NCBI GenBank assembly: GCA_036401595.1 | Contig: DASWUM010000020.1 | Span: 4,784-68,783, forward strand | Direction of reading: 5' to 3' | DNA length: 64,000 nt | Origin: Pyrinomonadaceae bacterium | Lineage (GTDB): Bacteria > Acidobacteriota > Blastocatellia > Pyrinomonadales > Pyrinomonadaceae | Part shown: piece after piece, positions 1 through 64,000 of the stretch | Numbering within the stretch: the stretch's first letter is position 1 | Layout: every line of letters begins with the position of its first letter | Notes under the pieces: generated by a model | Databases searched by the model: none | What the model was told of the DNA's origin: nothing | The model's input: only the letters and a program-made list of their open reading frames with translations | Translations under genes and position numbers: made by a program

Positions 1-322
1 CGACGAAGAAGTCGCCTTCTCGATAGCGGAGAAACTGTGGATCCTCACATTCCCCCAGCGTGACCGCGAAATACTTTTCGATTGCGGCTTTGGATTGGAG
101 CAGCTTGTTGATTACTAACGCGACAGTTTCACTCGATGGCGTAACACGAAACGTTCGGCGTACGGATTGATCGATCGTTCCTGAAACTGAAGTGCCGTAG
201 ACAGTCGCATCACTGCCTGCCGCAGCTTTCAACTCAGCGACAATTGCATCGCAAACAGAGGGCTCGAAGAATTGCGGGACAACAAAAAGATCTGGCCACG
301 AGGTCGAAACAGGTGTTGTCAT
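1..322 (-). CDS. 2OG-Fe(II) oxygenase family protein (prolyl-4-hydroxylase-like), N-terminal part; gene runs off the window edge
   Basis: Not in the ORF track because it is open at the edge. My translation of the reverse strand from ATG at 322-320 gives MTTPVSTSWPDLFVVPQFFEPSVCDAIVAELKAAAG...GECEDPQFLRYREGDFFV. The PQFLRYxxGDFF segment preceding the HxD iron site is typical of PF13640-type 2OG oxygenases. Confidence 0.6.
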   Translation of the reverse strand, partial: MTTPVSTSWPDLFVVPQFFEPSVCDAIVAELKAAAGSDATVYGTSVSGTIDQSVRRTFRVTPSSETVALVINKLLQSKAAIEKYFAVTLGECEDPQFLRYREGDFFV

Positions 323-380
323 CGTGCGACAAAATACTTATTTGCCGGAACATTCGCCGGGCGAGAGTGTCTAAACGGGC

Positions 381-719
381 ATGATGTGTCCCCGGTTAAG
401 TTTTTACGAACCCGATTACTCACTACATCTCTTCGTGCTGGATGTTGAGCCTCTGATACTAATCGTCGTACCGGCAGCGATCGGCGTAGTTCTCTGGAAA
501 GTATTCGTCACTAACAGGACCACACCGCGAGGAAACGTGCTCTCACTCGGATTGGATGAAACCTCTGCAACTCCCACAGAATTGTACGGCCGCAAAATCC
601 CCTGGAGAGCACTGTTCTTATATGCCAGCGTCGGAGTGACAACTTTTCAGTTCGGCGTCTTTATTTATGAAACCTTCTATTCGATTCAGGAGTGGTTTCT
701 AAGCAAGAACATCTTCTAA
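381..719 (+). CDS. hypothetical small membrane protein
   Basis: 112-aa ORF with two hydrophobic helices (LILIVVPAAIGVVLWKVFV and ALFLYASVGVTTFQFGVFIY). No recognisable family and no clear RBS. Confidence 0.35.
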   Translation: MMCPRLSFYEPDYSLHLFVLDVEPLILIVVPAAIGVVLWKVFVTNRTTPRGNVLSLGLDETSATPTELYGRKIPWRALFLYASVGVTTFQFGVFIYETFYSIQEWFLSKNIF

Positions 720-1000
720 GCCGCCGGCGCCGCACGACCAAAGCGTTCCTGCGATCGCGCGCGTGCCTTCGCTGCTTCCACTTCACGATCGCGCGGAGGA
801 GCGTTTGTCACGAGTGAATCAAGCAGATCCTTAGCCGCCTGTGACACCTGCTCGACAGCCCGATTGAACACCTCTTCGTTTGTCTTCGAGGGCTTTGTAA
901 AACCACTCAACTTCCGCACAAACTGTAACGACGACGCACGAATCTCTTCCTCCGTTGCGGGAGGCTTGAAATTATGAAGCACTTTGATATTTCGACACAT
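716..1000 (-). CDS. DUF2277 family protein
   Basis: The N-terminus MCRNIKVLHNFKPPATEEEIRASSLQFVRKLSGFTKPSKTNEE matches the conserved DUF2277 signature (MCRNIK..F.PPAT.EEI.A..LQFVRK.SG). Confidence 0.8.
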   Translation of the reverse strand: MCRNIKVLHNFKPPATEEEIRASSLQFVRKLSGFTKPSKTNEEVFNRAVEQVSQAAKDLLDSLVTNAPPRDREVEAAKARARSQERFGRAAPAA

Positions 1001-1058
1001 GCTCTTTTTGTTGCCACCTTCACTAAAAACGTTGCGCTATTTTTACCTCAGGTAGCCG

Positions 1059-1448
1059 CTAATCCCAAAAGTGTGTGAGAGCGTAAGCCACCAGCCCAAT
1101 AAACACACCGGTTGCAATGCCGACGCCGATGAGAGTCTTCTTGGTCTTGCTCATGCCTCTGCCTTCAACGTTCCGCACATCCGCATAGGCAATTTCGGTG
1201 CTGCTGCCGCTCTTGTCTTCAATTACGGTGAAACCGTTATCACTCGTACGCGTGATGCGTCCTCTCACTTCGGAACCACTCCGCAACTTGACCTTTACGT
1301 GTTCCTCATTTTTCTTTAAGCGGCTTTCAACTTCGGTTTTAACTTTGTCGGGTGTTTGATCGAGCTTCTTTTTCCCTTGGACCGCTGGTCCAAATGGAGT
1401 CAGAACGATCGCAAACGCGAGGGAAAGAGTTAATAGTCTTCTAGTCAT
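1059..1448 (-). CDS. hypothetical exported protein with C-terminal membrane anchor
   Basis: Signal peptide MTRRLLTLSLAFAIVLTPFGPAVQG and C-terminal TM LIGVGIATGVFIGLVAYAL. A GGAGG RBS (plus-strand cctcc, ~1455-1459) lies 6 nt upstream of the start. Confidence 0.6.
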   Translation of the reverse strand: MTRRLLTLSLAFAIVLTPFGPAVQGKKKLDQTPDKVKTEVESRLKKNEEHVKVKLRSGSEVRGRITRTSDNGFTVIEDKSGSSTEIAYADVRNVEGRGMSKTKKTLIGVGIATGVFIGLVAYALTHFWD

Positions 1449-1595
1449 GATAAGCCTCCTTGAAGGGACGGCACTCGCGTCCCTGGGTGAGTCGCAAAGA
1501 GTGATGGCTGCGAGTTGCCACCAACCAGAAAGGTCAATTGTTTTTACGCGTGAGGCGAGAGTCTATCACGTGTTCGAGGGCCCGCACGAGCAATG

Positions 1596-1892
1596 TTAGA
1601 ACGGTCGCTCAAAACCAAAGAAGCCAGGGTCCATCAAGAACCAGTTAACCAATCCCGCGAGTAACCCGATTGCAAACACCACGAACACGATCACTTTTTC
1701 TTTCGTCGTGTTGGGCTTGCCTCCCATCCCGGGAAACAGCAATAAAAAAATTCCGCCGACGACGCCGAGCGGTGCAAACGCCGCCATCTTGATGTAGTAA
1801 ACACCTTCAGTGCGCAACTGGTACCAACCGTAATAGATCATGCCGGCACACGCGATAATTAGAACTACAGCAAAAAGACGTGCTTTGAGCAT
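1596..1892 (-). CDS. hypothetical small integral membrane protein
   Basis: 98-aa ORF with three predicted TM helices. A GGAG RBS (plus-strand ctcc, ~1900-1903) lies 7 nt upstream of the start. Confidence 0.55.
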   Translation of the reverse strand: MLKARLFAVVLIIACAGMIYYGWYQLRTEGVYYIKMAAFAPLGVVGGIFLLLFPGMGGKPNTTKEKVIVFVVFAIGLLAGLVNWFLMDPGFFGFERPF

Positions 1893-1917
1893 TAGTCACT
1901 CCAATCTTTTATGGACG

Positions 1918-2616
1918 CTAAAATAAGAACGGTATCATCCGCCATTTAACTCTCTTCACATAATCGTTGTAGCCCTCGAGCTCTTGTTTGAGCATCGCTT
2001 CTTCGCCGATGCTGCGAACGGCAATCGTGACGATCAAAACGAGGCCCATGATCAAACCAAATACAGAACCCAACAGGAGCGGACTGGCGACAAACATTAG
2101 GACGGCGCCGGCGTACATCGGATGACGGACCACTCCGTACAATCCGTTTGAGATCACTTTCTGACCTCGTTCCTTCTGCATCTTCACGACGGGTGCTGCG
2201 AAAGTGTTTTCCCTGAGCGCCTCGAAGATTAGTGCGATCGAGACGACGAGCAACACAGTTCCCGCTGCTCGGAGCCAGAATGGAAACGCGGGGCTCCAGC
2301 CGAATCGTTTGGCGTCGAGCGGCATAATCGCAAACCAGACAAGGAAGTCAACAAAGAAGATTGACAGCAACACCTTGTCCCAGCTCTTCTGGGTCGGCTG
2401 TATCGGTGAGCCATACCGTTCCTTCAGCAGTGCCGGATCGTAGAAATAGAGGTATAGAAGTGTGGAGAAACACATCAGCAGGAAGATGATCGAGAACAGC
2501 CAGCCCTCGATCCAGCGCCAGTCACCGGCCAGGACAAACAGGATCACCGGGAAGAACACGAGATAAACAAAACTCCAAACCAGTTTCGAGACCGGAAAAG
2601 GGACATTCGTCGTCAT
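1918..2616 (-). CDS. isoprenylcysteine carboxyl methyltransferase (ICMT)/phospholipid methyltransferase family membrane protein
   Basis: C-terminal motif NGLYGVVRHPMYAGAVLMF plus multiple TM helices. I start the gene at MTTNVPFPVSKLVW (cat at 2614-2616). The track's longer N-terminus (to 2817) is read-through of the GC-hairpin repeat (peptides GRPRRAAPT and VGAALRGRP). Confidence 0.75.
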   Translation of the reverse strand: MTTNVPFPVSKLVWSFVYLVFFPVILFVLAGDWRWIEGWLFSIIFLLMCFSTLLYLYFYDPALLKERYGSPIQPTQKSWDKVLLSIFFVDFLVWFAIMPLDAKRFGWSPAFPFWLRAAGTVLLVVSIALIFEALRENTFAAPVVKMQKERGQKVISNGLYGVVRHPMYAGAVLMFVASPLLLGSVFGLIMGLVLIVTIAVRSIGEEAMLKQELEGYNDYVKRVKWRMIPFLF

Positions 2617-2641
2617 AACCTGAGAAAATACAGTATTCACA

Positions 2642-2775
2642 GAACGTACTGTAGGGGCGGCCCTCCGTGGCCGCCCTCGGTTGAAAATCGGGTTCGCCAA
2701 ACCCCGAGACCGCTGCTTCTTGAATCCCGTAACCAACCAAGGGCGGCCACGGAGGGCCGCCCCTACAGTACGTTC
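2642..2775. repeat. MITE-like element: perfect 35-bp terminal inverted repeat (2642-2676 / 2741-2775) around a 64-nt core; each arm is itself a GC hairpin
   Basis: Arm 1 is aagcgtactgtaggggcggccctccgtggccgccc, wait-free reading: cgtactgtaggggcggccctccgtggccgccc (2645-2676). Arm 2 is gggcggccacggagggccgcccctacagtacg (2741-2772), its exact reverse complement, and the match extends 3 nt further on each side. Inside each arm GGGCGGCC-ctccgt-GGCCGCCC folds on itself. A solo copy lies at 59961-59993. Confidence 0.9.
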
Positions 2776-2796
2776 CATCGCGCCTGAGAAATTTCT

Positions 2797-2809
2797 TGTA
2801 ACTTTTGCC
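2797..2809 (+). promoter_or_regulatory. candidate ECF-type -35 element shared by both sigma-factor genes (TGTAACTTTTGCC)
   Basis: tgtaacttttgcc lies 35 nt upstream of the ATG at 2844. The paralogous sigma gene has tgaaacttttcgcc at 20304-20317. AAC-containing -35 boxes are typical of autoregulated ECF promoters. I could not identify a convincing -10 element. Confidence 0.3.
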
Positions 2810-2843
2810 GAACTCACGTGTTTTAGGAGACGTAGCGCAGCTT

Positions 2844-3386
2844 ATGGCGAGCGAAGACGCAGAGTTCACCATGCTGTTTCAGGATTTCTACCCTAGCCTA
2901 TGCCGCTTTCTGGAGTGTTTATTGGGAGGCCGCGCGCCGCTGGCGCAGGATTTGGCACAGGAGAGTTTCCTGCAACTGCATCGCACGGCATGGGGAACTA
3001 TGCCGGTCGGTGAGGCGCGCTTCTGGCTCTATCGCGTCGCGCGCAACATGGCGATCAACGAGTTTCGCAAATCGCACACGCGCTACCGGCTGTTTGATCG
3101 AGTGGTCGAAGTCATGAGCCCACGAGCACGCAACCCGGAACAGGAATACGAAACACAGGAGCGGAAAACGCTGGTGCTGGAAATGTTACAGACTTTGCCT
3201 GAAGACCAACGCACCGCGCTGCTGCTGAGAGAGCAGGAACAGTTGAGCTATCGCGAGATTGGACAAGTACTGAACGTCTCCGAAAGCAAAGTGAAGGTCG
3301 ACATTTTTCGCGCGCGAGCATCGCTGCGAGAACGTTGGAACAAGGTGTCAGGGCTTTCAAGATACGCAGGAGTTGGAAACTCGTAA
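2844..3386 (+). CDS. ECF (extracytoplasmic function) sigma-70 family RNA polymerase sigma factor, module 1
   Basis: Region 2 (FQDFYPSLCRFLECLL...AQDLAQESFLQLHR) and region 4 HTH (LPEDQRTALLLREQEQLSYREIGQVLNVSESKVKVDIFRARASLRE). I prefer ATG 2844 over the track's TTG at 2805. Confidence 0.9.
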   Translation: MASEDAEFTMLFQDFYPSLCRFLECLLGGRAPLAQDLAQESFLQLHRTAWGTMPVGEARFWLYRVARNMAINEFRKSHTRYRLFDRVVEVMSPRARNPEQEYETQERKTLVLEMLQTLPEDQRTALLLREQEQLSYREIGQVLNVSESKVKVDIFRARASLRERWNKVSGLSRYAGVGNS

Positions 3387-3388
3387 AT

Positions 3389-4342
3389 ATGAACTGCAGC
3401 TTTACCGAAAAAATCTCGTCACTGATCGATGGTGAGTTAACAGCGGCTGAGGCACGCGAAGTCGAACGCCACCTGATTGGCTGTAATGACTGCCAGCAAC
3501 TGCGCGCTGACTTTCTCAGTCTTCGCACACAGATCGCCGGCTACGAAACGTCGTTGCAGCCCGCAGTTCAGAAACGTGCGTTGAAGAAGATCCTCGGCAC
3601 CGAACGCCCTGTTCCCGCGCGCCGGTTGGGTTGGAGTTTTGGTCCATCGGCAATCGCTTTCGCAACGCTCGTGATCGCGGCTGCAGTCATCGGTTTGCTC
3701 TTCTATCAGAGCTCAAAGAAGAGCGAAGGAGAATCACAACGGGTAGCACAGCAGACACAAAGTCCTTCTCCCGTGCCATCCGGTTCAGGCGAGCAAAGCA
3801 GGCAACAACCGCAAGCCACTCCCGAACCCGGTCGCGAACAACCACAACCGTCGCCGAATAAAGGTAACGACGAAACGCCGCGACGTCAGCCATCGAAGAA
3901 GATCGTCCGCGAACCGAAACCAGGCGAACAGTTTGCTGTGGTTCCCGCTCCGGTTCAGCCCGCCGAAACGCAGACGATTCGCTCCGCCGACGCGCAGACG
4001 TTGACTGCCATGCACTTCGAAAAATCGGAAACGCTGTTGCTCGCGTTCCGCAATGTGCGTCTTAACGAGCCGGGAGCAGCGAAGGAAGTGGGTTACGAAC
4101 GAAAGCGCGCCCAACAGCTCGTTCTGCAAAACATGATGCTGCGTCGCGAGGCTGATGCCGGCGGCGACGTGCAGATTTCATCGCTGCTCGAAAGTCTTGA
4201 GCCGATACTGATCGATATCGCAAATCTTCCCGACCGCCCGGACGAAAACGCAGTGCGCGTGATTCGCCAGCGTGTCGAACGCAAAAACATCGTCCCGCTC
4301 TTGCGGGTTAACTCCACCGCGCTGGCCCGCGCGTTGGACTAA
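3389..4342 (+). CDS. anti-sigma factor, zf-HC2 type, single-pass membrane protein with Pro/Gln-rich linker and conserved C-terminal domain, module 1
   Basis: MNCSFTEKISSLIDGELTAAEAREVERHLIGCNDCQQL carries the H-x3-C-x2-C zinc motif. TM segment is AIAFATLVIAAAVIGLLFY. The start lies 2 nt after the sigma stop. The C-terminus LLESLEPILIDIANLPDRPDENAVRVIRQRVERKNIV is conserved in the paralogue at 20929-21831. Confidence 0.85.
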   Translation: MNCSFTEKISSLIDGELTAAEAREVERHLIGCNDCQQLRADFLSLRTQIAGYETSLQPAVQKRALKKILGTERPVPARRLGWSFGPSAIAFATLVIAAAVIGLLFYQSSKKSEGESQRVAQQTQSPSPVPSGSGEQSRQQPQATPEPGREQPQPSPNKGNDETPRRQPSKKIVREPKPGEQFAVVPAPVQPAETQTIRSADAQTLTAMHFEKSETLLLAFRNVRLNEPGAAKEVGYERKRAQQLVLQNMMLRREADAGGDVQISSLLESLEPILIDIANLPDRPDENAVRVIRQRVERKNIVPLLRVNSTALARALD

Positions 4343-4360
4343 ACGGTTCTTTTAACTCAG

Positions 4361-4466
4361 CGGTTTCACCTCAGAGACACAGGGAACAGAGATGCTATCT
4401 GCGTTTTTGATCACCGCTCGATCTCTGCGCTCGCTCTCAGGTTCTCTGTGTCTGTGCGGTGAACCG
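4361..4466. repeat. about 105-bp imperfect palindromic intergenic repeat (CACAGAG/ATCTGCG heptamer type) inside the module-1 operon
   Basis: The left arm cggtttcacctcagagacacagggaacagag pairs with the right arm ctcaggttctctgtgtctgtgcggtgaaccg. It sits between the anti-sigma stop (4342) and the HEAT gene start (4512). The paralogous junction (21831/21843) has no such insert. Confidence 0.85.
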
Positions 4467-4511
4467 AGTAATGGTTAGAAATATTTATTTGATTAAGGAC
4501 AACAAATCATC

Positions 4512-6020
4512 ATGAAGCAACTGGTTCGTTTTCGCCCCCAAGTCAGAATCGGAGTAGTGCTGCTGGCCATCGCGAGTGCCATCACGTTCTCCGCGATTTA
4601 TGCGCAGCGCAGTTACGGTTTCGACCAGGATCTCGGTAAGCTCAACCGCTTCGTCCAGAACAAAGGAAACACCGCCTCGATGCAGATCTTCCGCGAAGGC
4701 CGCGATCTCATCGAAGCGCAGAACTGGCAGCGAGCGGCTGAAAAATTCAACGACTTCATCAAGGGTTACCCAAAAGATAAAGATCTCGACGCCGCACTTT
4801 ATTGGTATGGCTACGCGTTGCAAAAACAGGATCGAAAAGAGGATGCACGCAAACCACTCGTCGTGCTGATCAACCGATTTCCAAGCTCGAGTTGGCGCGA
4901 GGAAGCAAAGGCCCTGCTCGTCGTGCTCGGCTACAAGGCCGACGTGGACCAGGCGCTCACTAATGAAAATTGCGAGATCAAGATGCTCGCCTTGCAGAGT
5001 CTCTTCCAGGCCGATCAAGAAAGGGCCATCACCATCGCCACCGAAGCCATCAAAGCAAATCCGCAACAATGTCCGGGTTTCCCGGCAGCGGCAGTATCAA
5101 TGCTCGGATCTCATGCCGGCTCGAGAGCCATTCCACTTCTCGTCGATATTGCGCGGACCAACCCCGATCAAAAACTTCGGCTCACTGCCATCAAGCGTTT
5201 AGGCGAACAGCGCTCGGATCAGGTAACCGACGCGCTCATCCAAATCTTCGACGCCGATCGGACCAGAGAAATCCGAGCGCAGATATTGCGCGCGTTGGTT
5301 GAAAGCCGCTCGCCTCGCGGTAGCGCTAAAGTGCTCGAAATCGCTCGCGCCAGTGATGACGTCGCCCTCCGTGTATATGCCATCCGTTTCATCGGCGAGC
5401 TCGAAGACTCCGCATCGCTTGACGAGTTGATTCGTATCTACGATGCCGACAAAACCAGAGAAATTCGGGCGCAGATACTGCGCGCACTCGCCGAGCGCGA
5501 GGACCAGCGCGCACGTACCAAGCTCTTCGAAATCGCACGGCAGGGCGACTCACCGGAAATGCGGCTCGAAGCAATTCGCCGTCTCGGCGATCATCAACGC
5601 ATTTCGCTCGACGATCTGATGCAGCTCTATACGAGCGAATCAAATCTGCAAATCAAACAGGGACTGTTACGCGCGTTTGCAGACAACAACGATCCACGCG
5701 CACAGGCGAAATTGTTTGAGATCGCTCGCGGCAACGACCCGGTTGAGCTGCGCGGTTATGCAATTCGACAGCTCGGCGAGAAGGATGACGAGCCGACTGT
5801 CAATCAGCTCGTGTCGATGTACGATTCAGAGCAAAACCCACAAATGAAAATGTCGTTGATGCGTGCATTTGGCGATTCGAAGCAGAAAGTTGCTGTTCGC
5901 AAATTGATGTTGATCGCCCGCAACGATCCGTCAGTGGAAATGCGCAAGATAGCGGTCAGGTATCTGGGCGAGAGCAAAGATCCTGAAGCCCTGAAATTTC
6001 TTGAAGACCTTCTGAAATAA
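4512..6020 (+). CDS. exported HEAT-repeat protein with N-terminal YbgF/BamD-like TPR segment, module 1
   Basis: Signal/anchor VRIGVVLLAIASAITFSAIYAQ. TPR-like segment DAALYWYGYALQKQDRKEDARKPLVVLINRFPSSSWREEA. Then about 6 copies of a 60-64-aa unit (L..IYDADKTREIRAQILRAL.....R...KLFEIAR..D.E.R..AIR.LG). Confidence 0.8.
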   Translation: MKQLVRFRPQVRIGVVLLAIASAITFSAIYAQRSYGFDQDLGKLNRFVQNKGNTASMQIFREGRDLIEAQNWQRAAEKFNDFIKGYPKDKDLDAALYWYGYALQKQDRKEDARKPLVVLINRFPSSSWREEAKALLVVLGYKADVDQALTNENCEIKMLALQSLFQADQERAITIATEAIKANPQQCPGFPAAAVSMLGSHAGSRAIPLLVDIARTNPDQKLRLTAIKRLGEQRSDQVTDALIQIFDADRTREIRAQILRALVESRSPRGSAKVLEIARASDDVALRVYAIRFIGELEDSASLDELIRIYDADKTREIRAQILRALAEREDQRARTKLFEIARQGDSPEMRLEAIRRLGDHQRISLDDLMQLYTSESNLQIKQGLLRAFADNNDPRAQAKLFEIARGNDPVELRGYAIRQLGEKDDEPTVNQLVSMYDSEQNPQMKMSLMRAFGDSKQKVAVRKLMLIARNDPSVEMRKIAVRYLGESKDPEALKFLEDLLK

Positions 6021-6034
6021 GGCCGATCAATCCG

Positions 6035-6073
6035 TCCACAGATTACACAGATTTCGTCTGCGTAATCTGTGGA
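6035..6073. repeat. hairpin repeat (CACAGAT type) between the two HEAT genes of module 1
   Basis: tccacagattacacag-atttcgt-ctgcgtaatctgtgga forms a 16-bp stem with one mismatch and a 7-nt loop. There is no T-run after it. Confidence 0.85.
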
Positions 6074-6091
6074 TTCACTCGGAGGAATTCC

Positions 6092-7678
6092 ATGCGTTAT
6101 TCAATGCTTCTCTTCCTGGCGATTATCGGCATTGCTTGTGCCGGTGGAAATCACAGCGCCCCTGTTACGACAGTCGCGGCCGCGGCTGCCGACGATCTGA
6201 AAACGCAGTCGCCCGACACCACGATACAAGGTTTTACTGCGGTGGAAGGCGCCGATCTCATGGCTCGTCTCGAGGCCGCACAATCGCGTGCACGCTCGCG
6301 TCAAACGCCTTACTGGTCGGCCTACACTTTTGACGTGCGACCAGGCATCGCTGTCGATCCTGCTATCCGTGAGTTTCATGGATCGATGAACACGATGGGC
6401 GACACGGTCGTGTTTGTCGGCACAAATTCAGCCGGCGTGACAGTGGAAACACGAAGTCTCGCGATCTTTCTGCTGCGTGAACCGGCGAGTAACCAAATCA
6501 CGCGCCTGGAGGTTTACAACCTCGAACGCAAACGTGAGTACAGCGGCTATCCCGTCTACTGGCTCGGCCGTGCGAACAACGAGGAAAGTCTCAACTACAT
6601 GCGCGCGCTTGCGGCAGCCTCGCCGCTCGATATGTTGAGCGAACGTGCGGTTCTCGGCATCGCGTTGCATGACGACGCTCGAGTCGCCGGTATGCTCAAG
6701 GGATTCGTCACCAGTTCGCCAAATCAGCGCATTCGTTCGAGCTCGGTTTACTGGCTAGGCCAGGTCGGCGGCGAAACGACATTCCTCGCGGGGCTCGTTC
6801 GCAGCGACACCGAAGACAAGAAGATCAGGCGCTCGGCAGCCCACGCGATTGGACAAAGTCGCGAGCGTGGAACAATACCGACCCTCCAGGGACTCTACGA
6901 GAGCGTGAAGGATGCCGAGATTCGTAGAAGTGTGATCTCAGCGGCCGGTAACAGTCTCGATGAACAGCCGGCCTGGACATTTCTGCTCGGTATCTCGAAG
7001 AACGATGCTGATTGGGAATCGCGCCGGACCGCTGTGCGTCAACTCGGAGATTTCAAGCGCGACGACACGGCCGACGAGTTGATGAAGATTTACAACAACG
7101 ACGCCAACATCGAGGTGAAGCGCGCCGCGTTGCGTTCGCTTGCCGAAACTAAGAATCCGCGTGGTCAGGCGCGTCTGCTCGAGATCGCGCGCACCGAAAC
7201 TAATCCTGAATTACGAAAGTCAGCGATTCGTGTGATGAGCGATCGCGGCGAAGCGGCAGTTGAGGATCTGCTGAAGTTGTTTGATTCGGAACAGTCGGCG
7301 GATGTCAGACGCTCAATTCTGCAAACGCTTTCGGACATCAAGAGCACGCGCGTCGAAGACAAGTTGTTTGAAGTTGCGAAGGGTAACGACACGCTCGACG
7401 TGCGGCGGCAGGCGATTCGACTACTCGGCGAACGCGCGAGCAAACGCAGCTTCGAGTTTCTGAGTGAGACTGCGCAGAGTAATGATGGAAATGCGGAAGT
7501 GCAGGTGCAGGCCGTGCGTGCGATCAGTGAGCGACGCGCCGAGGAATCCGTGCCGCTGCTGATCAAGATTGCGCGGACGCATCCGAATCAGCTCGTGCGC
7601 AAACAGGCAATTCGTTCGCTCGGCGAGTCGGGCGATCCGCGCGCGGTCGATTTCTTCAGGGAAGTGTTAACGAAATAA
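6092..7678 (+). CDS. exported protein with uncharacterised N-terminal domain plus C-terminal HEAT repeats, module 1
   Basis: Signal peptide MRYSMLLFLAIIGIACAGG. N-domain motifs YTFDVRPGIAVD and EVYNLERKREYSGYPVYWLGRANNEESLNYM are shared with 23460-24608. The HEAT units have the same type as in 4512-6020. Confidence 0.8.
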   Translation: MRYSMLLFLAIIGIACAGGNHSAPVTTVAAAAADDLKTQSPDTTIQGFTAVEGADLMARLEAAQSRARSRQTPYWSAYTFDVRPGIAVDPAIREFHGSMNTMGDTVVFVGTNSAGVTVETRSLAIFLLREPASNQITRLEVYNLERKREYSGYPVYWLGRANNEESLNYMRALAAASPLDMLSERAVLGIALHDDARVAGMLKGFVTSSPNQRIRSSSVYWLGQVGGETTFLAGLVRSDTEDKKIRRSAAHAIGQSRERGTIPTLQGLYESVKDAEIRRSVISAAGNSLDEQPAWTFLLGISKNDADWESRRTAVRQLGDFKRDDTADELMKIYNNDANIEVKRAALRSLAETKNPRGQARLLEIARTETNPELRKSAIRVMSDRGEAAVEDLLKLFDSEQSADVRRSILQTLSDIKSTRVEDKLFEVAKGNDTLDVRRQAIRLLGERASKRSFEFLSETAQSNDGNAEVQVQAVRAISERRAEESVPLLIKIARTHPNQLVRKQAIRSLGESGDPRAVDFFREVLTK

Positions 7679-7734
7679 GCCGCAGATGAACGCAGATCTT
7701 CGCAGATCTGCGTTCATCCGTTAAATCCGCGGCT
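7679..7734. repeat. palindromic intergenic repeat (CGCAGAT type) between convergent genes; likely bidirectional terminator
   Basis: gatgaacgcagatc (7685-7698), ttcgca, gatctgcgttcatc (7705-7718) form a perfect 14-bp stem. Outer arms gccgc / gcggc extend it. The element overlaps the TAG stop of the minus-strand gene at 7733-7735. Confidence 0.85.
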
Positions 7735-8692
7735 AAATACCTGCCAGGAGTTTCTTCCAACGCACCCATGCTTCGTCGCGTGCCTTCTTGTTTCCCTTCC
7801 ACGCCGTTAAGTTTTTCTGATAATCCTCGGCGGCCTTATCGTCGGCGGCTTTGTCACCCTTGGGTTGCGGAGCTACCGGCTCAGGCGCCTCACCGGCGCG
7901 CATGAAACCATGTCCCGCACCTTCGTACGTAACTGGATCAAAAGTCTTCTTCAACTCAGTCATTGCTTCCGACGTCTTCGGCAAAGTGGCGTTGATGCGA
8001 GCATCGTTGCCGGCGTAGAAGCCGTAAACCGGAGCAGTGATCTTTGCGAGGGCTGCTTTGTCCGGAGTGCCATCGGCGGCGGCCGGCGCTGAACCATAAA
8101 ACACAAACGCTGCTTTGATGTTTGGGTTGTTGGTGGCAAAACGGAACGATTGACTACCGCCCCAACAGTATCCTGTCACCACCACCTTGCCGTTCGACGC
8201 CGGAACTTTCGAGATGTAATCCGCAACGGCATTCAGGTCGGCAGTAATTTGATCCGGCGGAAGATCGCGGATCGCCTGGCCCACTCCATTACGATCGAGC
8301 GAACTCGTGCCACCACCGTTTGGTCCCATGCCCGAAAGCAGATCCGGTGCGATGGCAACGTAACCAGCTTCGGCTAGCTGGTCCGTCAAACTCTGCACCC
8401 AGTCGCTCATGCCGAAGATTTCATGAATGACGATCACTGCCGTCGCTTTGCTCTTATTCTCGGGATAGACCACGAAACTATTCACTTCGCGTGTGCCGTT
8501 CTTAATCTTCACCCACTCCTGGTGACGCGGCGACTTAGCCAAGCGCTGCTTGGCCCATTCCTGCGACTCATTCGGATCGGCCGCCGCCGCAGCCGGCGCG
8601 TTGTCGTTGTGGTGGTTCGCGTTCATGTCCTGTGCACAGGACGTTACCGAGCACAGGAGTACCAGCATAAACAAAGTGATCGTTGATCTCAT
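7733..8692 (-). CDS. dienelactone hydrolase family protein, exported
   Basis: Signal peptide MRSTITLFMLVLLCSVTSCAQ. DLH motifs VIVIHEIFGMSDWVQSLTDQLAEAGYVAIAPDLL, nucleophile elbow GYCWGG and EGAGHGF. Confidence 0.8.
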   Translation of the reverse strand: MRSTITLFMLVLLCSVTSCAQDMNANHHNDNAPAAAAADPNESQEWAKQRLAKSPRHQEWVKIKNGTREVNSFVVYPENKSKATAVIVIHEIFGMSDWVQSLTDQLAEAGYVAIAPDLLSGMGPNGGGTSSLDRNGVGQAIRDLPPDQITADLNAVADYISKVPASNGKVVVTGYCWGGSQSFRFATNNPNIKAAFVFYGSAPAAADGTPDKAALAKITAPVYGFYAGNDARINATLPKTSEAMTELKKTFDPVTYEGAGHGFMRAGEAPEPVAPQPKGDKAADDKAAEDYQKNLTAWKGNKKARDEAWVRWKKLLAGI

Positions 8693-8719
8693 TTTCCTCT
8701 CCCCGTTAGTTCTTTGATC

Positions 8720-10819
8720 TCACTTTTCAATATCGAAGTTGGCCCACTGGACCAGCGTCGTCTTCTTGTCTTTGGCCGCAGTCTCGACCACCACCACCTG
8801 AAGGTAGTAGTTGCCCGGTTCCAGATCTGCGGGCAAGTGCACTACACCGCCGCCGTAGAGACGCACCAGATCTGTTTGATTCGCAGCATTGATCGGAGTC
8901 TCCGGTCCCGTGAAAACAACCTTGCCATCGCGAAACAGCTTGGTCTGCACAACCAGATTCCGTAACGCACCACTCGAATTCGTGGCGTTGTAGACGATAT
9001 AAGCGAAATGGACGTCCGAATTCTTCGTAAAGCGTCTCGTGCCGGGGTTGGCGAGCGCGAATCCCTTGCTGTCGGTTCCGAGCACGAGTCCTGAAACCGC
9101 GAGCCGGTTGTTACCCAGATTGGGAACCGCCACAAACTGTCCGGCGGAACCGATGTGCGATGAATTTTTGTCTCGGGCAGCAATACGCACCTGGTAAGCG
9201 CCCGCATTCTTGACGGGCATGTCGAAGGTAATGTTCATGCCGAAGCGCTTCGCCTGTTCGTAATCTTCGTCAGTCAAACTCACACTCGCACTCCGCGTGA
9301 GCTGCTGAACCACGGCGCCATTGTCTCCGAAGATCACACCGTGCAACTCGATCGAGCCCTCTCGCTTTCCATTGACCGAAGTAAAAGTCATGTCGGCGGC
9401 ATCGAGGTAAACAAACGATCGAATCATCGAGCCCGCAATCTTGTCGTTTGCAAAAAATGACGTGATGTCGAGATTGATGTCCTGTTTTCCAAAAGGCGAC
9501 ATGAGCGCGAGGTTAGTGAGGTCGCGAACAGAGCGTCGATTCTTGTTTGCTTCTTCTTCACTCAACCCAAAGAAACCGAAACGCGTTCGCAAACTCATGC
9601 CGGAACGCTTCACCTTTGCCTTGATGTGATGGAACTTCCGGTTGAATGTCTCGTCAGTTGGTCGATAACCGATCAGGTAATAGCCGCTCTGATCTTCGAG
9701 GATGCGATCGAATTGAAAGCTGTTTGAGTTACGAACCTGAAAGCCGCCGGTTTGCCGCGCGATCATGTCTCCACCCTGGCGGCGGCTGAAAGCCAGTTTG
9801 GAACGAGACGACATCAAGGCGTTCATTTGGCCGGTAATCTGACGGAAATCGCCACCGAACGAATCTCTCGCTGAGATTCCAGTATCCGGAAGGCCCTGCG
9901 TGTCGACGGAATAAATAACGACCGACGACCGGATTGCTTTCTCGGCGATTTTTTGTAGGTACTGGGTGTAGTTGAGTGAAGAAGAGCCAACATTAGTAGC
10001 CGGGCTGAATTGGTCCAGGGTCAGTTCCTGCGACTCAACCGGTATGCTGTCTGAGAGCAGGACAAGCGATTTGCGTCCCGGCAACTCGCCCAAAGCGTCG
10101 ACTACAAAACGCACAACCCTGAGACTACTCCCTAACGAACTCCCACACGGTGCTTGTAACGCGTCAAACTCTGCCGCAGAAGAGTAGTTATTGAAGGCTG
10201 GACCAACGCCACTCGGCGCAAACAGAAATTGGCCCACACGACTGCACGGATTCCACCTCACTTGCTCCATCGCGCGATTCAAAACCCGCCGATCATTTGT
10301 GAACTGTTGCAGCGCGCCTACTTCGCCGCTGGTGCGGATGATCGCTACCAGATCGTTAGGCTGCATTTGCTCCGCAAGAAACTTCTTTAACTCTCGTCTA
10401 ACCAGGCCCATGCTCTCAGCCGAAAGACCAAGATCGTCGACCAGCAGTGCGATAGTGCGGCGCGGAACGTCGGCTTTTACAGGCGCAAAAGGCACGATGT
10501 CCGGACCTTTATCTCGCGCGATATTGACCGGTTGTGAACTCACGCCCGATACATTTGAAATGTAAGCGAAACTCGAAATCGCCTGCTTGCGGCCGTCTTC
10601 GTAGATCTCGAAATCGTCTGCCGTCAGATCCTTCACCAGTTTTCCGTCTTTGGTGACGACTGCATCAACCTGGACCAGGTTGGTGGTGATTTTGACAACG
10701 TCGCCGTCATCGTCGCCGGGTTTCTGCGGTTGGGGCGAGGGCGCAGGCTTAGTTTGGGCCAATACAGGCAACAAGACGCAGAACACTACCAGCAAAGCGA
10801 GGGATGTTCTTATCTTCAT
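8720..10819 (-). CDS. VWA domain-containing protein (VWFA-related acidobacterial domain, TIGR03436-like)
   Basis: Signal peptide. TTNLVQVDAVVTKDGKLVKDLTADDFEIYEDGRKQAISSF is the typical N-terminal signature of this family, followed by a VWA-like core (IALLVDDLGLS). Confidence 0.8.
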   Translation of the reverse strand: MKIRTSLALLVVFCVLLPVLAQTKPAPSPQPQKPGDDDGDVVKITTNLVQVDAVVTKDGKLVKDLTADDFEIYEDGRKQAISSFAYISNVSGVSSQPVNIARDKGPDIVPFAPVKADVPRRTIALLVDDLGLSAESMGLVRRELKKFLAEQMQPNDLVAIIRTSGEVGALQQFTNDRRVLNRAMEQVRWNPCSRVGQFLFAPSGVGPAFNNYSSAAEFDALQAPCGSSLGSSLRVVRFVVDALGELPGRKSLVLLSDSIPVESQELTLDQFSPATNVGSSSLNYTQYLQKIAEKAIRSSVVIYSVDTQGLPDTGISARDSFGGDFRQITGQMNALMSSRSKLAFSRRQGGDMIARQTGGFQVRNSNSFQFDRILEDQSGYYLIGYRPTDETFNRKFHHIKAKVKRSGMSLRTRFGFFGLSEEEANKNRRSVRDLTNLALMSPFGKQDINLDITSFFANDKIAGSMIRSFVYLDAADMTFTSVNGKREGSIELHGVIFGDNGAVVQQLTRSASVSLTDEDYEQAKRFGMNITFDMPVKNAGAYQVRIAARDKNSSHIGSAGQFVAVPNLGNNRLAVSGLVLGTDSKGFALANPGTRRFTKNSDVHFAYIVYNATNSSGALRNLVVQTKLFRDGKVVFTGPETPINAANQTDLVRLYGGGVVHLPADLEPGNYYLQVVVVETAAKDKKTTLVQWANFDIEK

Positions 10820-10985
10820 CGGGCAGTCTCCTATAACGAAATTGCGTTAGGGAGAGAGTTTTGGGGGTAACGGTGCGAAATACGAAATCCTCTAAAGTCT
10901 AAGGCAGAAGCCAAAAAGTACCAAATACAAAGCGACAAGGTGTATTATCTGCGCGCTCTGCCATCCTGATCAGGGAGAAAATAAA

Positions 10986-11375
10986 ATGTCGAAATCTCTC
11001 CTCTTAATGTTATGTATCCTAACTGGTCTCTTAGTGCTCGCCTGTGCCAAATCGGCTGATACAAATCGTAATGTGGCGGCTCCAGCGGGCACGAACTCGT
11101 CTGCTCCAGCCAGTACGCCCGCGACAACTGCCGCTGCAGGTGACAAGATCGGCATCGCGGAATGCGATAGCTTCCTGACCGCGTACGACAATTGTGTTTC
11201 AACCAAAGTTCCCGAAGCGGTGCGCGCGCAGTACAAGACCGCCATCAACACCTGGCGCACGGAGTGGAAGAAACTCGCCGACAACCCGCAAACACGCGGA
11301 ACACTCGCAACTGTTTGCAAGAATCAACTCGAAACTGCTCGCACGCAGGTCAAATCCTTCGGCTGCACTCTCTAA
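10986..11375 (+). CDS. hypothetical lipoprotein
   Basis: Lipobox LLVLAC in MSKSLLLMLCILTGLLVLACAKS. RBS agggag upstream. A hairpin terminator follows. Confidence 0.6.
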   Translation: MSKSLLLMLCILTGLLVLACAKSADTNRNVAAPAGTNSSAPASTPATTAAAGDKIGIAECDSFLTAYDNCVSTKVPEAVRAQYKTAINTWRTEWKKLADNPQTRGTLATVCKNQLETARTQVKSFGCTL

Positions 11376-11395
11376 CTCAATCTTCTTTGCGTCAC

Positions 11396-11427
11396 AAAAA
11401 GGCACAAGATGGTTTTGTGCCTTTTTT
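11396..11427. terminator. rho-independent, bidirectional terminator hairpin (CACAAAA repeat flavour)
   Basis: aaaaaggcacaa-gatggt-ttgtgcctttttt is a stem flanked by an A-run and a T-run. It lies between convergent genes ending at 11375 (+) and 11433 (-). Confidence 0.8.
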
Positions 11428-11432
11428 GTGGC

Positions 11433-12887
11433 TCATTTCATTGTCATGATCGCGGCCCAGATCTCAAAGCCGTCCCAAAGGTTTTGCAGGCGAATATTCT
11501 CGTTCTCGGCGTGCTGGTTGTTGTCGTAATTAGCGATGGGCACAGAGATCGTCACGGTGCTGAGTCGCTCGGTGATGATTGAAAGTGGGAGACTGCCGCC
11601 GGACGTCGGCAACAAAACGATCTTGTCCTGTGAGGTTGATTGCACGGCGTCGATAACCGACTTCGAAATCGGCAAATCCATGCGCGTGCGGTCGGCGTTG
11701 TAACCACCCGCCCGAACGTTGACTCGTGCCAGCAACGGGTACTGTGCTCGCTCAGCGTCTGTCGGTTCGCGATCGGCAACGTAGTAACCCTGCTTGCGAA
11801 TGTGCTCGATCAGTCGTTGTGTTTGTCGTGCTTGATCGTTTCCCTTTACCAGACGCAGATCTAGCACCGCCGTGGCAGTCGTCGGAATTACATTCCGAGC
11901 GAGGGCGCCAACATCACCACTCGCAAACCCATTGATGTTCAACGACGGCTGAGCGATCAACTCCAGTAACGACTTTCCGCCGCCCTCGGTGCGTTTGATC
12001 CCTAGCTGCTGCTTCAACTCTTCGTCGTATTGCGGCGCTTCGGCAATCGCGCGACGCTCTACTTCGCCGAGCGGCTCCGTGTCGGAATACCAGCCGTCGA
12101 TCGTCACGCGTCCATCGTCATCTTTCATCGACGCTAACAAGCGCGCGAGCAAATTCGCCGGATTCGGCGACCAGTTTCCGTAGTGACCACTGTGCAACGG
12201 CCGCTTCGCGGCGTAGACCGTGAGATCGACATTCGTGTCGCCACGCGCTCCAAACACAACCTGCTTGCGACCGGACTGGTGCACTGGTCCATCGCCGATG
12301 ATCCACGCGTCGGCCGCGAGCAGCTCCTTGTTGAGATTGATGATCTCGCCGAGATGCGGCGAACCGGCTTCTTCTTCACCTTCGAAAAAGAATTTGATGT
12401 TTGAGGTAAGCGGGATGCCTTTGTCTTTGAGGGCACTGAACGCGGTGAGAATCGCCATCACACCGGCTTTGTCGTCTGACGCTGAGCGAGCGTAGATGCG
12501 CCCCGCTCGGAATACAGGTTGCCACGGCAGGGTGTCGGTCCATTGCTTAGGGTCAGTTGGCTGACCATCGTAGTGCGCGTAGACGAGAATGGTCCGTTGC
12601 GCGCCCGGTGTTTTCCATTCGCCATAAACTGCGGGTGGTGTATTGGGAGTCGACGCTTCGAGCAGACGCGGATTTAGTCCCCGCTGCTTCATCATGTCGA
12701 CGATGAAGTCTGCGTTGCGACGAATGTTCTGCGTGTCAGACGCAACATTCGGAATCGCCAGCAGCTCCATGAACTGTTTCAGGATCTGTTGCTCGTTGGC
12801 CTTGCGGTAATCACGCACTTTGTCTTGCGTGGTTTGGGCCAGGAGCGAAGACGGCAGAAGGATCAGAAAAAACAGGATGCGCAGCAT
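11433..12887 (-). CDS. M20 family dipeptidase/peptidase, exported
   Basis: ILVYAHYDGQPTD, SASDDKAGVMAIL and FFFEGEEEAGSPHL are metal-ligand motifs of M20. I start the gene at MLRILFFLILLPSSLLAQ (cat at 12885-12887). The 17 extra codons in the track are read-through of a repeat. Confidence 0.8.
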   Translation of the reverse strand: MLRILFFLILLPSSLLAQTTQDKVRDYRKANEQQILKQFMELLAIPNVASDTQNIRRNADFIVDMMKQRGLNPRLLEASTPNTPPAVYGEWKTPGAQRTILVYAHYDGQPTDPKQWTDTLPWQPVFRAGRIYARSASDDKAGVMAILTAFSALKDKGIPLTSNIKFFFEGEEEAGSPHLGEIINLNKELLAADAWIIGDGPVHQSGRKQVVFGARGDTNVDLTVYAAKRPLHSGHYGNWSPNPANLLARLLASMKDDDGRVTIDGWYSDTEPLGEVERRAIAEAPQYDEELKQQLGIKRTEGGGKSLLELIAQPSLNINGFASGDVGALARNVIPTTATAVLDLRLVKGNDQARQTQRLIEHIRKQGYYVADREPTDAERAQYPLLARVNVRAGGYNADRTRMDLPISKSVIDAVQSTSQDKIVLLPTSGGSLPLSIITERLSTVTISVPIANYDNNQHAENENIRLQNLWDGFEIWAAIMTMK

Positions 12888-12900
12888 GCGCCGGATTATA

Positions 12901-12979
12901 GCCACAGATAACACGGATTGAATACGGATCGCGAGCATGAGGCTACAGATCCGGTTTTAAAATCCGCGCAAATCCGCGT
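12901..12979. repeat. heptamer-phased intergenic repeat (CACAGAT/CACGGAT forward units, then ATCCGCG reverse units)
   Basis: gccacagataacacggattgaatacggatc...ggctacagatccggttttaaaatccgcgcaaatccgcg. The units are spaced about 10-11 nt apart. Confidence 0.8.
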
Positions 12980-14257
12980 TTACGGTTTTACAACGCCGCC
13001 GTTATCGAGGGCTGTGTAAACATCGGCTGAGAACAGTCCGAGCCACGGATCTGATTTCGGTGTCAGAAAGAGATTCGCATAGACCTTCTCATTCAGCTTA
13101 GCGACGTCATTGCGCACAGGGTCTTTCAGCAACCAGACATAAAGCTTCGTGTGCATCAGGTATTCATTGCGAACTGTGTCGAGTGCAATCAACTCCCGAA
13201 ACCTGTTCAGGAGGCGGGCCAACTCTTCGTCGCTGAGCGCTGGATTCTGACGCTTGATCAAAGCGATGCTGCGGTCGTCGAGAACGGCATCTGATGAATG
13301 GAGCTCCGCAATCTTATTCCAGGCTGCTTCATCGGTAATCTTTCCCAATTCCACTGAGGCCGTGGTCATCGCACCCAGGATCGATCTCTCGGTTCTTGCC
13401 TTGGTCACGGCAAGTGACGTGATGCTGATCGCTTCTCCATTTGCGTCTTTTTCGAGGCGGAAACCTGCGGGCTTCTTGCCGCCGATCGTCTCCGTATCTT
13501 TGAACCAGGCGACACTGATCCGGTTGTGTTGCTCTTCGTAAAACGCGCGCTTCAAAAGGTCTCTTTGCTGATCGTTCTTTCCTGCCAGTGATTTGAAGAG
13601 CGCTTCCGCGTTTGCAAGACCGCGCAGAAAAGCCTGTGGTCCATACAAACCGGGCAGCGCTTCGATCGGACGAGCTTCAGAGTCGAGAATGTAATGAATG
13701 CTGTTGCCGGTCAACGTACGCTCGAGTTTGCGCCCGTCTCCAAAATCGATCGTGATGATCGGGACCGGGCGCACTGACTCCCAGTGCAGCACAAACTTCT
13801 CTCGGAGAACGTCTGCAACTTCGGCGTTGGGGTAGAGCACGGTGCGAAAGAACCTGCTGTTCGCGCAGCTAAACTCGTCGGTCAGCTTTCCTAAAAGACG
13901 CAAAGAGAGGATTGGTTTGCTGCTGGTTGCCGAAGCCTTTTTTGCGGCATCGAGATCCGTGTACCAGTAAAGACCCGCGATGTAGCTGTTCTTCTGTTGT
14001 GCGACGGTATCGAGAGCCGTCGTTATTCGGTGCCACTGTTCGTTCGAGGCTGCGGTCGGGTTGGCGATGTGCGCTTTGATCTCCTCGGCGTACTGCGCCC
14101 GCAACGCTTGTAGGCCAGCCGGACCAAGCGACCGCAATTCTTCGATTGCTGCGGCATCTCCGGAAACAGCTTTGCGGGCCAGGGCCTCAACAGGCTCAGT
14201 TGCAAAGGAAATTTGGGCAGAAACGAGGACGAACAGGAGTAACGACAGGATCTTCAT
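12980..14257 (-). CDS. hypothetical exported protein
   Basis: I start the gene at MKILSLLLFVLVSAQISFA (cat at 14255-14257), with a GGAGGT RBS at 14262-14267 on the coding strand. I do not recognise a family. Confidence 0.65.
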   Translation of the reverse strand: MKILSLLLFVLVSAQISFATEPVEALARKAVSGDAAAIEELRSLGPAGLQALRAQYAEEIKAHIANPTAASNEQWHRITTALDTVAQQKNSYIAGLYWYTDLDAAKKASATSSKPILSLRLLGKLTDEFSCANSRFFRTVLYPNAEVADVLREKFVLHWESVRPVPIITIDFGDGRKLERTLTGNSIHYILDSEARPIEALPGLYGPQAFLRGLANAEALFKSLAGKNDQQRDLLKRAFYEEQHNRISVAWFKDTETIGGKKPAGFRLEKDANGEAISITSLAVTKARTERSILGAMTTASVELGKITDEAAWNKIAELHSSDAVLDDRSIALIKRQNPALSDEELARLLNRFRELIALDTVRNEYLMHTKLYVWLLKDPVRNDVAKLNEKVYANLFLTPKSDPWLGLFSADVYTALDNGGVVKP

Positions 14258-14322
14258 CGGGACCTCCAGAGAATTGGCGGTTGGAGGTCGTCCCACGGGG
14301 TTTGGTTGCCTTACGAGGTTTT

Positions 14323-14344
14323 AGCCACGGATGAACGCGGATTA
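14323..14344. repeat. solo arm of the AGCCRC-capped heptamer repeat
   Basis: agccacggatgaacgcggatta. Its last 3 nt are the stop codon of the gene at 14342-15670. Confidence 0.7.
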
Positions 14345-15670
14345 CTTCTTCATCAAGTCGAGCACGGCTGAGGTCGTCGCTTTTACTCCAGTCCGCAAGG
14401 TCGGCTCGGGGACGGGGGCGAAGAGGGCCGAGTGCAGACCCGGCAGCGCGACACCTGATTCCCTGCTCTGCTTGACCTTCACGGGGTCTGAAGCGCCGAG
14501 CCAGAAGATCGTGGTGGGGATCTTACGGTCGAGGCTGAAATAGCTGAAGTCTTCACTCGCCATCATCGGCGGCATCTGCACCACATTCTCGTCGCCTAGC
14601 GCTTGCTTGAACACGCCGACGAGACGTTCGAGTAACTGCGGATCGTTGTACGTTGACCCCGTTCCTTCAGCGATTTTTACAATCGGCGCACGATCTTCAG
14701 GAATGCCTGCCGTCGCTGCAACACCTTTAGCGATCCGCTCGATCGCCGCCAGCACGCGTTTCCTGACTTCCTCTTTGTAAGTGCGCACCGTCAGTTGCAG
14801 ATTTACTTCGTCAGGAATGATGTTGTAACGCGTGCCGCCGTGAATCGATCCGACAGTGACCACGGCCGGATCGAGTGGCGAATTCTCACGACTTACTATT
14901 GTTTGTAAAGCCATGACGACTTGGGCCGCCACTACGATCGGATCTTTAGCTAACTCCGGCGCGGAGCCATGACCACCAATGCCTCTGATCTTAATGTCGA
15001 TCGACGTCGCACTCGCCATCGCATAACCAGGCGTGTAACCAACCTTGCCGGTTTCGAGTTCGGGTTTGTCGTGCAACGCGATCGCGAAATCAGGTCTCGG
15101 GAAATTGTTGTAAACGTTGTCGCGCAACATCGCATTTGCGCCGTCGCCGGTTTCTTCGGCCGGTTGGGCCAGCATCACCAGCGTGCCACTCCAACGACTC
15201 TTCAACTCCGTCAACATCTTCGCGCTGCCGAGAAAACTCGTCATGTGCATGTCGTGACCACACGCATGCATCACGTTTACTTCGAGGCCCGCGTCGTTCT
15301 TAGTCTTCACGCTGCTCGCGTAGGCAAGACCTGTTTTTTCCTCAACCGGGAGGGCGTCGAGCTCGGTTCTGAATAGCACCGTCGGCCCCGGTCCATTTTT
15401 CATCACTCCGACGACGCCGTAGCCAACCCACTGCTCATTTTGAAACTTGCCGATGCGTTCGGTAACTGTAAAGCCGAGTTTGCGCAACTCTCCGGCCACA
15501 AAGGCCGCAGTCTTTTCCTCGCGATGAGACAACTCTGGCGCCGTGTGGAGATTTCTGTAAGTAGTCAACCACGACGCCATGTCACGATCGATCATGGCGT
15601 CGAGCGATTGTGCGTTGACATTTACGGCCACCACGGCAAGAGCCGCGATTACGAGGAAAATTTTGCGCAT
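14342..15670 (-). CDS. M20D family amidohydrolase (aminoacylase/hippurate hydrolase-like), exported
   Basis: MHACGHDMHMTSFLGSAK, IRGIGGHGSAPE and AEETGDGA are M20D signatures. Signal peptide MRKIFLVIAALAVVAVNVNAQ. Confidence 0.85.
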   Translation of the reverse strand: MRKIFLVIAALAVVAVNVNAQSLDAMIDRDMASWLTTYRNLHTAPELSHREEKTAAFVAGELRKLGFTVTERIGKFQNEQWVGYGVVGVMKNGPGPTVLFRTELDALPVEEKTGLAYASSVKTKNDAGLEVNVMHACGHDMHMTSFLGSAKMLTELKSRWSGTLVMLAQPAEETGDGANAMLRDNVYNNFPRPDFAIALHDKPELETGKVGYTPGYAMASATSIDIKIRGIGGHGSAPELAKDPIVVAAQVVMALQTIVSRENSPLDPAVVTVGSIHGGTRYNIIPDEVNLQLTVRTYKEEVRKRVLAAIERIAKGVAATAGIPEDRAPIVKIAEGTGSTYNDPQLLERLVGVFKQALGDENVVQMPPMMASEDFSYFSLDRKIPTTIFWLGASDPVKVKQSRESGVALPGLHSALFAPVPEPTLRTGVKATTSAVLDLMKK

Positions 15671-16176
15671 ATTTTCTTGAGCTCACTGATTCTGGCGAGA
15701 TGATAATCGTCGTGTTCCGCCTGGAAAAATAACATATCGACGAGCCGCATCTGTTGATTTAATCGCGGGTGCAGCGCAGAACGGGCAAAAAGATCGGCGT
15801 CAAGACTCTCGAGACGGTCGACGAGCTCGAGCCTGGCGGCGCGGAACGCCGTCAGGATTGACGCAACTGGAACGTCGTTGTGGCTGGCTTCGAACGTCTT
15901 GCGATTCGACATGTCGGCGGCGTGCAGCGTTGTGTTGCCGGCGAGATACTCGTCGACACGCTGCGACACGAGACTTTCGAGATCGAGCAGATGGCCGGCG
16001 TTTTCCTGCATCGACCAGCGGCCGTCAACTTGTGCGATCAGTGTTTCGGGTTTGAGACCGCTGAACAGATCTTCGAGGCGTGCGGGTGTGCCGCGCACGC
16101 GCTCGATCATTTCGGGATAAATACCGGCGGGAAAATCAAACCTAAAGCTACGATCGGTCCATTTAATTCTTTGCAT
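15649..16176 (-). CDS. DinB family protein
   Basis: WSMQENAGHLLDLE and EHDDYHLARISEL supply the His triad of the DinB_2 four-helix bundle. It overlaps the downstream gene by 22 nt. Confidence 0.75.
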   Translation of the reverse strand: MQRIKWTDRSFRFDFPAGIYPEMIERVRGTPARLEDLFSGLKPETLIAQVDGRWSMQENAGHLLDLESLVSQRVDEYLAGNTTLHAADMSNRKTFEASHNDVPVASILTAFRAARLELVDRLESLDADLFARSALHPRLNQQMRLVDMLFFQAEHDDYHLARISELKKICAKFSS

Positions 16177-16178
16177 TG

Positions 16179-16249
16179 AGAGTAGATCCTATCCACAGAT
16201 TTCACAGATTCTATCTTAATCAATCTGTGTAATCTGTGGATTCTACTCT
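16179..16249. repeat. palindromic intergenic repeat (CACAGAT type)
   Basis: The left arm agagtagatcctatccacagatttcacagatt pairs with the right arm caatctgtgtaatctgtggattctactct. It abuts the stop codon at 16249-16251. Confidence 0.85.
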
Positions 16250-16668
16250 TATTGAGCTTCGCTTGGCTGCGTGAGGCTGAACCAGTTGCCGGAATTGTCT
16301 TTGAAAACTGCTTCGATGCCGTATGGTCGCTCGGCGGGTTCGGAGACGAATTGCACGCCTTTGGCTTTCAGCTCCTCGTAGGTGCCGCGACAATCGTCGG
16401 TATTGAAGACGCCTGCGCCCATCACACCTTTCGCCATGATTCCGCGTAGCTGGTTCGACGTCTCTTCGTCCATCAGCATACCGGGCTTTGGTTCGAGGAG
16501 GACGATCTCGAAGTTTGGATCGTCGTTCGTGCACATCGTCAACCAACGAAAGTCCGCGCCCACCATTGCGTCGGTGTGCACGCGGAAACCCAGCTTGTCG
16601 CGATAAAACTCGAGCGCTTCGGCCTGATTGTTAACAAAAATTGTGGCGTGAGACATCCTGCGGATCAT
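16249..16668 (-). CDS. VOC family protein (glyoxalase/bleomycin resistance/dioxygenase fold)
   Basis: MSHATIFVNNQAEALEFYRDKLGFRVHTD is a typical first beta-alpha-beta-beta-beta module. Length is 139 aa. Confidence 0.8.
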   Translation of the reverse strand: MIRRMSHATIFVNNQAEALEFYRDKLGFRVHTDAMVGADFRWLTMCTNDDPNFEIVLLEPKPGMLMDEETSNQLRGIMAKGVMGAGVFNTDDCRGTYEELKAKGVQFVSEPAERPYGIEAVFKDNSGNWFSLTQPSEAQ

Positions 16669-16763
16669 ATCGGTTCTCTCCTATGAAAAGTTGAGGAGAG
16701 GATACCCGTTTCGATGAGAGACTGCTTCTTGAAAATTGCTTTCTAGCTGCAGATTTGCACGGT

Positions 16764-17168
16764 TCAGACTAATTTGTGCATGACGAGGAAGCAGCCGGGG
16801 ATTTGGCGTTTGGCTTGTGCTCGTTCGCGATAGGTCACTGGAGCATGACCGACGCAGCGGTGAAAGAGCGTGCTGAACGAGCCGAGGCTTTGAAAGCCGA
16901 CTTCGAAACAGACGTCTGTCACGCGCAGTTCGTCTTCACTGAGCAACTCCTTCGCTTTTTCAATGCGACGATGGATGAGGTATTGATGCGGAGTCTGGTT
17001 GAAAGCCTGCCGGAACAACCGCAGGAAGTGATAACGCGAAAAGCAGGCTTTCTCTGAAATCTGGTCGAGATTCAGCGGATGGTCGTAGCAGTGATCGATG
17101 AAATCACGCGCTCGACCAAGCCGCTGAAGCGTTTCGAGATCCGGCAGAGTATCGATTCTTCTGACCAT
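16764..17168 (-). CDS. AraC family transcriptional regulator (HTH_18 domain only)
   Basis: LDQISEKACFSRYHFLRLFRQAFNQTPHQYLIHRRIEKAKELL...DVCFEVGFQSLGSFSTLFHRCVGHAPVTYR. Confidence 0.85.
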   Translation of the reverse strand: MVRRIDTLPDLETLQRLGRARDFIDHCYDHPLNLDQISEKACFSRYHFLRLFRQAFNQTPHQYLIHRRIEKAKELLSEDELRVTDVCFEVGFQSLGSFSTLFHRCVGHAPVTYRERAQAKRQIPGCFLVMHKLV

Positions 17169-17170
17169 AG

Positions 17171-18148
17171 TTACGGTTTGGGCGGTAACGGCTTCTGCAA
17201 CGCCGCGTTAATGAATTCAGTTAACCCGGCATCACTGTTGTTATGTCGAAACTTATAATAGGTCGACATCTGCGTTAGCCACTCGTTACGACTCTGCTGT
17301 GTTTTTGGATCAGTTCCCGCCGATGCGATTGCGCGCGCGTAAGCGTCGACAATGCGGTCCATCACGACTCCCAACTTCTCGAGCGCGGCCTTACTTGCCG
17401 GCGTCTCGGGCTTGTCGGCAAAGTCTTTTTGATAAGCCGCTGACAACGTCTTGTAAGGACCGGATTCATAAGCTACGGCCAGGAAGTAATAGGTCGAAGG
17501 AGTCTTCTTGATATCACTTTCATACTGCGCCGCTTTGAGCAGTGGATCGATTGCCTGTTCGGGCGATGTTTTGAGTGTCAGGTAACCGACAGCATAGTTG
17601 AGATAAGCGAGCGTATCGTCCTTACCTTTGAATGGCGCCCACTCAGTCGGCGTCTTGCCTGACTCGATCGCCTGAATCGCAGTGCGCGCGTAGTCGAGGG
17701 CCGTGGCGTTGAACTGCTCGTTCTTTGAAGACGAAGCGATATAACCAGCGTAGCCGAGGTCTATCTGGGCACGCAGATAATTCGGTTCGTCTGACAGAAT
17801 TTTGGCGCCCGTACTGTAGGCTTCTGCGAATTTCTTCTCGTTGATGTAAATCGGCAGGTTCCGCTTACGCTCATCGCGTTCGTAAGCCGCCGTCCACTTC
17901 GACAGATAATCGGTGTACTGGTCTTTGTCTTTGTTGTACTTGGTTAGATAGTCCCGGGCAGCCTGATAGGCAAGGGCGGGATTCGGGACGCGATTGTCGA
18001 CGAACCGTTTGTAGATTTCGATCTTGACCGGATCGTCCGTCTCCTGGGCAAACACTATCGATTGCCTTGAGCCCACCGCCAAAAGCGTAAGCCCCAGCAC
18101 GGCCGACAACATTAACCTGGGGGCCAATCTCTTTCCTGGCAACTTCAT
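17171..18148 (-). CDS. hypothetical exported helical (TPR-like) protein
   Basis: Signal peptide LMLSAVLGLTLLAVGSRQSIVFAQ. The rest is an alpha-helical repeat-like sequence with no specific family recognised. Confidence 0.6.
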   Translation of the reverse strand: MKLPGKRLAPRLMLSAVLGLTLLAVGSRQSIVFAQETDDPVKIEIYKRFVDNRVPNPALAYQAARDYLTKYNKDKDQYTDYLSKWTAAYERDERKRNLPIYINEKKFAEAYSTGAKILSDEPNYLRAQIDLGYAGYIASSSKNEQFNATALDYARTAIQAIESGKTPTEWAPFKGKDDTLAYLNYAVGYLTLKTSPEQAIDPLLKAAQYESDIKKTPSTYYFLAVAYESGPYKTLSAAYQKDFADKPETPASKAALEKLGVVMDRIVDAYARAIASAGTDPKTQQSRNEWLTQMSTYYKFRHNNSDAGLTEFINAALQKPLPPKP

Positions 18149-18274
18149 ATCAACTCTCCTCCGCTCCGTCTCGTCCGAACACCTGAGGCCTTAGACGCTC
18201 GCACGCCCGCTAAGGGTTTTATCAGCGTGAGGTTATAATCATTATGTTTTCATACAGCATGATAGGGAAACTAA

Positions 18275-20269
18275 ATGACCGGCACAACCGATACACGTCC
18301 TGAAAATATCAAATTCTCGGGCCGCATTCTATTCTTAACTGACGAGACCGCCCTGATACGCCAGCAGCTCGAAGCCACCGGCGACGCCGCGACCGCGCTC
18401 GAAGCCGATCTCGCGGCACGTCTGCTCAACGGCGACCTGCCGTTAATGAGCAATATCTCCACCGACGAAATCACACCCGGATGGGTCTGTTTCTACTATG
18501 ACGAAACACTCGGGCAATACGTTTATGTCGGCATGCGCGAAAGCGCGGTCAAGAAAGACGAAGTGAAAAACGGCGGCTTTGCCGTCGTCGTTTCCGGACT
18601 TTCAAAGGGCTGCGGCTCTTCGCGCGAGACAGCTCCTTACGCCGAGAAGGCAGCCGGCATCCAGCTTGTGATTGCAAAAAGTATCGAGAAGATTTACGGA
18701 CAGAACTCACAAAACATCGGTCTGTTGACGTCAACCGATTTTGGATTGATCGAACGCATCCGACGCGGCGAAGAGATTCCGCTCTCGGAGTTCACCAAAG
18801 GTCTGGATCCGATCTCGCAGGACATCGTCACTCATGGCGGACTGTTCAACTACAACAAGGCGCGGCTGTCAGGGAAAGTTTCTCCGCCGCCGATCGAAAC
18901 CGCGCCGCGTCCGATGACGATCGTCGAAAAGATTATCGCGCGTCATGCGTTTGTGACCGCCGGCAAGATCGGTATTCCCACGGTGAAGCCCGGCGATGCG
19001 TTGTTTGCGCTAGCCGACGTTCGATTCTCACATGAATACGTCACGCCGATGGCTGAGTCGCTGTTCAAACATGCGCTTGGGCCAGACGCACGCGTCTCGT
19101 CGCCCGAGTCGGTGTTTGCCTTCCGCGATCACCTGACTTTTCTCGGGCGTGTGATGTCGCCGAAGCATCGTGAAATGGGTCTGCTGGAGAAGGCCGAAGG
19201 TTTGGCGACCACGCAGCAGAGTTTTACCGAACAACAGAACATCCGTCTCTACGGGGAGAGTCCCGAAGGTGGTTCCGAAGCTATCTGTCACAACGCCGTC
19301 GTTGAGGATCTCGCACTGCCCGGACAGATCGTCATCGGCACTGATTCGCACACGTGCATGGCCGGCGTGCTCGGCTGCTTCGCTTTTGGCGTCGGCTCAA
19401 CCGACATGGCGAACGCGTGGTACACGAAAGACATTCGCATTCGTGTTCCTGAGACGGTGCGTTACGTGCTGAAAGGAAAGAAGCGCGAAGACGTCGCGGC
19501 GAAAGACGTGATGCTCTTCATACTCGCTTCGGAGTACATGAAGTCGAGCAAAGGCATCGGCAAAGTGCTCGAGTTTGCCGGCGAGGACTTGAAGAACTGG
19601 CCCATGGACGAACGAGCGACGCTGACAAATATGGCCGTCGAGGCCGGCGGCACAACCGGCATCATTGAACCCGACGAAGTCACGCTCGATTACGTCGTGC
19701 AAACACGCGGGCTCGACGCCGACGAAGTTCGTAAAGGATTTATCTACAGCGACGAGGATGCCGAGTACGCGGCCGTCTTCGAGATCGATCTGGACGAGAT
19801 TGGTCCGATGGTGGCCACGCCGGGCGATCCGCGAAACGGAATTCCGATTGAGGATCTCGACGAGGTTCGCATTGACGCCGCTTACGGCGGTTCATGTACC
19901 GGCGGCAAGATGGCCGACATGGATATGTATGCCGAGGTGCTGGAAAACGCCCTCGCGAATGGCAAACGAGTGGCCGAAGGTGTGCACCTGTACATTCAGT
20001 TTGGCTCGCAGAAAATCAAGCAATACGCACGGCAGCGAGGCTATATCGACATCTTCGAACGCGCCGGCGCTGAGCTGATCGACCCCTCGTGCGGCGCTTG
20101 TATCAATGCCGGCCCGGGCGCCTCGCCTTCGGCGGAAACCGTCACCGTCAGCGCCCAGAATCGAAATTTTCCAGGCCGCAGTGGCCCCGGCAAGCTCTAC
20201 CTCGCCTCACCCTACGTAGTCGCCGCCTCCGCGATCGCCGGCAAGATCGTCGATCCCAAGGAGATCTAG
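18275..20269 (+). CDS. aconitase-family hydro-lyase with N-terminal swivel (LeuD-like) domain fused to the catalytic (LeuC-like) domains
   Basis: N-terminal LeuD-like motifs: ISTDEITPG and GCGSSRETAPYAEKAAGIQLVIAKS. Catalytic motifs: GTDSHTCMAG, GGSCTGGKMADM, CGACINAGPG and SAQNRNFPGRSG, which supply the three Fe-S cysteines. Confidence 0.8.
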   Translation: MTGTTDTRPENIKFSGRILFLTDETALIRQQLEATGDAATALEADLAARLLNGDLPLMSNISTDEITPGWVCFYYDETLGQYVYVGMRESAVKKDEVKNGGFAVVVSGLSKGCGSSRETAPYAEKAAGIQLVIAKSIEKIYGQNSQNIGLLTSTDFGLIERIRRGEEIPLSEFTKGLDPISQDIVTHGGLFNYNKARLSGKVSPPPIETAPRPMTIVEKIIARHAFVTAGKIGIPTVKPGDALFALADVRFSHEYVTPMAESLFKHALGPDARVSSPESVFAFRDHLTFLGRVMSPKHREMGLLEKAEGLATTQQSFTEQQNIRLYGESPEGGSEAICHNAVVEDLALPGQIVIGTDSHTCMAGVLGCFAFGVGSTDMANAWYTKDIRIRVPETVRYVLKGKKREDVAAKDVMLFILASEYMKSSKGIGKVLEFAGEDLKNWPMDERATLTNMAVEAGGTTGIIEPDEVTLDYVVQTRGLDADEVRKGFIYSDEDAEYAAVFEIDLDEIGPMVATPGDPRNGIPIEDLDEVRIDAAYGGSCTGGKMADMDMYAEVLENALANGKRVAEGVHLYIQFGSQKIKQYARQRGYIDIFERAGAELIDPSCGACINAGPGASPSAETVTVSAQNRNFPGRSGPGKLYLASPYVVAASAIAGKIVDPKEI

Positions 20270-20300
20270 CCACGGATTAAACGGATCCGTGGCTGATTTT
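20268..20300 (+). terminator. likely intrinsic terminator formed by an AGCCAC-capped repeat
   Basis: agccacggat-taaacgg-atccgtggct forms a 10-bp stem, followed by gatttt. It overlaps the TAG stop at 20267-20269. Confidence 0.65.
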
Positions 20301-20303
20301 CAC

Positions 20304-20317
20304 TGAAACTTTTCGCC
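20304..20317 (+). promoter_or_regulatory. candidate ECF-type -35 element (TGAAACTTTTCGCC), paralogue of 2797-2809
   Basis: It shares TG(T/A)AACTTTT(C)GCC with the module-1 upstream region and lies 32 nt upstream of the ATG at 20349. Confidence 0.3.
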
Positions 20318-20348
20318 CTCGCCCTGCACTAACCTACCGAGAGAGACG

Positions 20349-20939
20349 ATGAGTGCATTCGCGGGAACTCTGATGAACAGTTCAGCAGACCTTGTCACTC
20401 GCGTATGCCAGGGTGACGCCGAAGCCTTTCGTCTGATTTTTGAAAGGTATTCGCGGCCCGTCATCAGTTTCATCTATGACATGGTTAACGACCGCGGGCT
20501 GGCCGAAGAGCTGACGCAGGAGACTTTCGTCCGCGCTTTCCGTGCGATTCATACGATGCGCACGGAAACGAAACTCTCCACCTGGCTCTTCGGCATCGCG
20601 CGAAACGTCGCGCGCGAATCGCTTCGGGCACGCGCCCGCGCCAACAGTCACGTCGATCTCGCGGATAAATCGGTTATGGATTTGAGCGACAACAAACCGG
20701 TGCCAGTCGATGGATTGCTGAGCAAGGAGTTGAACGAACTGATCCGGCGCTCCCTCGCCGCACTCGACGAAGACAAGCGGCTGGTATTCACGCTCAAGGT
20801 GCTGCACCAATGCAGTTACGAAGAGATTGCAACGATCACGGGGTTTTCAATGGCAAAGTTGAAGACTGATTTGCATCGCGCTCGCGCCGAGATGAGAAAG
20901 CGAATCAGTCCCTACGCTGGAGTTGGTTATGAAGTGTGA
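20349..20939 (+). CDS. ECF sigma-70 family RNA polymerase sigma factor, module 2
   Basis: Region 2 is FRLIFERYSRPVISFIYDMVNDRGLAEELTQETFVRAF. Region 4 is LDEDKRLVFTLKVLHQCSYEEIATITGFSMAKLKTDLHRARAEMRK. Confidence 0.9.
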   Translation: MSAFAGTLMNSSADLVTRVCQGDAEAFRLIFERYSRPVISFIYDMVNDRGLAEELTQETFVRAFRAIHTMRTETKLSTWLFGIARNVARESLRARARANSHVDLADKSVMDLSDNKPVPVDGLLSKELNELIRRSLAALDEDKRLVFTLKVLHQCSYEEIATITGFSMAKLKTDLHRARAEMRKRISPYAGVGYEV

Positions 20940-21831
20940 AGTTTGTTTAGAGTCTTTGGAAGAATATCTCGACGGCGAACTCGCCGCGGAGACGAGCGAG
21001 CAGATCGATGCACATTTGATTACGTGCAGCGAATGCTCGACGAGTTTTGCAACGCTCAACGCGGAACAGGAGATCTTCGCGCGTTACGATCGTGAGATCG
21101 AAGTATCGCCGTTCATGTGGACCAGGGTCGCGGCCCACACGGTTTCCGAAAGCAATATCGCAAAACGCGGTTGGTTGGCGACTCTTATTAGAAGACCATC
21201 GCTCGCAAGTGCTATCGCACTGTCGCTGATCGTGGCTTTAATCGGAGGCGTTTACTTTTTAACGAAGCATAAATCTCCCGATTCAACCATAGCGACGACT
21301 CCTTCACAGATCCCAAGCCCAAATCCGGTTCGTGAATCCGTCCAATCCGCGGCCCCTAAACGTGAAGTGATCGCATCGCAAAAGAAACAGGCATCCCGAG
21401 TTCAACCGCCGGTCGTCGTTCACGTACCAACTGATCAATCCGATGTGTTGTCATCTGACACTGGCTATCTCGATATCGACGATCAGGACACCGCCAAGCA
21501 CATCGAACAAACTCAGATTCTTTTGCGCTCGATCAAGAACGTCGCCATCGCTGACGGCGACGACGAAATCGACGTCACTTACGACAAAGCACTCTCGCGT
21601 CGCCTGCTGAATGAAAACGTCGTGCTCCGGCGCGACGCCGAGATGAAGGCAAAATTTCCTACTAAAACGTTGCTCGCCGATCTGGAGCCATTCCTGATCG
21701 ACATCGCAAACCTGCCCGACCACGCGAAGGCTGAAGATGTGCGTGTGATCAAGGAGCGGGTGCAAAAAACCGAGATTGTAGCGGCATTAGTCGACTATCA
21801 GGACCGGGGCACAATCATCGTCAAAGAATAG
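20929..21831 (+). CDS. anti-sigma factor, zf-HC2 type, module 2
   Basis: MKCEVCLESLEEYLDGELAAETSEQIDAHLITCSECSTSF carries the H-x3-C-x2-C motif. TM segment is ASAIALSLIVALIGGVYFL. The C-terminus LLADLEPFLIDIANLPDHAKAEDVRVIKERVQKTEIV is paralogous to module 1. ATG 20929 (RBS ggag at 20918-20921) overlaps the sigma gene by 11 nt. The track start at 20923 is TTG. Confidence 0.85.
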   Translation: MKCEVCLESLEEYLDGELAAETSEQIDAHLITCSECSTSFATLNAEQEIFARYDREIEVSPFMWTRVAAHTVSESNIAKRGWLATLIRRPSLASAIALSLIVALIGGVYFLTKHKSPDSTIATTPSQIPSPNPVRESVQSAAPKREVIASQKKQASRVQPPVVVHVPTDQSDVLSSDTGYLDIDDQDTAKHIEQTQILLRSIKNVAIADGDDEIDVTYDKALSRRLLNENVVLRRDAEMKAKFPTKTLLADLEPFLIDIANLPDHAKAEDVRVIKERVQKTEIVAALVDYQDRGTIIVKE

Positions 21832-21842
21832 AGGCTAAATCC

Positions 21843-23426
21843 ATGTTGAAGAACCTTACAGCGAATACGGCAACCGCAATGACGCGCGCCCGGTTTGTAC
21901 TGATCACTCTCTTAATCACCTTGATGGCTGGTGTAGCCAGTGCGCAGGGGCAGCGCGCCGCCTCCCAATCAAGTTCGGCAAGTTCGGCAAGTTCGTCCAA
22001 CCGCAATCAAAGCGACGCCACTACAGTGTTTCGCAGCGCGCGTGACCTTATCACCGACGGTGAGTGGGCCAAGGCTCAGGCGGAGTTTGATAAGTACGTA
22101 AATCAATATCCGAACGAGAAGAACGTCGACGCCGCGCTCTACTGGCTCGCCTACACGCAACAGCGATTGGCTGAGTATGACCGAGCCCGCACGACGCTCG
22201 AGCGCCTGCTGGAAAAGTATCCCAACACCGCGTGGAAAGACGACGCGCGCGTCCTCTTGGCCCAGGTGCCGGGTTATGCAGCAAAAGCAGCAGCCTCCGA
22301 TGAACTGCTTCAGCAATTAAGAGTCGCCACCACCATTACACCGAAATTTGAAAGCGCTTATGTTCTTGCTCCCGGTGCACCGGTAGACGTAACACCTGCC
22401 CAGGCTCAAGCAATTGCAAAGACAGTTTGGTCTGTCGATGAAGCCAGTAACTCGGCCGACGATGACGATCCGTGTGAATTCAAGATCGTCGTGTTGCAAG
22501 CCCTGTTTCAAACCGATGTCCAGCGCGGCATCATGGCCGCGACTGAATGGCTCAAGCCAGGTTCGACGCAAACCGTGCGTTGCAAAGGCGCCGCATTGGC
22601 TCTGCTCGGCCGCAACGGCGGCAAGTCAGTGACGCCAGTATTACTCGGCGTAGCGCGCAGTGAACCGGATCTGAAACTGCGAGCGCGTGCAATCTCCGCA
22701 CTCGGCGCCAGCAACGACGACAGCGTTGTCGATGCACTCCGTGACTTCGCCCTCAATTCACCGGAAAACGATATCGTCGAAGCATCGCTCTACGCCTTGA
22801 GTAGACACACCGGCGAACGTGCGATCGCAGTGCTGAGCGATATCGCAATCAGCGGTAAGACAACTCCGCAACGAAAGCTCGCCATCTCGAGCATTGCGAC
22901 TCGACCTGGCGAACCTGCTGTCGACGCGCTACTGCGGATTTATGACGCAGATCAGACTGTGGAGATTCGCCGCACCGTTATCTCCGGCTTCGGAAATCGC
23001 AAGAGTGAACGAGCAGGCGCCAAACTCTTCGACATCGCGCGCGGCTCAGACACTATCGAACTTCGCAAAGCAGCCATTAGTGCGATTTCGCGACGCGGCG
23101 GAGACAAGGCAATCGAGTTTCTGCTCAGTCTGTACGACACCGAGAAGAACGAGGAGTTGAGAGATCAGATTATTAGTGCGCTGGGTTACGGCAGCAACGT
23201 GTACGTCACCACTCCTGTGGCAGTTGGCTCAGGACAAGGTCTCGGCTACGGCGTGGGCAGCGGCAGTTCAAATAGCAGGATGAATGACCAGCGTGTGATT
23301 CAGAAATTTATCGAGATCGCGCGGGATCAGAAGGCTCCGATGGAACGCCGCAAACGCGCCATCGGCTGGCTGAGCCGCAGTAAAGATCCCTCAGTGCTTA
23401 AGTTTCTTGAGGACTTGTTGAAATAA
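21843..23426 (+). CDS. exported HEAT-repeat protein with N-terminal YbgF/BamD-like TPR segment, module 2
   Basis: DAALYWLAYTQQRLAEYDRARTTLERLLEKYPNTAWKDDA is paralogous to 4512-6020. HEAT units include LRIYDADQTVEIRRTVISGF...KLFDIARGSDTIELRKAAISAI. It has the same C-terminal tail, KDPSVLKFLEDLLK versus KDPEALKFLEDLLK. Confidence 0.8.
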   Translation: MLKNLTANTATAMTRARFVLITLLITLMAGVASAQGQRAASQSSSASSASSSNRNQSDATTVFRSARDLITDGEWAKAQAEFDKYVNQYPNEKNVDAALYWLAYTQQRLAEYDRARTTLERLLEKYPNTAWKDDARVLLAQVPGYAAKAAASDELLQQLRVATTITPKFESAYVLAPGAPVDVTPAQAQAIAKTVWSVDEASNSADDDDPCEFKIVVLQALFQTDVQRGIMAATEWLKPGSTQTVRCKGAALALLGRNGGKSVTPVLLGVARSEPDLKLRARAISALGASNDDSVVDALRDFALNSPENDIVEASLYALSRHTGERAIAVLSDIAISGKTTPQRKLAISSIATRPGEPAVDALLRIYDADQTVEIRRTVISGFGNRKSERAGAKLFDIARGSDTIELRKAAISAISRRGGDKAIEFLLSLYDTEKNEELRDQIISALGYGSNVYVTTPVAVGSGQGLGYGVGSGSSNSRMNDQRVIQKFIEIARDQKAPMERRKRAIGWLSRSKDPSVLKFLEDLLK

Positions 23427-23459
23427 ATGGCAGCCACGAAACGTCTAAGGATCAGGATT

Positions 23460-24608
23460 ATGATTCGAAGAAACATAATCTCAGTAGTAATCGTTCTGGC
23501 TTTAAGCGCCGTTGCATTAGGGCAAACCAGGAACTTTACGCCCGTAGACGGCGCCAATCTCAAGGCCAAAATCGACGGCGCCATCATCGCCGGCAAGGCG
23601 AATACACCAAATGGTCGATTTTGGATCGGTTATCAATTCGAAGTTCGACCCGGTGTCGCGATAGATTTTGAGTTAGTCGACAGTGCCGGCGGTGTTTATA
23701 TGTCGATGGACGGAACCTCCATGATGTTCGATCCGCGTCACGAAACACGAGAACTCGGGCTGTTTCTGCTCTACGACACACAGAACGACTCATTCACGCG
23801 AGCAGAAGTCTACAATCTGCGCCGCAATCGCGAATTCAGCAGCTATCCCGTCTACTGGGCCGGACACATCACGAACGAAGAGAGCTTGAACTATCTGAAG
23901 TCGATCGTGGATTCGCCTGCGCCGGAGATAAACCGGCTCTCCGAACGCGCAACGTTCGCCATTGCCCTGCACGACGATGCGCGCGTCGATCCGATACTCA
24001 TGGAAATGGTCCGCAGACCAGTCGCCGATCCGATGCGCTCGCGAGCCATTTACTGGCTTGGGAACACCGGTGAGAGTGCGGCCAAAAATACTTTCTTCAC
24101 CGAGATCGTTCGTAACAACCAGGAAAGCACTGAGGCTCGTAACTCGGCGATGTCGGGGCTGGCAATGAGCCGCTCGGCCGCCACCCTCCCGCTTCTGCAG
24201 AACCTGTTTGAGACGATGACCACGCGGGAATTGAAGCGCCGCGCCCTCGGCGGCATGGCTCGGAACGACAACAGCGATGCTGCGGCAACGTACCTCATCA
24301 GAGTTGCCGAAACTGAAAAGGATCTCGAGTTGCGCAAGAGCGCCATCTCGAGTCTCGGGCGTATTGCAGGTCAAAAAAGTCTAGGAGCCCTAACTAACAC
24401 TCTCGACAACGATGTCGATCTCGAAATCCAGAAGCAGGCAGTAATTGTCATTGGACGTCGTGCGAAAGATGAAGCAATCCCAATTCTGATTCGCACAGCC
24501 CGGAACCATCCAAAAATGCCCGTCCGAAAACTGGCCATTCAGATGCTCGGACAAACTGGAGATGAACGCGCCGTCGCGTTCTTCAGAGAACTTTTGAGCA
24601 AGGATTAA
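23460..24608 (+). CDS. exported protein with uncharacterised N-terminal domain plus HEAT repeats, module 2
   Basis: YQFEVRPGVAID and EVYNLRRNREFSSYPVYWAGHITNEESLNYL are paralogous to 6092-7678. I prefer the start MIRRNIISVVIVLALSAVALGQ at 23460 (RBS aagga at 23446-23450). ATG 23427 is an alternative. Confidence 0.8.
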   Translation: MIRRNIISVVIVLALSAVALGQTRNFTPVDGANLKAKIDGAIIAGKANTPNGRFWIGYQFEVRPGVAIDFELVDSAGGVYMSMDGTSMMFDPRHETRELGLFLLYDTQNDSFTRAEVYNLRRNREFSSYPVYWAGHITNEESLNYLKSIVDSPAPEINRLSERATFAIALHDDARVDPILMEMVRRPVADPMRSRAIYWLGNTGESAAKNTFFTEIVRNNQESTEARNSAMSGLAMSRSAATLPLLQNLFETMTTRELKRRALGGMARNDNSDAAATYLIRVAETEKDLELRKSAISSLGRIAGQKSLGALTNTLDNDVDLEIQKQAVIVIGRRAKDEAIPILIRTARNHPKMPVRKLAIQMLGQTGDERAVAFFRELLSKD

Positions 24609-24612
24609 AGTA

Positions 24613-24936
24613 ATGAGCAGTTCATTTCACAATATCAACACCTTGAGAGAGGCGGCGATCACACTCCTACGTGAAGTGGAATCGCTTGCCAGTCAGCAGG
24701 AACCGCCAACTTCCCAGCGGCTCGGGCTTCAGGAAGAGGTGCAGCGATATGAAAGCGAACTAATTCGCGATGCACTTCACCGCACGCGCGGCAATCAGCG
24801 ACGTGCGGCTAAGCTTTTGGGCGTGAAGGTTACGACGCTCAATTGCAAGATCAAGCGACTCGGGCTCCAGCAGGTAGCCGCACAGGATCTTCCGGACTTG
24901 AACCAGGATAGCCAGGAGATAGCCTGTCCATCCTGA
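24613..24936 (+). CDS. small Fis-type helix-turn-helix DNA-binding protein (HTH_8 only)
   Basis: YESELIRDALHRTRGNQRRAAKLLGVKVTTLNCKIKRLGL matches the C-terminal DNA-binding domain of NtrC/Fis proteins. No receiver or AAA+ domain is present. It starts 4 nt after the HEAT gene stop. Confidence 0.8.
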   Translation: MSSSFHNINTLREAAITLLREVESLASQQEPPTSQRLGLQEEVQRYESELIRDALHRTRGNQRRAAKLLGVKVTTLNCKIKRLGLQQVAAQDLPDLNQDSQEIACPS

Positions 24937-24940
24937 AAGG

Positions 24941-24959
24941 AATCTGCGTAATCTGTGGA
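24941..24959. repeat. solo arm of the heptamer repeat (ATCTGCG / ATCTGTG)
   Basis: aatctgcgtaatctgtgga sits between convergent genes ending at 24936 (+) and 24970 (-). Confidence 0.65.
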
Positions 24960-24969
24960 GAAGACCTTC

Positions 24970-25926
24970 TCAACGCGTTGAGAGTTCGGCCACGATCTCT
25001 CTCACTGCCGCGCGCGCTTCTTCAACTTCTTCCGGCTTAAATGAAACGGCGCCGACTACGGCGTGACCGCCGCCACCGTACCGTTCGCAGATCTTTGCGA
25101 TGTTGTGCGTGCGTGGGACGGGCGCCCAGGGATTCGAACCCACCGAGATCTTCGTGCGTAGCACCCCGCGTGTAAGCGCGACGGAATAGGTCGCCTCGGG
25201 ATGCAGGTAGTAGGGAATGAACTTGTTGAAGCCTTCGTAACCCTCGTCAATCAGATCAAACTGGACCACGCCGTTTGCGCTCTTCGCTTTCCTGCGCACA
25301 GTTTCGAGCGTCTCGAGATGTTGTTTGAGAATGGGCTGGAAACGGCGCTGCACTTCCGCACTCGTCGCCACTTCTTCGAGCGACTGCACTGTAAGCTGCC
25401 GAATGATTTGTTCGATGAATGAATCGTCGGGATCGGCTTCGATCACCTGCATTAGTTGCAACGCCGGCTCTTTCAACTCGACGCACTGCGCGGGCGACTC
25501 GTAAAGCGCGCCGTCGATGACGTGAGCCCAGTGGACCAAAGACGCGATCGGTTCCGGGTTGAATCCAAATCGCTCGTGAGCGACGTCGGCAATAAACTCC
25601 GTGCACGACTTCCTTTCGGGATCGAGAAACTTCCTGCCTGACTTATCGGCGCGAAAGTGTGCTTCGTCTTCAGGCGTCAAAAACGCCGACTCATGATGAT
25701 CGAACCACCACGTCAGTTTCTCGGAAGCAGCGTATTTGAAATCAACGATGGCATTCTCGTCTGAATCGAACATGGCGAGGTCAAACAAGTTGCCGGGCCG
25801 ATGAAGCAGACCTTTGTATCTGACCTCCGCTTCCGGATGGATGCGTTCTTTGTAAAAACGCGTGAAGGTAGCCGCCGAAGCGACGCCGTCGAAACAGTGA
25901 CCGTGATAAAGGACGCGAAGGTTCAT
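24970..25926 (-). CDS. DHH family phosphoesterase-like protein
   Basis: YHGHCFDGVASAA is motif I-like. WWFDHHES contains the DHH motif. YGGGGHAVVGAVSF contains the DHHA1 GGGH motif. Confidence 0.6.
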   Translation of the reverse strand: MNLRVLYHGHCFDGVASAATFTRFYKERIHPEAEVRYKGLLHRPGNLFDLAMFDSDENAIVDFKYAASEKLTWWFDHHESAFLTPEDEAHFRADKSGRKFLDPERKSCTEFIADVAHERFGFNPEPIASLVHWAHVIDGALYESPAQCVELKEPALQLMQVIEADPDDSFIEQIIRQLTVQSLEEVATSAEVQRRFQPILKQHLETLETVRRKAKSANGVVQFDLIDEGYEGFNKFIPYYLHPEATYSVALTRGVLRTKISVGSNPWAPVPRTHNIAKICERYGGGGHAVVGAVSFKPEEVEEARAAVREIVAELSTR

Positions 25927-25941
25927 TTAAGATCAGTATTT

Positions 25942-26004
25942 GGCCGCAGATTTACGCAGATAAACGCGAATCAGATCCGCGTTCATCAGCGCAAATCCGC
26001 GGCT
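25942..26004. repeat. archetypal heptamer-phased palindromic repeat: three forward units, then three reverse units, 10-nt phase
   Basis: Read in 10-nt blocks: ggCCGCAGATtta CGCAGATaaa CGCGAATcag ATCCGCGttc ATCAGCGcaa ATCCGCGgct. The two arms are complementary at about 23 of 28 positions. Confidence 0.9.
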
Positions 26005-26015
26005 CAAAATAGGGT

Positions 26016-26639
26016 TCAATTTCTACAAGGCTGGATGACTGTAGCAGTTGCCGCACCCACCTTTGACGCAATGAATTTATCCACCTCGTCTTCGATCAAT
26101 TCGCCGTTTACGACAAACGCCTTTTCGGTCAGCACGTCACCGGTCGCAGCGAGCTTGGCCGGCTCGAGGAAGATGTTCCACGGCGAGCCCCAGTTTCGCT
26201 TATCACCGGTTAGCTGCCGGTATTTGTAATGCGGCGTCGTCTCTTTGTCTTCGCGTGATTCCGATTCGGAGTAAACCGGATACGGCGGACCATCTTTACC
26301 GAAAAAGCTATTCACATCGTCGATCTTGGCATATTCACTCACGCCGATCACCTGAAAGCCCTGGGCTTTGTACTTGTCGTACAACTTGGCCGCAATCGGA
26401 GCTTCGTTACGCCAGTTACCGCACCACGGAGCGAAGTACACAACCATCACCAGCTTCTTGCCGGCGACAAGTTTGCGCAGTTCTTCTTCTTTGTCTGTAG
26501 TTACATTCGGGAGTGTCCAGTTTTTGTAGTTCACCGTTTGCTCAGTCAGCGGCGAGTATTCGTGGCCAGCCTGCGCACGAGCGATTGACGGTGAAATAAC
26601 GAATGCGAGAACAGCGAGGAGGATTACGAGTTTCTTCAT
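26016..26639 (-). CDS. exported thioredoxin-fold protein (TlpA/redoxin-like) with atypical single-Cys motif WCGNW
   Basis: Signal peptide MKKLVILLAVLAFVISPSIARA. VMVVYFAPWCGNWRNEAP occupies the CxxC position but lacks the second Cys. Confidence 0.65.
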   Translation of the reverse strand: MKKLVILLAVLAFVISPSIARAQAGHEYSPLTEQTVNYKNWTLPNVTTDKEEELRKLVAGKKLVMVVYFAPWCGNWRNEAPIAAKLYDKYKAQGFQVIGVSEYAKIDDVNSFFGKDGPPYPVYSESESREDKETTPHYKYRQLTGDKRNWGSPWNIFLEPAKLAATGDVLTEKAFVVNGELIEDEVDKFIASKVGAATATVIQPCRN

Positions 26640-26666
26640 GGTACTACTCCATCAAACTACTATTGG

Positions 26667-27902
26667 TTAGTTAGCAGCGCTCGCGGTCGCAGGCGTCTCA
26701 GCCAGCAGCGGCTTGACGAGTGCTTCCCACGAGGCTTTGTCACGGGCGCCAATTACCTTCTGACGAATCCGACCCTGGCGATCAATTAGATAAGTGGTCG
26801 GCAAAACCGACTGCGCGAATTTTACCTTGGCATCACTACCACCAAGCAAGACCTGATACTCAAACTTCGCGACTTCCTGCTGGTACGTATTTACACCCGC
26901 GGCATCGTCGTCGAGTGACGCGCCAACAATTTTCAAGCCCTGCGGCTGGAGATCATGCTGCAACGAGTTGAGGGCCGGGATTTCTTCACGGCAGGGAATG
27001 CAATAGGTGGCCCAGAAATTCAGGAGGACGACCTGACCTTGCAATTCTTTCAAACGAAACGGTTGGCCCGCGAGTGTTTGAAACTCGACATCGGGCGCCG
27101 GTTGGAAGTCTGTGGTTGTGCTTGCGGTTGTAGTCTCTTTGACCGGCGGTGGGAACCAGCGGTCTAACAACCCCTCCGCATTCGGGATCCAAGCCACGAC
27201 TTTCCTGCTGGCCAGCAACGTTGACTGGCCACTCATCACAAGCAGGCCCACCAGAATCAACACTACCCCGGAAAAAACTTCAACCTTGTGCAGGTGCCTT
27301 CGGAAACCTTTGTAGAAACTCAGAAACTGATTGATGCTAAGGCCTGTCAACAGAAACGGCACCGCAAGTCCGGCAGAATAAAACGCCGAAAGCACAAGAC
27401 CACTGCGCCAACCGCCGCTCGTTGCTGCGAGACCGATGATGCCGCCGAGTATTGGACCAATGCACGGAGTCCAACCCGCCGCGAACGCCATGCCCAACGC
27501 AGCAGACCCAAAAATGCCGCGCGGCTTATCGTCTGAGAAGAAGCGTGTGTCTTTGTAGAGTGCGGAAATCTTGAGCAGTCCAATCAGTTGCAGACCAAAC
27601 GCGATGATTACGAGACCGCCGATTATTCGCACCCACGGATTGCTCGTGATCGCCGCCCCAACCAATCCCGCCGTCGTACCGAGTATCAGAAAAATAACTG
27701 ACAGCCCGGCGTTGAAGGCGAGCGAGTTGATGATGACAGCGCGCTTGCTGCTGGTTCCCTCTTTAAGGCCGTCGATGCTGACGCCCGAGATCAGTGAGAT
27801 ATAACCCGGCACGAGAGGCAACACGCACGGCGAGAGAAACGAGAGCACTCCCGCGGCAAATGAAATCCCAATCCGAAATAATGTAATGCCCTGACCGTCC
27901 AT
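26667..27902 (-). CDS. cytochrome c biogenesis CcdA/DsbD-type membrane protein fused to a TlpA-like thioredoxin domain
   Basis: The N-terminal multi-TM region carries the paired Cys motifs LSPCVLPLVPGY and WTPCIGPILG. The C-terminal domain has LLNFWATYCIPCREEIP. Confidence 0.85.
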   Translation of the reverse strand: MDGQGITLFRIGISFAAGVLSFLSPCVLPLVPGYISLISGVSIDGLKEGTSSKRAVIINSLAFNAGLSVIFLILGTTAGLVGAAITSNPWVRIIGGLVIIAFGLQLIGLLKISALYKDTRFFSDDKPRGIFGSAALGMAFAAGWTPCIGPILGGIIGLAATSGGWRSGLVLSAFYSAGLAVPFLLTGLSINQFLSFYKGFRRHLHKVEVFSGVVLILVGLLVMSGQSTLLASRKVVAWIPNAEGLLDRWFPPPVKETTTASTTTDFQPAPDVEFQTLAGQPFRLKELQGQVVLLNFWATYCIPCREEIPALNSLQHDLQPQGLKIVGASLDDDAAGVNTYQQEVAKFEYQVLLGGSDAKVKFAQSVLPTTYLIDRQGRIRQKVIGARDKASWEALVKPLLAETPATASAAN

Positions 27903-27906
27903 AAAA

Positions 27907-27927
27907 CTTTTGCGCCTTTTTGTGGCT
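27907..27927. repeat. solo arm of the CACAAAA repeat flavour with GTGGCT cap
   Basis: cttttgcgcctttttgtggct abuts the TAA stop (27927-29) of the upstream minus-strand gene. Confidence 0.65.
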
Positions 27928-29234
27928 TACTTTTCTTCGACGAGCTTCTTAATCAGCTCGCCCAACAACTGAATTTCTTCCTCGCTACCGCCCAGTGAGA
28001 TGTAACGCACGACGCCCTTGCGATCGATCAGGAACGAGGTTGGAATCGAAAACACTCCATAGTTGAACTCGTTCTTGTTCGAGTCTGAAACCAGAAACCC
28101 ATACGGCAGCCGGTTACGCGTCCGGAAATTACGCAGATAAACCAGCTCTTGCTCGGGTGTCAATTCGTGGCTGTCGCCGTGTCCATAGTACTTCGTCACG
28201 CCCAGGATCACGAGTCCTTTGCCCTTGTATTCGTTGTGCCAGCGCGACAGGTTTGGAAGCGTATATCGGCATGGCCCACACCACGTCGCCCAAAAGTCCA
28301 GCAACACCACCTGACCACGCAAATCGCTCAGCTTTACTGGCTGCTGCTCGATCCAGTTGTCTGCCTCAAGCTCGGGCAACGGCGACTTTGCGGAAACTAA
28401 ACTGTCGTCGAAAAGCTGATCCAAATTCAACGCCGGATCAACCCGCGCCAATCGTATCGTCGCATCCTTGTAGAGGTTCGCCGACGGCAACTGAATCGCG
28501 ATGCGTCGCAACTCGATCAGCGCCGCAACTGCCATGTCCTTCTGATTTGTTTTGAGATACGAGTCGGCAAGTAGCACGGTCGACTTCAACAACATCTCAT
28601 CGCGCCGAAAGACTTCGCCGTTTTTCAACTCGACAAACTTCTTCGACGCGTCGAGCATTTGCTTCGCGTGCGCCGTCATCGACGGATAATCCTTCGCACG
28701 CAAATACGCATCGGTGATCAGCAGTTCCATGCGATAACGATCGTCGGCGCTTTGTGGTTGATGGCGAACGTATGCCTCGACTGCGGAGTTTGCTTCGGGA
28801 AGCAGATCTTTCTTAACAGCGTAAAGAACAACCACGTTCCGGGCCGCTTGTGCCTTCTGCCCGTCGGGATCGTCTTTCAAGAGCTGACGCATCGTGGCGA
28901 GGGCTGCGTCAGCATCGCCAGCGAGATGATGAAGCATGCCGAGGTAATACAGGTCATCCGCTTTTAGAGATGAACGCAACTGAAGTGTCGCCGCATTTTT
29001 GACGGCGAGATCGCGCTGCTCTTTTTTTGTAGTGGCTTCGAGCTTTGGATCGTACGGCAGTTTCTGCTTGTTGAATTCCTGGTATTTTCGTCCCAAATAT
29101 CCGTTGGCATCTTCGAAGAGTGCCTGAGCGGAGCGGTTGTCTGCTTTCGAATCCGACTTGCCGTCCGGAGCTAACGCCTGGGCGAACGTCGAGGCGGACA
29201 CGAACAGAACAAGGAATAGAACTCTTAAAATCAT
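27927..29234 (-). CDS. exported TPR-repeat protein fused to a TlpA-family thiol-disulfide oxidoreductase domain
   Basis: Signal peptide, a TPR-like N-terminal half, and C-terminal VVLLDFWATWCGPCRYTLP. Confidence 0.85.
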   Translation of the reverse strand: MILRVLFLVLFVSASTFAQALAPDGKSDSKADNRSAQALFEDANGYLGRKYQEFNKQKLPYDPKLEATTKKEQRDLAVKNAATLQLRSSLKADDLYYLGMLHHLAGDADAALATMRQLLKDDPDGQKAQAARNVVVLYAVKKDLLPEANSAVEAYVRHQPQSADDRYRMELLITDAYLRAKDYPSMTAHAKQMLDASKKFVELKNGEVFRRDEMLLKSTVLLADSYLKTNQKDMAVAALIELRRIAIQLPSANLYKDATIRLARVDPALNLDQLFDDSLVSAKSPLPELEADNWIEQQPVKLSDLRGQVVLLDFWATWCGPCRYTLPNLSRWHNEYKGKGLVILGVTKYYGHGDSHELTPEQELVYLRNFRTRNRLPYGFLVSDSNKNEFNYGVFSIPTSFLIDRKGVVRYISLGGSEEEIQLLGELIKKLVEEK

Positions 29235-30412
29235 CTTAAAACGGTTTGCGAGCTAAAACGATCGGGACTAAAGGGAGCCAATAACGGCGAAGTCGCGCCT
29301 GCCACGATTGCTTCCGTAATCAACTCGGCGGTCAAAGGCGCGAGTAGGATTCCGTTTCGGTAATGCCCGGTTGCATAAAAGAGCCCGTCAATTTCACCAC
29401 AAGCACCCAGCACAGGCAAACCGTCAGCGGGCCGCGGCCGCAGTCCCGCCCAAGTGTCGATGACCGGCAAAGTCGCGACCGCAGGCGAGATTTCGAGGGC
29501 ATTTTGGAGTATTGAGCTGATTCCGCCCGCAGTTATGCGTTTGGCGAAGCCCGCGTTCTCACTTGTGGAGCCGGCAAGCAAACGGCCGTCACGGCGGGGC
29601 ACGAGGTAACCACGCGGACTGTAAATCACGTGTCGCGTTAACTGCGGTTTCGACTCGAGACAGATCATCTGGCCCCGCACCGGTTGCAGCACCGGATCCG
29701 GACAACCGGAGGACCGCAGCAGAAGACTGGACCACGTTCCGGCGGCAACGACGATTGAGTCGCAAGTGATCGTGCCGCGACTTGTCTGCACGCCAGTGAC
29801 TCGGCTTTCATTGCGCCGTTGCGCCGTTGCGGGAGAAATTCTTCGCTCGATCACCAGCGACTCGACATTCGTTTCAGTCAGAATTTCCACACCGAAATGG
29901 CTGACGCTGTTCGCGAGTGCCGCAAGCAAGCGACGATTTTCAACTTGAATGTCGTTCGGGAAGCGCAGCGCGCCAAAGGCAGACTCGGAGATGCAGGGCT
30001 CGAGCTCGCGTGCTTCGGCTGAGGTCAACAACTCGACCTCAAGACCTGCATGCGTCTGCCAGCGGTATCGCTTTTCGATTTCTTCGTGATCGTGTTCGTT
30101 GAGTGCGAGATAGAGTGTGCCGGTGGTGTCGAGCTCAACGTCGACGCCTGTCTCTTCGTGCAGCGCGTGGGCGAACGAAGGATAGAGATCTCGACTCCGG
30201 CAGGCGAGTTTGAAGAAATCGTCTTCAGCGTCGGCTTCGACCTGTGGCAACAGCATACCGGCCGCCGCAAACGATGCTTCCGCGCCGAGTGTGCCGCGCT
30301 CGATCAGACAGACTTCGCGTACGCCGCGCAGCGCCAGTCCGCGCGCGATTGCCAAACCAATAACGCCGCCACCGATGATGACGACGTCTGCACTTCCTTT
30401 GCTATAGGCCAT
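29231..30412 (-). CDS. thiO: glycine oxidase ThiO (FAD-dependent oxidoreductase, DAO family)
   Basis: DVVIIGGGVIGLAIARGLALRG is the FAD dinucleotide fold. C-terminal ATGHYRNGILLAPLTAELI is characteristic of ThiO. Its stop overlaps the next gene's start by 4 nt. Confidence 0.7.
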   Translation of the reverse strand: MAYSKGSADVVIIGGGVIGLAIARGLALRGVREVCLIERGTLGAEASFAAAGMLLPQVEADAEDDFFKLACRSRDLYPSFAHALHEETGVDVELDTTGTLYLALNEHDHEEIEKRYRWQTHAGLEVELLTSAEARELEPCISESAFGALRFPNDIQVENRRLLAALANSVSHFGVEILTETNVESLVIERRISPATAQRRNESRVTGVQTSRGTITCDSIVVAAGTWSSLLLRSSGCPDPVLQPVRGQMICLESKPQLTRHVIYSPRGYLVPRRDGRLLAGSTSENAGFAKRITAGGISSILQNALEISPAVATLPVIDTWAGLRPRPADGLPVLGACGEIDGLFYATGHYRNGILLAPLTAELITEAIVAGATSPLLAPFSPDRFSSQTVLR

Positions 30413-30429
30413 TTGGTTACTATCGAACT

Positions 30430-31428
30430 ATGCATCCTATCACACTGATTCCAGGCGATGGCATTGGCCCCGAAGTCGCCTCCAACGTAGTTAGAATCAT
30501 CGAAGCCTCGGGCGTGGAAGTTCAATGGGAAACCCATTACGCAGGCGCGCAGGCGCTCGAAAAATTCGGCGAAACACTACCGAAGGACCTGCTCGATTCG
30601 ATTATCCGCAACAAGGTCGCGCTCAAGGGACCAATCACGACTCCCGTCGGCAAAGGCTTCACGTCAGTCAACGTCGGTTTGCGTAAGACGCTGGATCTTT
30701 ATGCGAACCTGCGGCCGGTGCGCGCGTTGCCGAACGTGCCATGTCGTTATCCGGAGCTCGATCTCATCGTCGTGCGTGAGAACACGGAGAGTTTGTACGC
30801 GGGATTGGAACACGTCGTGGTGCCGGGCGTCGTCGAGAGTTTGAAGATCATTACGGAGAAAGCATCAACGCGTATTGCGCGCTTCGCTTTCGAGCATGCA
30901 ACGAAGGAGTCGCGGAAGAAAATCACTGCGGTGCACAAAGCGAACATCATGAAGCTGTCGGATGGCTTGTTTCTCGACTGCTTCCGCAAGGTCAGCGTTG
31001 ACTATCCCGATATCATTGCCGACGACAAGATTGTCGACAATGCGTGCATGCAGCTCGTGATGCGGCCGGAACAGTTTGACGTGATGCTGCTCGAGAATCT
31101 TTACGGCGACATCGTTTCGGATCTGTGTGCGGGACTCGTTGGTGGGCTTGGTCTGGTGCCGGGAGCGAATATCGGTGAGAAGGGTGCGGTGTTTGAGGCA
31201 GTGCACGGTTCGGCGCCCGATATCGCGGGGCAGGGCATCGCGAATCCGACGGCGCTGTTGCAATCAGGGATTTTGATGTTGCGCTACATTGGCGAACGCG
31301 AGGCGGCCGATCGAGTTGAGAAGGCGATGCTTACCGTTTTTGAAGAAGGAAAGGTGCGCACACGCGACATCGGCGGAACCGCGAAGACCGCGGAGTTTGC
31401 GGACGCGATTATTCAGAAGATGGTTTAG
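30430..31428 (+). CDS. NAD-dependent isocitrate dehydrogenase (isocitrate/isopropylmalate dehydrogenase family)
   Basis: ITLIPGDGIGPEV and NLYGDIVSDLCAGLVGGLGLVPGANIG closely resemble IDH3-type enzymes. Length is 332 aa. Confidence 0.8.
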   Translation: MHPITLIPGDGIGPEVASNVVRIIEASGVEVQWETHYAGAQALEKFGETLPKDLLDSIIRNKVALKGPITTPVGKGFTSVNVGLRKTLDLYANLRPVRALPNVPCRYPELDLIVVRENTESLYAGLEHVVVPGVVESLKIITEKASTRIARFAFEHATKESRKKITAVHKANIMKLSDGLFLDCFRKVSVDYPDIIADDKIVDNACMQLVMRPEQFDVMLLENLYGDIVSDLCAGLVGGLGLVPGANIGEKGAVFEAVHGSAPDIAGQGIANPTALLQSGILMLRYIGEREAADRVEKAMLTVFEEGKVRTRDIGGTAKTAEFADAIIQKMV

Positions 31429-31459
31429 ATCCGCGTCTTATCCGCGTTCATCCGCGGCT
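31428..31459. repeat. three phased reverse units (ATCCGCG x3) with GCGGCT cap, shared by two convergent gene ends
   Basis: gATCCGCGtcttATCCGCGttcATCCGCGgct. It starts at the last base of the idh TAG stop. It contains the pepP stop (31448-31450) and encodes pepP's last residues, MSRG. Confidence 0.85.
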
Positions 31460-32743
31460 CATTAACTGCTCGATTTCTTCGGCCTGCTTGGGGACTTTGG
31501 TTGTCAAAACCTTCGGCCCGTTGCTCGTGCAGAGCACGTCATCCTCGATCCGTACACCAATCCCAAGATACTGTTCCGGGACATCCTTGCTATCCGGTGA
31601 AATATAGATCCCGGGCTCGACAGTCATCACGACTCCAGGTTCGAGCGCGCGTGACTCCTTGCCGAAGTAGTAACGTCCGACATCATGCACGTCGATGCCA
31701 AGCATGTGCCCCAGACCGTGCATGTAAAACTTCTCGTACTTCTTCTCTTTGATCAGCTCGTCCGTCTTGCCTTGCAGCAATCCCAGCTCGACCATGCCCT
31801 CGGTCAACACCTCGATCGAATGCTGTTTCAACTGGTCGTGCGTGACGCCCGGCCGCACCATCTCGACACACGAAATCTGCGCTTTCAACACGAGGTCGTA
31901 GACTTCACGCTGCGGCTTTGTGTAGCGACCGTTGATCGGAAAAGTACGCGTGATATCGGAAGCGTAACCCTTGTACTCCGCACCCGCATCGACCAGTAAC
32001 AACTCCCCGTCGCGCAGTTGGCCATCGTTGTTGATGTAATGAAGCACCGTCGCATTTGGACCACCACCGATGATCGACGTGTATGCCGGACCAGCCGCAC
32101 CGTGACGACGGAAGACCTGCTCGATCAACGCCTCGAGTTCGTACTCCTGCATACCCGGCCGCACTGCCTTCATCGCTTCACAGTGAGCTTCGGCAGCGAT
32201 GTCGGCCGCGGTCTGCATGATCTCCAGCTCGTCAGCGCTCTTTAGCACGCGCATCTCGTGGACGATCGTTGCCGGATCGATAATCGTTTGCGGTGGATTG
32301 ACAGGCTTGCGATTCAGCGAGCGCATGCGCGCGATCTCGTTGATGATCCGGTTGTCGAGATCCTGGTCCACACCGAGACGGTAATAAAGCACGTCGGCGC
32401 CATCGAGAAAGTCAGTCAGCTTCGACCCAAACTCTTCAATCGGAAAGGCATCCTCGGCCCCAAACTCACTCTTCGCGCCATCAACACCGGCGCGCCGTCC
32501 GTCCCAAATCTCTCGCTCCGGATCTCTTGGACGCACAAACAACGTGTATTTCTTGTCGCCGTCCAGTTTGATAACGGCGAGCGCATCCGGCTCTTCAAAG
32601 CCGGTCAGGTAGAAAAAGTCTGAGTCCTGACGAAAGCGATAGTGGGTGTCGTTTGAGCGGCGGGTGTCGTGCGCGCCCGGAATAATCGCGACAGACTTCG
32701 GCGCCATGCGCCGCAGAAACTCCTTGAGCTGTGGTCTGATCAT
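31448..32743 (-). CDS. pepP: Xaa-Pro aminopeptidase (M24B)
   Basis: LVDAGAEYKGYASDITRTF, HGLGHMLGIDVHD and MTVEPGIY are M24B metal-site motifs. I start the gene at MIRPQLKEFL (cat at 32741-32743, RBS ggagag). The track N-terminus (FATFVPFCG) is read-through of a repeat. Confidence 0.85.
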   Translation of the reverse strand: MIRPQLKEFLRRMAPKSVAIIPGAHDTRRSNDTHYRFRQDSDFFYLTGFEEPDALAVIKLDGDKKYTLFVRPRDPEREIWDGRRAGVDGAKSEFGAEDAFPIEEFGSKLTDFLDGADVLYYRLGVDQDLDNRIINEIARMRSLNRKPVNPPQTIIDPATIVHEMRVLKSADELEIMQTAADIAAEAHCEAMKAVRPGMQEYELEALIEQVFRRHGAAGPAYTSIIGGGPNATVLHYINNDGQLRDGELLLVDAGAEYKGYASDITRTFPINGRYTKPQREVYDLVLKAQISCVEMVRPGVTHDQLKQHSIEVLTEGMVELGLLQGKTDELIKEKKYEKFYMHGLGHMLGIDVHDVGRYYFGKESRALEPGVVMTVEPGIYISPDSKDVPEQYLGIGVRIEDDVLCTSNGPKVLTTKVPKQAEEIEQLMSRG

Positions 32744-32758
32744 TAAAAGCCTCTCCTT

Positions 32759-32787
32759 GCCACAAAAAGGCACAAAAGTCGCAAAAG
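32759..32787. repeat. CACAAAA-flavour phased repeat with GCCAC cap
   Basis: gCCACAAAAAgg CACAAAAgt CGCAAAAg lies in the divergent region between pepP and the aldehyde dehydrogenase gene. Confidence 0.75.
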
Positions 32788-32844
32788 ATTGGGATTTGCA
32801 TTGTACCCGACCGGTCAACAGATAGATAATCAGTCGACAGACCA

Positions 32845-34431
32845 ATGAGCACGCAAACGCTTCCAGCTACACAAACACGCGAGATTGCTTCCGTCGATCC
32901 TTCGACGGGCAAAGAGAACGGACGTGGTCCTTTAATGGATGCCGGCGACGTGGCGGCAGCAGTTAGCAGAGGCCGGGCGGCACAGCCTGCGTGGTCCAAA
33001 CTTTCGTATCGAGAGCGCGGTCGCTTCATTCTGCGCGCTCGTGAAATTGTCCTGAACCAACTCGAAGAGATCGCGAAATTGATCTCACGCGAAACGGGCA
33101 AGCCTGTTACTGAAGCAATCGCAATGGAGATCGTTCCCACGCTCGATCTCATGCATTACTTCGCCACCAATACAAAGAAACTGCTCGATCGCAGTCGCAT
33201 CGGTCTGGGCCAGTACAATTTCATGGCCCGTTCATCCTACATCGTTTACAAACCTCTCGGAGTTGTCGGCATCATTTCGCCGTGGAACTTCCCATGGGCC
33301 ACACCGCTCGACGAAGTCGTGATGGCGCTCATGGCCGGCAATGCTGTCGTCGTGAAGCCGAGTGAGTTTACGCCACTCACCGCGCTGAAGATTGAAAACG
33401 TCTTCAAGCAGGCTCAACTACCGGAGGATCTGGTCCAGGTCGTCACCGGCGACGGTTCAACGGGCGCCGCGCTCGTCGAGGCCGGTGTCAACAAAGTCAT
33501 GTTCACCGGCAGCGTCAACACCGGTAAGCGCGTCGCGGAAGCAGCGGCAAAACATCTGACTCCGGTGGTGCTCGAACTCGGCGGCAAGGATCCGATGGTC
33601 GTGCTCGAAGATGCGAATCTTGAAAACGCAGCCCGCGCCGCGATCTGGGGCGCGTTCTGCAATTCCGGACAGGCGTGTGCGTCGATCGAACGTTGCTACG
33701 TGCATGAATCGATCGCCGGCAAGTTCACCGAACTCGTCGTTAAAGAGACGCGACTGCTCAAACAAGACAAAGCCTCGACCGATGCGATCGACATCGGCGC
33801 AATGACTAATGAAAAACAGTTGCTGATCGTCGAAGATCACGTCGCCGACGCCGTCGCGCGTGGCGCGAACGTGCGCACAGGCGGCCATCGTTTGAATGGC
33901 ACTGGCGGTTGGTTTCACGAACCAACGGTTCTGACCGGCGTGGACCAGTCGATGAAAGTGATGCGTGACGAGACGTTTGGTCCCGTCCTGCCGATCATGA
34001 CGTTCAAGACCGATGAAGAGGCAGTTCGCCTGGCAAACGACAGTATTTACGGTTTGACCGCAAGCGTCTTCACCAGCGACATCGGACGTGGAAAACGGCT
34101 GGCCGAACTGATCGACGCCGGTACGGTGATGGTCAACGAAGTTGTCTACACCCACGCCGTAGCGCAAACGCCATGGGGCGGCGTCAAGCAGAGCGGTTAT
34201 GGGCGCACGCACGGCCGGCTGGGACTACTCGAACTCGTCAGCGCACAGCACATTCACGTCTACTCGATGCCGCGCCTCGCAGACGTCTGGTGGTTTCCCT
34301 ACTCGAAACAGGCCGGCGTGATGTTTCGTGACTTCGCCCGGCGCTTTACGACCGGCTCACTTCTCCAAACATCGTTGCTCTTACCTCAGATAATTCGACG
34401 TCTTTTCGAGCCCCGAACCCCTCGAAAATAA
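32845..34431 (+). CDS. aldehyde dehydrogenase family protein
   Basis: PWNFPW, VVLELGGKDP and FCNSGQACASIER (catalytic Cys) are canonical ALDH motifs. Confidence 0.9.
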   Translation: MSTQTLPATQTREIASVDPSTGKENGRGPLMDAGDVAAAVSRGRAAQPAWSKLSYRERGRFILRAREIVLNQLEEIAKLISRETGKPVTEAIAMEIVPTLDLMHYFATNTKKLLDRSRIGLGQYNFMARSSYIVYKPLGVVGIISPWNFPWATPLDEVVMALMAGNAVVVKPSEFTPLTALKIENVFKQAQLPEDLVQVVTGDGSTGAALVEAGVNKVMFTGSVNTGKRVAEAAAKHLTPVVLELGGKDPMVVLEDANLENAARAAIWGAFCNSGQACASIERCYVHESIAGKFTELVVKETRLLKQDKASTDAIDIGAMTNEKQLLIVEDHVADAVARGANVRTGGHRLNGTGGWFHEPTVLTGVDQSMKVMRDETFGPVLPIMTFKTDEEAVRLANDSIYGLTASVFTSDIGRGKRLAELIDAGTVMVNEVVYTHAVAQTPWGGVKQSGYGRTHGRLGLLELVSAQHIHVYSMPRLADVWWFPYSKQAGVMFRDFARRFTTGSLLQTSLLLPQIIRRLFEPRTPRK

Positions 34432-34549
34432 GTCCACGGCTAACAACTATTCCCGATAGTATTCCGAACGTCGATGGTGCTATACTGCGGCTCCTCCCAT
34501 ACTACCGCGATTCGTAACCCACTTTAGCCCTGTGATTCGGAGGATTTCC

Positions 34550-36175
34550 GTGAAGAAAATTCATGCCTTACTAATGATCGCGATTCTTTTTAGCGTTACC
34601 TCAATGCCCCTGATGGTCCAGGCCCAAAGCGATACCGCACTCCAGCATCGGGCTGAGGTTAGCTATCCGATGAAGTTTGACAAGACACCCAAGCCGCTGC
34701 GCGAAATGTTTGATACCGGCGAGAAACCGGAACCGGCTCGCGCCGGCAAGGATTTTGAACCGGGCCGGCCGTCGCCAGTTGGAAATAGCAACAAGCCGTT
34801 TGTCGATCCCCTCGCCGATAAGAGCGTCGGCCTGCCGTCTGCTCTGGCTGAGATCAAAGCGTCCATCAACGGCACGCCTGTCGATCCCGCCGCTCGTGTG
34901 GCGCCGCCGGACACTACCGGCGACGTTGGACCAAATCATTATGTGCAGTGGGTCAACCTGCGTTACTCGATTTATACGTTGACCAGAAATGCAAACAACG
35001 AGATCACTGCATTCAATCCCGTTGCCGGATTTCCGAAAAACGGAAACGTCGTGTGGCAGGGTTTTGGCGGTCGCTGCCAGACAGACAACGACGGTGATCC
35101 GATTGTTCAATACGATCAGTTGGCCGACCGTTGGATACTGACCCAGTTCGCCGTGTCGGGCACGCCGTACACTCAGTGTGTCGCCGTTTCGACGACTCCT
35201 GATCCGACCGGGACGTACTTCCGCTACTCGTTCTCTTACAACAAGAGCTTCAACGACTATCCGAAGATGGGCGTGTGGCCGGATGCGTATTACATCAGTT
35301 ACAACATGTTTCGAAATGGCCGGACCTTCACCGGCAACACTGTGTGCGCTTTCGAACGCGCTCAGATGCTGATCGGTGGCGCCGCACGACAAGCCTGCGT
35401 CAACACGACTGCAGGCGCTAGTCTCGAACCGTCGGATCTGGAGGGCACGACACTACCACCGGCCGGTTCCCCAAACCTGTTGATGAGCATTACCAGTTCG
35501 GCAGTTCAATTTTGGCGATTCTCCGTCAACTGGACCGCGGGCACCGGAACACTAACTGGCCCAACTAACGTCGCGGGGGTTGCTGCCTTCAGTAGAGCGT
35601 GCGGCGGCGGCGTTTGCATTCCGCAACCTGGAACCACAACACAACTCGATTCGCTCGCGGATCGATTGATGTATCGACTCAGTTATCGAAACTTCGGCGA
35701 TCACGAGGCGCTGGTGATTAACCATTCGGTGACCAGTGGCTCTGGCGTTGGCGTTCGCTGGTATGAGTTGCGAAACGCAGCGGGCCAGACTTTTGGCTCT
35801 GCAGCGCCCGTGCTTTTCCAACAGGGAACGTTTGCCCCGACCAACGATTTCCGTTGGATGGGAAGCGCTGCGATGGACAAGACCGGTGGCATCGCTATCG
35901 GTTACAACATCTCGAGCTCGTCGATTGTGCCGAGCATTCGTTACGCCTATCGTGGTCCTTCCGATCCGGCAGGAACGATCGGCAATGAGACATCGATCCT
36001 GGTGGGAAGTGGCTCGCAAAACGGAAACCTGACACGCTGGGGTGACTACAGCACCATCAGCGTCGACCCGGTTGACGGCTGCACGATGGTCTTCACGACG
36101 CAGTTCCAGCCTATTACCGGCAACTTCAACTGGAGCACGTTTATCCACAGCTTCAAGCTTTCGACCTGCAACTAG
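34550..36175 (+). CDS. hypothetical exported protein
   Basis: I prefer GTG 34550 (MKKIHALLMIAILFSVTSMPLMVQAQ), with RBS ggagga at 34540-34545. The coding frame is long and clean. I noted the motif PPDTTGDVGPNHYVQWVN but do not recognise the family. Confidence 0.65.
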   Translation: MKKIHALLMIAILFSVTSMPLMVQAQSDTALQHRAEVSYPMKFDKTPKPLREMFDTGEKPEPARAGKDFEPGRPSPVGNSNKPFVDPLADKSVGLPSALAEIKASINGTPVDPAARVAPPDTTGDVGPNHYVQWVNLRYSIYTLTRNANNEITAFNPVAGFPKNGNVVWQGFGGRCQTDNDGDPIVQYDQLADRWILTQFAVSGTPYTQCVAVSTTPDPTGTYFRYSFSYNKSFNDYPKMGVWPDAYYISYNMFRNGRTFTGNTVCAFERAQMLIGGAARQACVNTTAGASLEPSDLEGTTLPPAGSPNLLMSITSSAVQFWRFSVNWTAGTGTLTGPTNVAGVAAFSRACGGGVCIPQPGTTTQLDSLADRLMYRLSYRNFGDHEALVINHSVTSGSGVGVRWYELRNAAGQTFGSAAPVLFQQGTFAPTNDFRWMGSAAMDKTGGIAIGYNISSSSIVPSIRYAYRGPSDPAGTIGNETSILVGSGSQNGNLTRWGDYSTISVDPVDGCTMVFTTQFQPITGNFNWSTFIHSFKLSTCN

Positions 36176-36252
36176 AACGCAGATTAACGCGGATGAGGAC
36201 GGATTTTGTGCCGTTTTCATCCGCGTAGATCTGTGTGCTAGGATCTGCGGCT
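36176..36252. repeat. heptamer-phased intergenic repeat (CGCAGAT/CGCGGAT forward, ATCCGCG/ATCTGTG/ATCTGCG reverse)
   Basis: gaacgcagattaacgcggatgaggacggattttgtgccgttttcatccgcgtagatctgtgtgctaggatctgcggct starts right after the TAG stop at 36173-36175. Confidence 0.85.
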
Positions 36253-36253
36253 C

Positions 36254-37285
36254 GTGTCACTCTGGAAGAACTACATGTACCGGCGCGAGCGCTGGTACCA
36301 CCAACGCGATAACAACCGCCTCGTGCGCCCTTTTGAATGGGGCCTTGAGTACATCGTCGACCATGTAAATGGCGACGACCCGCGCGAATTATTCCGCAAA
36401 CACACCGCCGACGTGATGACGGCAAGCGACGACTTTTACGCTTTGCCGCCGATAACCGATTACCGTCTCGAAGACGATCAGTTGACCTGGACGAGCGCTG
36501 TGCATACTCCGTCGGCTGAAAACAACGTCGCGCATGGTCGTTTCTTTCCAGCCAAAGCGAAAACCGGAAAAGGTCCTCGCAATGCTGTGGTGGTGTTGCC
36601 GCAATGGAACGCGCAGCCTGAAAGCCACGTGGAAGCGTGCCGGATCTTCAACATGATCGGCATGTCGGCGTTGCGTTTGACGCTTCCCTATCATCTGCAA
36701 CGCAAGCCACCCGAGATCGAGCGCGCCGATCATCTCGTGAGCGCCAACATCGGACGCACGATTCAATCGATGCGTCAGGCGGTGCTGGATACTCGTGCAG
36801 CAGTGCAGTGGTTAAAAGGGGAGGGCTACGAACGCGTCGGTATTCTCGGCACCAGCGTCGGCTCGTGCATTGCCTTTCTCGCTTTTGCTCACGAGCCCGA
36901 TTTGAATGCGGGAGCCTTTAATCACGTTTCGGGTTATGTCGCAGATGTGGTCTGGCACGGGTTATCGACAGCGCACGTGCGGGCGGGTTTTGGAGAACAG
37001 TTGACGCTGGATGAACTGCGGAACTACTGGGCGCCGATTAGCCCGTTACCATTCATGCCTCGTGTCGCAGAGATGGGCCAGCGGCCGATTCGATTCATCG
37101 TGGCGCGCTACGATCTGACTTTTCCACTCGATCTCTCACGCGAAGCAATCGCCGAGGCGCAGCGACAAAAACTTCCTCTCGACATCGTCTGGCTTCCCTG
37201 CGGACACTACACCACCGGCGAACTTCCGTGGAAAGCAATCGACGCCTGGAAGATCGCGACCTTCTTCCGAAAACAATTCAAATAA
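36254..37285 (+). CDS. alpha/beta hydrolase family protein
   Basis: Nucleophile elbow ILGTSVGSCIAF and C-terminal LPCGHY (His). The start is GTG 36254 or ATG 36275. Confidence 0.65.
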   Translation: MSLWKNYMYRRERWYHQRDNNRLVRPFEWGLEYIVDHVNGDDPRELFRKHTADVMTASDDFYALPPITDYRLEDDQLTWTSAVHTPSAENNVAHGRFFPAKAKTGKGPRNAVVVLPQWNAQPESHVEACRIFNMIGMSALRLTLPYHLQRKPPEIERADHLVSANIGRTIQSMRQAVLDTRAAVQWLKGEGYERVGILGTSVGSCIAFLAFAHEPDLNAGAFNHVSGYVADVVWHGLSTAHVRAGFGEQLTLDELRNYWAPISPLPFMPRVAEMGQRPIRFIVARYDLTFPLDLSREAIAEAQRQKLPLDIVWLPCGHYTTGELPWKAIDAWKIATFFRKQFK

Positions 37286-37307
37286 TCTTTTCATGCCTTT
37301 TCGTAGC

Positions 37308-38969
37308 TCACTTGGCTAACGGAAATACAGGCTCAATATCCACCGGCACAGTCTTCAGCTTATCGAATGCCTGCTGCATCGAAGGGCGAATCACCGCAAA
37401 CTTATCCAGGATCGCTTTCGCCTTATCGTAAGAACCTTCCGCTTCGAGCGTCAGCAGATCGTGCGTGAGTTTTGTCACGCCGTCTTTGATCTTCGCGTGA
37501 TCGACGCTGAACGTCCCTTTTGCTTCGTTGAACTTTATCGCACCCTCATCAGTGAGATAGTTGAACTGCATGGCAACGCCACGTCCGTGTGCCTCCGTAA
37601 TGCCGAAACGCACTGAGCGAAACATGCTCGCGAGATAAGTCGTGTAAAGCGTCCGCTCCATACTCTTCTCGATGATGCCGTGGTCGATCATGTACTGAAG
37701 CGCCCACAATCCAGTCATGTCGGCCTTCGCTTCTTCAATCGCCGAGTAGAGTTCCTTCAACTGCTTGCGCACCGTTGTTTCCTGTCCATTCACGGTAATG
37801 TTGTGTGGTCCAAGCCCGTGCATAAGTTCGTGACAAAGAATGTGCGTGAAGAAAGAATCGAAAGCGAGCGTTGATTGCTCTGCAGGGTCGAGAACCACTT
37901 TCGAGATCGGAATCAGCGTCTTGTTGAACTTCGCATCCTGCACGTTCTTCAGCATGACGCGCTTCGAGCCCTTTTCCTTCACCACGCGCTCGTCGTTCGG
38001 CAGGTTGAACGCGGCGGTTTGCACACCACTGTTCCCCTCGCCCGACCCGAAGACTTCATTGACCACGCGAATCGGCGAAGCGGCGCCGAGTTTCGGGTTC
38101 CGGTAGCGCGGATCGATTGGCAGGTTGTTTTCCAACTCCTGCAAGTGTGCGCTGAACTTCGCAAGCTTTGCGGTCTCGGCATCGTCGCGCAAGGTGACGT
38201 AAGCTTCGAAAGCCGCTTTGTAACTGAACAGTTCGTCTTCGTACGTTTCGTATGGACCGATAGTGACGTCGATGGGCGAATCGAGATCCATCCAGGCGAC
38301 GTCGCTCTCGTAATAGTCGTCCGAGCTGAACGCATCTGCTCGTTTGCTCAGAAAATTCTTCAAAGTCGCGTTAGTTGTCAGAGCCGCCGCTTCGCGCAAT
38401 AACGCTGCCGCCGGCATCAAATACTCTTTGTAAGCTTCACTGTAAGGAACGATAGTCAGCTTGCGATCTGGCCCGCGCCGAATCAGGTAAAAGAAGCCGG
38501 TGGCCTTTTGCTTGTCAGTCTCGGAGAGTCCCTGGACCCATGATTCAAACTCATCCTTCGACATGTCGTCAGGATAGTAGTTGGCATTCAGAGGCTTCAC
38601 GCGTGGCACACCGTCGATGAATGGCTCGTTCTCGTCGAGGCGCGACCATGGGCCGTCGTTGATGTAGAAATAGTGAAGACGCTGCCGTCCGACTGCGGAT
38701 TTATCGGCTTGAAGTTTCTTCTCGAGCGCGTCGTTCCCACTCCAAACCTGACGCAGAAACAGCGGATCGAGCAGCTTTGCCGCCGCGATGATCTTGCTGA
38801 GCGCGAGCCGATCTTTCGGCGTGAGCTTCGCGGTGTTGGCCGTCAGCGTAGTCGGCGCAAAGCGCGCGATCTTGCGCGCTAGTTCCGGATCGCCGCCGGT
38901 CTGTTTTTGAGCGGTCAGAGTTGTGGAGAGCAGTGACATTGTGACAACGAGTGCGATGAATAGTTTCAT
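37308..38969 (-). CDS. exported zinc metallopeptidase, dipeptidyl-peptidase III (M49)-like family
   Basis: HILCHELMHGLGPH is the HExxH-type motif and AIEEAKADMTG is the second metal motif. I start the gene at MKLFIALVVTMSLLSTTLTAQ (cat at 38967-38969). Confidence 0.6.
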   Translation of the reverse strand: MKLFIALVVTMSLLSTTLTAQKQTGGDPELARKIARFAPTTLTANTAKLTPKDRLALSKIIAAAKLLDPLFLRQVWSGNDALEKKLQADKSAVGRQRLHYFYINDGPWSRLDENEPFIDGVPRVKPLNANYYPDDMSKDEFESWVQGLSETDKQKATGFFYLIRRGPDRKLTIVPYSEAYKEYLMPAAALLREAAALTTNATLKNFLSKRADAFSSDDYYESDVAWMDLDSPIDVTIGPYETYEDELFSYKAAFEAYVTLRDDAETAKLAKFSAHLQELENNLPIDPRYRNPKLGAASPIRVVNEVFGSGEGNSGVQTAAFNLPNDERVVKEKGSKRVMLKNVQDAKFNKTLIPISKVVLDPAEQSTLAFDSFFTHILCHELMHGLGPHNITVNGQETTVRKQLKELYSAIEEAKADMTGLWALQYMIDHGIIEKSMERTLYTTYLASMFRSVRFGITEAHGRGVAMQFNYLTDEGAIKFNEAKGTFSVDHAKIKDGVTKLTHDLLTLEAEGSYDKAKAILDKFAVIRPSMQQAFDKLKTVPVDIEPVFPLAK

Positions 38970-38974
38970 ACAGT

Positions 38975-39538
38975 TTAGAATTGACTGAAGATTTCGCTCA
39001 CCTGACATGAAAAGCCAGGGAGGGCCGGCGTCGTTAACGTTTCATCCTCTCCCAGCGTCTCCTCAGGAATCAAAGATGAGCCCTGATTAATATATCTCTC
39101 GATTGCCTTGTTCTTCAGATCGATGATCCAGTACTCCGGCACGCCATGTTTACCGTAGAGTTGAAGCTTCGCTATCCGATCGCGACGAATATTCGACGAA
39201 CCGGGCGAGAGGATCTCGACCACTAGAGTTGGAGGCCCGTGCACGCGGTCATTCTTAACAAGCGTGTCGCGAACGTCGTGACTAAAAAAGACCAGATCGG
39301 GAATGACCCCGCTGTAGTTGCTGAGAATTACTCCCGGACCCGGAGCAAGTGTCCCGACGGGATTAATTTTCAGGAAGCTCCAAATCAACCCGGTAAGGTT
39401 CACTAACACTACTTGATGTGTGAGGCCTGGTGAGCAGGACACAAATAGTTCTCCTTCTATAATTTCGTAGCGATAGCCTTCTCTGTAAGGCATCACGTCC
39501 CAATCGGCAATGGTGAGAGGTTTTAGTTTGGTAGTCAT
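38975..39538 (-). CDS. Uma2 family endonuclease (DUF820)
   Basis: YEIIEGELFVSCSPGLTHQ, PDLVFF, PTLVVEILSPGS and KLQLYGKHGVPEYWIIDL form the PD-(D/E)XK pattern of the Uma2 family. Confidence 0.85.
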   Translation of the reverse strand: MTTKLKPLTIADWDVMPYREGYRYEIIEGELFVSCSPGLTHQVVLVNLTGLIWSFLKINPVGTLAPGPGVILSNYSGVIPDLVFFSHDVRDTLVKNDRVHGPPTLVVEILSPGSSNIRRDRIAKLQLYGKHGVPEYWIIDLKNKAIERYINQGSSLIPEETLGEDETLTTPALPGFSCQVSEIFSQF

Positions 39539-39578
39539 AACGCTCCGATGTTTGTGAGTTGGCGCGAGTTTACCATAC

Positions 39579-41024
39579 CTATAACGCCTGGCGGTTCTTC
39601 AGAATCCTGACGAACGACGCTGAACGCAGCTCCGGCAACGTCAATCCGGATAATTCGATCGCTTCGGCTTCGGTGATTGCGCCGCAGTTAATCGCGCGCA
39701 GGAAATAGTTAAGTAATCCCTGGCCCGTAGCGGCGTCGTCAAAGACGTCGCCGACGAGCGTGGCCTTTGCGGCTTTCTCGACAAAGTTCTTCAACCGTTC
39801 AGACGCGGCCTCGAGACTCTCGAGAAAGAATGCATAAACGGCGGCATAACGCGTCGGCAGTTGCGCGGGATGGAGATCCCATCCCTGGTAAAAAGCAGTT
39901 GTGAGTGAATGCTGAACGTGACCGTAATGCAGCCGCCAGGCGCGATGGACCACTTCCCTGTTCTCTTCGATCTGTGCGGCCGTCAACGGCGCGCCGCCCT
40001 CAGCGAAACGATGTGGCGCAACGGGCATGATGTTGGTCGCACCATCGGAAAGCCAGATGCCGGTACCGGCAAACGACACTTGCATCATGTTCTTCGCGAA
40101 ATCACACGCGGGATGCAGCATGTGCTGGTGAGCCGCAGTGATGTTGCAGCCGGCAGTGTAGTCGTAAGTGCCAAAGTGTGCCGCAACGCAACGACCCTGC
40201 GCGGCAGCAAGCAACAACGGCAGATTGATCTGTCCGCGATGATTGATGATCGACTGCGTCGTTTCGATCATCATCTCGAATTTCAAACTACCCTCTGCGA
40301 GATCGGTCTGCGCTTCGAGTTGCGCAAGCAGCGTGACGAGTGCCGACACCTGTTCCGGAATCGTGATCTTCGGCAACGTCACGACGAAGTTGTCGGGCAG
40401 AGAACCTTTGTTTAGATCGACGAGCGTCGAGACAAAAATCTCGAGCGTGCGAAAGCTGCGAGCACGCAGCTCTTCGTTGAACGGCTTGATGCGAATCCCG
40501 ATAAACGGCGGCAAGCTTCCAGTCTTGTTTCCTTCGGCCGTTTCAGCAGCAGCGGAGACGGCATGACCGTCTTCTTCCTCGTCAGGACGATTTCCGTATC
40601 CATCTTCAAAATCGATGCGAAAGTCTTCAACCGGTTCGCGCTGAAGCTTTTCAATGACGCGACGGTAGATTGTGTACGCCAGCCACGCCCCTTTATTTTC
40701 CTTGCGCGCACGCTCGGGATCGCTCTTCAAAAACGTAACCAGATCGTTCGCTTCGTCGATCGAGTCGGGAAGCTCCTCTACGCCGGGCAGTTCAATCGCG
40801 CGCGCAAAGCTCAGAAAATCAGGCGCAAACTGATCCAACGAACGCCGGGCAAGCGAGCCAAGGCGCTTGGCTGTATCAGACTTGAATAGGTGCGCGCCCC
40901 CATAAACCGTGTGCACGGGCTGTCGGTGTCCGGTTTCACCCGGATAATGACGTGTAAACTCTTCGTTCGCCTGGCGCAGCCGGTCGGTGAGTGCATCGAG
41001 AGAGCTGTCGGAAGAAGGTGTCAT
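39579..41024 (-). CDS. HpcH/HpaI aldolase / citrate lyase beta-like TIM-barrel family protein (uncharacterised subgroup)
   Basis: FRIDFEDGYG and the later EMMIET segment resemble the metal/substrate motifs of CitE/malate-synthase-like barrels. I start the gene at MTPSSDSS (cat at 41022-41024). Confidence 0.45.
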   Translation of the reverse strand: MTPSSDSSLDALTDRLRQANEEFTRHYPGETGHRQPVHTVYGGAHLFKSDTAKRLGSLARRSLDQFAPDFLSFARAIELPGVEELPDSIDEANDLVTFLKSDPERARKENKGAWLAYTIYRRVIEKLQREPVEDFRIDFEDGYGNRPDEEEDGHAVSAAAETAEGNKTGSLPPFIGIRIKPFNEELRARSFRTLEIFVSTLVDLNKGSLPDNFVVTLPKITIPEQVSALVTLLAQLEAQTDLAEGSLKFEMMIETTQSIINHRGQINLPLLLAAAQGRCVAAHFGTYDYTAGCNITAAHQHMLHPACDFAKNMMQVSFAGTGIWLSDGATNIMPVAPHRFAEGGAPLTAAQIEENREVVHRAWRLHYGHVQHSLTTAFYQGWDLHPAQLPTRYAAVYAFFLESLEAASERLKNFVEKAAKATLVGDVFDDAATGQGLLNYFLRAINCGAITEAEAIELSGLTLPELRSASFVRILKNRQAL

Positions 41025-41060
41025 GATCGTCCTCACATTAGACAAAACGCACATTTTCTC

Positions 41061-41088
41061 GTTGTGCTTTTTGTGCCTTTTTGTGGCT
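41061..41088. repeat. CACAAAA-flavour repeat, reverse units with GTGGCT cap
   Basis: gTTGTGCtttTTGTGCCtttTTGTGGCT lies just upstream of the 39579-41024 gene. Confidence 0.7.
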
Positions 41089-41133
41089 AACTGATTTTTG
41101 TGGCCCCTAGTCTAACAGACCCTAAATAGTTTA

Positions 41134-41162
41134 TTGACACAGCCTCGCCCGCTTCGTTATTT
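41134..41162 (+). promoter_or_regulatory. candidate sigma-70 promoter (TTGACA-N17-TTATTT)
   Basis: A consensus -35 TTGACA at 41134-41139, a 17-nt spacer, then TTATTT at 41157-41162. It lies about 70 nt upstream of the ATG at 41235. Confidence 0.35.
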
Positions 41163-41234
41163 TTGCAGTTGAGCCTTCCCGCGGGTTCGCCCCAATTCTT
41201 CACCTTAGTTTCGACAATTAAACCGGAGAAGTTT

Positions 41235-41831
41235 ATGAAACCGATTCTGCTTGTTTTGGGCTGTGCTCTCGTCCTTCTGGCGCAACCCGCCGGCGCGAAG
41301 CCGCAAACGTCAACAGAACCCGCGAAGCACGGCGGCAAGATTGAAACCAAGTACGACGGCTTCAACTACGAGACCGTAATGCGCCTCCAAAAAATGAAGG
41401 TCAATTGCGACGGTTTGAAAGACACGTTCAAAGATGCGTGCGTGAGTATCGAGGTGGCGTTGCATTGTCCGGGAACGCAGGTCAACTACGTGGGCCACGT
41501 GACGATACAAGTAGTTTTCGAAAATAAAGACTGGGTTCATCTTCATCCGCCGGACCAGAGAAATCTTACGGTGGTAACCGACACCGAAACGCTGCGACTC
41601 GGACGTATGAGTCCCGTGAGCGCGAATCGGCCTGGCACGTGGCAAACGAAGATCGAAGTTTTAGAAGCGAAGATTCCGTACGCAACCTTCAAGAAGATCG
41701 CGCTCTCGCAATCGGTTGGAATTCAGGTGGGAACCAGCGCAGTAGAATTACGTGAAAAGAATCGCGCCGCGTTACGCGATCTGAACAACCGCGTGATTCT
41801 GCCCGCAACCAGTGCCAGCACATCGAACTGA
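41235..41831 (+). CDS. hypothetical exported protein
   Basis: I start the gene at MKPILLVLGCALVLLAQPAGA, with RBS ggaga at 41224-41228. No family recognised. Confidence 0.6.
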   Translation: MKPILLVLGCALVLLAQPAGAKPQTSTEPAKHGGKIETKYDGFNYETVMRLQKMKVNCDGLKDTFKDACVSIEVALHCPGTQVNYVGHVTIQVVFENKDWVHLHPPDQRNLTVVTDTETLRLGRMSPVSANRPGTWQTKIEVLEAKIPYATFKKIALSQSVGIQVGTSAVELREKNRAALRDLNNRVILPATSASTSN

Positions 41832-41834
41832 GTT

Positions 41835-42410
41835 CTAGTGGCACACTTGCCACAGCTTGATCGCTTCGATCGGTCGCACGAGCATCAGGATTTGCAGCAG
41901 CAAGCTATCGTGAATCCAAAAAGTCAAAACCAGTTCCACTAGCAGAAATACAATCAACGATCGCCAAAAGCCTAATCGACGAGCAACGAGAAACCCCACC
42001 AGCGCGCAGGCGAGATCGCCGAGTGAGTTGACGATCGTGTCTCCTTCATAACCCAGTGCGGCGGTCTCGGTGCGGTACTTGTTGATTACGAAGCTCGTGT
42101 TCTCAAAAACTTCCCACGTGCTCTCCAGCAACAGCGCCAGCCAAAATTGCCATGAACCGGACAACCGCTTGAACAGCAACAACATCAGCCAGAAGAATAG
42201 AAACCCATGCAGGATGTGTGTGAGGCTGTAAGGATCGAGCAACTGCTGAGAGGTATTCGAGCTACACCAATCACTAATCCAGATCGCGAAGCGCCCACAC
42301 GAACAAATAAAACTCCGCCCCTCAACTCGCAACAACACGATCATCGCGAGCAAGACCACTATCGCTGCGACAATGAGCTTTGGCTTACTGGTTTTGTTTG
42401 AAGTATGCAA
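41835..42410 (-). CDS. DUF2585 (UPF0314) family membrane protein
   Basis: GRSFICSCGRFAIWISDWCSSNTSQQLLDPYSLTHILHGFLFFWL matches the conserved C.CG...W......S..NSQ...D.YS..H..HG signature. Confidence 0.75.
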   Translation of the reverse strand: MHTSNKTSKPKLIVAAIVVLLAMIVLLRVEGRSFICSCGRFAIWISDWCSSNTSQQLLDPYSLTHILHGFLFFWLMLLLFKRLSGSWQFWLALLLESTWEVFENTSFVINKYRTETAALGYEGDTIVNSLGDLACALVGFLVARRLGFWRSLIVFLLVELVLTFWIHDSLLLQILMLVRPIEAIKLWQVCH

Positions 42411-42816
42411 CGACGTGAGCCCGGTTGAAGTACCACCAGTTGATTGCTGTCCAAAAGATAGTCCGAACCATCAAGCCAATTACAGAAGACGGTCGGAAAT
42501 TTGGAGCGTCCTCACTGGAGAACAATACAATCGTGTTTACGATCAATGCGAACGACCAAAGCGTTAACAGCGCAAGCAAAACATACCTTGCGGCATTATC
42601 ACCAACCCAAGCCCAAACGCTCGCAGCCATAATAAAAAGCGGAAGACCAATGGAGATCATCACCGCGTACAGTGGCAATTCCAGCTCGCTATTCCGTATC
42701 GAAAGCAAAAATGTCAGCAATGGAATCGAGCCCAGGACAAGAAAGTCGATGCCTGTGAGGATGTACAGCCCCAGAGGTTTTTCAATTCTTCTTTTTGGAG
42801 TCTGGACTTGTTCCAA
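42385..42816 (-). CDS. hypothetical integral membrane protein (4 TM)
   Basis: 143-aa ORF with four hydrophobic helices. It lies 2 nt downstream of the MBL gene and overlaps the next gene by 26 nt. Confidence 0.55.
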   Translation of the reverse strand: MEQVQTPKRRIEKPLGLYILTGIDFLVLGSIPLLTFLLSIRNSELELPLYAVMISIGLPLFIMAASVWAWVGDNAARYVLLALLTLWSFALIVNTIVLFSSEDAPNFRPSSVIGLMVRTIFWTAINWWYFNRAHVVAYFKQNQ

Positions 42817-42818
42817 TG

Positions 42819-43715
42819 TCAGTTTAGCTTCTGGCTGCTTTGGCGTTGCAACTCTTTCTCAAAAGCATTTTGAGTGTCTTCGATGAACTGCTTGTATCCC
42901 TTGCTGTCGACAAATGGATTTGGTTTTTGACCCTGTTCCACCAGTTTGGACTTGGTGGCGAGATCGAAGAAGTTTCCATGTGGAGCAAGGAACACATCAC
43001 AATGCAGACTCTTTAGCACTTGAAAGGTTCGGCGGTAATCTTCGACGATGTTGGGGTAACTCGGGTTGTTGACCAGCTTGTAACCTGGAGCCGTGGTGCT
43101 ACCCGCGAAGACGACATCGTATCGCTGCTTGTCTTCCTTCACGGTCGTGGTCCAAGTCGTATTTCCTTTCGTGTGACCCGGCGTCAGGCGAGCGACCATT
43201 GTGACGCCACCCAATTCGACCTTGTCGCCGTCGCGCAAAATACGATCTGCTTTCACTGGTTCATAAGCGAATCGATCGCCGAAGTTTGGATCGCCTTTGC
43301 CGCCAGCAGCAAGCAGCGCGGCATCCGCCTCACTCGTCATCAACTTTGCGCCTGTCAGTCGTTTCAACTGGGCGAGGCCGCCGGCATGATCGTAGTGCGC
43401 GTGGCTATTGATCAGGATCTTCACATCCTCCAGACGAAAGCCAAGCTGAACGAGGTTCTGCTGAATCTGCGGGACAGTTTCGAGAAAGCCGCTATCGAGC
43501 AGAATGTGTCCTTTAGAAGTGACAATCAGATACGAGGCGATGTCCGAAGCGCCAACGTAATAGATGTTTCCGATGATGCGAAACGGTTTGACCGGTTGAT
43601 TCCAAGATCGACTCGTCTCATCCGCTTGAGCGAAGCCGTTCGTCGAACACAGCAAAATGAAGAGAAGGCAAAGAAGGGTCGCACGCATGGTCGCTGATAG
43701 TAGCGCGTGGATCAC
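42819..43715 (-). CDS. subclass B3 metallo-beta-lactamase-like hydrolase, exported
   Basis: INSHAHYDHAGG (HxHxDH), TPGHTKGNTTW and a late FLAPHG, with length and signal peptide typical of B3 (L1/GOB/FEZ-like) enzymes. Confidence 0.75.
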   Translation of the reverse strand: MIHALLSATMRATLLCLLFILLCSTNGFAQADETSRSWNQPVKPFRIIGNIYYVGASDIASYLIVTSKGHILLDSGFLETVPQIQQNLVQLGFRLEDVKILINSHAHYDHAGGLAQLKRLTGAKLMTSEADAALLAAGGKGDPNFGDRFAYEPVKADRILRDGDKVELGGVTMVARLTPGHTKGNTTWTTTVKEDKQRYDVVFAGSTTAPGYKLVNNPSYPNIVEDYRRTFQVLKSLHCDVFLAPHGNFFDLATKSKLVEQGQKPNPFVDSKGYKQFIEDTQNAFEKELQRQSSQKLN

Positions 43716-44158
43716 TTACTGACAAAGTTATAACTGATGATTCCAGCCGCTTTTACCGTGCGATCTGAGATTTTCGTTGGAGAGTGACGCGACTGGCATG
43801 CGGCCTTGATGGATGGTTCCACTAACAACGGAGGGCCTTCAATAGCGTTGGCCCAAATGGTGCGGCCCTCTTCATCGATGACGATTTTTACCCGCACCAC
43901 GCCGGCGATTTTCTTCGCCTTTGCTTCTTCCGGGTAAGCAGGTTTTGGCAGGCTAATCGCTTTTCCGCAAAGCAGTGCGTCGAAGTTAGCGCGAGTCCCG
44001 ACCTCGGGCTGAGGCCGATCGGGCGTGACACAATCCTTTAGTCTCTGCGCGTCTGGGTCGTCAGGCGGGTGACCGCCCGTTTGAGCATCAGTTCGTTGCC
44101 CGATCGTCAGGTTAACAATCAGCGTGATCACGAAGAGGATGTGGAGGAGAATTTTCAT
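43712..44158 (-). CDS. TonB C-terminal domain-containing exported protein
   Basis: LPKPAYPEEAKAKKIAGVVRVKIVIDEEGRTIWANAIEGPPLL is the TonB_C pattern. It overlaps the MBL start by 4 nt. Confidence 0.7.
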   Translation of the reverse strand: MKILLHILFVITLIVNLTIGQRTDAQTGGHPPDDPDAQRLKDCVTPDRPQPEVGTRANFDALLCGKAISLPKPAYPEEAKAKKIAGVVRVKIVIDEEGRTIWANAIEGPPLLVEPSIKAACQSRHSPTKISDRTVKAAGIISYNFVSK

Positions 44159-44169
44159 ACGCGATCGCT

Positions 44170-44496
44170 TTACGGCGATTGCGTGAGGAAGTCTTCAATC
44201 AAACGACGGTCGTTTTCTTCTTTGATTCTGGTGAACAGTTTCGTCCCCAGTTTCCTGATCGTCGCGGGCTTATCGAACGGCAAGCGATCGTACATCTGCC
44301 CGCCACTAAAATGACACGGCATGCACTTCGATTGGAAGATTGGCTTTAACTGCGTTTCGAAATCCACCCGCGCTTTGACGGTTGAAGGTGTCACTACAGT
44401 CGCAGAGGCAACTTCCGGCCAGCGAGCGAACTTAACCGTCCCACCGGACTCAACCAGCAACAACCCGATCGCAATTAAGATCAGAACAACCCGCAT
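44170..44496 (-). CDS. small exported c-type cytochrome-like protein (PSCyt1-like CxxCH)
   Basis: LKPIFQSKCMPCHFSGG carries a CxxCH haem-binding motif in the context typical of the planctomycete cytochrome C domain. N-terminal TM/signal present. Confidence 0.55.
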   Translation of the reverse strand: MRVVLILIAIGLLLVESGGTVKFARWPEVASATVVTPSTVKARVDFETQLKPIFQSKCMPCHFSGGQMYDRLPFDKPATIRKLGTKLFTRIKEENDRRLIEDFLTQSP

Positions 44497-44637
44497 ACTC
44501 CCTAATGTTACTCCTTAAATCGGAGCAGTAAATAACAAAAAGTGACGAGTCGTTGCTGCCGGGTTGTGAAATGATGAACAACCCAGGTAGGGGGAGTCTT
44601 TCTATCACGCCGCCAAAGCGTCGGCTTGCATGAATTG

Positions 44638-45018
44638 TTACGGCATACGCTGGTATTGTGCAGCCCAATCCTTGAGCACCTTAATTCTTGCACTGGTGAA
44701 TTCTGACCAACAATTTAACCTGGCGTCTTCTCTTATCATCTCTTTGAAGTTCATCTCTGCTGTAAAAGCACAAGAGTCTTCTACGAATCTTCGCCAGGTG
44801 ATTTGAGATTTTTTTAGCAACGCCGCCGCGGCGGGGCGGTTTCTTGTTGAGAGGCTCTGATACAAAGGTTTGTAGGCGGAATTGAGATTTTTGTCGAGTT
44901 TGTCGTAGAGACAGACACGAACAGCATCCATTGTCAGTCCGGCCTGCTCGCAGTCCTGTGCGTTGACGGTGAACCCGACCGCGAGCATGAAGATGAAGGC
45001 AAAAGCAAAATTTTTCAT
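44638..45018 (-). CDS. DUF1311 (LprI-like lysozyme-inhibitor fold) exported protein
   Basis: I start the gene at MKNFAFAFIFMLAVGFTVNAQ (cat at 45016-45018, RBS aaggga). Conserved pattern C....C...LN.AYK.L......LKKSQITWRRFVEDSC. Confidence 0.7.
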   Translation of the reverse strand: MKNFAFAFIFMLAVGFTVNAQDCEQAGLTMDAVRVCLYDKLDKNLNSAYKPLYQSLSTRNRPAAAALLKKSQITWRRFVEDSCAFTAEMNFKEMIREDARLNCWSEFTSARIKVLKDWAAQYQRMP

Positions 45019-45085
45019 ATGCGCTCCCTTATTAAAAATCGGAATTAACCCCGTTTTGCCTGCGAAGGAATTGTTATGCCGGCGG

Positions 45086-46228
45086 CTAACGTATGAGGTT
45101 GTAAACATCTTTATCGGAAACAAGGAAAGCACGGCCAAGTCCGATAAACTTCATATCATGGAACCGAATCTCTGAGTTGACTCTGCTCCAGGTCTTTCCG
45201 CCATCTGTTGTTTCGTAGAGAAATCTATTGTCTCCGAGCGCCCAGCCGTGCTCCGCGTTGTCAAAGTGCATGGCTGTAAAAAGCTCCCATCCCGCTTCTT
45301 TAGTCGCCATCTGCTCTGGAGACATAACATCACACCAGTGTCGTCCGCCGTCGACACTCCTGATGACACCACCATCTTCATAGCCGATCCAAATCACTTT
45401 GAAGTCAAGCATGGCAAGAGTCAGTGGACTGATAGCATAGTCTTGCTCCACATACTCCCTGCGCACACAGCTTTTATTGAGTTCACTCGAATTCCAGGTA
45501 ACACCACCGTCATTGCTGCGATAGATAGCGAGATTGCCTAAGGCGATGCCTTGTTTCTCATTCGCGAATTGAATTCGCCTGATCCGGCCCCAGACGCCGT
45601 CGTTTAGAGACTTCTGCCACGTCTTCCCACCATCGGCGGTGTGAAAAATGGCTTCCACCAGCACGCGTTTTCCCGTTACATCTTTGGTATTGTTGGGAAC
45701 TCCAAACTTCAGTTCTTCTTTCGTCTGATCGCGGTAAAGGCCACCTGCAAGCCATCCGGACTTTCCGTCTGCAAGAAAGTACAACGATCTGATCTCGCCA
45801 TTTGGGCCCTCGAGTGGCGACGACTCATGGATCCAGGTGCGGCCACCGTCTTCAGTCTTATAGAGCCTGGAAAAGGAAAAGCTCCAACCAACCGCGGCAT
45901 TGGTGAAGTGGTAACCAAGAATTAGTTCATCACCCGGAGTGTGATAGATCTCCTGCCAATTCTTGCCCCCATCGACCGATTGCCACAGGATTTTTTGAGT
46001 GCTTAGCCAGCAGACCTGTTCATTCACACAATCGATCGAGAAATCGGGACGATCAGTGAGCGGCAGTTCGCCAACCTTCGATAGTCCCGGAGTGCTCGTG
46101 TTGCTTTCATTTTGGGTTGCAGATGACGCTGAATTACTCGAGTCCTTCGAGATTGTAGTGCCGGCGTTCGAGCAACCAGCAAAACAAAGCACACAGCTCA
46201 TCAGCAACCCAATGATTCTCGTCATCAC
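45086..46228 (-). CDS. lipoprotein with BNR/Asp-box repeats (Ycf48/sortilin-like beta-propeller)
   Basis: Lipobox CFAGCS. Six SxDxGxTW-type boxes: SVDGGKNW, TEDGGRTW, TADGGKTW, SNDGGVTW, SVDGGRHW and TTDGGKTW. Confidence 0.8.
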   Translation of the reverse strand: MMTRIIGLLMSCVLCFAGCSNAGTTISKDSSNSASSATQNESNTSTPGLSKVGELPLTDRPDFSIDCVNEQVCWLSTQKILWQSVDGGKNWQEIYHTPGDELILGYHFTNAAVGWSFSFSRLYKTEDGGRTWIHESSPLEGPNGEIRSLYFLADGKSGWLAGGLYRDQTKEELKFGVPNNTKDVTGKRVLVEAIFHTADGGKTWQKSLNDGVWGRIRRIQFANEKQGIALGNLAIYRSNDGGVTWNSSELNKSCVRREYVEQDYAISPLTLAMLDFKVIWIGYEDGGVIRSVDGGRHWCDVMSPEQMATKEAGWELFTAMHFDNAEHGWALGDNRFLYETTDGGKTWSRVNSEIRFHDMKFIGLGRAFLVSDKDVYNLIR

Positions 46229-46264
46229 ATTGTTAGGCTCATGTTTATGTGCCTGATGGCGCCA

Positions 46265-46380
46265 GAGTTAATCACAGCGACCTTCGTCAAATCGTGGTTG
46301 CCCACAGTGGACAATCTTCGCAACTTTTTTGCGACGCTACCGATAGAGATGCTCAGTTTCTTGCGACGGTGCCAGAAGTC
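46265..46380. repeat. att-like mosaic: left half resembles the tRNA-proximal junction (53303-53350), right half resembles the distal junction (50474-50540), around a diverged tRNA-3'-end-like core
   Basis: gagttaatcacagcgaccttcgtcaaatcgTGGTTGCCCACAGTGGAC versus gagttaattctagcgaccttcgtcatatcgTGGTAGCGCATACGGGAC (39/48 identical). Next, aatcttcgcaacttttttgcgacgctaccgatagagatgctcagtttcttgcgac versus aatcttcgcaactttttcctgtcgccatcggcagaaatgctcaggttcttgcaac. Confidence 0.75.
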
Positions 46381-46442
46381 GATGTAGGCATATAGTCGAT
46401 TCGAGTCTGCGGAACCTTTAACGTAACCAATGTCAATCGTTC

Positions 46443-47033
46443 TCAAATAACAACGACACTCTCGGTCGCGGGCGGGATATTGTGCATATCAAGAAGTGGT
46501 CTGGCGTCTGGCATAATAAGATTCCGCGGAATTGGTTCTCGACGCCAGAACCGTTGAAATACCTGTGGGCCACTCTCACCCGTCTCGATAGCATTGATTA
46601 GATAGCGGAAATCAGCCAGGAAAAATCGCGTATAGGCAACATCAAGCTCAACCGGTAGGTCGGGCTCAACCTCGCCCACCAAAGTTCTCCCTATCTCGGC
46701 TGCTTCATACTCATGGTCGTAAATGAGCTGAACATCGCGTGAGAAGAGTTCTTGACCGCGTCGTAACACAAGTGCGTTAGCCCGCTTTACGCGCTCGTTC
46801 ATGCCGGCGATTTGAGTCATGTGACCAAATAGATGGGCGACAGTGAACCAGAGCGCAAAGGGCGATGCGCTTTGAGGAAAGAGGGTTATCGTATGCCCTT
46901 CAAAGACTCCTATGAATCGGGCTTGATCAGAAGGAGGTACGGCGTCGAGAGTTGTCACCCCTAACCGTTCCACATACAAGCGTAACCGAGTCAGTTTTGC
47001 TGGAAACTCAGAACGACTTAGAAAATCATCCAT
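46443..47033 (-). CDS. ImmA/IrrE (DUF955)-like protein with degenerate metalloprotease motif
   Basis: FTVAHLFGHM aligns with the family signature FTLAHELGH, but the catalytic Glu is replaced by Leu. Length is 196 aa. Confidence 0.45.
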   Translation of the reverse strand: MDDFLSRSEFPAKLTRLRLYVERLGVTTLDAVPPSDQARFIGVFEGHTITLFPQSASPFALWFTVAHLFGHMTQIAGMNERVKRANALVLRRGQELFSRDVQLIYDHEYEAAEIGRTLVGEVEPDLPVELDVAYTRFFLADFRYLINAIETGESGPQVFQRFWRREPIPRNLIMPDARPLLDMHNIPPATESVVVI

Positions 47034-47229
47034 CGATAAAGTTCTCTCAAATAGAAGTGAACGGACTTAAATTAAACCATCCAGCAGCGCTTCGAAAACT
47101 AATTCGAGCGTTGTTCAAGGCGGTGCAATACGTCAAGTCAAACCCTGACAACGGTAACGCGCTCATCGGCTACGAAGGCCGTTTAATTATATTGAACTGC
47201 GAGTTGAAAGGCAGCGTTTTTTGAATCAA

Positions 47230-48408
47230 ATGCGGTCCACCCAAGCAAAACTTCTGAATTGTTTATGTGCGATGACAACGATTTTCCTCAGCTGTCTCGG
47301 TCCACATTGGCTGGCCCAGGAACTGTCCAAAGATCTTCCCGGGCGAGAGTGGAGAGATATGGTCGGTACGGATCTTTGGGGCAGCGACTGTAAGCCCGCT
47401 GAGAATCCCAAGGATGGTGCCCGCATTTGCAGGGGAGTCGAAGGTTATTCGCTCCTGATTAAAGGTGATGAGGTTGAGCGGGGGCTTTTCTTAGCGAAAC
47501 CGGAAATTTATTTGATTGCCCCGAATGGACGACACTATCCGCTGCGCTACTGGAATACCAGCGATCCCAAATATGAGGGGCTTCACCGTTCTGCATTATG
47601 GCTAATAGTAAATACGCCCAGAAAAACTATTACTCTTACATTCACCTTGAAAGTTGCGCAGAGGCAAGACTATTCGTACAGCGATTCTTACGACGTCATC
47701 GTAAGAGTTTCTCCAACTCCTGTTTGCATTGTTGGAAGCGTCGCCGGCAGTTCCACGTCGGCTGGTGAAAGTGTCGGGATCTCAAGCACTCCACGCGGAC
47801 GACCCTGTCTAAACCTGAATGAGTACGAAAAGCGGGATTGGTTTCTTACCGCGCGAAGACTGGCAAACGAAGGACAGATCAATGCTGCGAGGCGCTCGCT
47901 GAGGAGAGTTCGCGAACCTTCTGAACGCTTCATAGTGTATCGCGAAATGGCGAGCAGTCAGTTCAAGGCAGGTAATTCGGAAGCTGCTCGACGGATACTA
48001 ATCGGAGCGCGCGCGGAGGCGCTCAAAAGTCATTTTCGTGAGGGCCTAAACTACACACTGAGTAATGTCGTTAGCGGTCTGACAGAGTCGGGATTCTACG
48101 ATGCCGCAAAAGCAGACATCAGGCTCTTTCCTGATGCCGACAGGGTGCAAATGTATTTAACTGTTGCCTTCATCCAAGGCGAACGAAACGATCTCAATGC
48201 GGCCAAGAAAACCTTTCAAGAAGCAATTCAACGCGAAGTGAGGAAAAACGGTCCACACGCTGATTGGAGACTATATGAAATCGGTATGGCCCAAGCGCGT
48301 ATGGGACTGCTCGACGAAGCAAGAAAAACCGCTTCAATGATCCGTGATCCTTCACCTCGGCAGATGCTTGAAACCAGTATTAGGGAACGATCGGCAAAAC
48401 CAGAATAG
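47230..48408 (+). CDS. hypothetical exported protein with C-terminal TPR-like helical repeats
   Basis: Signal-like LLNCLCAMTTIFLSCLGPHWLAQ. The C-terminal half is alpha-helical repeats (AARRILIGARAEALK and LDEARKTASMI). The start is ATG 47230, or TTG 47221 as in the track. Confidence 0.55.
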   Translation: MRSTQAKLLNCLCAMTTIFLSCLGPHWLAQELSKDLPGREWRDMVGTDLWGSDCKPAENPKDGARICRGVEGYSLLIKGDEVERGLFLAKPEIYLIAPNGRHYPLRYWNTSDPKYEGLHRSALWLIVNTPRKTITLTFTLKVAQRQDYSYSDSYDVIVRVSPTPVCIVGSVAGSSTSAGESVGISSTPRGRPCLNLNEYEKRDWFLTARRLANEGQINAARRSLRRVREPSERFIVYREMASSQFKAGNSEAARRILIGARAEALKSHFREGLNYTLSNVVSGLTESGFYDAAKADIRLFPDADRVQMYLTVAFIQGERNDLNAAKKTFQEAIQREVRKNGPHADWRLYEIGMAQARMGLLDEARKTASMIRDPSPRQMLETSIRERSAKPE

Positions 48409-48560
48409 TTACGATTGTTATCATCCACGCCTGACGGCCGCTCGCTACCAGGACTTTACGCAAAAATCTACTTACTGAATAGTGCGTAGTTGTTGAAAGG
48501 ATGGTGGTAGCCCGGCTAGCGAGTCGGGTTGAATGACTTGTTGGATTTCGTCGGTAGATT

Positions 48561-48857
48561 CTAAATGCTCTTGCCATTACGCCCTTCGCTAAAATAGCGG
48601 TCGACGACGGCGACCAGATTTCGTAAATTCTCTTCGGTGCGAATCTGAGAATCCACTAGCGCATTGATTTTGACATTGACGTCATTGAATCCAACGTGCG
48701 TCACGCTGGCGAGGCGCGCGACGATCTCCCCAGTTTGGGCGACTACCTGGTCAGTTCGAGCTTGCGATTCCTGTAATTGCTGAATGTCGGAAGCAAACTG
48801 CGCTTGCTGCTCCACGATAAAGGCCATCTTTTTTTCGATTTCTTCGTTACTCATCAT
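48561..48857 (-). CDS. hypothetical small coiled-coil protein
   Basis: 98-aa ORF with heptad-like sequence (IVEQQAQFASDIQQLQESQARTDQVV). RBS ggagat lies upstream. Confidence 0.5.
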   Translation of the reverse strand: MMSNEEIEKKMAFIVEQQAQFASDIQQLQESQARTDQVVAQTGEIVARLASVTHVGFNDVNVKINALVDSQIRTEENLRNLVAVVDRYFSEGRNGKSI

Positions 48858-49270
48858 GAGGATCTCCTGTACTAATTGCAGAGAGTGTAACGAAGAGTCA
48901 CGTTAAGACCAAGCGTCGGCGTGAAATGAGTAGTTGGGCCGCACAGGGATCGAATCGAAATCACCAGGCGGTAGTTTTTCCATACGCCGTGACTGGCACT
49001 ATAGTTTGGCCGGAAGTGCGAATTGGAAGTTAATCGTGGCCGAAAGTACAGACCTTCAGGACGAGTAATTGTTCCTTTCACAATCCGCGAAGTCACAGAG
49101 CTATACTCTCACCCATGCCTTATAGACTTCAGCCGGATTTCCAAGCCCAAAGACTCGAAGAGAATGTCGAGCCGGATCGAACTATACCCAAAGCAGGGCC
49201 TTTCGGCGCTCAACTGTCCAAGGCTATAAGCTGCAGTTCTAACTACAGGCTCCGTACAAAAGAGGAACAT

Positions 49271-50347
49271 ATGAAGAGAATGTTGCTTTCGCTACTCGTG
49301 CTTTTGATATCAACAAACGCTTGGGCGCAACCGCCGCTCGATGCATTCATTGCCGGCTATGCCAAGGCACACAATTTCAATGGCACGATCCTGGTCCAAA
49401 AGAACGACAAAGTCATTTACTCGAGCAGTTTCGGACTGGCGAACTTTCGCTTCGATGTTCCCAATACGGTGCAGACCAAATATCGCATCGCTTCGATCAC
49501 AAAGGTGTTCACTTCGGTTCTCGTCTTGCAGCTTCAAGAGCAAGGACTGCTTGATCTCAATAAGACCATCAAGACGTACCTACCCGACTACACCGGCCCT
49601 GCCGCTGACAAGGTGACCCTGCATCAACTGCTGAATCACACATCCGGTATCGAAAATATGGACAAGGTGAAGAGCGCAGACGAGGCAATAAGAATTGGCC
49701 TGCCGGCGTACCAGTTGCCACACACCGCTGACCAACTGTTGACCCAGTTCGCCAGCGGCGCGTTGGTGCATACGCCCGGCACCGTGTTCGATTATAACAA
49801 CGCCGACTACATCATTCTGGGCAAAATCATCGAGCGTGTATCCGGTAAGACCTACGATCAGGTCCTGAAAGCCCAGATCCTGCAACCGCTGGAAATGATG
49901 GACACCGGCATGCCGTATCAGCACAACATCATCCACGGCCTGGCCGATACCTATTTCTTTCGCGAGGACCTCGGCACCCTCGTACCCGACCTGCCCCACT
50001 ATCCAGAAAACTGGTACGCCGCCGGCGGCCTGTACTCGACAGTCAATGACCTGCTGAAATTTTCCAACGCACTGTTCGGTGAGAAGCTGCTGAAAAGGGA
50101 CTCACTCACTCGCATGATCAAACCGGGGCTCGACGACTATGGCTATGGACTGTGGTCGTATGAGACCAAAATAGGCGGCAAGAAATATCGCGTCGTTAAG
50201 CGGCCAGGGCAGATTATGGGCGCGCAGAGTCAGCTTTATCACTTTATGGACGCAGCGGTGACGGTGATCATGCTGAGCAACACGGGAACTACCGATCTCG
50301 ACCAGTTCGTAGCGGAGATCGGTAAGCGAGTCGTTAACAATCCTTAG
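49271..50347 (+). CDS. serine hydrolase, beta-lactamase class C / penicillin-binding protein family, exported
   Basis: I start the gene at MKRMLLSLLVLLISTNAWAQ (RBS agagga). SxxK motif in RIASITKVFTS, and YNNADY matches the YxN motif. Confidence 0.8.
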   Translation: MKRMLLSLLVLLISTNAWAQPPLDAFIAGYAKAHNFNGTILVQKNDKVIYSSSFGLANFRFDVPNTVQTKYRIASITKVFTSVLVLQLQEQGLLDLNKTIKTYLPDYTGPAADKVTLHQLLNHTSGIENMDKVKSADEAIRIGLPAYQLPHTADQLLTQFASGALVHTPGTVFDYNNADYIILGKIIERVSGKTYDQVLKAQILQPLEMMDTGMPYQHNIIHGLADTYFFREDLGTLVPDLPHYPENWYAAGGLYSTVNDLLKFSNALFGEKLLKRDSLTRMIKPGLDDYGYGLWSYETKIGGKKYRVVKRPGQIMGAQSQLYHFMDAAVTVIMLSNTGTTDLDQFVAEIGKRVVNNP

Positions 50348-50459
50348 CAGCGGAGCCAAGCCCCGGTCTTGCACCGAAGGGATTGCCTGAAAACAAGCGG
50401 GCTAAAATCCTGATTATGGACCTAAGGTTGGCCGCAATGTTTGGAACTAAATAGAAAGT

Positions 50460-50477
50460 TGGTAGCGCATACGGGAC
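50460..50477. repeat. 18-bp exact direct repeat of the tRNA-Glu 3' end (distal att site)
   Basis: tggtagcgcatacgggac at 50460-50477 is identical to 53333-53350. That sequence is ACCA plus the acceptor and T-stem 3' strand of the tRNA, read on the plus strand. Confidence 0.9.
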
Positions 50478-50611
50478 AATCTTCGCAACTTTTTCCTGTC
50501 GCCATCGGCAGAAATGCTCAGGTTCTTGCAACAGCTGAGAGAGGCGGTCTAGTCCGGCAAGTCGAAATCGACCTCAAAGCCATTTTTAGAGGCATAGATT
50601 AATAACCCTAT

Positions 50612-50740
50612 TTAGGCAAGTTCAATGAATGAGCGCAGAACGTCTTGGGCCAGCACATGTTGTTCCAAGACGAGACGCTTAAACTCTTCAAGCTTGCCAT
50701 CAGGGATTTTGAGTCTAGCGACACATTGAAGTTCGCTCAT
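50612..50740 (-). pseudogene. truncated antibiotic-biosynthesis-monooxygenase (ABM)-like gene fragment (42 codons)
   Basis: My translation is MSELQCVARLKIPDGKLEEFKRLVLEQHVLAQDVLRSFIELA*. The first ~25 residues resemble the N-terminus of about 100-aa ABM/quinol monooxygenase proteins (ARFKI..GKLEEFK). RBS ggaagt. It is below the track's size cutoff. Confidence 0.35.
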
Positions 50741-50838
50741 TGCTCTTACTTCCGGTTCTTATCTCAAGACGTTGGATATCTAGCCGCGCCGCCTAACGAC
50801 CTGACGTTAACCTGCGGGCGCACCAGCGCCAGTCAGTT

Positions 50839-51549
50839 TCAAGGTCCGGTTAGCCAGCCGCCTCCCACATGTGCGATGAGGTCCGGTTCGGCCAGCAGAA
50901 CGTTGCGCATGAAATAGGACAGGTCAGCACAGAACGCCAGGAAACCCTCCTCGCCCACAGTTATCTGACCGTCAAACGCGACGTAGGCACCAGACTCGAG
51001 AATCAAAGCGCAATCAGGACGCCGGTCATCACGCGTGTCGGCCATCCGTTTCTTGAGTGAATCCACCGACGCGAAACCTTTGAATCCGACGGCAACCATC
51101 GGGATCCTCGAGACGCTCGGTCCAACCTCACTGAAACCCGAGGTTGGATCGATCTGGAGGTGCCTCCGCCATTTGCGTCGGAGCGGGTGCAACTTAGCCG
51201 TTGTTTCCTCGACTTGCGACCACTGAGCAGCTAAGTCCGACTTGACCTCTCCGACGCAAGCGACCGACTCCGCGAGATAGAGGCGCTCGCCTCCTCCTGG
51301 CGCGGGAAAGCTTGCGAAAAACGGGAACTCCACGACGACATCGAGCTGGCCGGTGGTCAGACCAGCTGCGTCTGCGATTGCACCACTGCCGAAACGGTAT
51401 GGCAAAGGAAAGACACGCTCGAGAAACTCCCGCACGAGGGTCTCCCGCTCGCCTCCCTTTGCAGCGTTTGGAAGGAGGGCGGATGCCCTGTGATGGGCCA
51501 TTAGGATCTCGCGAATCCCGCGCAAGCGAGCTCTGAGGGCTTCGTTCAC
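50839..51549 (-). CDS. PD-(D/E)XK nuclease-fold protein, DUF6602-like
   Basis: GGERETLVREFLERVFPLPYRFGSGAIADAAGLTTGQLDVVVEF...LYLAESVACVGEVKSDL follows the DUF6602 layout: G..RE...FL...LP, GsG.I.D..G..S.Q.D.V, then ExK. Confidence 0.6.
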   Translation of the reverse strand: MNEALRARLRGIREILMAHHRASALLPNAAKGGERETLVREFLERVFPLPYRFGSGAIADAAGLTTGQLDVVVEFPFFASFPAPGGGERLYLAESVACVGEVKSDLAAQWSQVEETTAKLHPLRRKWRRHLQIDPTSGFSEVGPSVSRIPMVAVGFKGFASVDSLKKRMADTRDDRRPDCALILESGAYVAFDGQITVGEEGFLAFCADLSYFMRNVLLAEPDLIAHVGGGWLTGP

Positions 51550-51693
51550 GAACTTCTCCGTCTGGGCTAACGTTGCGCTTCACCGGCTCGCCCACGCAAC
51601 TACTAATAAAGGCTACTCACCGGCGAGTCCGCTGCAAGCGCTTGTTCGGCGCTGCGTGAAAACATCGGCGCAAGACAATGGCAAAGCCGCCCC

Positions 51694-52629
51694 TTACTTT
51701 CGACCGCGTTGTCCATGACACGCTCCATATCTTTTTCCAGAGCCACAGGGGCAACGTTCCTTACGCCGGACGCGAGGAATCCAAGCTGGCGAAGCCGCCT
51801 CCTTCTCACGCACTTTTGCCAGCTTGGTAAAACGACCATATACGGGTCGACCAGGCTGAGCTGCGTTTATGAAATCTGGAACGAAAGCTTCATCGGTCGG
51901 TATAGACGTATTGAACCACAACTCAATCTCTCGAGTTTCGTCATGAGGAATTATTATCCCGCTAACTTGCATTCCTATTGTTTGCCCTTCTCTTTCGGAG
52001 GAAGCCTCTCTTAGTAAACCAGCGGCCATCTCAGCCACAGTCTTCGCCGGCTTTTGATTCTTCAAGGCAGCCTCAATACGAATGGCCCGTCTCTCCCGAA
52101 GTGCCTGCCACGCACCGATCCTTTGAACGCATATTGAGGTTTGCGAAGTGGGGTCGGCCACCTTCCATCGCATAATTCGAAATTCTTTCCACGCCTCAGG
52201 ACTGTCAATTCGGGTTTCGAAGTCCTGAAAGTTGCTAATTAACGCTAATCGACTTATTGGGGGTCGTTCATTTGTGACGCCCGCAATCAATATTGTGAGT
52301 CGTTGTTGCCGTGAGGACATTGGCATGATTGCAGGATGGCTGCCAAAGGTAGTTGCTGCCTCTCGTGCGAGACCGCTCGGAATACCAAGATACGTTGGGT
52401 CACCTGCAGCGGCGCGCACTGCGCTCTTAAGGATCCAATCTCGTGTAACGAAAGTTCGATCTTGTGAATAGGCTAGTCCGGCGTATGCGACTCCGAAACG
52501 ACCATCTCTCGTATGCACCGCCAGAAGCTTGTTGGAATGCTCAGTGACAGGAATTCCCGCCTCAGTTAAACGCTGATCCGCCAAAACAATTGTGTACGAA
52601 GGGCCTTGTATGCTCAGTGCTAGTGTCAT
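51694..52629 (-). CDS. hypothetical protein with proteasome/HslV-like (Ntn-hydrolase) N-terminal pattern and C-terminal SEC-C zinc motif
   Basis: The C-terminal CPCGSGKRYGACHG is a canonical SEC-C motif. The N-terminus MTLALSIQGPSYTIVLADQRLTE...NKLLAV...GVAYAGLAYS...LTILIAGV parallels HslV [21 protein letters not shown]...KKV...AGFAGGTADA (Thr1, Asp17, Lys33 positions). Confidence 0.5.
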   Translation of the reverse strand: MTLALSIQGPSYTIVLADQRLTEAGIPVTEHSNKLLAVHTRDGRFGVAYAGLAYSQDRTFVTRDWILKSAVRAAAGDPTYLGIPSGLAREAATTFGSHPAIMPMSSRQQRLTILIAGVTNERPPISRLALISNFQDFETRIDSPEAWKEFRIMRWKVADPTSQTSICVQRIGAWQALRERRAIRIEAALKNQKPAKTVAEMAAGLLREASSEREGQTIGMQVSGIIIPHDETREIELWFNTSIPTDEAFVPDFINAAQPGRPVYGRFTKLAKVREKEAASPAWIPRVRRKERCPCGSGKRYGACHGQRGRK

Positions 52630-52830
52630 GAATCTCTGTATTAATTCGAAAGCGCCGAACTTTGTGCATCTTGATCTGGATAAGATCGCGAAGTGTTCTT
52701 TAGCAGTTCCTTTTCCTTCCTTATAAACCAGCGGTCACGTTTCGGTAATCCGTCTGTCCATAGCGCTTTTGACTTATCAAACAAACTTTCTCTATTATCC
52801 GCTTCCGAATAAAATCGGCTTTGCGAGGAC

Positions 52831-53170
52831 TCAATGCGGGTCCGCCGGACTTCTGACGACCTTCTCTACTCGGTTCAAGACGTGCTTGTAAATCATCGAC
52901 GTTTCAAAGTGCTTATGTCCTGAATTCGGTTATTGAATATGAGATTCATCAGCGCCTGAGGAACGTTTCGAGAACGATATGCAATTGCTAACACCGGTTC
53001 ACCAGCACTGTCAATAGCACCTCATCACACAACGTCACCACAGAGGGATGGCTGCTTGATCGAACGACACATTCCCAGATCGAAATTATTCAGCTTGCGG
53101 GATCTAGAAGGAACGATTGTGGAGTTCTGATAAATTAGTGCGTCTGTCCCAAACCGACCGCGTCTGATCT
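52831..53170 (-). pseudogene. decayed tyrosine recombinase/integrase (C-terminal catalytic region only, multiple in-frame stops)
   Basis: My reverse-strand translation reads ...GADESHIQ*PNSGHKHFETSMIYKHVLNRVEKVVRSPADPH*. This parallels integrase C-termini (..GADIRTIQELLGH.D..TTMIYTHVL..GG.GV.SP.D). Upstream in the same frame: FRSGNVSFD (compare LRW.DVDFD) and further stops. It lies adjacent to the tRNA. Confidence 0.65.
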
Positions 53171-53332
53171 CAAACAATCAGATTGACATGATAGTTGTCG
53201 CGAAGTCATACCTTCCTCAAAGCTGAAGGAGTTTTTCTTTCTGCTGAGGCTTGAGTGTCCTTGCAATTACTAACACGAGTTGGCAAAAAGAAAAGGCCGC
53301 TGGAGTTAATTCTAGCGACCTTCGTCATATCG

Positions 53333-53409
53333 TGGTAGCGCATACGGGACTCGAACCCGTGGTCTCTGCCTTGAGAGGGCAGCGTGTTAGCCGACTACAC
53401 CAATGCGCC
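53333..53409 (-). tRNA. tRNA-Glu (anticodon CUC), CCA encoded
   Basis: The reverse complement GGCGCAT-TG-GTGT-AGTCGGCTA-ACAC-G-CTGCC-CTCTCAA-GGCAG-AGACC-ACGGG-TTCGAGT-CCCGT-ATGCGCT-A-CCA folds into a 77-nt cloverleaf. The anticodon loop is C-T-CTC-A-A. Confidence 0.9.
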
Positions 53410-53643
53410 GCAGCGGACTGGCATTATAGGTTTGCCGCAGGGCGGTTCGCAAGCTACAGGTGACGCCATCTGCATAATCTGCGGATAACCGTAAATTTGC
53501 TATACTGCACGCGCTTCAAGCTAGCTGATCCCCACGAACGTGACTAATTAGTCGTCTATGCCAAAATCCGGAGTTGTTGGCGGGCACAAAGCGCGAGAAC
53601 TTCACCTCCCCTTTTCTTACTTTTCCTGCAAACGGAGCTTGCT

Positions 53644-54786
53644 ATGAAGATCGTTGTGTTGCGGGAGACACAAGAGGGTGAGGCACGCGTGGCGCTCATG
53701 CCTGAGTCGGTCAAGAAACTCGTCGCGCTCGGTGCTGTGGTCCAGGTCGAGAGCCGCGCAGGACTGAACGCCGCGCGCACCGATGACGAGTATCGCGAAG
53801 CCGGCGCCGAAATAAGTGCTGACCGGGAAGCGTTGCTGGCTGACGCCGACGTTCTTCCGGTTGTAAATCGTCCTACGGCCAACGACTTCGCACGGCTCAA
53901 GAAAGGCGCTGTCGTCATCGGCTTTTTGCGACCACTCGACGAACCCGTCGCGCTTCTGCCCGCAGTCGATCGCGGTATCACGACTTTCTCAGTCGAACTC
54001 ATTCCGCGAATCACGCGCGCACAGGCAATGGACGCGCTCTCGTCAATGGCGACCGTCGCTGGTTACAAAGCCGTGCTGATCGGAGCTACTCACATTCCGC
54101 GCATGTTTCCACTCTTGATGACTGCTGCCGGCACTGTGCCGCCTGCGCGTGTTCTCGTGCTCGGCGCGGGTGTCGCAGGCTTACAGGCGATCGCGACTGC
54201 CCGACGGCTCGGAGCAGTTGTCGAAGGCTACGACGTGCGTGCTGCCGCGGGTGAACAGGTGAAATCGCTGGGCGCCACGTTTCTCGAAGTCGATCTCGGT
54301 GGAATCAAAACTGAAGACGCAGGTGGTTACGCAGTCGAGCTTTCAGACGAGGCGATGAATCGTGGCCGCGCGTTGATTGCCGAGCACGCCAAGAGCGCCG
54401 ATGTCATCGTCACGACCGCACAGGTGCCGGGCCGAAAAGCTCCATTGCTCATCACTGAAGAAGCAGTAAATGGAATGAAGCGCGGCTCGATCGTTATCGA
54501 TCTTGCCGGCGCGACCGGTGGCAACTGCGCGTTCAGCCAGGCAGACGTAGTCGTTGAACGCGATGGCGTAACGATCATGGCGCCCACGAATCTGGCGGCA
54601 ACGGTTCCGGTTCACGCCAGTCAGCTTTACTCGCGCAACCTCACCTCATTCCTGACGCCGCTGATCAAAGATGGACAATTGCAGATCGACATGAAGGACG
54701 ACGTAGTTGGACCATCGTGCGTCACGCACAACGGCGAGGTCGTTAACCAGCGCGTCGCAGCGGCATTGCAGGCTCAACCAGGTTAG
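53644..54786 (+). CDS. pntAA: NAD(P) transhydrogenase subunit alpha part 1
   Basis: MKIVVLRETQEGEARVALMPESVKKL, the NAD-binding VLVLGAGVAGLQAIATARRLGA, and the gene order with pntAB and pntB. Confidence 0.9.
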   Translation: MKIVVLRETQEGEARVALMPESVKKLVALGAVVQVESRAGLNAARTDDEYREAGAEISADREALLADADVLPVVNRPTANDFARLKKGAVVIGFLRPLDEPVALLPAVDRGITTFSVELIPRITRAQAMDALSSMATVAGYKAVLIGATHIPRMFPLLMTAAGTVPPARVLVLGAGVAGLQAIATARRLGAVVEGYDVRAAAGEQVKSLGATFLEVDLGGIKTEDAGGYAVELSDEAMNRGRALIAEHAKSADVIVTTAQVPGRKAPLLITEEAVNGMKRGSIVIDLAGATGGNCAFSQADVVVERDGVTIMAPTNLAATVPVHASQLYSRNLTSFLTPLIKDGQLQIDMKDDVVGPSCVTHNGEVVNQRVAAALQAQPG

Positions 54787-54799
54787 GAGCGAAACTCGG

Positions 54800-55102
54800 A
54801 TGTCATCAGATGCATTAATCTCTGCGCTTTACGTGTTCGCGCTCGCAGCGTTTCTGGGCTACCAGGTGATCTCGCGTGTGCCGCCGCTGCTGCACACGCC
54901 TTTGATGTCGGCGACGAATGCAATCTCGGGTATTTCTCTCGTCGGTTCGATCGTCACGGCCGGTGCGCGCTACAACACAGTCAGCACGATTCTCGGTTTC
55001 ATCGCAGTTGTTTGCTCGACCACAAACGTCGTCGGCGGTTTTGTGATCACAGATCGCATGTTGAAGATGTTCAAGCGGAAAGAGATTGCCAAGAAGGAAT
55101 AG
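54800..55102 (+). CDS. pntAB: NAD(P) transhydrogenase subunit alpha part 2 (membrane)
   Basis: I start the gene at MSSDALISALYVFALAAFLGYQVI (atg at 54800, RBS aggagc). HTPLMSATNAISGI is the conserved motif. Confidence 0.9.
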   Translation: MSSDALISALYVFALAAFLGYQVISRVPPLLHTPLMSATNAISGISLVGSIVTAGARYNTVSTILGFIAVVCSTTNVVGGFVITDRMLKMFKRKEIAKKE

Positions 55103-55117
55103 CCACAGATCTCACGG

Positions 55118-56503
55118 ATGCAAACCTACTTCATCGAACTCAGCTACCTGCTCGCTTCAATCTTCTTCATCCTCGGATTGAAGGGAATGAGCCATCCCGA
55201 AACGGCGAAGCGCGGTATGCACCTCGCCGAGTTTGGCATGTTGATGGCGATCATCGGCACGCTGATGCATCACGAGATCGTCACCTACACGTGGATTCTC
55301 GCCGGTCTCGCAGTAGGTTCTGTTGTCGGACTCGCGATGGGCTTGTGGGTGCCGATGACGGCGATGCCGCAACGAACCGCGCTCTCACACGCGTTCGGCG
55401 CTTTCGCCGCAGCACTCGTCGGTATTTCCGAGTTTTATCGAGTCTATTCGGCGGGCGGCCATCTCGAGAAGATCACGATGGGCGCGCTCGGTTTCGAAGT
55501 GATGCTCGGTGCGCTCACAACTACCGGGAGCCTCCTCGCATTCGCAAAACTTCAGGGACTCGTACGCGGCACGCCGATGACCTACAAGGGCCAGAATGTT
55601 TTCAACATGGTCCTGCTCGCCGTCACGATTGGAATCTTTGTCTATCTCGTCTTCTTCCCGGCTTCGATGCCGCTCTTTTTCACGATGGTAGGTTTCGCAT
55701 TCATCTTCGGACTGTTGCTGGTGATGCCAATCGGATCGGCTGACATGCCGGTCGTTATGTCGCTGCTGAACTCGTACGCCGGTCTCGCTTCGGCAGCAAC
55801 TGGATTCGTCCTTTCAAACAAAGTGCTGATCATCGCGGGCACGCTCGACGGTTTTTCCGGATTCATACTCTCGATCTTGATGTGCCGGGCGATGAATCGC
55901 TCGATGACGAATGTTCTGTTCGGTGCGTTTGGAAGTGTGACCACTGCCGCAGCGGGCGGCGAGCAGCATGGAACGATGCGCGAGGTTGGACTTGAAGACA
56001 TCGCCACGCAACTCGCTTACGCGAACAAAGTCGTCTTCGTGCCGGGTTATGGTCTTGCGACCGCGCAGGCACAACACGCAGTGCGCGAACTCGCAGATGT
56101 GCTCGAGAAACGCGGCGTCACAGTCAAATACGGAATTCATCCGGTCGCAGGGCGAATGCCGGGACACATGAACGTTTTGCTTGCCGAAGCGAACGTCCCT
56201 TATTCGTCGCTGTACGAGCTCGAGCAAATCAATCCTGAATTTCCGAGCACTGATGTTGCAGTCGTGATCGGCGCAAACGACGTCGTCAATCCTGACGCGC
56301 GCGACAATCCCGGCAGCCCGATTGCCGGCATGCCGATTCTTGAAGTTGATCGATCGAAGTCAGTGGTCGTCTTGAAGCGTGGCCAGGGCAAAGGTTTTTC
56401 CGGTCTCGAGAACCCTTTGTTTTTTAAGCCCGTAACAGGCATGCTCTATGGCGATGCGAAAGACACGTTGACTCGACTCGTTCAAGCCGTGCAACACGCA
56501 TAG
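55118..56503 (+). CDS. pntB: NAD(P) transhydrogenase subunit beta
   Basis: Multi-TM N-terminus and C-terminal dIII motifs PGYGLATAQAQH, GIHPVAGRMPGHMNVLLAEA and VIGANDVVNP. Confidence 0.95.
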   Translation: MQTYFIELSYLLASIFFILGLKGMSHPETAKRGMHLAEFGMLMAIIGTLMHHEIVTYTWILAGLAVGSVVGLAMGLWVPMTAMPQRTALSHAFGAFAAALVGISEFYRVYSAGGHLEKITMGALGFEVMLGALTTTGSLLAFAKLQGLVRGTPMTYKGQNVFNMVLLAVTIGIFVYLVFFPASMPLFFTMVGFAFIFGLLLVMPIGSADMPVVMSLLNSYAGLASAATGFVLSNKVLIIAGTLDGFSGFILSILMCRAMNRSMTNVLFGAFGSVTTAAAGGEQHGTMREVGLEDIATQLAYANKVVFVPGYGLATAQAQHAVRELADVLEKRGVTVKYGIHPVAGRMPGHMNVLLAEANVPYSSLYELEQINPEFPSTDVAVVIGANDVVNPDARDNPGSPIAGMPILEVDRSKSVVVLKRGQGKGFSGLENPLFFKPVTGMLYGDAKDTLTRLVQAVQHA

Positions 56504-56527
56504 CCACAAAAGGCACAAGAAACACAA
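56502..56527. repeat. CACAAAA-flavour repeat with AGCCAC cap fused to the pntB TAG stop
   Basis: tAGCCACAAAAggCACAAGAaaCACAA. Confidence 0.7.
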
Positions 56528-56542
56528 TTTTCTGGAGACTGC

Positions 56543-58189
56543 ATGCGAAGATTCTTAACCGCACTTGTATTGGCGAGCGCACTCGTCACTACGCTTCCTG
56601 TAACCCACGCCCAACGCGCTGCTGCTGTTAAATCAAAAAAGATTGGCTCGTCTGTAATCACGCAACGTGGCGTCGACACGATTGCCGCCAATCAAATGAG
56701 AGACTATTTGACCTTCATCGCCTCCGACGAAATGGAGGGACGCGATACGCCGTCTCGCGGACTCGACACTACCGCGAAGTTCCTCGCGATGAATCTCACG
56801 CGTTGGAACTTCAAACCGGCCGGCGACAACGGCACCTTTTTTCAACGCATTGAGCTGAATCGCAATCGAGCCGACAGCGGTCAAACAAAAGTCGAGCTCA
56901 ACGGCAAAGCATTAACGGCGGGAACGGATTTTCTTCCGGGAAGCGGCTCTGGAAATGTTTCGGGACAACTGGTCTTCGCAGGCTCAGGTTGGTTTGTTAA
57001 GTCGAAAGACATTGACGCTTACAAGGGTATCGATCCAAGAGGACGAATTGTGGTGATCGCCGGAGTTCCAAACATGCCCCCCCGCGGCGTAGCGCGTGCC
57101 GACTATGGCAAGTACGGCGAAGAATCGATGAACCCGAGTGATTACGCGCGCAGCAAGGGTGTTGTCGGATTGATTTACATAGCTGATTCTCAATACGTCA
57201 CAAACTGGCAACGCAATCGTGCGCGCATGGAGCGCGGCTCGACAGTCGTCGCGAGGTTTCAAACGCAGTCCACCACGCCCGTTTTGCCGTCAATCGTGAT
57301 CACTCCCGAGACTGCAACGGCACTCTTCGCTGGCGAAGCACAAACACTTTCTGAATCGACACAACCGTTCCTGTTGAGCGAGCAGAAGAAAGTCAGCATG
57401 AACATTGCCAACAGCAATCAGATCATTCCCACGCAGAACGTCGTCGCTGTTTGGGAAGGCAGCGATCCGACTCTGAAGGCTGAATACGTCGCGCTGGGCG
57501 CACATTACGATCACGTTGGCAGCGGCTGTCCGCCGTCCGGCACCGACACAATTTGCAATGGCGCGGATGACGACGGTTCGGGTACGACTGCTCTGCTCGC
57601 GATGGCCGAGGCACTCTCCAAGGCGCCGGCGCGTCCGAAACGTTCGGTGTTGTTTGTCTGGCATTGCGGCGAAGAAAAAGGCTTGTGGGGCTCGCGCTAC
57701 TTCACCGAGTATCCGACTGTGCCACTCAATCAGATCGTGGCGCAAATCAATATCGATATGATCGGACGAAGCAAGAAGGAAGGCGACACAAACTCGCGCA
57801 ACTCTGAGCTAACCGGACCGGATGCGGTTTACCTGATTGGCTCAACGATGATGAGCACCGAGCTTGGTGAGCTTGTCAATAACGTCAACAAGTCGTACCT
57901 GAATATTACCTTTGATACGAAGTACGACGATCCGAAGGATCCAAACCGGTTCTTCTTCCGAAGCGATCATTACAACTACGCGCGCAAAGGGATTCCGATC
58001 ATCTTCTTCTTTGATGGCGTGCACGAAGACTATCATCGTCCCGGAGACACGGCTGACAAGATCGACTACCAGAAGATGGAGAAGATCACGCGCACGGTTT
58101 ACATGACGTTGTGGGAGATTGGAAACAGGCCGGCGCGATTGAAGGTGGATAAGCCGCTGCCGGCTCAGATAACAGGTAGCACGGATTAA
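56543..58189 (+). CDS. M28 family metallopeptidase (aminopeptidase), exported
   Basis: Signal peptide. LGAHYDHVG, GADDDGSGTTALLAMAEAL, WHCGEEKGLWGS and SDHYNYARKGIP are M28 zinc-site motifs. Confidence 0.85.
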   Translation: MRRFLTALVLASALVTTLPVTHAQRAAAVKSKKIGSSVITQRGVDTIAANQMRDYLTFIASDEMEGRDTPSRGLDTTAKFLAMNLTRWNFKPAGDNGTFFQRIELNRNRADSGQTKVELNGKALTAGTDFLPGSGSGNVSGQLVFAGSGWFVKSKDIDAYKGIDPRGRIVVIAGVPNMPPRGVARADYGKYGEESMNPSDYARSKGVVGLIYIADSQYVTNWQRNRARMERGSTVVARFQTQSTTPVLPSIVITPETATALFAGEAQTLSESTQPFLLSEQKKVSMNIANSNQIIPTQNVVAVWEGSDPTLKAEYVALGAHYDHVGSGCPPSGTDTICNGADDDGSGTTALLAMAEALSKAPARPKRSVLFVWHCGEEKGLWGSRYFTEYPTVPLNQIVAQINIDMIGRSKKEGDTNSRNSELTGPDAVYLIGSTMMSTELGELVNNVNKSYLNITFDTKYDDPKDPNRFFFRSDHYNYARKGIPIIFFFDGVHEDYHRPGDTADKIDYQKMEKITRTVYMTLWEIGNRPARLKVDKPLPAQITGSTD

Positions 58190-58196
58190 CGCGGAT
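58180..58196. repeat. two phased units (CACGGATtaaCGCGGAT) spanning two convergent stop codons
   Basis: gCACGGATTAACGCGGAT contains the TAA of the M28 gene (58187-58189) and the stop of rsmI (58186-58188, minus strand). Confidence 0.6.
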
Positions 58197-59028
58197 TTTT
58201 AAGAACGATTAACTGTCGGTAAGCTTCGGCGCGTGAGAGACCTAACTCACGCGCCGCTTTCTTTAGGGCGGCGCGGTGGTCGAGGCCGTCCTGTTCGTAC
58301 TTGTCGACCAGGGTCGCGATGCTCATTTCCGGCTTACTCGCGACGCCGATCACGTTGCGATCGATCAGCACCACGATTTCTCCGCGAATATCGCTCTTCT
58401 GATCCGCATAATCGGCGGCCAGTTCGCTCAAACGTCCACGCCTGATCTCCTCGTGAAGTTTTGTCAGTTCCCTAGCGACGACGGCTTCTCGTTCGCCTAA
58501 AACTTCGAGTGCATCCTTGAGTGTTGCCGCGAGTCGATGTGGCGCTTCGTAGAAGATCAGTGTACCCGGCACTGATTGCAGCTCACTTAGGCGTGTTCGA
58601 CGTGCGTTCGTCCGCGAGGGAAGAAAGCCCGCGAAGAAAAACTCATCAGTCGGCAGGCCGGCCGCGATCAATGCAGAGATTAGTGCGCTTGGACCAGGCA
58701 CTGGCACCACCGTGATGTCCTTTTCAATCGCCGCTCGAACAAGACGAAAGCCAGGATCGCTGATGGACGGCGTGCCCGCGTCGGAAACAACCGCGATATT
58801 GTTGCCCTGTTGCAACTGCTCGACTAGCTGCGTCGCGCGTTGTTGCTCGTTGTGATCGTGATAGCTGAGCGTTTTGGTTTTGATGCCGTAGTGATTGAGG
58901 AGTTTGTTTGTATGTCGCGTGTCTTCGCAGGCGATCAGATCGACGTCCTTGAGGATCTGCACTGCGCGGTGCGTGATGTCTGCAAGATTGCCGATAGGAG
59001 TCGCGACGAGATACAGGGTTCCAGGCAT
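58186..59028 (-). CDS. rsmI: 16S rRNA (cytidine1402-2'-O)-methyltransferase
   Basis: MPGTLYLVATPIGNLADITHRAVQILKDVDLIACEDTRHT is the hallmark RsmI N-terminus. Length is 280 aa. Confidence 0.9.
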   Translation of the reverse strand: MPGTLYLVATPIGNLADITHRAVQILKDVDLIACEDTRHTNKLLNHYGIKTKTLSYHDHNEQQRATQLVEQLQQGNNIAVVSDAGTPSISDPGFRLVRAAIEKDITVVPVPGPSALISALIAAGLPTDEFFFAGFLPSRTNARRTRLSELQSVPGTLIFYEAPHRLAATLKDALEVLGEREAVVARELTKLHEEIRRGRLSELAADYADQKSDIRGEIVVLIDRNVIGVASKPEMSIATLVDKYEQDGLDHRAALKKAARELGLSRAEAYRQLIVLKNPR

Positions 59029-59119
59029 GGAGACATATTAAGAGATAAAAGGCCCCGGCGTAGAGCCGAGGCCTTTGGCAGGATTGACCAGCAGGTTACA
59101 AGCGGAAGTCAGATGCAGG

Positions 59120-59740
59120 TTAGTACCGAGGGAATGGAATTCGTCTCCACCAATCGTTGTTACGATTGTTGTTGCGATTGTTATCGCGGTCGCGTCGATA
59201 ATCGTCGTTACGTCGATAGTCGTCGTCGCGGCCATAACCGCCGTAGCCAAAGCCATAGACGCTGCTGATGTAGCGCAACTCCTGTTGGATCTGCGACCAC
59301 TCTGACGCGGTGCGGCTGTCGAAGCCACGACGTGAAAAGCGATCGAGGTCGTCAGCTTCCTGCAGCACTCTGCGAGCTTCGTTCGAGCTGCGGTTCAAAT
59401 CGCGACCGTTGCCGACTCGCGATTTCAGATCGCCCACGGCGTTGCGAAACTGGTGGACCTGGTTGTTGATGTCGTCTTCCCGGCGAGAGCCATTGGCGCG
59501 GCTGTGATCGAGCGCACGATCCATGTCGCGCTCGAAATCTTTCGCTAAACGATCGAGACGGTTTACCGAGTCGCGAATTCCGCGATCGTCGTAACGTCCG
59601 TTGTTGCGATCATCGGGGTAGCGATCGGGATACCGATCCTGGGGGTAGCGTCCCCACTGCGCGGCCGCTGCGGCGGGCAGGCAGAGAGCCAGGATTGCCG
59701 CAGCGAACAATGAAAATTTCAGTGTGTGTCGGTTCGTCAT
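59120..59740 (-). CDS. exported, highly charged low-complexity (Arg/Asp/Asn-rich) protein
   Basis: Signal peptide LKFSLFAAAILALCLPAAAAAQ. Ends rich in RYPDRYPDDRNNGRYDDR and GRDDDYRRNDDYRRDRDNNRNNNRNNDWWRR. The central part is helical. Confidence 0.6.
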   Translation of the reverse strand: MTNRHTLKFSLFAAAILALCLPAAAAAQWGRYPQDRYPDRYPDDRNNGRYDDRGIRDSVNRLDRLAKDFERDMDRALDHSRANGSRREDDINNQVHQFRNAVGDLKSRVGNGRDLNRSSNEARRVLQEADDLDRFSRRGFDSRTASEWSQIQQELRYISSVYGFGYGGYGRDDDYRRNDDYRRDRDNNRNNNRNNDWWRRIPFPRY

Positions 59741-59960
59741 TTTCTGTAAATCTCCTCGGTAGTTCCTCGGGCCGACTTCATCGCGTGTGCCCGATGTCGA
59801 TGCCGCGTGCTTGGCAAGTGTCGTGCCTTTTCAGAAATCGCCGTATTTTGAAGAGTAATTGTCGATCTAGCGCGAAAAGGTGCAGCGCGTAACGGAAAAC
59901 GTTGTGAGTTCAACGCCACGGCAGAAGAGAAGGTCGCTAATCGTAACTGGCGATGTGGTA

Positions 59961-59993
59961 CGTACTGTAGGGGCGGCCCTCCGTGGCCGCCCC
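59961..59993. repeat. solo copy of the GC-hairpin element arm seen at 2645-2676
   Basis: cgtactgtaggggcggccctccgtggccgcccc is identical over 32 nt to arm 1 of the 2642-2775 element. It forms a 9-bp GC stem, GGGGCGGCC/GGCCGCCCC. It lies 18 nt downstream of the stop of the gene at 60011-60535. Confidence 0.9.
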
Positions 59994-60010
59994 TGCGTCG
60001 AACTCTTTCT

Positions 60011-60535
60011 TTAATGCTTGTTGTGTTGGTCGAGGAGGATCGTGAGGTGCCGTCGCATGTCGGCTTCGTGGAGGGTGTGTTTGTGCCCTGCGAACCTCCA
60101 CGCCGGCACACCATTGGTGGATTTGACTAACAACAACTCATCACCCGCATTCTTGATCCCGAGATGACGAATGCTCGCACACGCGAGACCGCCGCCACGC
60201 ACCACCCCATCACTCGGCGTCCGCGGCCATCCGGCTTCAACATACAACGTGCGAATACCGTATGTGAGCGTGAGCTGGTGCCCGACCATCGTCGAATTTC
60301 CGGTGCGAAACCGGTGCCCCGGCTGAGTCGAAATCTGAATACTGGCGCCGCCGCGATTCGCATCTCCAGCCAGCGTCGTGAACTCGCCAATCAGCCAATC
60401 AACTCCAGCCTTCCGCAGCAGGTCGTTCGAATTTCGCAGCGACAAATAGTCGGCGATATCGCGGCGGCCGGCCTGGCGCGCCTGCCGCTCCGCCTCCATC
60501 AATGCCAACGCCCATGCTTCATCAAGTTCGCTCAT
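60011..60535 (-). CDS. hypothetical protein
   Basis: 174-aa ORF with a clean frame. No signal peptide and no recognised family. Confidence 0.5.
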   Translation of the reverse strand: MSELDEAWALALMEAERQARQAGRRDIADYLSLRNSNDLLRKAGVDWLIGEFTTLAGDANRGGASIQISTQPGHRFRTGNSTMVGHQLTLTYGIRTLYVEAGWPRTPSDGVVRGGGLACASIRHLGIKNAGDELLLVKSTNGVPAWRFAGHKHTLHEADMRRHLTILLDQHNKH

Positions 60536-60602
60536 ATTTGCTCGGCGATGGTATCATGAGCGCCGAATTGTCCCCCCACATCCCAGATACGGAACCATCG
60601 GA

Positions 60603-63600
60603 ATGAGCCCATCATATCGAGCCATAAAAAGCCTCTTGACCGTGATCCCGGCGGTTGGGCTGTTTCTCTTTTTGAACGCAAACCCGTTTGCACAGTCAAC
60701 CAAACTGCCGGCGCCGACGAGTCATATCAATGATTTTGCCGGCGTCATCGATGCCGAGACCAAGGGTCGACTGGAAAATCTCCTGCAACGTCTGAAGGAG
60801 AAAAGCAGCATCGAGCTCTACGTGGCCACAGTTGACAGCACCGGCGCTCAGGAAGTCTCGGCATTCTCGAGCCAACTCGCGCGCGATTGGAATATCGCCA
60901 CTCAGACTGCGAAGACCAAGAGTTTGCTGCTCGTCGTGTCAGCCGCGTCGAAGACCTCGTTCACACGATTCAGCCGTGCAGCGCAACTGGCACTGCCTGA
61001 CGGCGTGCTGGGTGAAATGAATTTTCGAATGCAAACTCCTTTGACCGAAGGTCGTTTTGCGGAAGCAGTAAACAGCGGCGTTTATGTCCTGGCAAATGCA
61101 GTCGCGGAAAAGGTCGGCTTCAAGGTTTCCGATCTCGAGTCGCCGGTTGCGGCAAACACAACTGAAGTTGTGCCTGATTCGACTCAACCGGTACTCGTGA
61201 GCGCGAAGACTGAACAGAAGACTCGACCGCGAGTCGTGACTGATACTCCCAAAGCCGAGGCGACTCCGCCCGCTGATCCGCCGCGCACGGATCCGACGCC
61301 AACGGAAACGCCCACTTCCGAGCCAACACCAAGCGAATCACCCAAGTCGGAACCAAAGTCTGATCCCACGCCGTCCGAGTCAACGGCGACAGAGGCTGTT
61401 GCTACACCAAAGATCGAGAAGTCAAACACGACGCGTATAAAGCCGACCGCTGCAGCAACCAAAACCAAAACTCCGGTCGTAAAGAAAACTCCCGAACAAA
61501 TCAAGGAGGAAGAGCTCGACGAAATCGATGAAGTCGAACTCACCCTCACCAAGCCGCTGCCGGAACGCGCCGCTAAGTTGAAAGAATTCCTCGATACACA
61601 TCCCACTTCAAAAGCCAGACCGCGAGCTATCGAACTCCTAATCAGCACGCACGCTGCACTCGGCGATCAGAAGCTGAAAAACGGCGACACCGCCGGCGGC
61701 ATCGATCAACTAATGCGTGCGATCGACGAGGCTGACGTTTCTATTACCGACAAACTGTTCTCAGGAGTGATCGCGCAGATTCCGATGAACCTGTATTTGC
61801 GCGGGGAGCGTGAGGCTGCGTTTAAGGCTGCACAGAACGTCGAACAAAAATTTGGAAGTAATCCGAAACGTCTGCTTGAGGTAGCGGCCTTCTATCTCGG
61901 AGCCGAACGCGCAGGTGACACTGTTCGCGTCGGAGAGAACGCGGTCAAACTCGCTCCCGATCTGGCCGAGGCACATCGCATTCTCGCGATCGGCCTGCAT
62001 CTCTCATTGCGACTCGACGAAGCGGCGGTTGAGTACAAGAAAACGCTCGAGCTCGATCCGACGTCGAAGGTCTCGCGTGTCAGTCTCGCCGATCTTTATC
62101 GCGCTTCCGGCAAGGCGGAAGACGCGCTGGCACTCTACAACGAGCAACTCGCCGCCGATCCAAAAGACCGAGCAGCCCGCGCCGGAAAAGTGATCTCGTT
62201 GTTGGAACTCGCGCGACCAGACGAAGCGACCGCCGCGCTCGAAGCAGCGTTCGCAAGCGACCAGCGCAACTTGCCCCTCCTCGCCGGCACTGCCTATTGG
62301 TTCGCTGCACATGACAACTACGAAAAGGCTTTCGAGCTGGCGCGCCGAGCAATTGCGATCGAGCCTCGTTACACGTGGGCGCAGATTGCTTTGAGTCGTG
62401 CGTATCTCGGCTTGAAGAGCCCGCTCGATGCGGAACGCGCAATCCGCTTTGCACGGCAGTACGGAAAGTTTCCGACACTTAACTACGAGCTCGCGAACGT
62501 GCTGGCCTCAATGGGTCTTTACGATGAAGCCAGCGACGCTCTGCGTGAGGCGTTCACGATCAAAGACGATCAGATTCAGACTTACCTCGCCGGAACTGTC
62601 TTGTCGCGCGATTCAGGATTTATCGAATTGTTGGGACCCGAGAGGCGAGCCAGTATTTACCAGCCGACGTCAGCCGACAAACCTGCGAATGCGAAGACGC
62701 TGAAAGCGTTGCTGGCTTTCAATACCGCGCTCACACCCGGCGACAACGAGAAGATCAACGAGTCAGTAGCAATTGAAGCTGCCAAGGATTTTGCTTCCGG
62801 CGCCGACAGCATGCGCACGTTTCGCCAAATGTACGCAGCGAATCGGCTGCTGCGAAATGGAATCGGAGCGACAACGGCGCTCGAGTTTATCGCTGCGGCG
62901 CGAGCGAGTTCGGACGAAGCGCTGAAAGTTCCCGTACTGACGTTAGCTGTACAGGCTGAAGAGTATCGAGACATGCGTGCGAGTGCGATTTCTACAGGCA
63001 ATGTGCCCGACGTAGCGCCGGCGCCGCGGGAAGCGCTGGCGAACATTTTCAAGGGTCGATTAGAAGATCTCGAAGGCTGGGCGCTCTTCAGCCAGGAAAA
63101 GTATCCGGAAGCAATCGCGCACCTGAAACAAGCTTCGGAGATTTTGCCTGGCCAAACTCCCGCGTGGCGCAATGCGCTGTGGCATCTCGGAGTCGCACTC
63201 GAGCAATCAGGACAGAACGAACAGGCGCTCGAAGCCTACATCAAGAGTTACAGCGGCGGGCGTGTCGAGTCGGTTCGACGTTCGGTAATCGAGAAGCTCT
63301 ACAAGAAGATTAATGGCTCGCTCGACGGTCTCGACCAGCGTATCGGAATGGCTGCGCTCGGCGTCGATGCGTCAACGCCGGCGTCGACCCCTAAACCTGA
63401 CTCAACTACTGCGACCACGACACAACCGGCTACAACGCCTGATCCAGCGCCCGCTGAAACCCCGAAGTCCGAACCCACACCAACGCCGGCGCCCGCTTCG
63501 TCTGAACCGGCACAGCCAACGTCCGACGAGTCGCTGAAGAGCGCCGCGTCACGCTTGCGCTCGACCATTAAGATCACCGGACGAATTATCGATAAGAATC

Positions 63601-63827
63601 AAACCGGAATGGCGAATGTGACGGTAGTTTTGATCAGTCCTTCCGGTACCGTGCTGGCAACGACGACTGATAAGGAAGGCTATTACTCCTTCAAAGTAGC
63701 TCCGTCGCAAAAGACGTATCGCATCCTGCCATCACTGGACGGCTATGGATTCAGTCCTTTCGATCGAACACTGCCAACGTTGTTTGAGGATTTGAAGGGG
63801 ATCGACTTCGTAGGTTCTAAGCAATAG
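60603..63827 (+). CDS. large exported multidomain protein: TPM (DUF477) domain, Pro/Thr/Glu-rich linker, TPR repeats, second PT-rich linker, carboxypeptidase-regulatory-like domain
   Basis: HINDFAGVIDAETKGRLENLLQRLKEKSSIELYVATVDS is the TPM domain. The TPR block runs from residue ~330 to ~900. C-terminal ITGRIIDKNQTGMANVTVVLISPSGTVLATTTDKEGYYSF is CarboxypepD_reg-like. Confidence 0.75.
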   Translation: MSPSYRAIKSLLTVIPAVGLFLFLNANPFAQSTKLPAPTSHINDFAGVIDAETKGRLENLLQRLKEKSSIELYVATVDSTGAQEVSAFSSQLARDWNIATQTAKTKSLLLVVSAASKTSFTRFSRAAQLALPDGVLGEMNFRMQTPLTEGRFAEAVNSGVYVLANAVAEKVGFKVSDLESPVAANTTEVVPDSTQPVLVSAKTEQKTRPRVVTDTPKAEATPPADPPRTDPTPTETPTSEPTPSESPKSEPKSDPTPSESTATEAVATPKIEKSNTTRIKPTAAATKTKTPVVKKTPEQIKEEELDEIDEVELTLTKPLPERAAKLKEFLDTHPTSKARPRAIELLISTHAALGDQKLKNGDTAGGIDQLMRAIDEADVSITDKLFSGVIAQIPMNLYLRGEREAAFKAAQNVEQKFGSNPKRLLEVAAFYLGAERAGDTVRVGENAVKLAPDLAEAHRILAIGLHLSLRLDEAAVEYKKTLELDPTSKVSRVSLADLYRASGKAEDALALYNEQLAADPKDRAARAGKVISLLELARPDEATAALEAAFASDQRNLPLLAGTAYWFAAHDNYEKAFELARRAIAIEPRYTWAQIALSRAYLGLKSPLDAERAIRFARQYGKFPTLNYELANVLASMGLYDEASDALREAFTIKDDQIQTYLAGTVLSRDSGFIELLGPERRASIYQPTSADKPANAKTLKALLAFNTALTPGDNEKINESVAIEAAKDFASGADSMRTFRQMYAANRLLRNGIGATTALEFIAAARASSDEALKVPVLTLAVQAEEYRDMRASAISTGNVPDVAPAPREALANIFKGRLEDLEGWALFSQEKYPEAIAHLKQASEILPGQTPAWRNALWHLGVALEQSGQNEQALEAYIKSYSGGRVESVRRSVIEKLYKKINGSLDGLDQRIGMAALGVDASTPASTPKPDSTTATTTQPATTPDPAPAETPKSEPTPTPAPASSEPAQPTSDESLKSAASRLRSTIKITGRIIDKNQTGMANVTVVLISPSGTVLATTTDKEGYYSFKVAPSQKTYRILPSLDGYGFSPFDRTLPTLFEDLKGIDFVGSKQ

Positions 63828-63828
63828 T

Positions 63829-63905
63829 TAGCCGCGGATGAACGCAGAAAAACGCGGATCAGAAAAGAAAAATTCTGATCCGCGTCATCTGCGTTTATCC
63901 GCGGC
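63829..63905. repeat. 77-bp heptamer-phased palindromic repeat between convergent genes
   Basis: The left arm AGCCGCGGATgaaCGCAGAAaaaCGCGGATcaga pairs, after an aaagaaaaat loop, with the right arm tctgATCCGCGtcATCTGCGtttATCCGCGGCT. Forward units are exactly 10 nt apart. Confidence 0.9.
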
Positions 63906-63908
63906 TAC

Positions 63909-64000
63909 TTATTTATTGTTGTTCTCTGAACCGCCGCTGACCGGTTTACCATCGGCATCGAACAGTTCAACTTTCCCATACTTCGCCAGCACGTCGCGCG
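63909..64000 (-). CDS. C-terminal end of an unidentified protein gene (runs off the window)
   Basis: My reverse-strand translation is ...RDVLAKYGKVELFDADGKPVSGGSENNNK*, with the stop at 63909-63911. It is too short to assign. Confidence 0.35.
   Translation of the reverse strand, partial: RDVLAKYGKVELFDADGKPVSGGSENNNK

Follow-up and report, generated by a model that had tools for sequence, protein, structure and literature searches.

A tRNA-Glu islet carries a predicted proteasome-like hydrolase with a SEC-C tail beside an orphan NucC-family nuclease, probably as two independent modules

At the 3' end of a tRNA-Glu gene lies an integrase-less islet of 2.9 kb that holds two genes, here called A and B. 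We regard it as reasonably probable that these are two unrelated single-gene modules, adjacent by chance, with gene A serving a conflict role and gene B being an orphan nuclease of the NucC type. Gene A, a predicted proteasome-like hydrolase that ends in a SEC-C zinc motif, is the more interesting of the two.

The islet itself is real. Within the window (the whole 64,000-nt stretch of DNA analyzed), the last 18 nt of the tRNA gene, TGGTAGCGCATACGGGAC, have two exact matches where 0.02 would be expected, and two matches were reached in 0 of 100 shuffled sequences. This exact recurrence at 50460-50477, which the shuffles did not match, indicates that the 2.9-kb segment between the two copies is bracketed by them. 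The features of the locus are as follows.

46260..46367, no strand assigned: third, diverged att-like junction (repeat families and arm motif search)
50460..50477, no strand assigned: second exact copy of the tRNA 3' 18 nt, the distal islet boundary (repeat searches)
50839..51549, minus strand: gene B, 236-aa orphan NucC-family (DUF6602) PD-(D/E)xK endonuclease (Pfam, PADLOC, PDB, AF2, Foldseek)
51241..51342, minus strand: gene B catalytic core, from Asp70 (QLDVVVE) to Glu101-Val-Lys103 (GEVKS) (NucC alignment)
51694..52629, minus strand: gene A, 311-aa predicted proteasome-beta/HslV-like Ntn hydrolase with a C-terminal SEC-C (ORF, AF2, Foldseek)
51712..51765, minus strand: SEC-C motif of gene A, aa 289-306, CPCGSGKRYGACHG, with CxCx8CH zinc ligands (Pfam PF02810)
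51835..52629, minus strand: gene A protease domain, about aa 1-265 (columns of a 118-sequence alignment)
52630..53332, no strand assigned: low-GC (0.45) non-coding stretch from gene A to the tRNA gene (GC content, six-frame Pfam)
53333..53409, minus strand: tRNA-Glu(CUC) (ARAGORN)
53333-53350: direct-repeat copy within tRNA-Glu(CUC), its 3' 18 nt (repeat searches)

A sequence-only reading of this DNA had described a tRNA islet with two intact co-directional genes, and both minus-strand ORFs are indeed present at the coordinates listed above, along with all of the motifs it quoted. They are the only sizeable ORFs in the islet by ORF listing, which also yielded no supported ORF of at least 60 aa in 52630-53332. 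Pfam scans in all six frames, covering 52630-53332 and 50478-50838, detected no integrase, transposase or other remnant; a single weak, chance-level match (SAM_EPH, E 0.15) falls in the former. The third junction, at 46260..46367, combines a degenerate tRNA 3' fragment (46295-46312) with flanking arms that share 79% and 78% identity with those at 53298-53332 and 50478-50532, and bounds an older neighboring islet at 46295-50459. Over roughly 14 kb upstream and 11 kb downstream of the A/B pair, the window holds no other known defense gene.

The central question for this locus is whether A and B form one defense or abortive-infection system, as the sequence-only reading had proposed. In such a system the protease would sense infection and activate or license the nuclease, or would act as a second effector. 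Several aspects of the layout are consistent with such a coupling: the genes share a strand, the 144-nt gap that separates them holds no predicted terminator, and they are the only substantial genes of an islet framed by exact 18-nt repeats, while gene B, which has no cyclase partner, would need some other regulator. Effector-like genes (DUF2971/PDC-S31, HEPN_LA2681, REase) also often directly follow A-type genes elsewhere, as might be expected of a constant module with swappable effectors. We nonetheless consider a two-gene system very unlikely. An A-type gene was found within ~6 kb of B relatives at 0 of 41 loci, and only one of the 11 informative contexts of A-type genes, the window itself, includes a B-type gene. 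The sole other contig with an A-B pair consists of identical DNA (100%, 0 mismatches in 18,292 nt) and thus derives from the same genome. Moreover, the A genes at three loci (L055, L058 and L071) are without any co-directional downstream partner, and the genes found downstream of A are known or candidate single-gene systems themselves. Codon composition separates the two genes as well, with a GC3 of 0.436 for gene A, 0.650 for gene B and 0.638 +/- 0.029 for the host: gene A is foreign in this respect and gene B host-like, a gap of 0.21. Since A and B do not co-occur elsewhere, they are probably two independent single-gene modules and not a two-gene defense system, and the proposed coupling, along with the conserved pairing it would imply, found no support. 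Co-expression or functional cooperation may nevertheless occur in this one genome. More generally, accessory genes that lie side by side in a very small islet do not amount to a "system" without co-occurrence data.

Gene A, which starts with ATG (MTLALSIQGPSYTIVLADQRLTEAGIPVTEHSNKLLAVHTRDGRFGVAYAGLAY ... ERCPCGSGKRYGACHGQRGRK), is best understood through its predicted structure. The AF2 model (pLDDT 95.5, pTM 0.93) matched 551 PDB entries at E<=1e-3 with a Foldseek probability of 1.00; the best 50 of these 551 were all 20S proteasome subunits, with a target-normalized TM of up to 0.69, and the predicted alpha-beta-beta-alpha sandwich (S1-S11, H1-H4) presents strands and helices in the expected order. 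The protease-domain residues that stand out in the alignment of gene A with its relatives (family A) are Met1-Thr2, Asp18, Lys34, Gly51, Asn133, Phe150, Gly172 and Gly219. Of 116 aligned members, 113 have Thr and 3 have Ser at position 2, straight after the Met; Asp18 is present in 117/118, and Lys34 and Gly51 in 118/118. Only 2/118 members have residues ahead of the aligned Met, in an alignment made up mostly of matches that align from residue 1, and about 10% of the top family-A representatives have N-terminal extensions in the called genes. The Asp18 and Lys34 columns are in register with D17 and K33 of HslV and beta subunits, so that the numbering of gene A after Met removal equals the Thr1/Asp17/Lys33 of the proteasome, for which these residues constitute the catalytic triad (PMC8665760).

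In comparisons restricted to sequence, the gene A protein had no match to the Pfam Proteasome model (PF00227) at E<=1, and with the same cut-off only 7 of 75 family members matched it (best E 0.009); a family-A profile reached E 0.2-0.8 against PDB beta subunits, and hhalign gave a probability of 5.8%, below threshold, against E. coli HslV. Because these tests fell below threshold, the fold claim rests on the predicted structure and on residue conservation, which together support gene A being a proteasome-beta/HslV-like Ntn hydrolase. The same evidence (a confident model, 20S subunits as Foldseek matches and a conserved Thr1/Asp17/Lys33) upholds the Ntn-hydrolase assignment previously made by eye. 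A canonical HslVU identity was rejected, given the length of 311 aa against ~175 aa for an HslV subunit and the lack of HslU: among the genes listed beside A in the 11 contexts, none is of the HslU unfoldase type. The sole nearby AAA-type ATPase, at L055, lies ~4 kb from A within a pilus/secretion operon.

By this model, methionine aminopeptidase would remove Met1 and expose Thr1, which, together with Asp17, Lys33 and a glycine oxyanion hole, would cleave a peptide or amide bond; we infer this activity from the conservation of the catalytic residues. The predicted architecture is that of a propeptide-free Ntn domain followed by a short beta-rich extension and then a SecA-type SEC-C zinc knuckle. 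This last element is the clearest by sequence, as PF02810 matches residues 289-306 at E 4.5e-6 (26.9 bits against a cut-off of 20.4), which substantiates the SEC-C tail recognized earlier in the 311-aa protein, and the tail also matches SecA C-terminal peptides in PDB (E 2.6e-4). Its zinc ligands are nearly invariant, with C293, C295 and C304 in 118/118 family members and position 305 occupied by H in 113 and C in 5. The metal-binding domain of SecA binds SecB and ribosomes, and the SEC-C motif is shared by YecA, YchJ and certain methionine aminopeptidases (10.1101/613315). By analogy with SecA, the most likely function of the gene A tail is to anchor the enzyme to a partner.

Family A is large, with at least 646 sequence clusters (representatives at E<=1e-3) and a typical length of ~305 aa, and has no domain model beyond SEC-C in Pfam, NCBIfam, PADLOC or PHROGs. 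Across 11 informative contexts, inspected by hand with no background control, A-type genes were solitary and their neighbors varied. Known or candidate defense genes were directly adjacent in 5 of these 11, counting one context (L012) with CBASS within ~6 kb. The neighbors, of defense or mobile-element type, included PDC-S31/DUF2971, HEPN_LA2681 with CBASS Cap2/JAB, bSEFIR/TIR, a type II MTase with its REase, RelE/MqsA toxin-antitoxin genes, and ArdC/resolvase/DUF3631 genes. The pattern is that of a horizontally mobile accessory gene occurring alone in defense islands and on mobile elements, on which basis we rate a conflict role, either in defense or as an element-borne counter-measure, as most likely. 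Two observations qualify this role: the L055 context is purely housekeeping (MsrAB, type IV pilus/T2SS genes), and the window is without other known defense genes near the pair.

The housekeeping context at L055 instead fits an accessory protease of proteostasis or secretion quality control, i.e., an HslV- or Anbu-like self-compartmentalizing enzyme that would be recruited by its SEC-C tail to ribosomes or SecB and would clear stalled or mislocalized nascent chains. Such a function would be in line with the known partners of the SecA metal-binding domain and the presence of the motif in YecA and YchJ (10.1101/613315), with a catalytic site whose conservation suggests a real protease, and with the chaperone-independent clearance that Fuchs et al. 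proposed for homologues lacking an AAA+ partner (PMC8665760). We find it rather unlikely, however, in view of the distribution of the family. The family is patchily distributed, as judged from a word-index search that returned 4 relatives with the single gene A sequence and 9 with the family-A profile, and from the fact that, of the members looked up, only a handful have an NCBI source. The codon composition of gene A is foreign in the window, the gene sits in a tRNA islet, and its relatives are found on mobile elements, beside toxin-antitoxin, R-M, CBASS or TIR genes, and in phages and plasmids.

These same associations raise the alternative that gene A is cargo serving the mobile element (anti-defense, exclusion or addiction), for example as a protease that would destroy a host defense protein, with the defense neighbors reflecting shared integration hot-spots. 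Several proteasome homologues are known to be spread by phages (PMC8665760). Within family A, one homologue (L076) lies between ArdC-N/MPTase, resolvase and DUF3631 genes, and others (L001-L003) adjoin DUF3854/DUF3631 and DUF5131 genes and an IS. Two further relatives are encoded next to a recombinase on a mobilizable Mycobacterium plasmid and, in six Gordonia phages represented by nine records, as gp30, which occupies a reverse-oriented accessory slot flanked by tail genes and the integrase; the family-A profile detected both at E ~1e-21 to 1e-22 (hmmsearch), and hhalign gave 99% probability for the plasmid protein. Both relatives lack SEC-C, however, and their function may differ for that reason. 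Furthermore, the slot between tail genes and integrase in temperate actinophages often holds prophage-encoded defense genes, and the Gordonia position thus fits defense equally well. Searches of viral and plasmid sequences likewise offered little in favor of cargo: a family-A DNA pattern that recognizes 9 known family loci had 0 matches in 2.9 million viral contigs, and tblastn with the window gene A protein returned nothing from phage and plasmid collections, while a more consensus-like member retrieved mainly SEC-C-only matches plus the Mycobacterium plasmid homologue. Overall, a function purely as element cargo appears doubtful.

Returning to the conflict role preferred here, one form of it would have family A acting as a stand-alone conflict system, i.e., a threonine protease delivered by its zinc tail to ribosomes, SecB or another partner and operating as a single-gene anti-phage or anti-defense effector. 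We put this forward tentatively, as a possibility of fairly low probability. If true, it would provide the first proteasome-family member with a bacterial immune role.

Gene B starts with GTG, contains GQLDVVVEF and CVGEVKS, and can be assigned with multiple lines of evidence. It matches DUF6602 (PF20247) at E 1.8e-14 (54 bits against a cut-off of 27), the PADLOC profiles PD_DExK (1.2e-15) and NucC effector (2.5e-10), and NucC in PDB by sequence (7.6e-6). All 14 Foldseek matches of its AF2 model (pLDDT 92.8) at E<=1e-3 were NucC over the full length, with a TM of 0.75/0.73 and E 1.8e-13. In the catalytic core, 46 homologues all retain D70 and K103, and at least 90% of them retain E101. The DUF6602/PD-(D/E)XK assignment made from the letters was hence accurate, with the D...ExK intact, and can be stated more precisely as a full-length NucC homologue; Foldseek on the AlphaFold models of A and B recovered both the Ntn and the PD-(D/E)XK fold.

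What sets gene B apart is the lack of a cyclase, with none among the 54 window ORFs (PADLOC). The 150 ORFs flanking 41 B homologues match 122 Pfam families, and the 25 most common of these likewise include no cyclase. These 41 homologues also have no conserved neighbor, tblastn of gene B against plasmids returned nothing, and its clade comes from soil-type Acidobacteriota-like genomes. An identity as the NucC of a canonical CBASS or type III CRISPR system was rejected, as no cyclase turned up among the window ORFs or these listed flanking families. Gene B most likely acts as a NucC-like, Mg-dependent D...ExK nuclease resembling the reported single-gene system Damona. It would assemble into NucC-like oligomers and, once activated, degrade DNA, leading to abortive infection; the activating cue could come from elsewhere in the genome or be of a non-nucleotide kind.

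Both modules bear on broader questions. Bacterial proteasome homologues are far more diverse than HslV, and almost none have an assigned function or a telling context. Family A is large, retains its catalytic residues along with a SEC-C docking motif, and recurs as a lone gene at toxin-antitoxin loci and in defense islands, as well as on integrative elements, plasmids and phages. Studying it could provide an orphan proteasome branch with its first assigned function. In the case of gene B, the consistently cyclase-free context of this NucC-fold family raises the question of how lone NucC-type effectors are controlled.

The sequence-only reading knew of no described system with this composition. 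This stands for the A-B pair, but not for its parts, given a Damona-like nuclease on one side and catalogued orphan proteasome homologues (PMC8665760) on the other. Starting with gene B, the closest structural comparison is with NucC, a cA3-activated nuclease of type III CBASS and type III CRISPR (PDB 6p7p, 6q1h, 6uxf, 7zgv). The two are alike in length (236 aa against ~241) and have equal active-site spacing, LDx30EVK in gene B and the published IDx30EAK in NucC (bioRxiv 10.1101/694703), in an alignment with the E. coli and Serratia proteins, whereas sequence identity is only 18-20% and no CD-NTase or Cas10 gene accompanies gene B among the window ORFs or the listed flanking families. The ligand-binding elements described for NucC, namely the cA3 pocket (Arg53, Tyr81 and Thr226) and the gate-loop latch (His136 and Tyr141) (bioRxiv 10.1101/694703), may also differ. 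In a HMMER alignment, Arg53 and Tyr81 line up with Pro50 and Phe78 of gene B and Thr226 is unaligned, while His136 and Tyr141 of the latch correspond to Pro135 and Ser140. Within the gene B family, variability is greatest in the gate-loop segment. An invariant Arg52 lies two residues past Pro50 in gene B. Damona is an anti-phage cassette that consists of a single DUF6602 gene in the chromosomal integron of Vibrio cholerae, and Cas PD_DExK and CBASS small-endonuclease profiles match it (bioRxiv 10.1101/2024.07.02.601686). The HMM match pattern of gene B is identical, in a comparison based on shared domain and profiles only, but the two differ in setting, with Damona found in Vibrio integrons and the gene B clade in soil-type Acidobacteriota-like genomes.

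For gene A, the likeness to SecA, YecA and YchJ tails consists of the CxCx8CH knuckle with its conserved Ser and Gly-Lys-Lys-Tyr context, and what separates gene A from these SEC-C proteins is that its motif is fused to a proteasome-like hydrolase; the literature searched contained no such fusion. The Rugutis antiphage protein also has a SEC-C motif, but at its N-terminus and with a fold unrelated to gene A. Relative to proteasome beta subunits and HslV, gene A shares the predicted Ntn fold, with canonical placement of both triad and glycine oxyanion hole, but is larger (~310 aa against ~175 for HslV and ~200 for a beta subunit) and has an insertion with the invariant Asn133 and Phe150. Further parallels come from the diverse orphan bacterial homologues catalogued by Fuchs, Alva and Lupas in 2021, which comprise 22 subfamilies, most of the new ones without an AAA+ partner (PMC8665760). 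Like these non-canonical homologues, gene A has neither a propeptide nor an AAA+ partner and carries an extra C-terminal region. One subfamily, DAH (Distant Actinobacterial proteasome Homolog; published representative WP_085249540.1), is found in actinobacteria and phages and has a C-terminal domain (PMC8665760), a description that the Mycobacterium plasmid protein and the Gordonia gp30 relatives of family A fit. Neither SecA, SEC-C nor zinc occurs in the 2021 survey (PMC8665760), whereas the gene A family carries an invariant SEC-C zinc motif at its C-terminus.

The interest of this 2.9-kb islet, located at the 3′ end of a tRNA-Glu gene, centres on the family of gene A, a 311-aa protein with a C-terminal SEC-C motif, rather than on the pairing of gene A with the adjacent DUF6602 nuclease gene, gene B. 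Both open reading frames and every motif quoted in the sequence-only reading were recovered, alongside the following features:

Features of the islet and its surroundings.
46260-46367: third, degenerate att-like junction, with arms 78-79% identical to those of the other two junctions
50839-51549, minus strand: gene B, 236 aa, GTG start in the ORF listing
51694-52629, minus strand: gene A, 311 aa, ATG start in the ORF listing
53333-53409, minus strand: tRNA-Glu(CUC)

The final 18 nt of the tRNA-Glu gene (TGGTAGCGCATACGGGAC) are repeated exactly at 50460-50477, and two matches were obtained in 0/100 shuffles. Because this repeat stands at both ends, genes A and B lie inside a direct-repeat-bounded segment, which in the manner of its bounding resembles a tRNA-integrated element; no integrase or integrase remnant was detectable in the islet. 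Overall, the window contains three att-like junctions (46260-46367, 50460-50532, and 53298-53350), with copies of the tRNA-Glu 3′ end that are exact over 18 nt at 53333 and 50460 and degenerate at 46295, and with flanking arms that are pairwise 78-79% identical. This layout points to successive integrations of related elements that left two islets in tandem (46295-50459 and 50460-53350), neither with a retained integrase. In the older adjoining islet (46295-50459) lie a gene of the beta-lactamase family, one for a TPR protein, and small ORFs. Within the islet, a 42-aa ORF (MSELQCVARLKIPDGKLEEFKRLVLEQHVLAQDVLRSFIELA; about 50600-50730, minus strand) closely follows gene B on the downstream side; the gene calls of contig L008 include it too, and it had no family match.

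The two-gene defence-type system proposed in the sequence-only reading was not supported by co-occurrence or composition. At 41 loci with B relatives (34-61% identity, diverse phyla), no ORF in the flanks, up to 6 kb each, matched the A profile, and a B-type gene was present in only 1 of 11 informative A contexts, i.e., the window. The sole other contig with this arrangement, L008, is identical to window positions 41694-59985 over 18,292 nt and thus represents the same genome rather than an independent observation. Gene A has a GC content of 0.511 (GC3 0.436), and gene B of 0.599 (GC3 0.650), for a GC3 of 0.638 ± 0.029 in the bulk genes of the window: gene A, about 7 SD off the host value, is therefore compositionally foreign, whereas gene B is host-like. 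The compositional break between the adjacent genes is sharp, and the non-coding stretch at 52630-53332 has a GC content of 0.45. Together, the co-occurrence results and the GC3 contrast speak for two independent modules that came to adjoin, and against a co-evolved system. The two genes are 144 nt apart with no terminator-like site found between them; co-transcription is possible in this genome, as is a local functional interaction restricted to it.

Gene B is a further member of an already known kind of nuclease. It matched DUF6602 (Pfam, E 1.8e-14) and, in PADLOC, a CRISPR-associated PD_DExK profile (1.2e-15) and NucC effector profiles (2.5e-10), while phmmer against PDB sequences retrieved Serratia NucC (7.6e-6) and E. 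coli NucC (2e-3). When its AF2 model, predicted from 46 homologues (pLDDT 92.8), was compared to the PDB with Foldseek, the only significant matches were 14 NucC chains (best E 1.8e-13, TM 0.75/0.73), and the about 245 aligned columns indicate a full-length match. The NucC active site, IDx30EAK (Asp73, Glu104, Lys106; bioRxiv 10.1101/694703), corresponds at equal spacing to L-D70-x30-E101-V-K103 in gene B, with D70 and K103 invariant and E101 at least 90% conserved across the family. The cyclic tri-AMP residues of NucC are not evidently retained as judged by sequence alignment only: Arg53 aligns with Pro50 (an invariant Arg52 lies two residues on), Tyr81 with Phe78, and, in the latch of the gate loop, His136 with Pro135 and Tyr141 with Ser140. 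The gate-loop segment is the most variable one in the gene B family. No CD-NTase or Cas10 was found among the 54 window ORFs or, beside B homologues, among the most frequent 25 of 122 Pfam families (150 ORFs around 41 homologues in GTDB genomes), and no neighbour gene was conserved across these 41 loci. Four loci from Verrucomicrobia and Chlamydiales MAGs (L042, L048, L050, L051) form a syntenic block with 4-6 common neighbour genes; B-family neighbours elsewhere are unrelated. The closest relatives of gene B are 85-95% identical to it. Gene B shares its hit pattern with "Damona", reported in a preprint as an anti-phage cassette of one gene, in which DUF6602 is accompanied by matches to the Cas PD_DExK and CBASS small-endonuclease profiles. 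Given this likeness, the lack of a nearby cyclase gene, and the lack of a conserved neighbour, gene B is most plausibly an orphan nuclease of the NucC family that stands alone; it would oligomerise as NucC does and would cleave dsDNA non-specifically once activated by some trigger.

No Pfam, NCBIfam, or PADLOC model covers the family of gene A, and no description was found in the literature searched. Gene A itself matched only SEC-C in Pfam (residues 289-306, E 4.5e-6), with nothing beyond this tail in NCBIfam, PHROGs, or PADLOC. A word-index search returned almost no relatives, and an exhaustive HMMER search 646 representatives at E ≤ 1e-3, of which 374 reached E ≤ 1e-10; almost all are 300-315 aa and aligned end to end. 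In a 118-sequence alignment, which favours sequences aligned from residue 1, the catalytic columns were Thr2 (T113/S3), Asp18 (117/118), Lys34 (118/118), and Gly51 (118/118), and Arg19/Arg20, Asn133, Phe150, Gly172, Gly219, and the SEC-C ligands were likewise invariant or nearly so. Without Met1, the first three become Thr1, Asp17, and Lys33, the same numbers as those of the catalytic triad in proteasome beta subunits and homologous proteins, in which the oxyanion-hole glycine is Gly47 (PMC8665760), the counterpart of the conserved glycine of gene A. One member (L010:8001-8981; GCA_021736615.1, a Phycisphaerae MAG) is annotated as a 326-aa product with 16 residues ahead of the conserved Met-Thr; a wrongly called start codon is the probable cause and would conceal the N-terminal nucleophile. 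A 188-aa protein, P0002 (ENA contig of 2457 nt), shares 91-92% identity with gene A up to its residue 156, beyond which its sequence is unrelated, and looks like a frameshifted or decayed copy from a related organism.

By sequence comparison, the apparent kinship of gene A with the proteasome is coherent and below threshold. Below SEC-C hits, the A-family profile retrieved only beta subunits from the PDB (N-terminal alignments, E 0.2-0.8), in which the SDRRL/K columns fall in register; Pfam Proteasome matched 7/75 members (best E 0.009); and hhalign to E. coli HslV placed M1T2/D18/K34 in register at a probability of only 5.8%. The decisive test was structural, on a predicted model. An AF2 model derived from the alignment of 118 sequences (pLDDT 95.5, pTM 0.93), with secondary-structure order S1-S5/H1-H2/S6-S9/H3-H4/S10-S11, yielded 551 PDB hits in Foldseek at E ≤ 1e-3, and the best 50 of these were all 20S proteasome subunits (probability 1.00, target-normalised TM up to 0.69). 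This result supports the earlier Ntn assignment, which had been made by eye.

A-family genes have no conserved partners and occur in mobile or defence-type contexts, in a survey that is small and without control.

Neighbours of A-family genes in the 11 informative contexts.
Window: DUF6602 downstream
L001-7: mobile element (DUF3854/DUF3631, DUF5131, IS), partner gene absent
L010: DUF2971 downstream, PADLOC candidate PDC-S31 (2e-61)
L012 (1-10660): 504-aa HEPN_LA2681 directly downstream; type II CBASS (SMODS cyclase, Cap2 E1/E2, JAB) about 6 kb upstream
L013: small unknown genes only
L055-57: housekeeping neighbours
L058-59: divergent TIR/bSEFIR gene
L060: unknown genes and HSDR_N_2
L071-72: toxin-antitoxin genes, RelE/MqsA-like
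L073-75: metallophosphatase gene, type II MTase, and REase
L076: ArdC-N, resolvase, and DUF3631 genes

The A-family gene of L012 clearly lies inside a defence island, and DUF2971 by itself has been reported as a one-gene antiphage system ("Aristaios", PMC11381338). The downstream genes of L073-75 matched type II MTase (1.7e-65) and type II REase (1e-60) in PADLOC; L073 (7001-11119), L074, and L075 share the same order after the A-family gene, namely metallophosphatase-family, N6/N4 methyltransferase, and a further gene. Within window positions 1-36000, one ORF matched PADLOC candidate PDC-S03 (four models, best E 4.4e-32) and two matched RT_UG21 (5.8e-11), all more than about 14 kb from A and B.

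The biological role of gene A is most likely in genetic conflict. As methionine aminopeptidase removes Met before small P1′ residues, it would expose Thr1 by removing Met1, and the Thr1/Asp17/Lys33 triad would then act as a hydrolase or possibly, like the connectase branch of the family, carry out transpeptidation. The SEC-C tail would dock the enzyme onto a partner: the SEC-C-type domain of SecA binds SecB as well as ribosomes, and where this domain occurs in YecA, YchJ, or some methionine aminopeptidases it has been taken as a sign of ribosome targeting (10.1101/613315).

Relatives of the protease domain were also identified in a phage and a plasmid:

SEC-C-less homologues of the gene A protease domain.
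L078:4501-5370: gp30 of Gordonia phage Nymphadora
L077:1381-2268: homologue on pJCM17324, Mycobacterium marseillense

Among predicted viral structures, the best match to gene A was the uncharacterised 289-aa Nymphadora protein (E 1.2e-16, TM 0.67/0.71, 303 columns), a far better match than canonical proteasome-like phage proteins. A consensus-like A-family member similarly matched a 295-aa hypothetical protein of the mobilizable plasmid pJCM17324 (hhalign with the A-family profile: 99% probability, E 9e-18), which is 35.5% identical over its full length to gp30 of six Gordonia phages (nine database records). Both score about 1e-21 to 1e-22 with the gene A family HMM, share the start (M/V)TL...QVSDRRLT...K...GFTGIA, and lack the SEC-C tail. 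The gp30 gene is in reverse orientation directly after the tail genes, about 3.5 kb from a tyrosine integrase; in temperate actinophages, this slot often carries accessory or defence genes that are expressed in the lysogen.

Fuchs, Alva and Lupas (2021) added 22 subfamilies without assigned function to the proteasome-like proteins; one of them, "DAH", occurs in phages as well as in actinobacteria and other bacteria and bears an additional C-terminal domain. Their paper mentions neither SecA nor SEC-C nor zinc (PMC8665760). The SEC-C-less clade fits the published description of DAH, so that gene A may be a SEC-C-tailed DAH relative. Gene A is an orphan proteasome homologue, distinguished by its invariant SecA-type zinc tail and its recurring conflict-type context.

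What the first reader, a model, noticed from the sequence alone, without database searches (positions are those of the whole stretch)
63829..63905. Dense family of gene-boundary repeats built from CRCRRAW heptamers phased about every 10 bp and capped by AGCCRC
Seen in sequence: at least 18 loci in 64 kb share one architecture. They are 4361-4466, 6035-6073, 7679-7734, 11396-11427, 12901-12979, 14323-14344, 16179-16249, 20268-20294, 24941-24959, 25942-26004, 27907-27927, 31428-31459, 32759-32787, 36176-36252, 41061-41088, 56502-56527, 58180-58196 and 63829-63905. Each has 2-4 heptamers (CGCGGAT, CGCAGAT, CACAGAT, CACGGAT, or an A-rich flavour CACAAAA) spaced about 10 nt apart. In complete copies these are followed by the same number of reverse-complement units, giving long imperfect hairpins. 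Solo arms also occur. The outer ends are almost always AGCC(A/G)C / G(T/C)GGCT. Four copies have a TAG or TAA stop fused directly to the cap (tAGCCAC at 20267 and 56501; gcggcta at 7733; gtggctta at 27927). The one-helical-turn phasing suggests recognition by a protein on one DNA face. Alternatively, the hairpins could act as terminators or RNA-stability elements, or the family could be REP/MITE-like and mobilised in trans. The three sequence flavours sharing one cap and one phase are the unusual point.
Basis: seen in the sequence. Interest (0 to 1): 0.65.

Follow-up and report, generated by a model that had tools for sequence, protein, structure and literature searches.

The report
Modular palindromic repeats at gene ends
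A soil acidobacterium (Pyrinomonadaceae) carries, just after many of its stop codons, a large family of short hairpin-forming DNA repeats built from 7-base modules spaced 9-10 bases apart; this is a previously undescribed, oddly modular variant of the REP/MITE-type intergenic repeats known from other bacteria.

Summary
All 18 loci exist as written, and I found two or three more. The degenerate heptamer CRCRRAW is no more frequent than chance. Its same-strand 9-11 nt phasing, however, occurs 26 times against 1.5 +/- 1.2 in shuffles. A sequence model finds 21 arms (E<0.01), all at gene boundaries.

The window is from a Pyrinomonadaceae (Acidobacteriota) MAG. The family occurs across about 160 related loci in four sub-flavours. 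Of capped arms, 82% lie in the roughly 11% of DNA that is intergenic. They are enriched between convergent genes and depleted between divergent genes. The cap often directly abuts the stop codon or supplies it.

Complete copies are 27-108 nt palindromes (dG -16 to -67 kcal/mol). They have no target-site duplication, no conserved interior, usually no T-tail, and no sense/antisense asymmetry. Arms of one copy resemble each other no more than arms at other loci or in other species. Core positions stay intact at an orthologous site across 17 species.

Best reading: a DNA-level, REP/REPIN-like, non-autonomous dispersed repeat superfamily with modular arms. The mobilising or binding protein is not in the window. 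Any effect on the 3' ends of transcripts is inferred, not shown. It is a new variant of a known kind, of moderate interest.

The parts
6035..6073 (.). Complete hairpin, (A/G)TCC-capped 'B' sub-flavour (TCCACAGATTACACAGATT / inverse), 2+2 units with 9-nt period, between two HEAT-repeat genes of one operon
   Evidence: dG -26.1, z -8.4; E 4e-5 and 2e-3
7676..7737 (.). Complete AGCC-capped hairpin (3+2 units) between convergent genes. Stop TAA 7676-7678 abuts the left cap. Stop TAG of the minus-strand gene (7733-7735) overlaps the right cap
   Evidence: (dG -33.1, z -7.7); T-tail on the minus strand only
11396..11435 (.). A-rich flavour hairpin (AAAAAGGCACAA..TTGTGCCTTTTTTGTGGCT) between convergent genes. 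Stop TGA(-) 11433-11435 is fused to the cap
   Evidence: dG -24.5, z -6.0
12899..12979 (.). Degenerate AGCC-capped hairpin (3 units + 2 inverse units). It lies between the stop of gene 12980-14296(-) and a TATAAT box next to the ATG of gene 11433-12938(-)
   Evidence: (z -3.9)
14320..14348 (+). Solo arm TTTAGCCACGGATGAACGCGGATTA. The stop TAA of gene 14342-15670(-) is formed by the last unit's T plus the spacer
   Evidence: best hit, E 6e-7. At this site L006 carries an ACAGGATT-type hairpin instead
16179..16249 (.). B sub-flavour hairpin (2+2 units) sitting inside remnants of a TAGGTCCTAT-type hairpin that occupies this site in relatives
   Evidence: (dG -36.5, z -7.8)
20266..20296 (.). Short hairpin TAGCCACGGATTAAACGGATCCGTGGCT followed by GATTTT. 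The aconitase stop TAG (20267-20269) overlaps the cap. The site is orthologously occupied in at least 17 species
   Evidence: (dG -20, z -6.9)
24937..24959 (-). Solo B-type arm (reverse complement: TCCACAGATTACGCAGATT) between convergent genes
   Evidence: E 1e-4
25940..26006 (.). Complete hairpin, 3+3 units, GGCC/GGCT caps, inside a thioredoxin-like gene cluster. The orthologous site is 3 nt long in L025 and 14 nt in L050
   Evidence: (dG -49, z -10)
27907..27929 (-). A-rich solo arm (reverse complement: TAAGCCACAAAAAGGCGCAAAAG). It fills the 24-nt gap between the stop TAA (27927-27929, minus strand) and the next start codon
31426..31461 (-). Solo arm with 3 units (reverse complement: AGCCGCGGATGAACGCGGATAAGACGCGGATC) between convergent genes. 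The plus-strand gene's stop TAG abuts the inner end. The minus-strand gene reads into the cap and stops at the TGA of the first spacer
   Evidence: d = -10; E 7e-6
32759..32787 (+). A-rich solo arm GCCACAAAAAGGCACAAAAGTCGCAAAAG in a divergent (promoter) region, with phased A-tracts
   Evidence: (gene starts)
36172..36252 (.). Hairpin (3+2 units) plus one extra capped unit (ATCTGCGGCT), directly after stop TAG 36173-36175
   Evidence: I2; dG -46.6, z -8.2
41061..41105 (-). A-rich arm (reverse complement: AGCCACAAAAAGGCACAAAAAGCACAAC) plus a second cap unit (GCCACAAAAATCAG) in a divergent region, 7 nt from a start codon
53465..53488 (-).
   Evidence: E 0.0098; the weakest accepted hit
55100..55126 (+). 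The ATG of the pntB-like gene (55118) lies inside the second unit
   Evidence: E 2e-4
56501..56527 (+). A-rich solo arm TAGCCACAAAAGGCACAAGAAACACAA. The stop TAG of the pntB-like gene overlaps the cap
58180..58202 (+). Cap-less two-unit arm CACGGATTAACGCGGAT. Its TTAA spacer holds the stops of both convergent genes (58187-58189 plus strand, 58186-58188 minus strand)
   Evidence: E 4e-4
63828..63907 (.). The locus given in the finding. It is the most perfect copy in the window: TTAGCC cap, 3+3 units, 18-nt A-rich loop. It lies 1 nt after stop TAG 63825-63827, between convergent genes
   Evidence: I3; dG -61, z -14.5
4361..4466 (.). Doubtful member: a 106-nt hairpin of different sequence (CGGTTTCACC..CACAGGGAACAGAGAT..). 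It has no cap, no phased CRCRGAT units and no hit with model R1
   Evidence: I4; dG -55, z -6.6; no hit

Best explanation
These are copies of a lineage-wide (Pyrinomonadaceae/Blastocatellia) superfamily of short, non-autonomous, dispersed palindromic repeats. They behave most like REP/REPIN elements.

Anatomy. Each arm has a foot tag and cap, T-N-A-(G/T)-CC. This is followed by 1-4 modules. A module has an invariant core (A/C)-R-C-R-(G/A)-A-(T/A) and a free 2-4-nt A/T-rich spacer, giving a period of 9-10 nt. A complete element is two such arms in inverted order around a variable centre.

Shown. The family is real. It is confined to gene boundaries, chiefly 3' ends, and often touches or supplies the stop codon. 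It has no target-site duplication and no conserved interior. Arms at different loci and in different species are as alike as the two arms of one copy. Occupancy and flavour differ between orthologous sites. Core positions are conserved where a site stays occupied. There is no strand asymmetry of the kind expected from selection on the RNA.

Inferred. The copies are spread and/or kept intact at the DNA level by a sequence-specific protein encoded elsewhere in the genome. The likely candidate is a domesticated transposase (HUH/Y1 type) or another single-copy enzyme that leaves no target-site duplication. It would read the repeated modules as multiple binding sites and the cap as the processing point. 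Solo arms would be deletion products of hairpins; L003 and L004 differ by one 24-nt indel between TTTC repeats. Once transcribed, complete copies must form very stable 3' or intercistronic stem-loops. These probably protect upstream mRNA or pause polymerases or ribosomes, as a secondary effect.
For: - Phase: 26 phased pairs against 1.5 expected.
- Unbiased model: 21 arms, all at gene boundaries.
- Location: 140 capped arms in 1.97 Mb from about 160 related loci. 115 lie outside ORF bodies, although intergenic DNA is about 11% of the total. Counts are tandem 68, convergent 33, divergent 8, against length-based expectation of 67, 17 and 24.
- Stop codons: the stop of the gene reading into the cap lies at distance 0 in 19 cases, at distance 1 in 18, and at the first-spacer TGA in 5. 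The rest are scattered over 2-75 nt.
- Tag: TTAG is the commonest tag even for arms not fused to a stop.
- Structure: 45 complete capped hairpins of 27-108 nt, with fold z-scores of -4 to -14.5.
- Flanks extend the inverted repeat rather than forming direct duplications: 3-nt direct matches 6 of 45, inverted 11 of 45.
- Arm identity within a copy is 0.79-0.88. Between copies the mean is 0.78-0.90 and the best is 0.87-0.96, across species whose other intergenic DNA cannot be aligned.
- Orthologous sites: the site of window 25927-26015 is 3 nt in L025, 14 nt in L050 and holds an unrelated 193-nt palindrome in L008. The aconitase site is occupied in at least 17 species with the first unit CC-R-C-R-GAT intact and only the R positions varying, while neighbouring third-codon positions vary freely. 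Hairpin and solo states are interspersed among these species.
- R-states of neighbouring units are correlated (odds ratios 12.9 and 10.4).
- The lower-GC stretch at 41.8-55 kb next to a tRNA has no internal copy.
- No RNA-level asymmetry.
Against: - No transposase, RAYT or other candidate enzyme is in the window (Pfam).
- None was found in the 2 Mb of related loci. No arm pair encloses a gene. tblastn with two Y1 transposase sequences recalled from memory gave nothing, which is a weak negative.
- No strain-level pair was available, so no clean filled-versus-empty site with exact junctions was seen. The nearest relatives are below 93% nucleotide identity.
- Individual arms are direct-repeat arrays, not palindromes, unlike classical REPs.
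- Long persistence and intact cores at orthologous sites, including solo arms, fit a host-selected binding site as well as they fit a mobile element.
- Within-genome homogeneity of spacers is only weakly significant (p about 0.04, inflated by paired arms).
- Gene calls are crude ORF calls.
Confidence: 0.5

Rival explanations
1. Host RNA elements. The hairpins exist because, once transcribed, they act as terminators (T-less, lineage-specific) or as 3'-to-5' exonuclease barriers that set the mRNA 3' end or differential stability within operons. Their sequence similarity would be secondary.
For: - Very stable folds.
- Strong bias to gene 3' ends and depletion from divergent regions.
- Placement right at stop codons.
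- Canonical hairpin-plus-T terminators are not enriched in this DNA, so another device may be used.
- At the aconitase site, hairpin-bearing orthologues carry a T-run that solo orthologues lack.
- From my own knowledge: REPs in E. coli stabilise upstream mRNA, and REPs within about 15 nt of a stop codon reduce translation (Newbury 1987; Liang, Rudd and Deutscher 2015).
Against: - Only 2 of about 19 window copies have a T-tail.
- G:U-compatible mismatches are as common on the antisense strand as on the sense strand (90 against 82).
- The sense fold is not more stable than the antisense fold (41 against 51, p = 0.45).
- Solo arms cannot fold, occur in both orientations (10 against 5), and still keep intact cores.
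- Some orthologues have no hairpin at the same site (L017, L018, L028, L034).
- Terminators have no need to share a heptamer, cap and tag across loci and species.
Confidence: 0.2
2. Chromosomal protein-binding arrays. The phased units are sites for an abundant host DNA-binding protein (nucleoid-associated, topology or insulator type) that lines up on roughly one face of the helix at gene ends. The A-rich flavour would also act as intrinsically bent DNA. The copies are kept by selection, not by mobility.
For: - The core is invariant while the spacer is free.
- The period of 9-10 nt alternates a GC-rich core with an A/T-rich spacer.
- Intact two-unit solo arms persist at the orthologous aconitase site in six species.
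- There is no orientation or strand bias.
- The A-rich flavour is A4-6 tracts phased at 10 bp, a classic bent-DNA arrangement (established knowledge), and two window copies of it lie in divergent promoter regions.
Against: - This does not explain the terminal cap and tag, the inverted arrangement with unconstrained loops of 3-40 nt, or the equal unit numbers on both arms.
- It does not explain the replacement of one flavour by another at the same site, or empty orthologous sites.
- A mix of 9- and 10-nt periods rotates successive sites by up to 36 degrees.
- No candidate protein was identified.
Confidence: 0.2
3. In-situ growth without mobility. Local hairpins and terminators expand by slipped-strand duplication of a 9-10-nt unit, with templated copying onto the opposite arm (quasi-palindrome correction). 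Similarity between loci would be convergence or gene conversion.
For: - Neighbouring units in an arm share their R-states.
- Unit number varies between orthologues (0-4).
- Other, unrelated unit sequences in relatives (TAGGTCCTAT, TTCGAAAT, ACAGGATT) show the same architecture of direct units followed by inverse units.
- Indels at short direct repeats occur, as between L003 and L004.
Against: - Arms of one copy are no more alike than arms of different loci or species.
- The same cap, tag and even spacer (for example TCCACAGATTACRCAGATT and AGCCACAAAAAGGCACAAAA) recur at many non-orthologous loci in many species.
- Slippage alone cannot create the same 20-30-nt sequence independently.
Confidence: 0.1

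Closest known systems
REP / BIME / REPIN elements mobilised by RAYT (Y1 HUH) transposases (Proteobacteria; GTAG-tagged REPs also reported in class Acidobacteriia, PMC3733652; REPINs, PMC3116915)
   Same: Short imperfect palindromes. High density, about 0.3 per kb here. Extragenic, with a bias to gene 3' ends and often within a few nt of the stop codon. No target-site duplication. A conserved short tag at the foot of the stem. Several sequence types per genome. Long vertical persistence with conserved sequence. The enzyme is not encoded next to most copies.
   Different: Each arm is a direct-repeat array of 7-nt cores with spacers, not itself a 20-40-nt palindrome. The tag is T-N-A-(G/T), commonly TTAG, and not GTAG or CGTC. 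Stems can reach 30 bp or more. Solo non-palindromic arms are common and remain intact. No RAYT has been linked. The same window also holds a classical GTAG-tagged REPIN-like pair of unrelated sequence (2642-2775).
MITEs, and transposon ends with multiple subterminal transposase-binding sites (Tn7, Mu and IS21 ends; plant hAT/CACTA subterminal repeats; comparison from my own knowledge)
   Same: Terminal inverted arms. A defined terminal cap. Several phased, repeated short motifs inside each end. Non-autonomous and small.
   Different: No target-site duplication of 2-4 bp. No conserved internal sequence. No autonomous partner found in 2 Mb.
Pneumococcal BOX elements (boxA-boxB(n)-boxC; from my own knowledge)
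   Same: Modular intergenic repeats with a variable number of a tandem internal module. They form stable stem-loops and lie at gene boundaries.
   Different: BOX modules are 45-59 nt, not 9-10 nt. BOX elements are not simple two-arm palindromes made of one repeated unit.
Tandem heptamer repeats: cyanobacterial STRR, and TAACTGA direct repeats of Beggiatoaceae, Cyanobacteria and Bacteroidetes (PMC4679880)
   Same: Intergenic sets of 2-6 copies of one heptamer. Wide within-lineage distribution. No known mechanism.
   Different: Those repeats are contiguous (7-nt period), essentially direct only, and mostly lie just upstream of start codons. Here the cores are separated by spacers (9-11-nt period), are capped, are usually mirrored by inverse units, and lie after stop codons.
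Rho-independent terminators
   Same: Stem-loops immediately downstream of genes. Two window copies (7679-7734 on the minus strand, 20267-20295 on the plus strand) and the A-rich hairpin at 11396 fit the pattern.
   Different: Most copies lack a U-tract. The sequence is shared between loci. Solo arms occur, and the hairpin is absent from some orthologous sites.

Membership tests
REP/REPIN (RAYT-associated) | Short imperfect palindrome, extragenic, present in many copies per genome | tested here: met
   45 complete hairpins of 27-108 nt. About 19 loci in 64 kb. 82% of capped arms lie outside ORF bodies.
REP/REPIN (RAYT-associated) | Conserved tetranucleotide tag (GTAG or similar) at the foot of the hairpin | tested here: inconclusive
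   A tag exists but is T-N-A-(G/T). TTAG is the commonest form, and the CACGAAA flavour has CGAT. It partly overlaps stop codons.
REP/REPIN (RAYT-associated) | The basic unit (REP) is itself a palindrome; a REPIN is two such REPs in inverted order | tested here: not met
   Arms are direct arrays of CRCRGAT units with no self-complementarity. Only the whole element is palindromic.
REP/REPIN (RAYT-associated) | A single-copy RAYT gene flanked by the repeats in the same genome | not testable with these tools
   None in the window (Pfam) or in 2 Mb of related loci. Whole genomes could not be scanned.
REP/REPIN (RAYT-associated) | No target-site duplication | tested here: met
   Flanks match as inverted rather than direct repeats: 3-nt direct 6 of 45, inverted 11 of 45.
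MITE (DDE-transposase derived) | Terminal inverted repeats | tested here: met
   Capped inverted arms.
MITE (DDE-transposase derived) | Target-site duplication flanking the element | tested here: not met
   No 2-4-bp direct duplication under three alternative definitions of the element end.
MITE (DDE-transposase derived) | A related autonomous IS with the same ends; a conserved internal remnant | tested here: inconclusive
   No arm pair enclosing a gene in 1.97 Mb. Centres of long copies are unrelated to one another. Whole genomes were not searched.
Intrinsic (Rho-independent) terminator | G+C-rich stem-loop followed directly by a U/T tract on the sense strand | tested here: not met
   Only 7679-7734 (minus strand) and 20267-20295 (plus strand) pass. 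Terminator-like sites number 32 and 26, against 25 +/- 5-6 in shuffles.
Contiguous tandem heptamer repeats (STRR / TAACTGA type) | Head-to-tail copies with a 7-nt period, direct orientation only | tested here: not met
   No pairs at a spacing of 7-8 nt in the window. The period is 9-11 nt with spacers, and inverse units are usually present.
Any Rfam RNA family | Match at the gathering threshold | tested here: not met
   Only one tRNA in 64 kb.

The most novel reading that the evidence does not exclude
The modules are phased binding sites for a dedicated, still unknown DNA-binding or processing protein of Blastocatellia. This protein installs or maintains capped arrays precisely at stop codons. 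That would make the family either a new class of mobile element, without target-site duplication, that integrates next to stop codons and regenerates them from its own TTAG tag, or a domesticated system that marks gene 3' ends on the DNA. The different flavours (CRCRGAT, CACAAAA, CACGAAA, and perhaps TAGGTCCTAT and others) would be co-evolving protein/site pairs.
Probability: 0.15. Interest if true: 0.75.

Novelty: new variant of a known kind. Interest (0 to 1): 0.5.

Why it matters
Acidobacteriota are among the most abundant soil bacteria. Almost nothing is known about their non-coding DNA, terminators or mobile miniature elements.

This family makes up about a quarter of the intergenic DNA in the native part of the window. 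It supplies or touches many stop codons and sits inside operons. It therefore probably shapes gene ends, mRNA 3' structure and MAG assembly breakpoints across a whole bacterial family.

Its modular design (cap plus phased heptamers, mirrored) differs from classical REPs and MITEs. If the partner protein is found, the family offers a tractable case of repeat/protein co-evolution with several flavours.

On a practical level, model R1 and the motif definitions can be used to annotate these elements and to avoid mis-calling gene ends.

Tried and rejected
- Rfam gathering search: only one tRNA.
- RNA evidence: the only RNA run holding related sequence is a metatranscriptome kept as contigs with 0.09-0.11 word share. 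It is unusable for 3'-end mapping.
- Strain-level polymorphism: Logan contigs of four runs laid on 24-37 kb were dominated by other related taxa. They showed only chimeric joints between repeat copies. The genome and metagenome scans returned no relative above about 93% nucleotide identity.
- Target-site duplication, TA or TNA: rejected.
- Autonomous partner: none found, whether as arm pairs 250-3500 nt apart enclosing a gene or by tblastn with IS200 TnpA and E. coli RAYT sequences recalled from memory (a weak negative because the queries are from memory).
- RNA-level selection tests, G:U asymmetry and sense-versus-antisense stability: no signal.
- In-situ inverted duplication as the origin of hairpins: rejected, because within-copy arm identity does not exceed between-copy identity.
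- Within-genome homogenisation of spacers: only marginal.
- Literature: no description of such repeats in Blastocatellia or Pyrinomonadaceae was found. A search for the E. coli REP-translation paper did not retrieve it.
- CsrA/GGA-motif, Hfq, IHF and OmpR/PhoB-box resemblances were considered from memory. I dropped them because the AGA and AAA variants, the number of sites and their 3'-end position do not fit.
Full report
**Source and context.** The window is from an uncultured Pyrinomonadaceae bacterium (Acidobacteriota, Blastocatellia). One of its proteins is encoded identically on an NCBI MAG contig (GCA_036401665.1) and on a Logan soil-metagenome contig. Both are 100% identical to the window over 2.3 and 21.2 kb, so the repeats are not assembly artefacts. 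A scan with the aconitase gene (18275-20269) returned 80 loci, nearly all labelled Pyrinomonadaceae, Blastocatellia or Acidobacteriota. A metagenome scan with the protein at 26667-27902 added 80 more. Together with the window this gives 1.97 Mb for comparison. Pfam annotation shows ordinary housekeeping genes and no transposase. These include two ECF sigma/anti-sigma/HEAT operons, peptidases, aconitase, thioredoxin-like proteins and transhydrogenase.

- The degenerate heptamer CRCRRAW is not over-represented: 237 observed against about 233 under a second-order Markov model. By that single criterion the finding would fail.
- Same-strand spacing is extremely non-random: 8, 16 and 2 pairs at 9, 10 and 11 nt, and almost nothing else up to 40 nt.
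- The total of 26 compares with 1.47 +/- 1.2 (maximum 6) in 200 dinucleotide-preserving shuffles.
- The same 9-10-nt peak appears in the related loci.
- A sequence-only model built from 73 capped arms (A2, R1) and run without filters finds 21 arms with E<0.01 in 14 loci. Every one is at a gene boundary. The next hits, inside genes, have E>0.2.
- With the five A-rich loci, the window holds about 19 loci. By my ORF calls they cover about 23% of the intergenic positions outside the 41.8-55 kb stretch.

**Anatomy.**
- The aligned arms show an outer tag, a cap, then modules. In the GAT flavour the module core is (A/C)-R-C-R-G-A-T. C3, G5, A6 and T7 are fixed, and positions 2 and 4 are purines that toggle A/G. 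The spacer is 2-3 nt and A/T-rich, commonly GAA, TTA, AAA or TA.
- The cap is (A/G)(G/T)CC. GCC caps go with 2- or 3-nt spacers. TCC caps always go with 2-nt spacers, giving a 9-nt period.
- I distinguish four sub-flavours: C (AGCC + CGCGGAT-type units), B (ATCC + CACAGATTA), A (AGCC + CACAAAAAGG, i.e. phased A-tracts) and D (CGATCC + CACGAAA, in more distant relatives). Intermediates such as CACAAAT and CGCGAAT link them.
- Outside the cap the consensus is T-N-A-G. TTAG is the commonest form even when no stop codon is involved.
- Purine states of neighbouring units are correlated, with odds ratios 12.9 and 10.4.
- Forty-five complete capped hairpins were found. They are 27-108 nt long, usually have equal unit numbers on both arms, have loops of 3-40 nt that are unrelated between copies, and have dG of -16 to -67 kcal/mol.
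- The window's complete copies fold with z-scores of -4 to -14.5.

**Where they sit.**
- Of 140 capped arms, 115 lie outside ORF bodies, although intergenic DNA (with margins) is about 11% of the sequence.
- Among intergenic arms, 68 are between tandem genes, 33 between convergent genes and 8 between divergent genes. Expectation from region lengths is about 67, 17 and 24.
- The elements therefore go with gene 3' ends. Two of the window's A-rich copies lie in divergent promoter regions.
- The stop codon of the gene reading towards the cap lies exactly at the cap far more often than anywhere else. TAG overlaps the AG of the cap in 19 cases. TAA or TGA followed by GCC occurs in 18. The third reading frame runs in and stops at the TGA of a GAT-GAA spacer in 5. 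The remainder are spread thinly over 2-75 nt.
- In the window six stops are fused to caps, and several more lie in spacers (14342; the TTAA at 58186-58189 serves both convergent genes).
- The tag persists without a stop codon, and the three frames are used about equally. The simplest reading is that the element's own end supplies the stop once a gene abuts it. Targeting of stop codons is not excluded.

**Comparative evidence.**
- At the orthologous position after aconitase, at least 17 species carry a CRCRGAT element starting at the stop codon. In all of them the first unit is intact (CC-R-C-R-GAT) and only the two purines vary. Third-codon positions just upstream vary freely, including transversions.
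- Spacers, the number of units, and the presence of the second arm differ between these species. Hairpin-bearing species (L004, L006, L008, L010, L011, L012, L019) and solo species (L003, L005, L013, L014, L015, L050) are interspersed.
- L003 and L004 differ by one 24-nt indel bounded by TTTC. This is what a slipped deletion of one arm would leave.
- Other species carry unrelated periodic palindromes at the same position (TAGGTCCTAT-type in L007, L016 and L023; TTCGAAAT-type in L020 and L021). Others carry nothing (L017, L018, L028, L034).
- The site of window 25927-26015 is 3 nt long in L025, 14 nt in L050, and holds an unrelated 193-nt palindrome in L008.
- At 16179-16249 the window's hairpin sits between remnants of the TAGGTCCTAT hairpin that relatives carry there.
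- Density falls with distance from the window's species.
- The lower-GC stretch at 41.8-55 kb beside a tRNA has no internal copy.

**DNA or RNA?** If the hairpins were selected as RNA, mismatches should favour G:U on the transcribed strand, and the sense fold should be the stronger.
- In tandem-gene contexts, G:U-compatible mismatches number 90 on the sense strand and 82 on the antisense strand.
- The sense fold is the more stable in 41 of 92 cases (p = 0.45).
- Solo arms occur in both orientations, 10 against 5.
- Only two window copies have a T-tail, and terminator-like sites are not enriched (32 and 26 against about 25 in shuffles).

These tests are noisy, but none points to RNA-level selection. 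The family behaves as a double-strand-symmetric DNA feature.

**Copy-paste or local growth?** The two arms of one copy are no more alike (0.79-0.88) than arms from different loci and species. The mean between-copy identity is 0.78-0.90 and the best is 0.87-0.96. This is what a dispersed family derived from common masters looks like. It argues against each hairpin arising locally by inverted duplication. It also means the arm sequence is conserved across species whose other intergenic DNA cannot be aligned. That requires continuing spread, homogenisation or selection.

**What kind of element?**
- There is no target-site duplication under three alternative definitions of the end. The flanks continue the inverted repeat instead. 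There is also no conserved interior. Together these argue against a DDE-type MITE.
- The absence of a target-site duplication, the foot tag, the 3'-end habitat, the density and the persistence are REP/REPIN-like (PMC3116915, PMC3733652).
- The arms themselves are not palindromes, the tag is not GTAG, and no RAYT was seen.
- The window also contains a classical GTAG-tagged palindrome in an inverted pair (2642-2683 / 2734-2775) and again at 59967. It is absent from all related loci. Ordinary REPINs therefore coexist with the family studied here and are distinct from it.

**Best account (confidence about 0.5).** This is a REP-like, non-autonomous, DNA-level repeat superfamily. Its repeated modules are multiple recognition sites, and its cap is the end, for a protein encoded elsewhere. 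Solo arms are decay products. Any role as a stem-loop in RNA is a consequence. Steps shown and steps inferred are separated in the Best explanation section.

**Rivals.**
- Host RNA elements (0.2).
- Binding arrays for a chromosomal protein, with the A-rich flavour as bent DNA (0.2).
- Purely local slippage growth (0.1).

The second rival overlaps with the best account. The conserved cores at orthologous sites, and in solo arms, are the strongest hint that a sequence-specific protein reads these units.

**Novelty.** Full-text searches found no description of such repeats in Blastocatellia or Pyrinomonadaceae. The nearest described things are REP/BIME/REPINs, BOX elements and tandem heptamer sets such as TAACTGA (PMC4679880). 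Each differs in defined ways; see the closest-known and membership-test sections. I rate the family a new variant of a known kind and of moderate interest. The main open question, the partner protein and whether integration is aimed at stop codons, can be tested on complete genomes.

Noticed in passing
window 2642-2683 and 2734-2775 (inverted pair, 50-nt spacer); 59960-59996: A classical GTAG-tagged palindrome (GTAGGGGCGGCCCTCCGTGGCCGCCC), once as a REPIN-like inverted doublet and once singly. It gives 5 matches at up to 1 mismatch against 0.16 expected. It is absent from all 162 related loci, so it looks species-specific and unrelated to the heptamer family.
   Followed up: partly
L007, L016, L023 (after the aconitase stop); L003/L004/L006/L007/L008/L011/L027 at the site orthologous to window 16177-16248: A second periodic palindromic family built from AGGTCCTAT(N) units (about 10-nt period, direct then inverse units). 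It occupies sites that carry CRCRGAT elements in other species.
   Followed up: partly
L020 and L021 after the aconitase stop; L006 at the site of window 14297-14341; L027; L024: Further unit flavours with the same direct-then-inverse architecture: TTCGAAAT (7-8-nt period) and ACAGGATT (about 10-nt period). L024 has a pure GGCAGGAG tandem array.
   Followed up: no
L009, L012, L022 (e.g. L012 at the site of window 12880-12979; L022 after aconitase): Another REP-like hairpin family, GACAAGTCAGGAAGAGGGGCTTGCCCCCGCTC, reminiscent of Pseudomonas-type G/C-rich REPs.
   Followed up: no
window 4361-4466: A 106-nt hairpin (dG -55 kcal/mol, z -6.6) between the anti-sigma gene and the first HEAT-repeat gene. 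Its sequence is unrelated to the capped heptamer arms and its nature is unknown.
   Followed up: partly
window about 41800-55000; tRNA at 53336-53409(-): A stretch of lower G+C (0.50-0.53) ending near a tRNA gene. It has long intergenic regions, contains genes for DUF2585, a metallo-beta-lactamase fold protein, TonB_C, LprI, BNR, a beta-lactamase, DUF6602 and SEC-C proteins, and has no internal copy of the repeat family. It may be an acquired island.
   Followed up: partly
window 20300-20340 and the orthologous position in about 25 loci: A conserved motif, CTGAAAC-N16/17-CACTAACCTACCGAGAG, directly upstream of the ECF sigma gene at 20349. It looks like an autoregulated ECF-type promoter. The repeat element fills the space between it and the aconitase stop.
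   Followed up: no
window 16727-16745 and orthologues: A conserved GCTTCTTGAAAATTGCT(N)TTTAG block upstream of gene 16249-16668(-). It is present in about 12 species and immediately abutted by heptamer units. It is probably a regulatory site.
   Followed up: no
window 12888-12912 (minus strand): GGCTATAATCCGGCGCATG: a TATAAT box 6 nt before the ATG of gene 11433-12938(-), conserved in L005, L006, L011, L012 and L013. This suggests a leaderless transcript. The repeat cap abuts the box.
   Followed up: no
window 2805-7678 and 20349-24936: Two paralogous operons (ECF sigma, zf-HC2 anti-sigma, TPR/HEAT protein, HEAT protein). The first has repeat elements in its internal gaps. In the second the genes overlap or lie 0-11 nt apart, and the only element follows the last gene.
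   Followed up: no
L084-L118: In many metagenome relatives the tblastn match to the 411-aa DsbD_TM/AhpC-TSA protein spans about 1650-1830 nt instead of 1236 nt. This suggests an insertion, a fusion with the neighbouring redoxin gene, or split matches.
   Followed up: no
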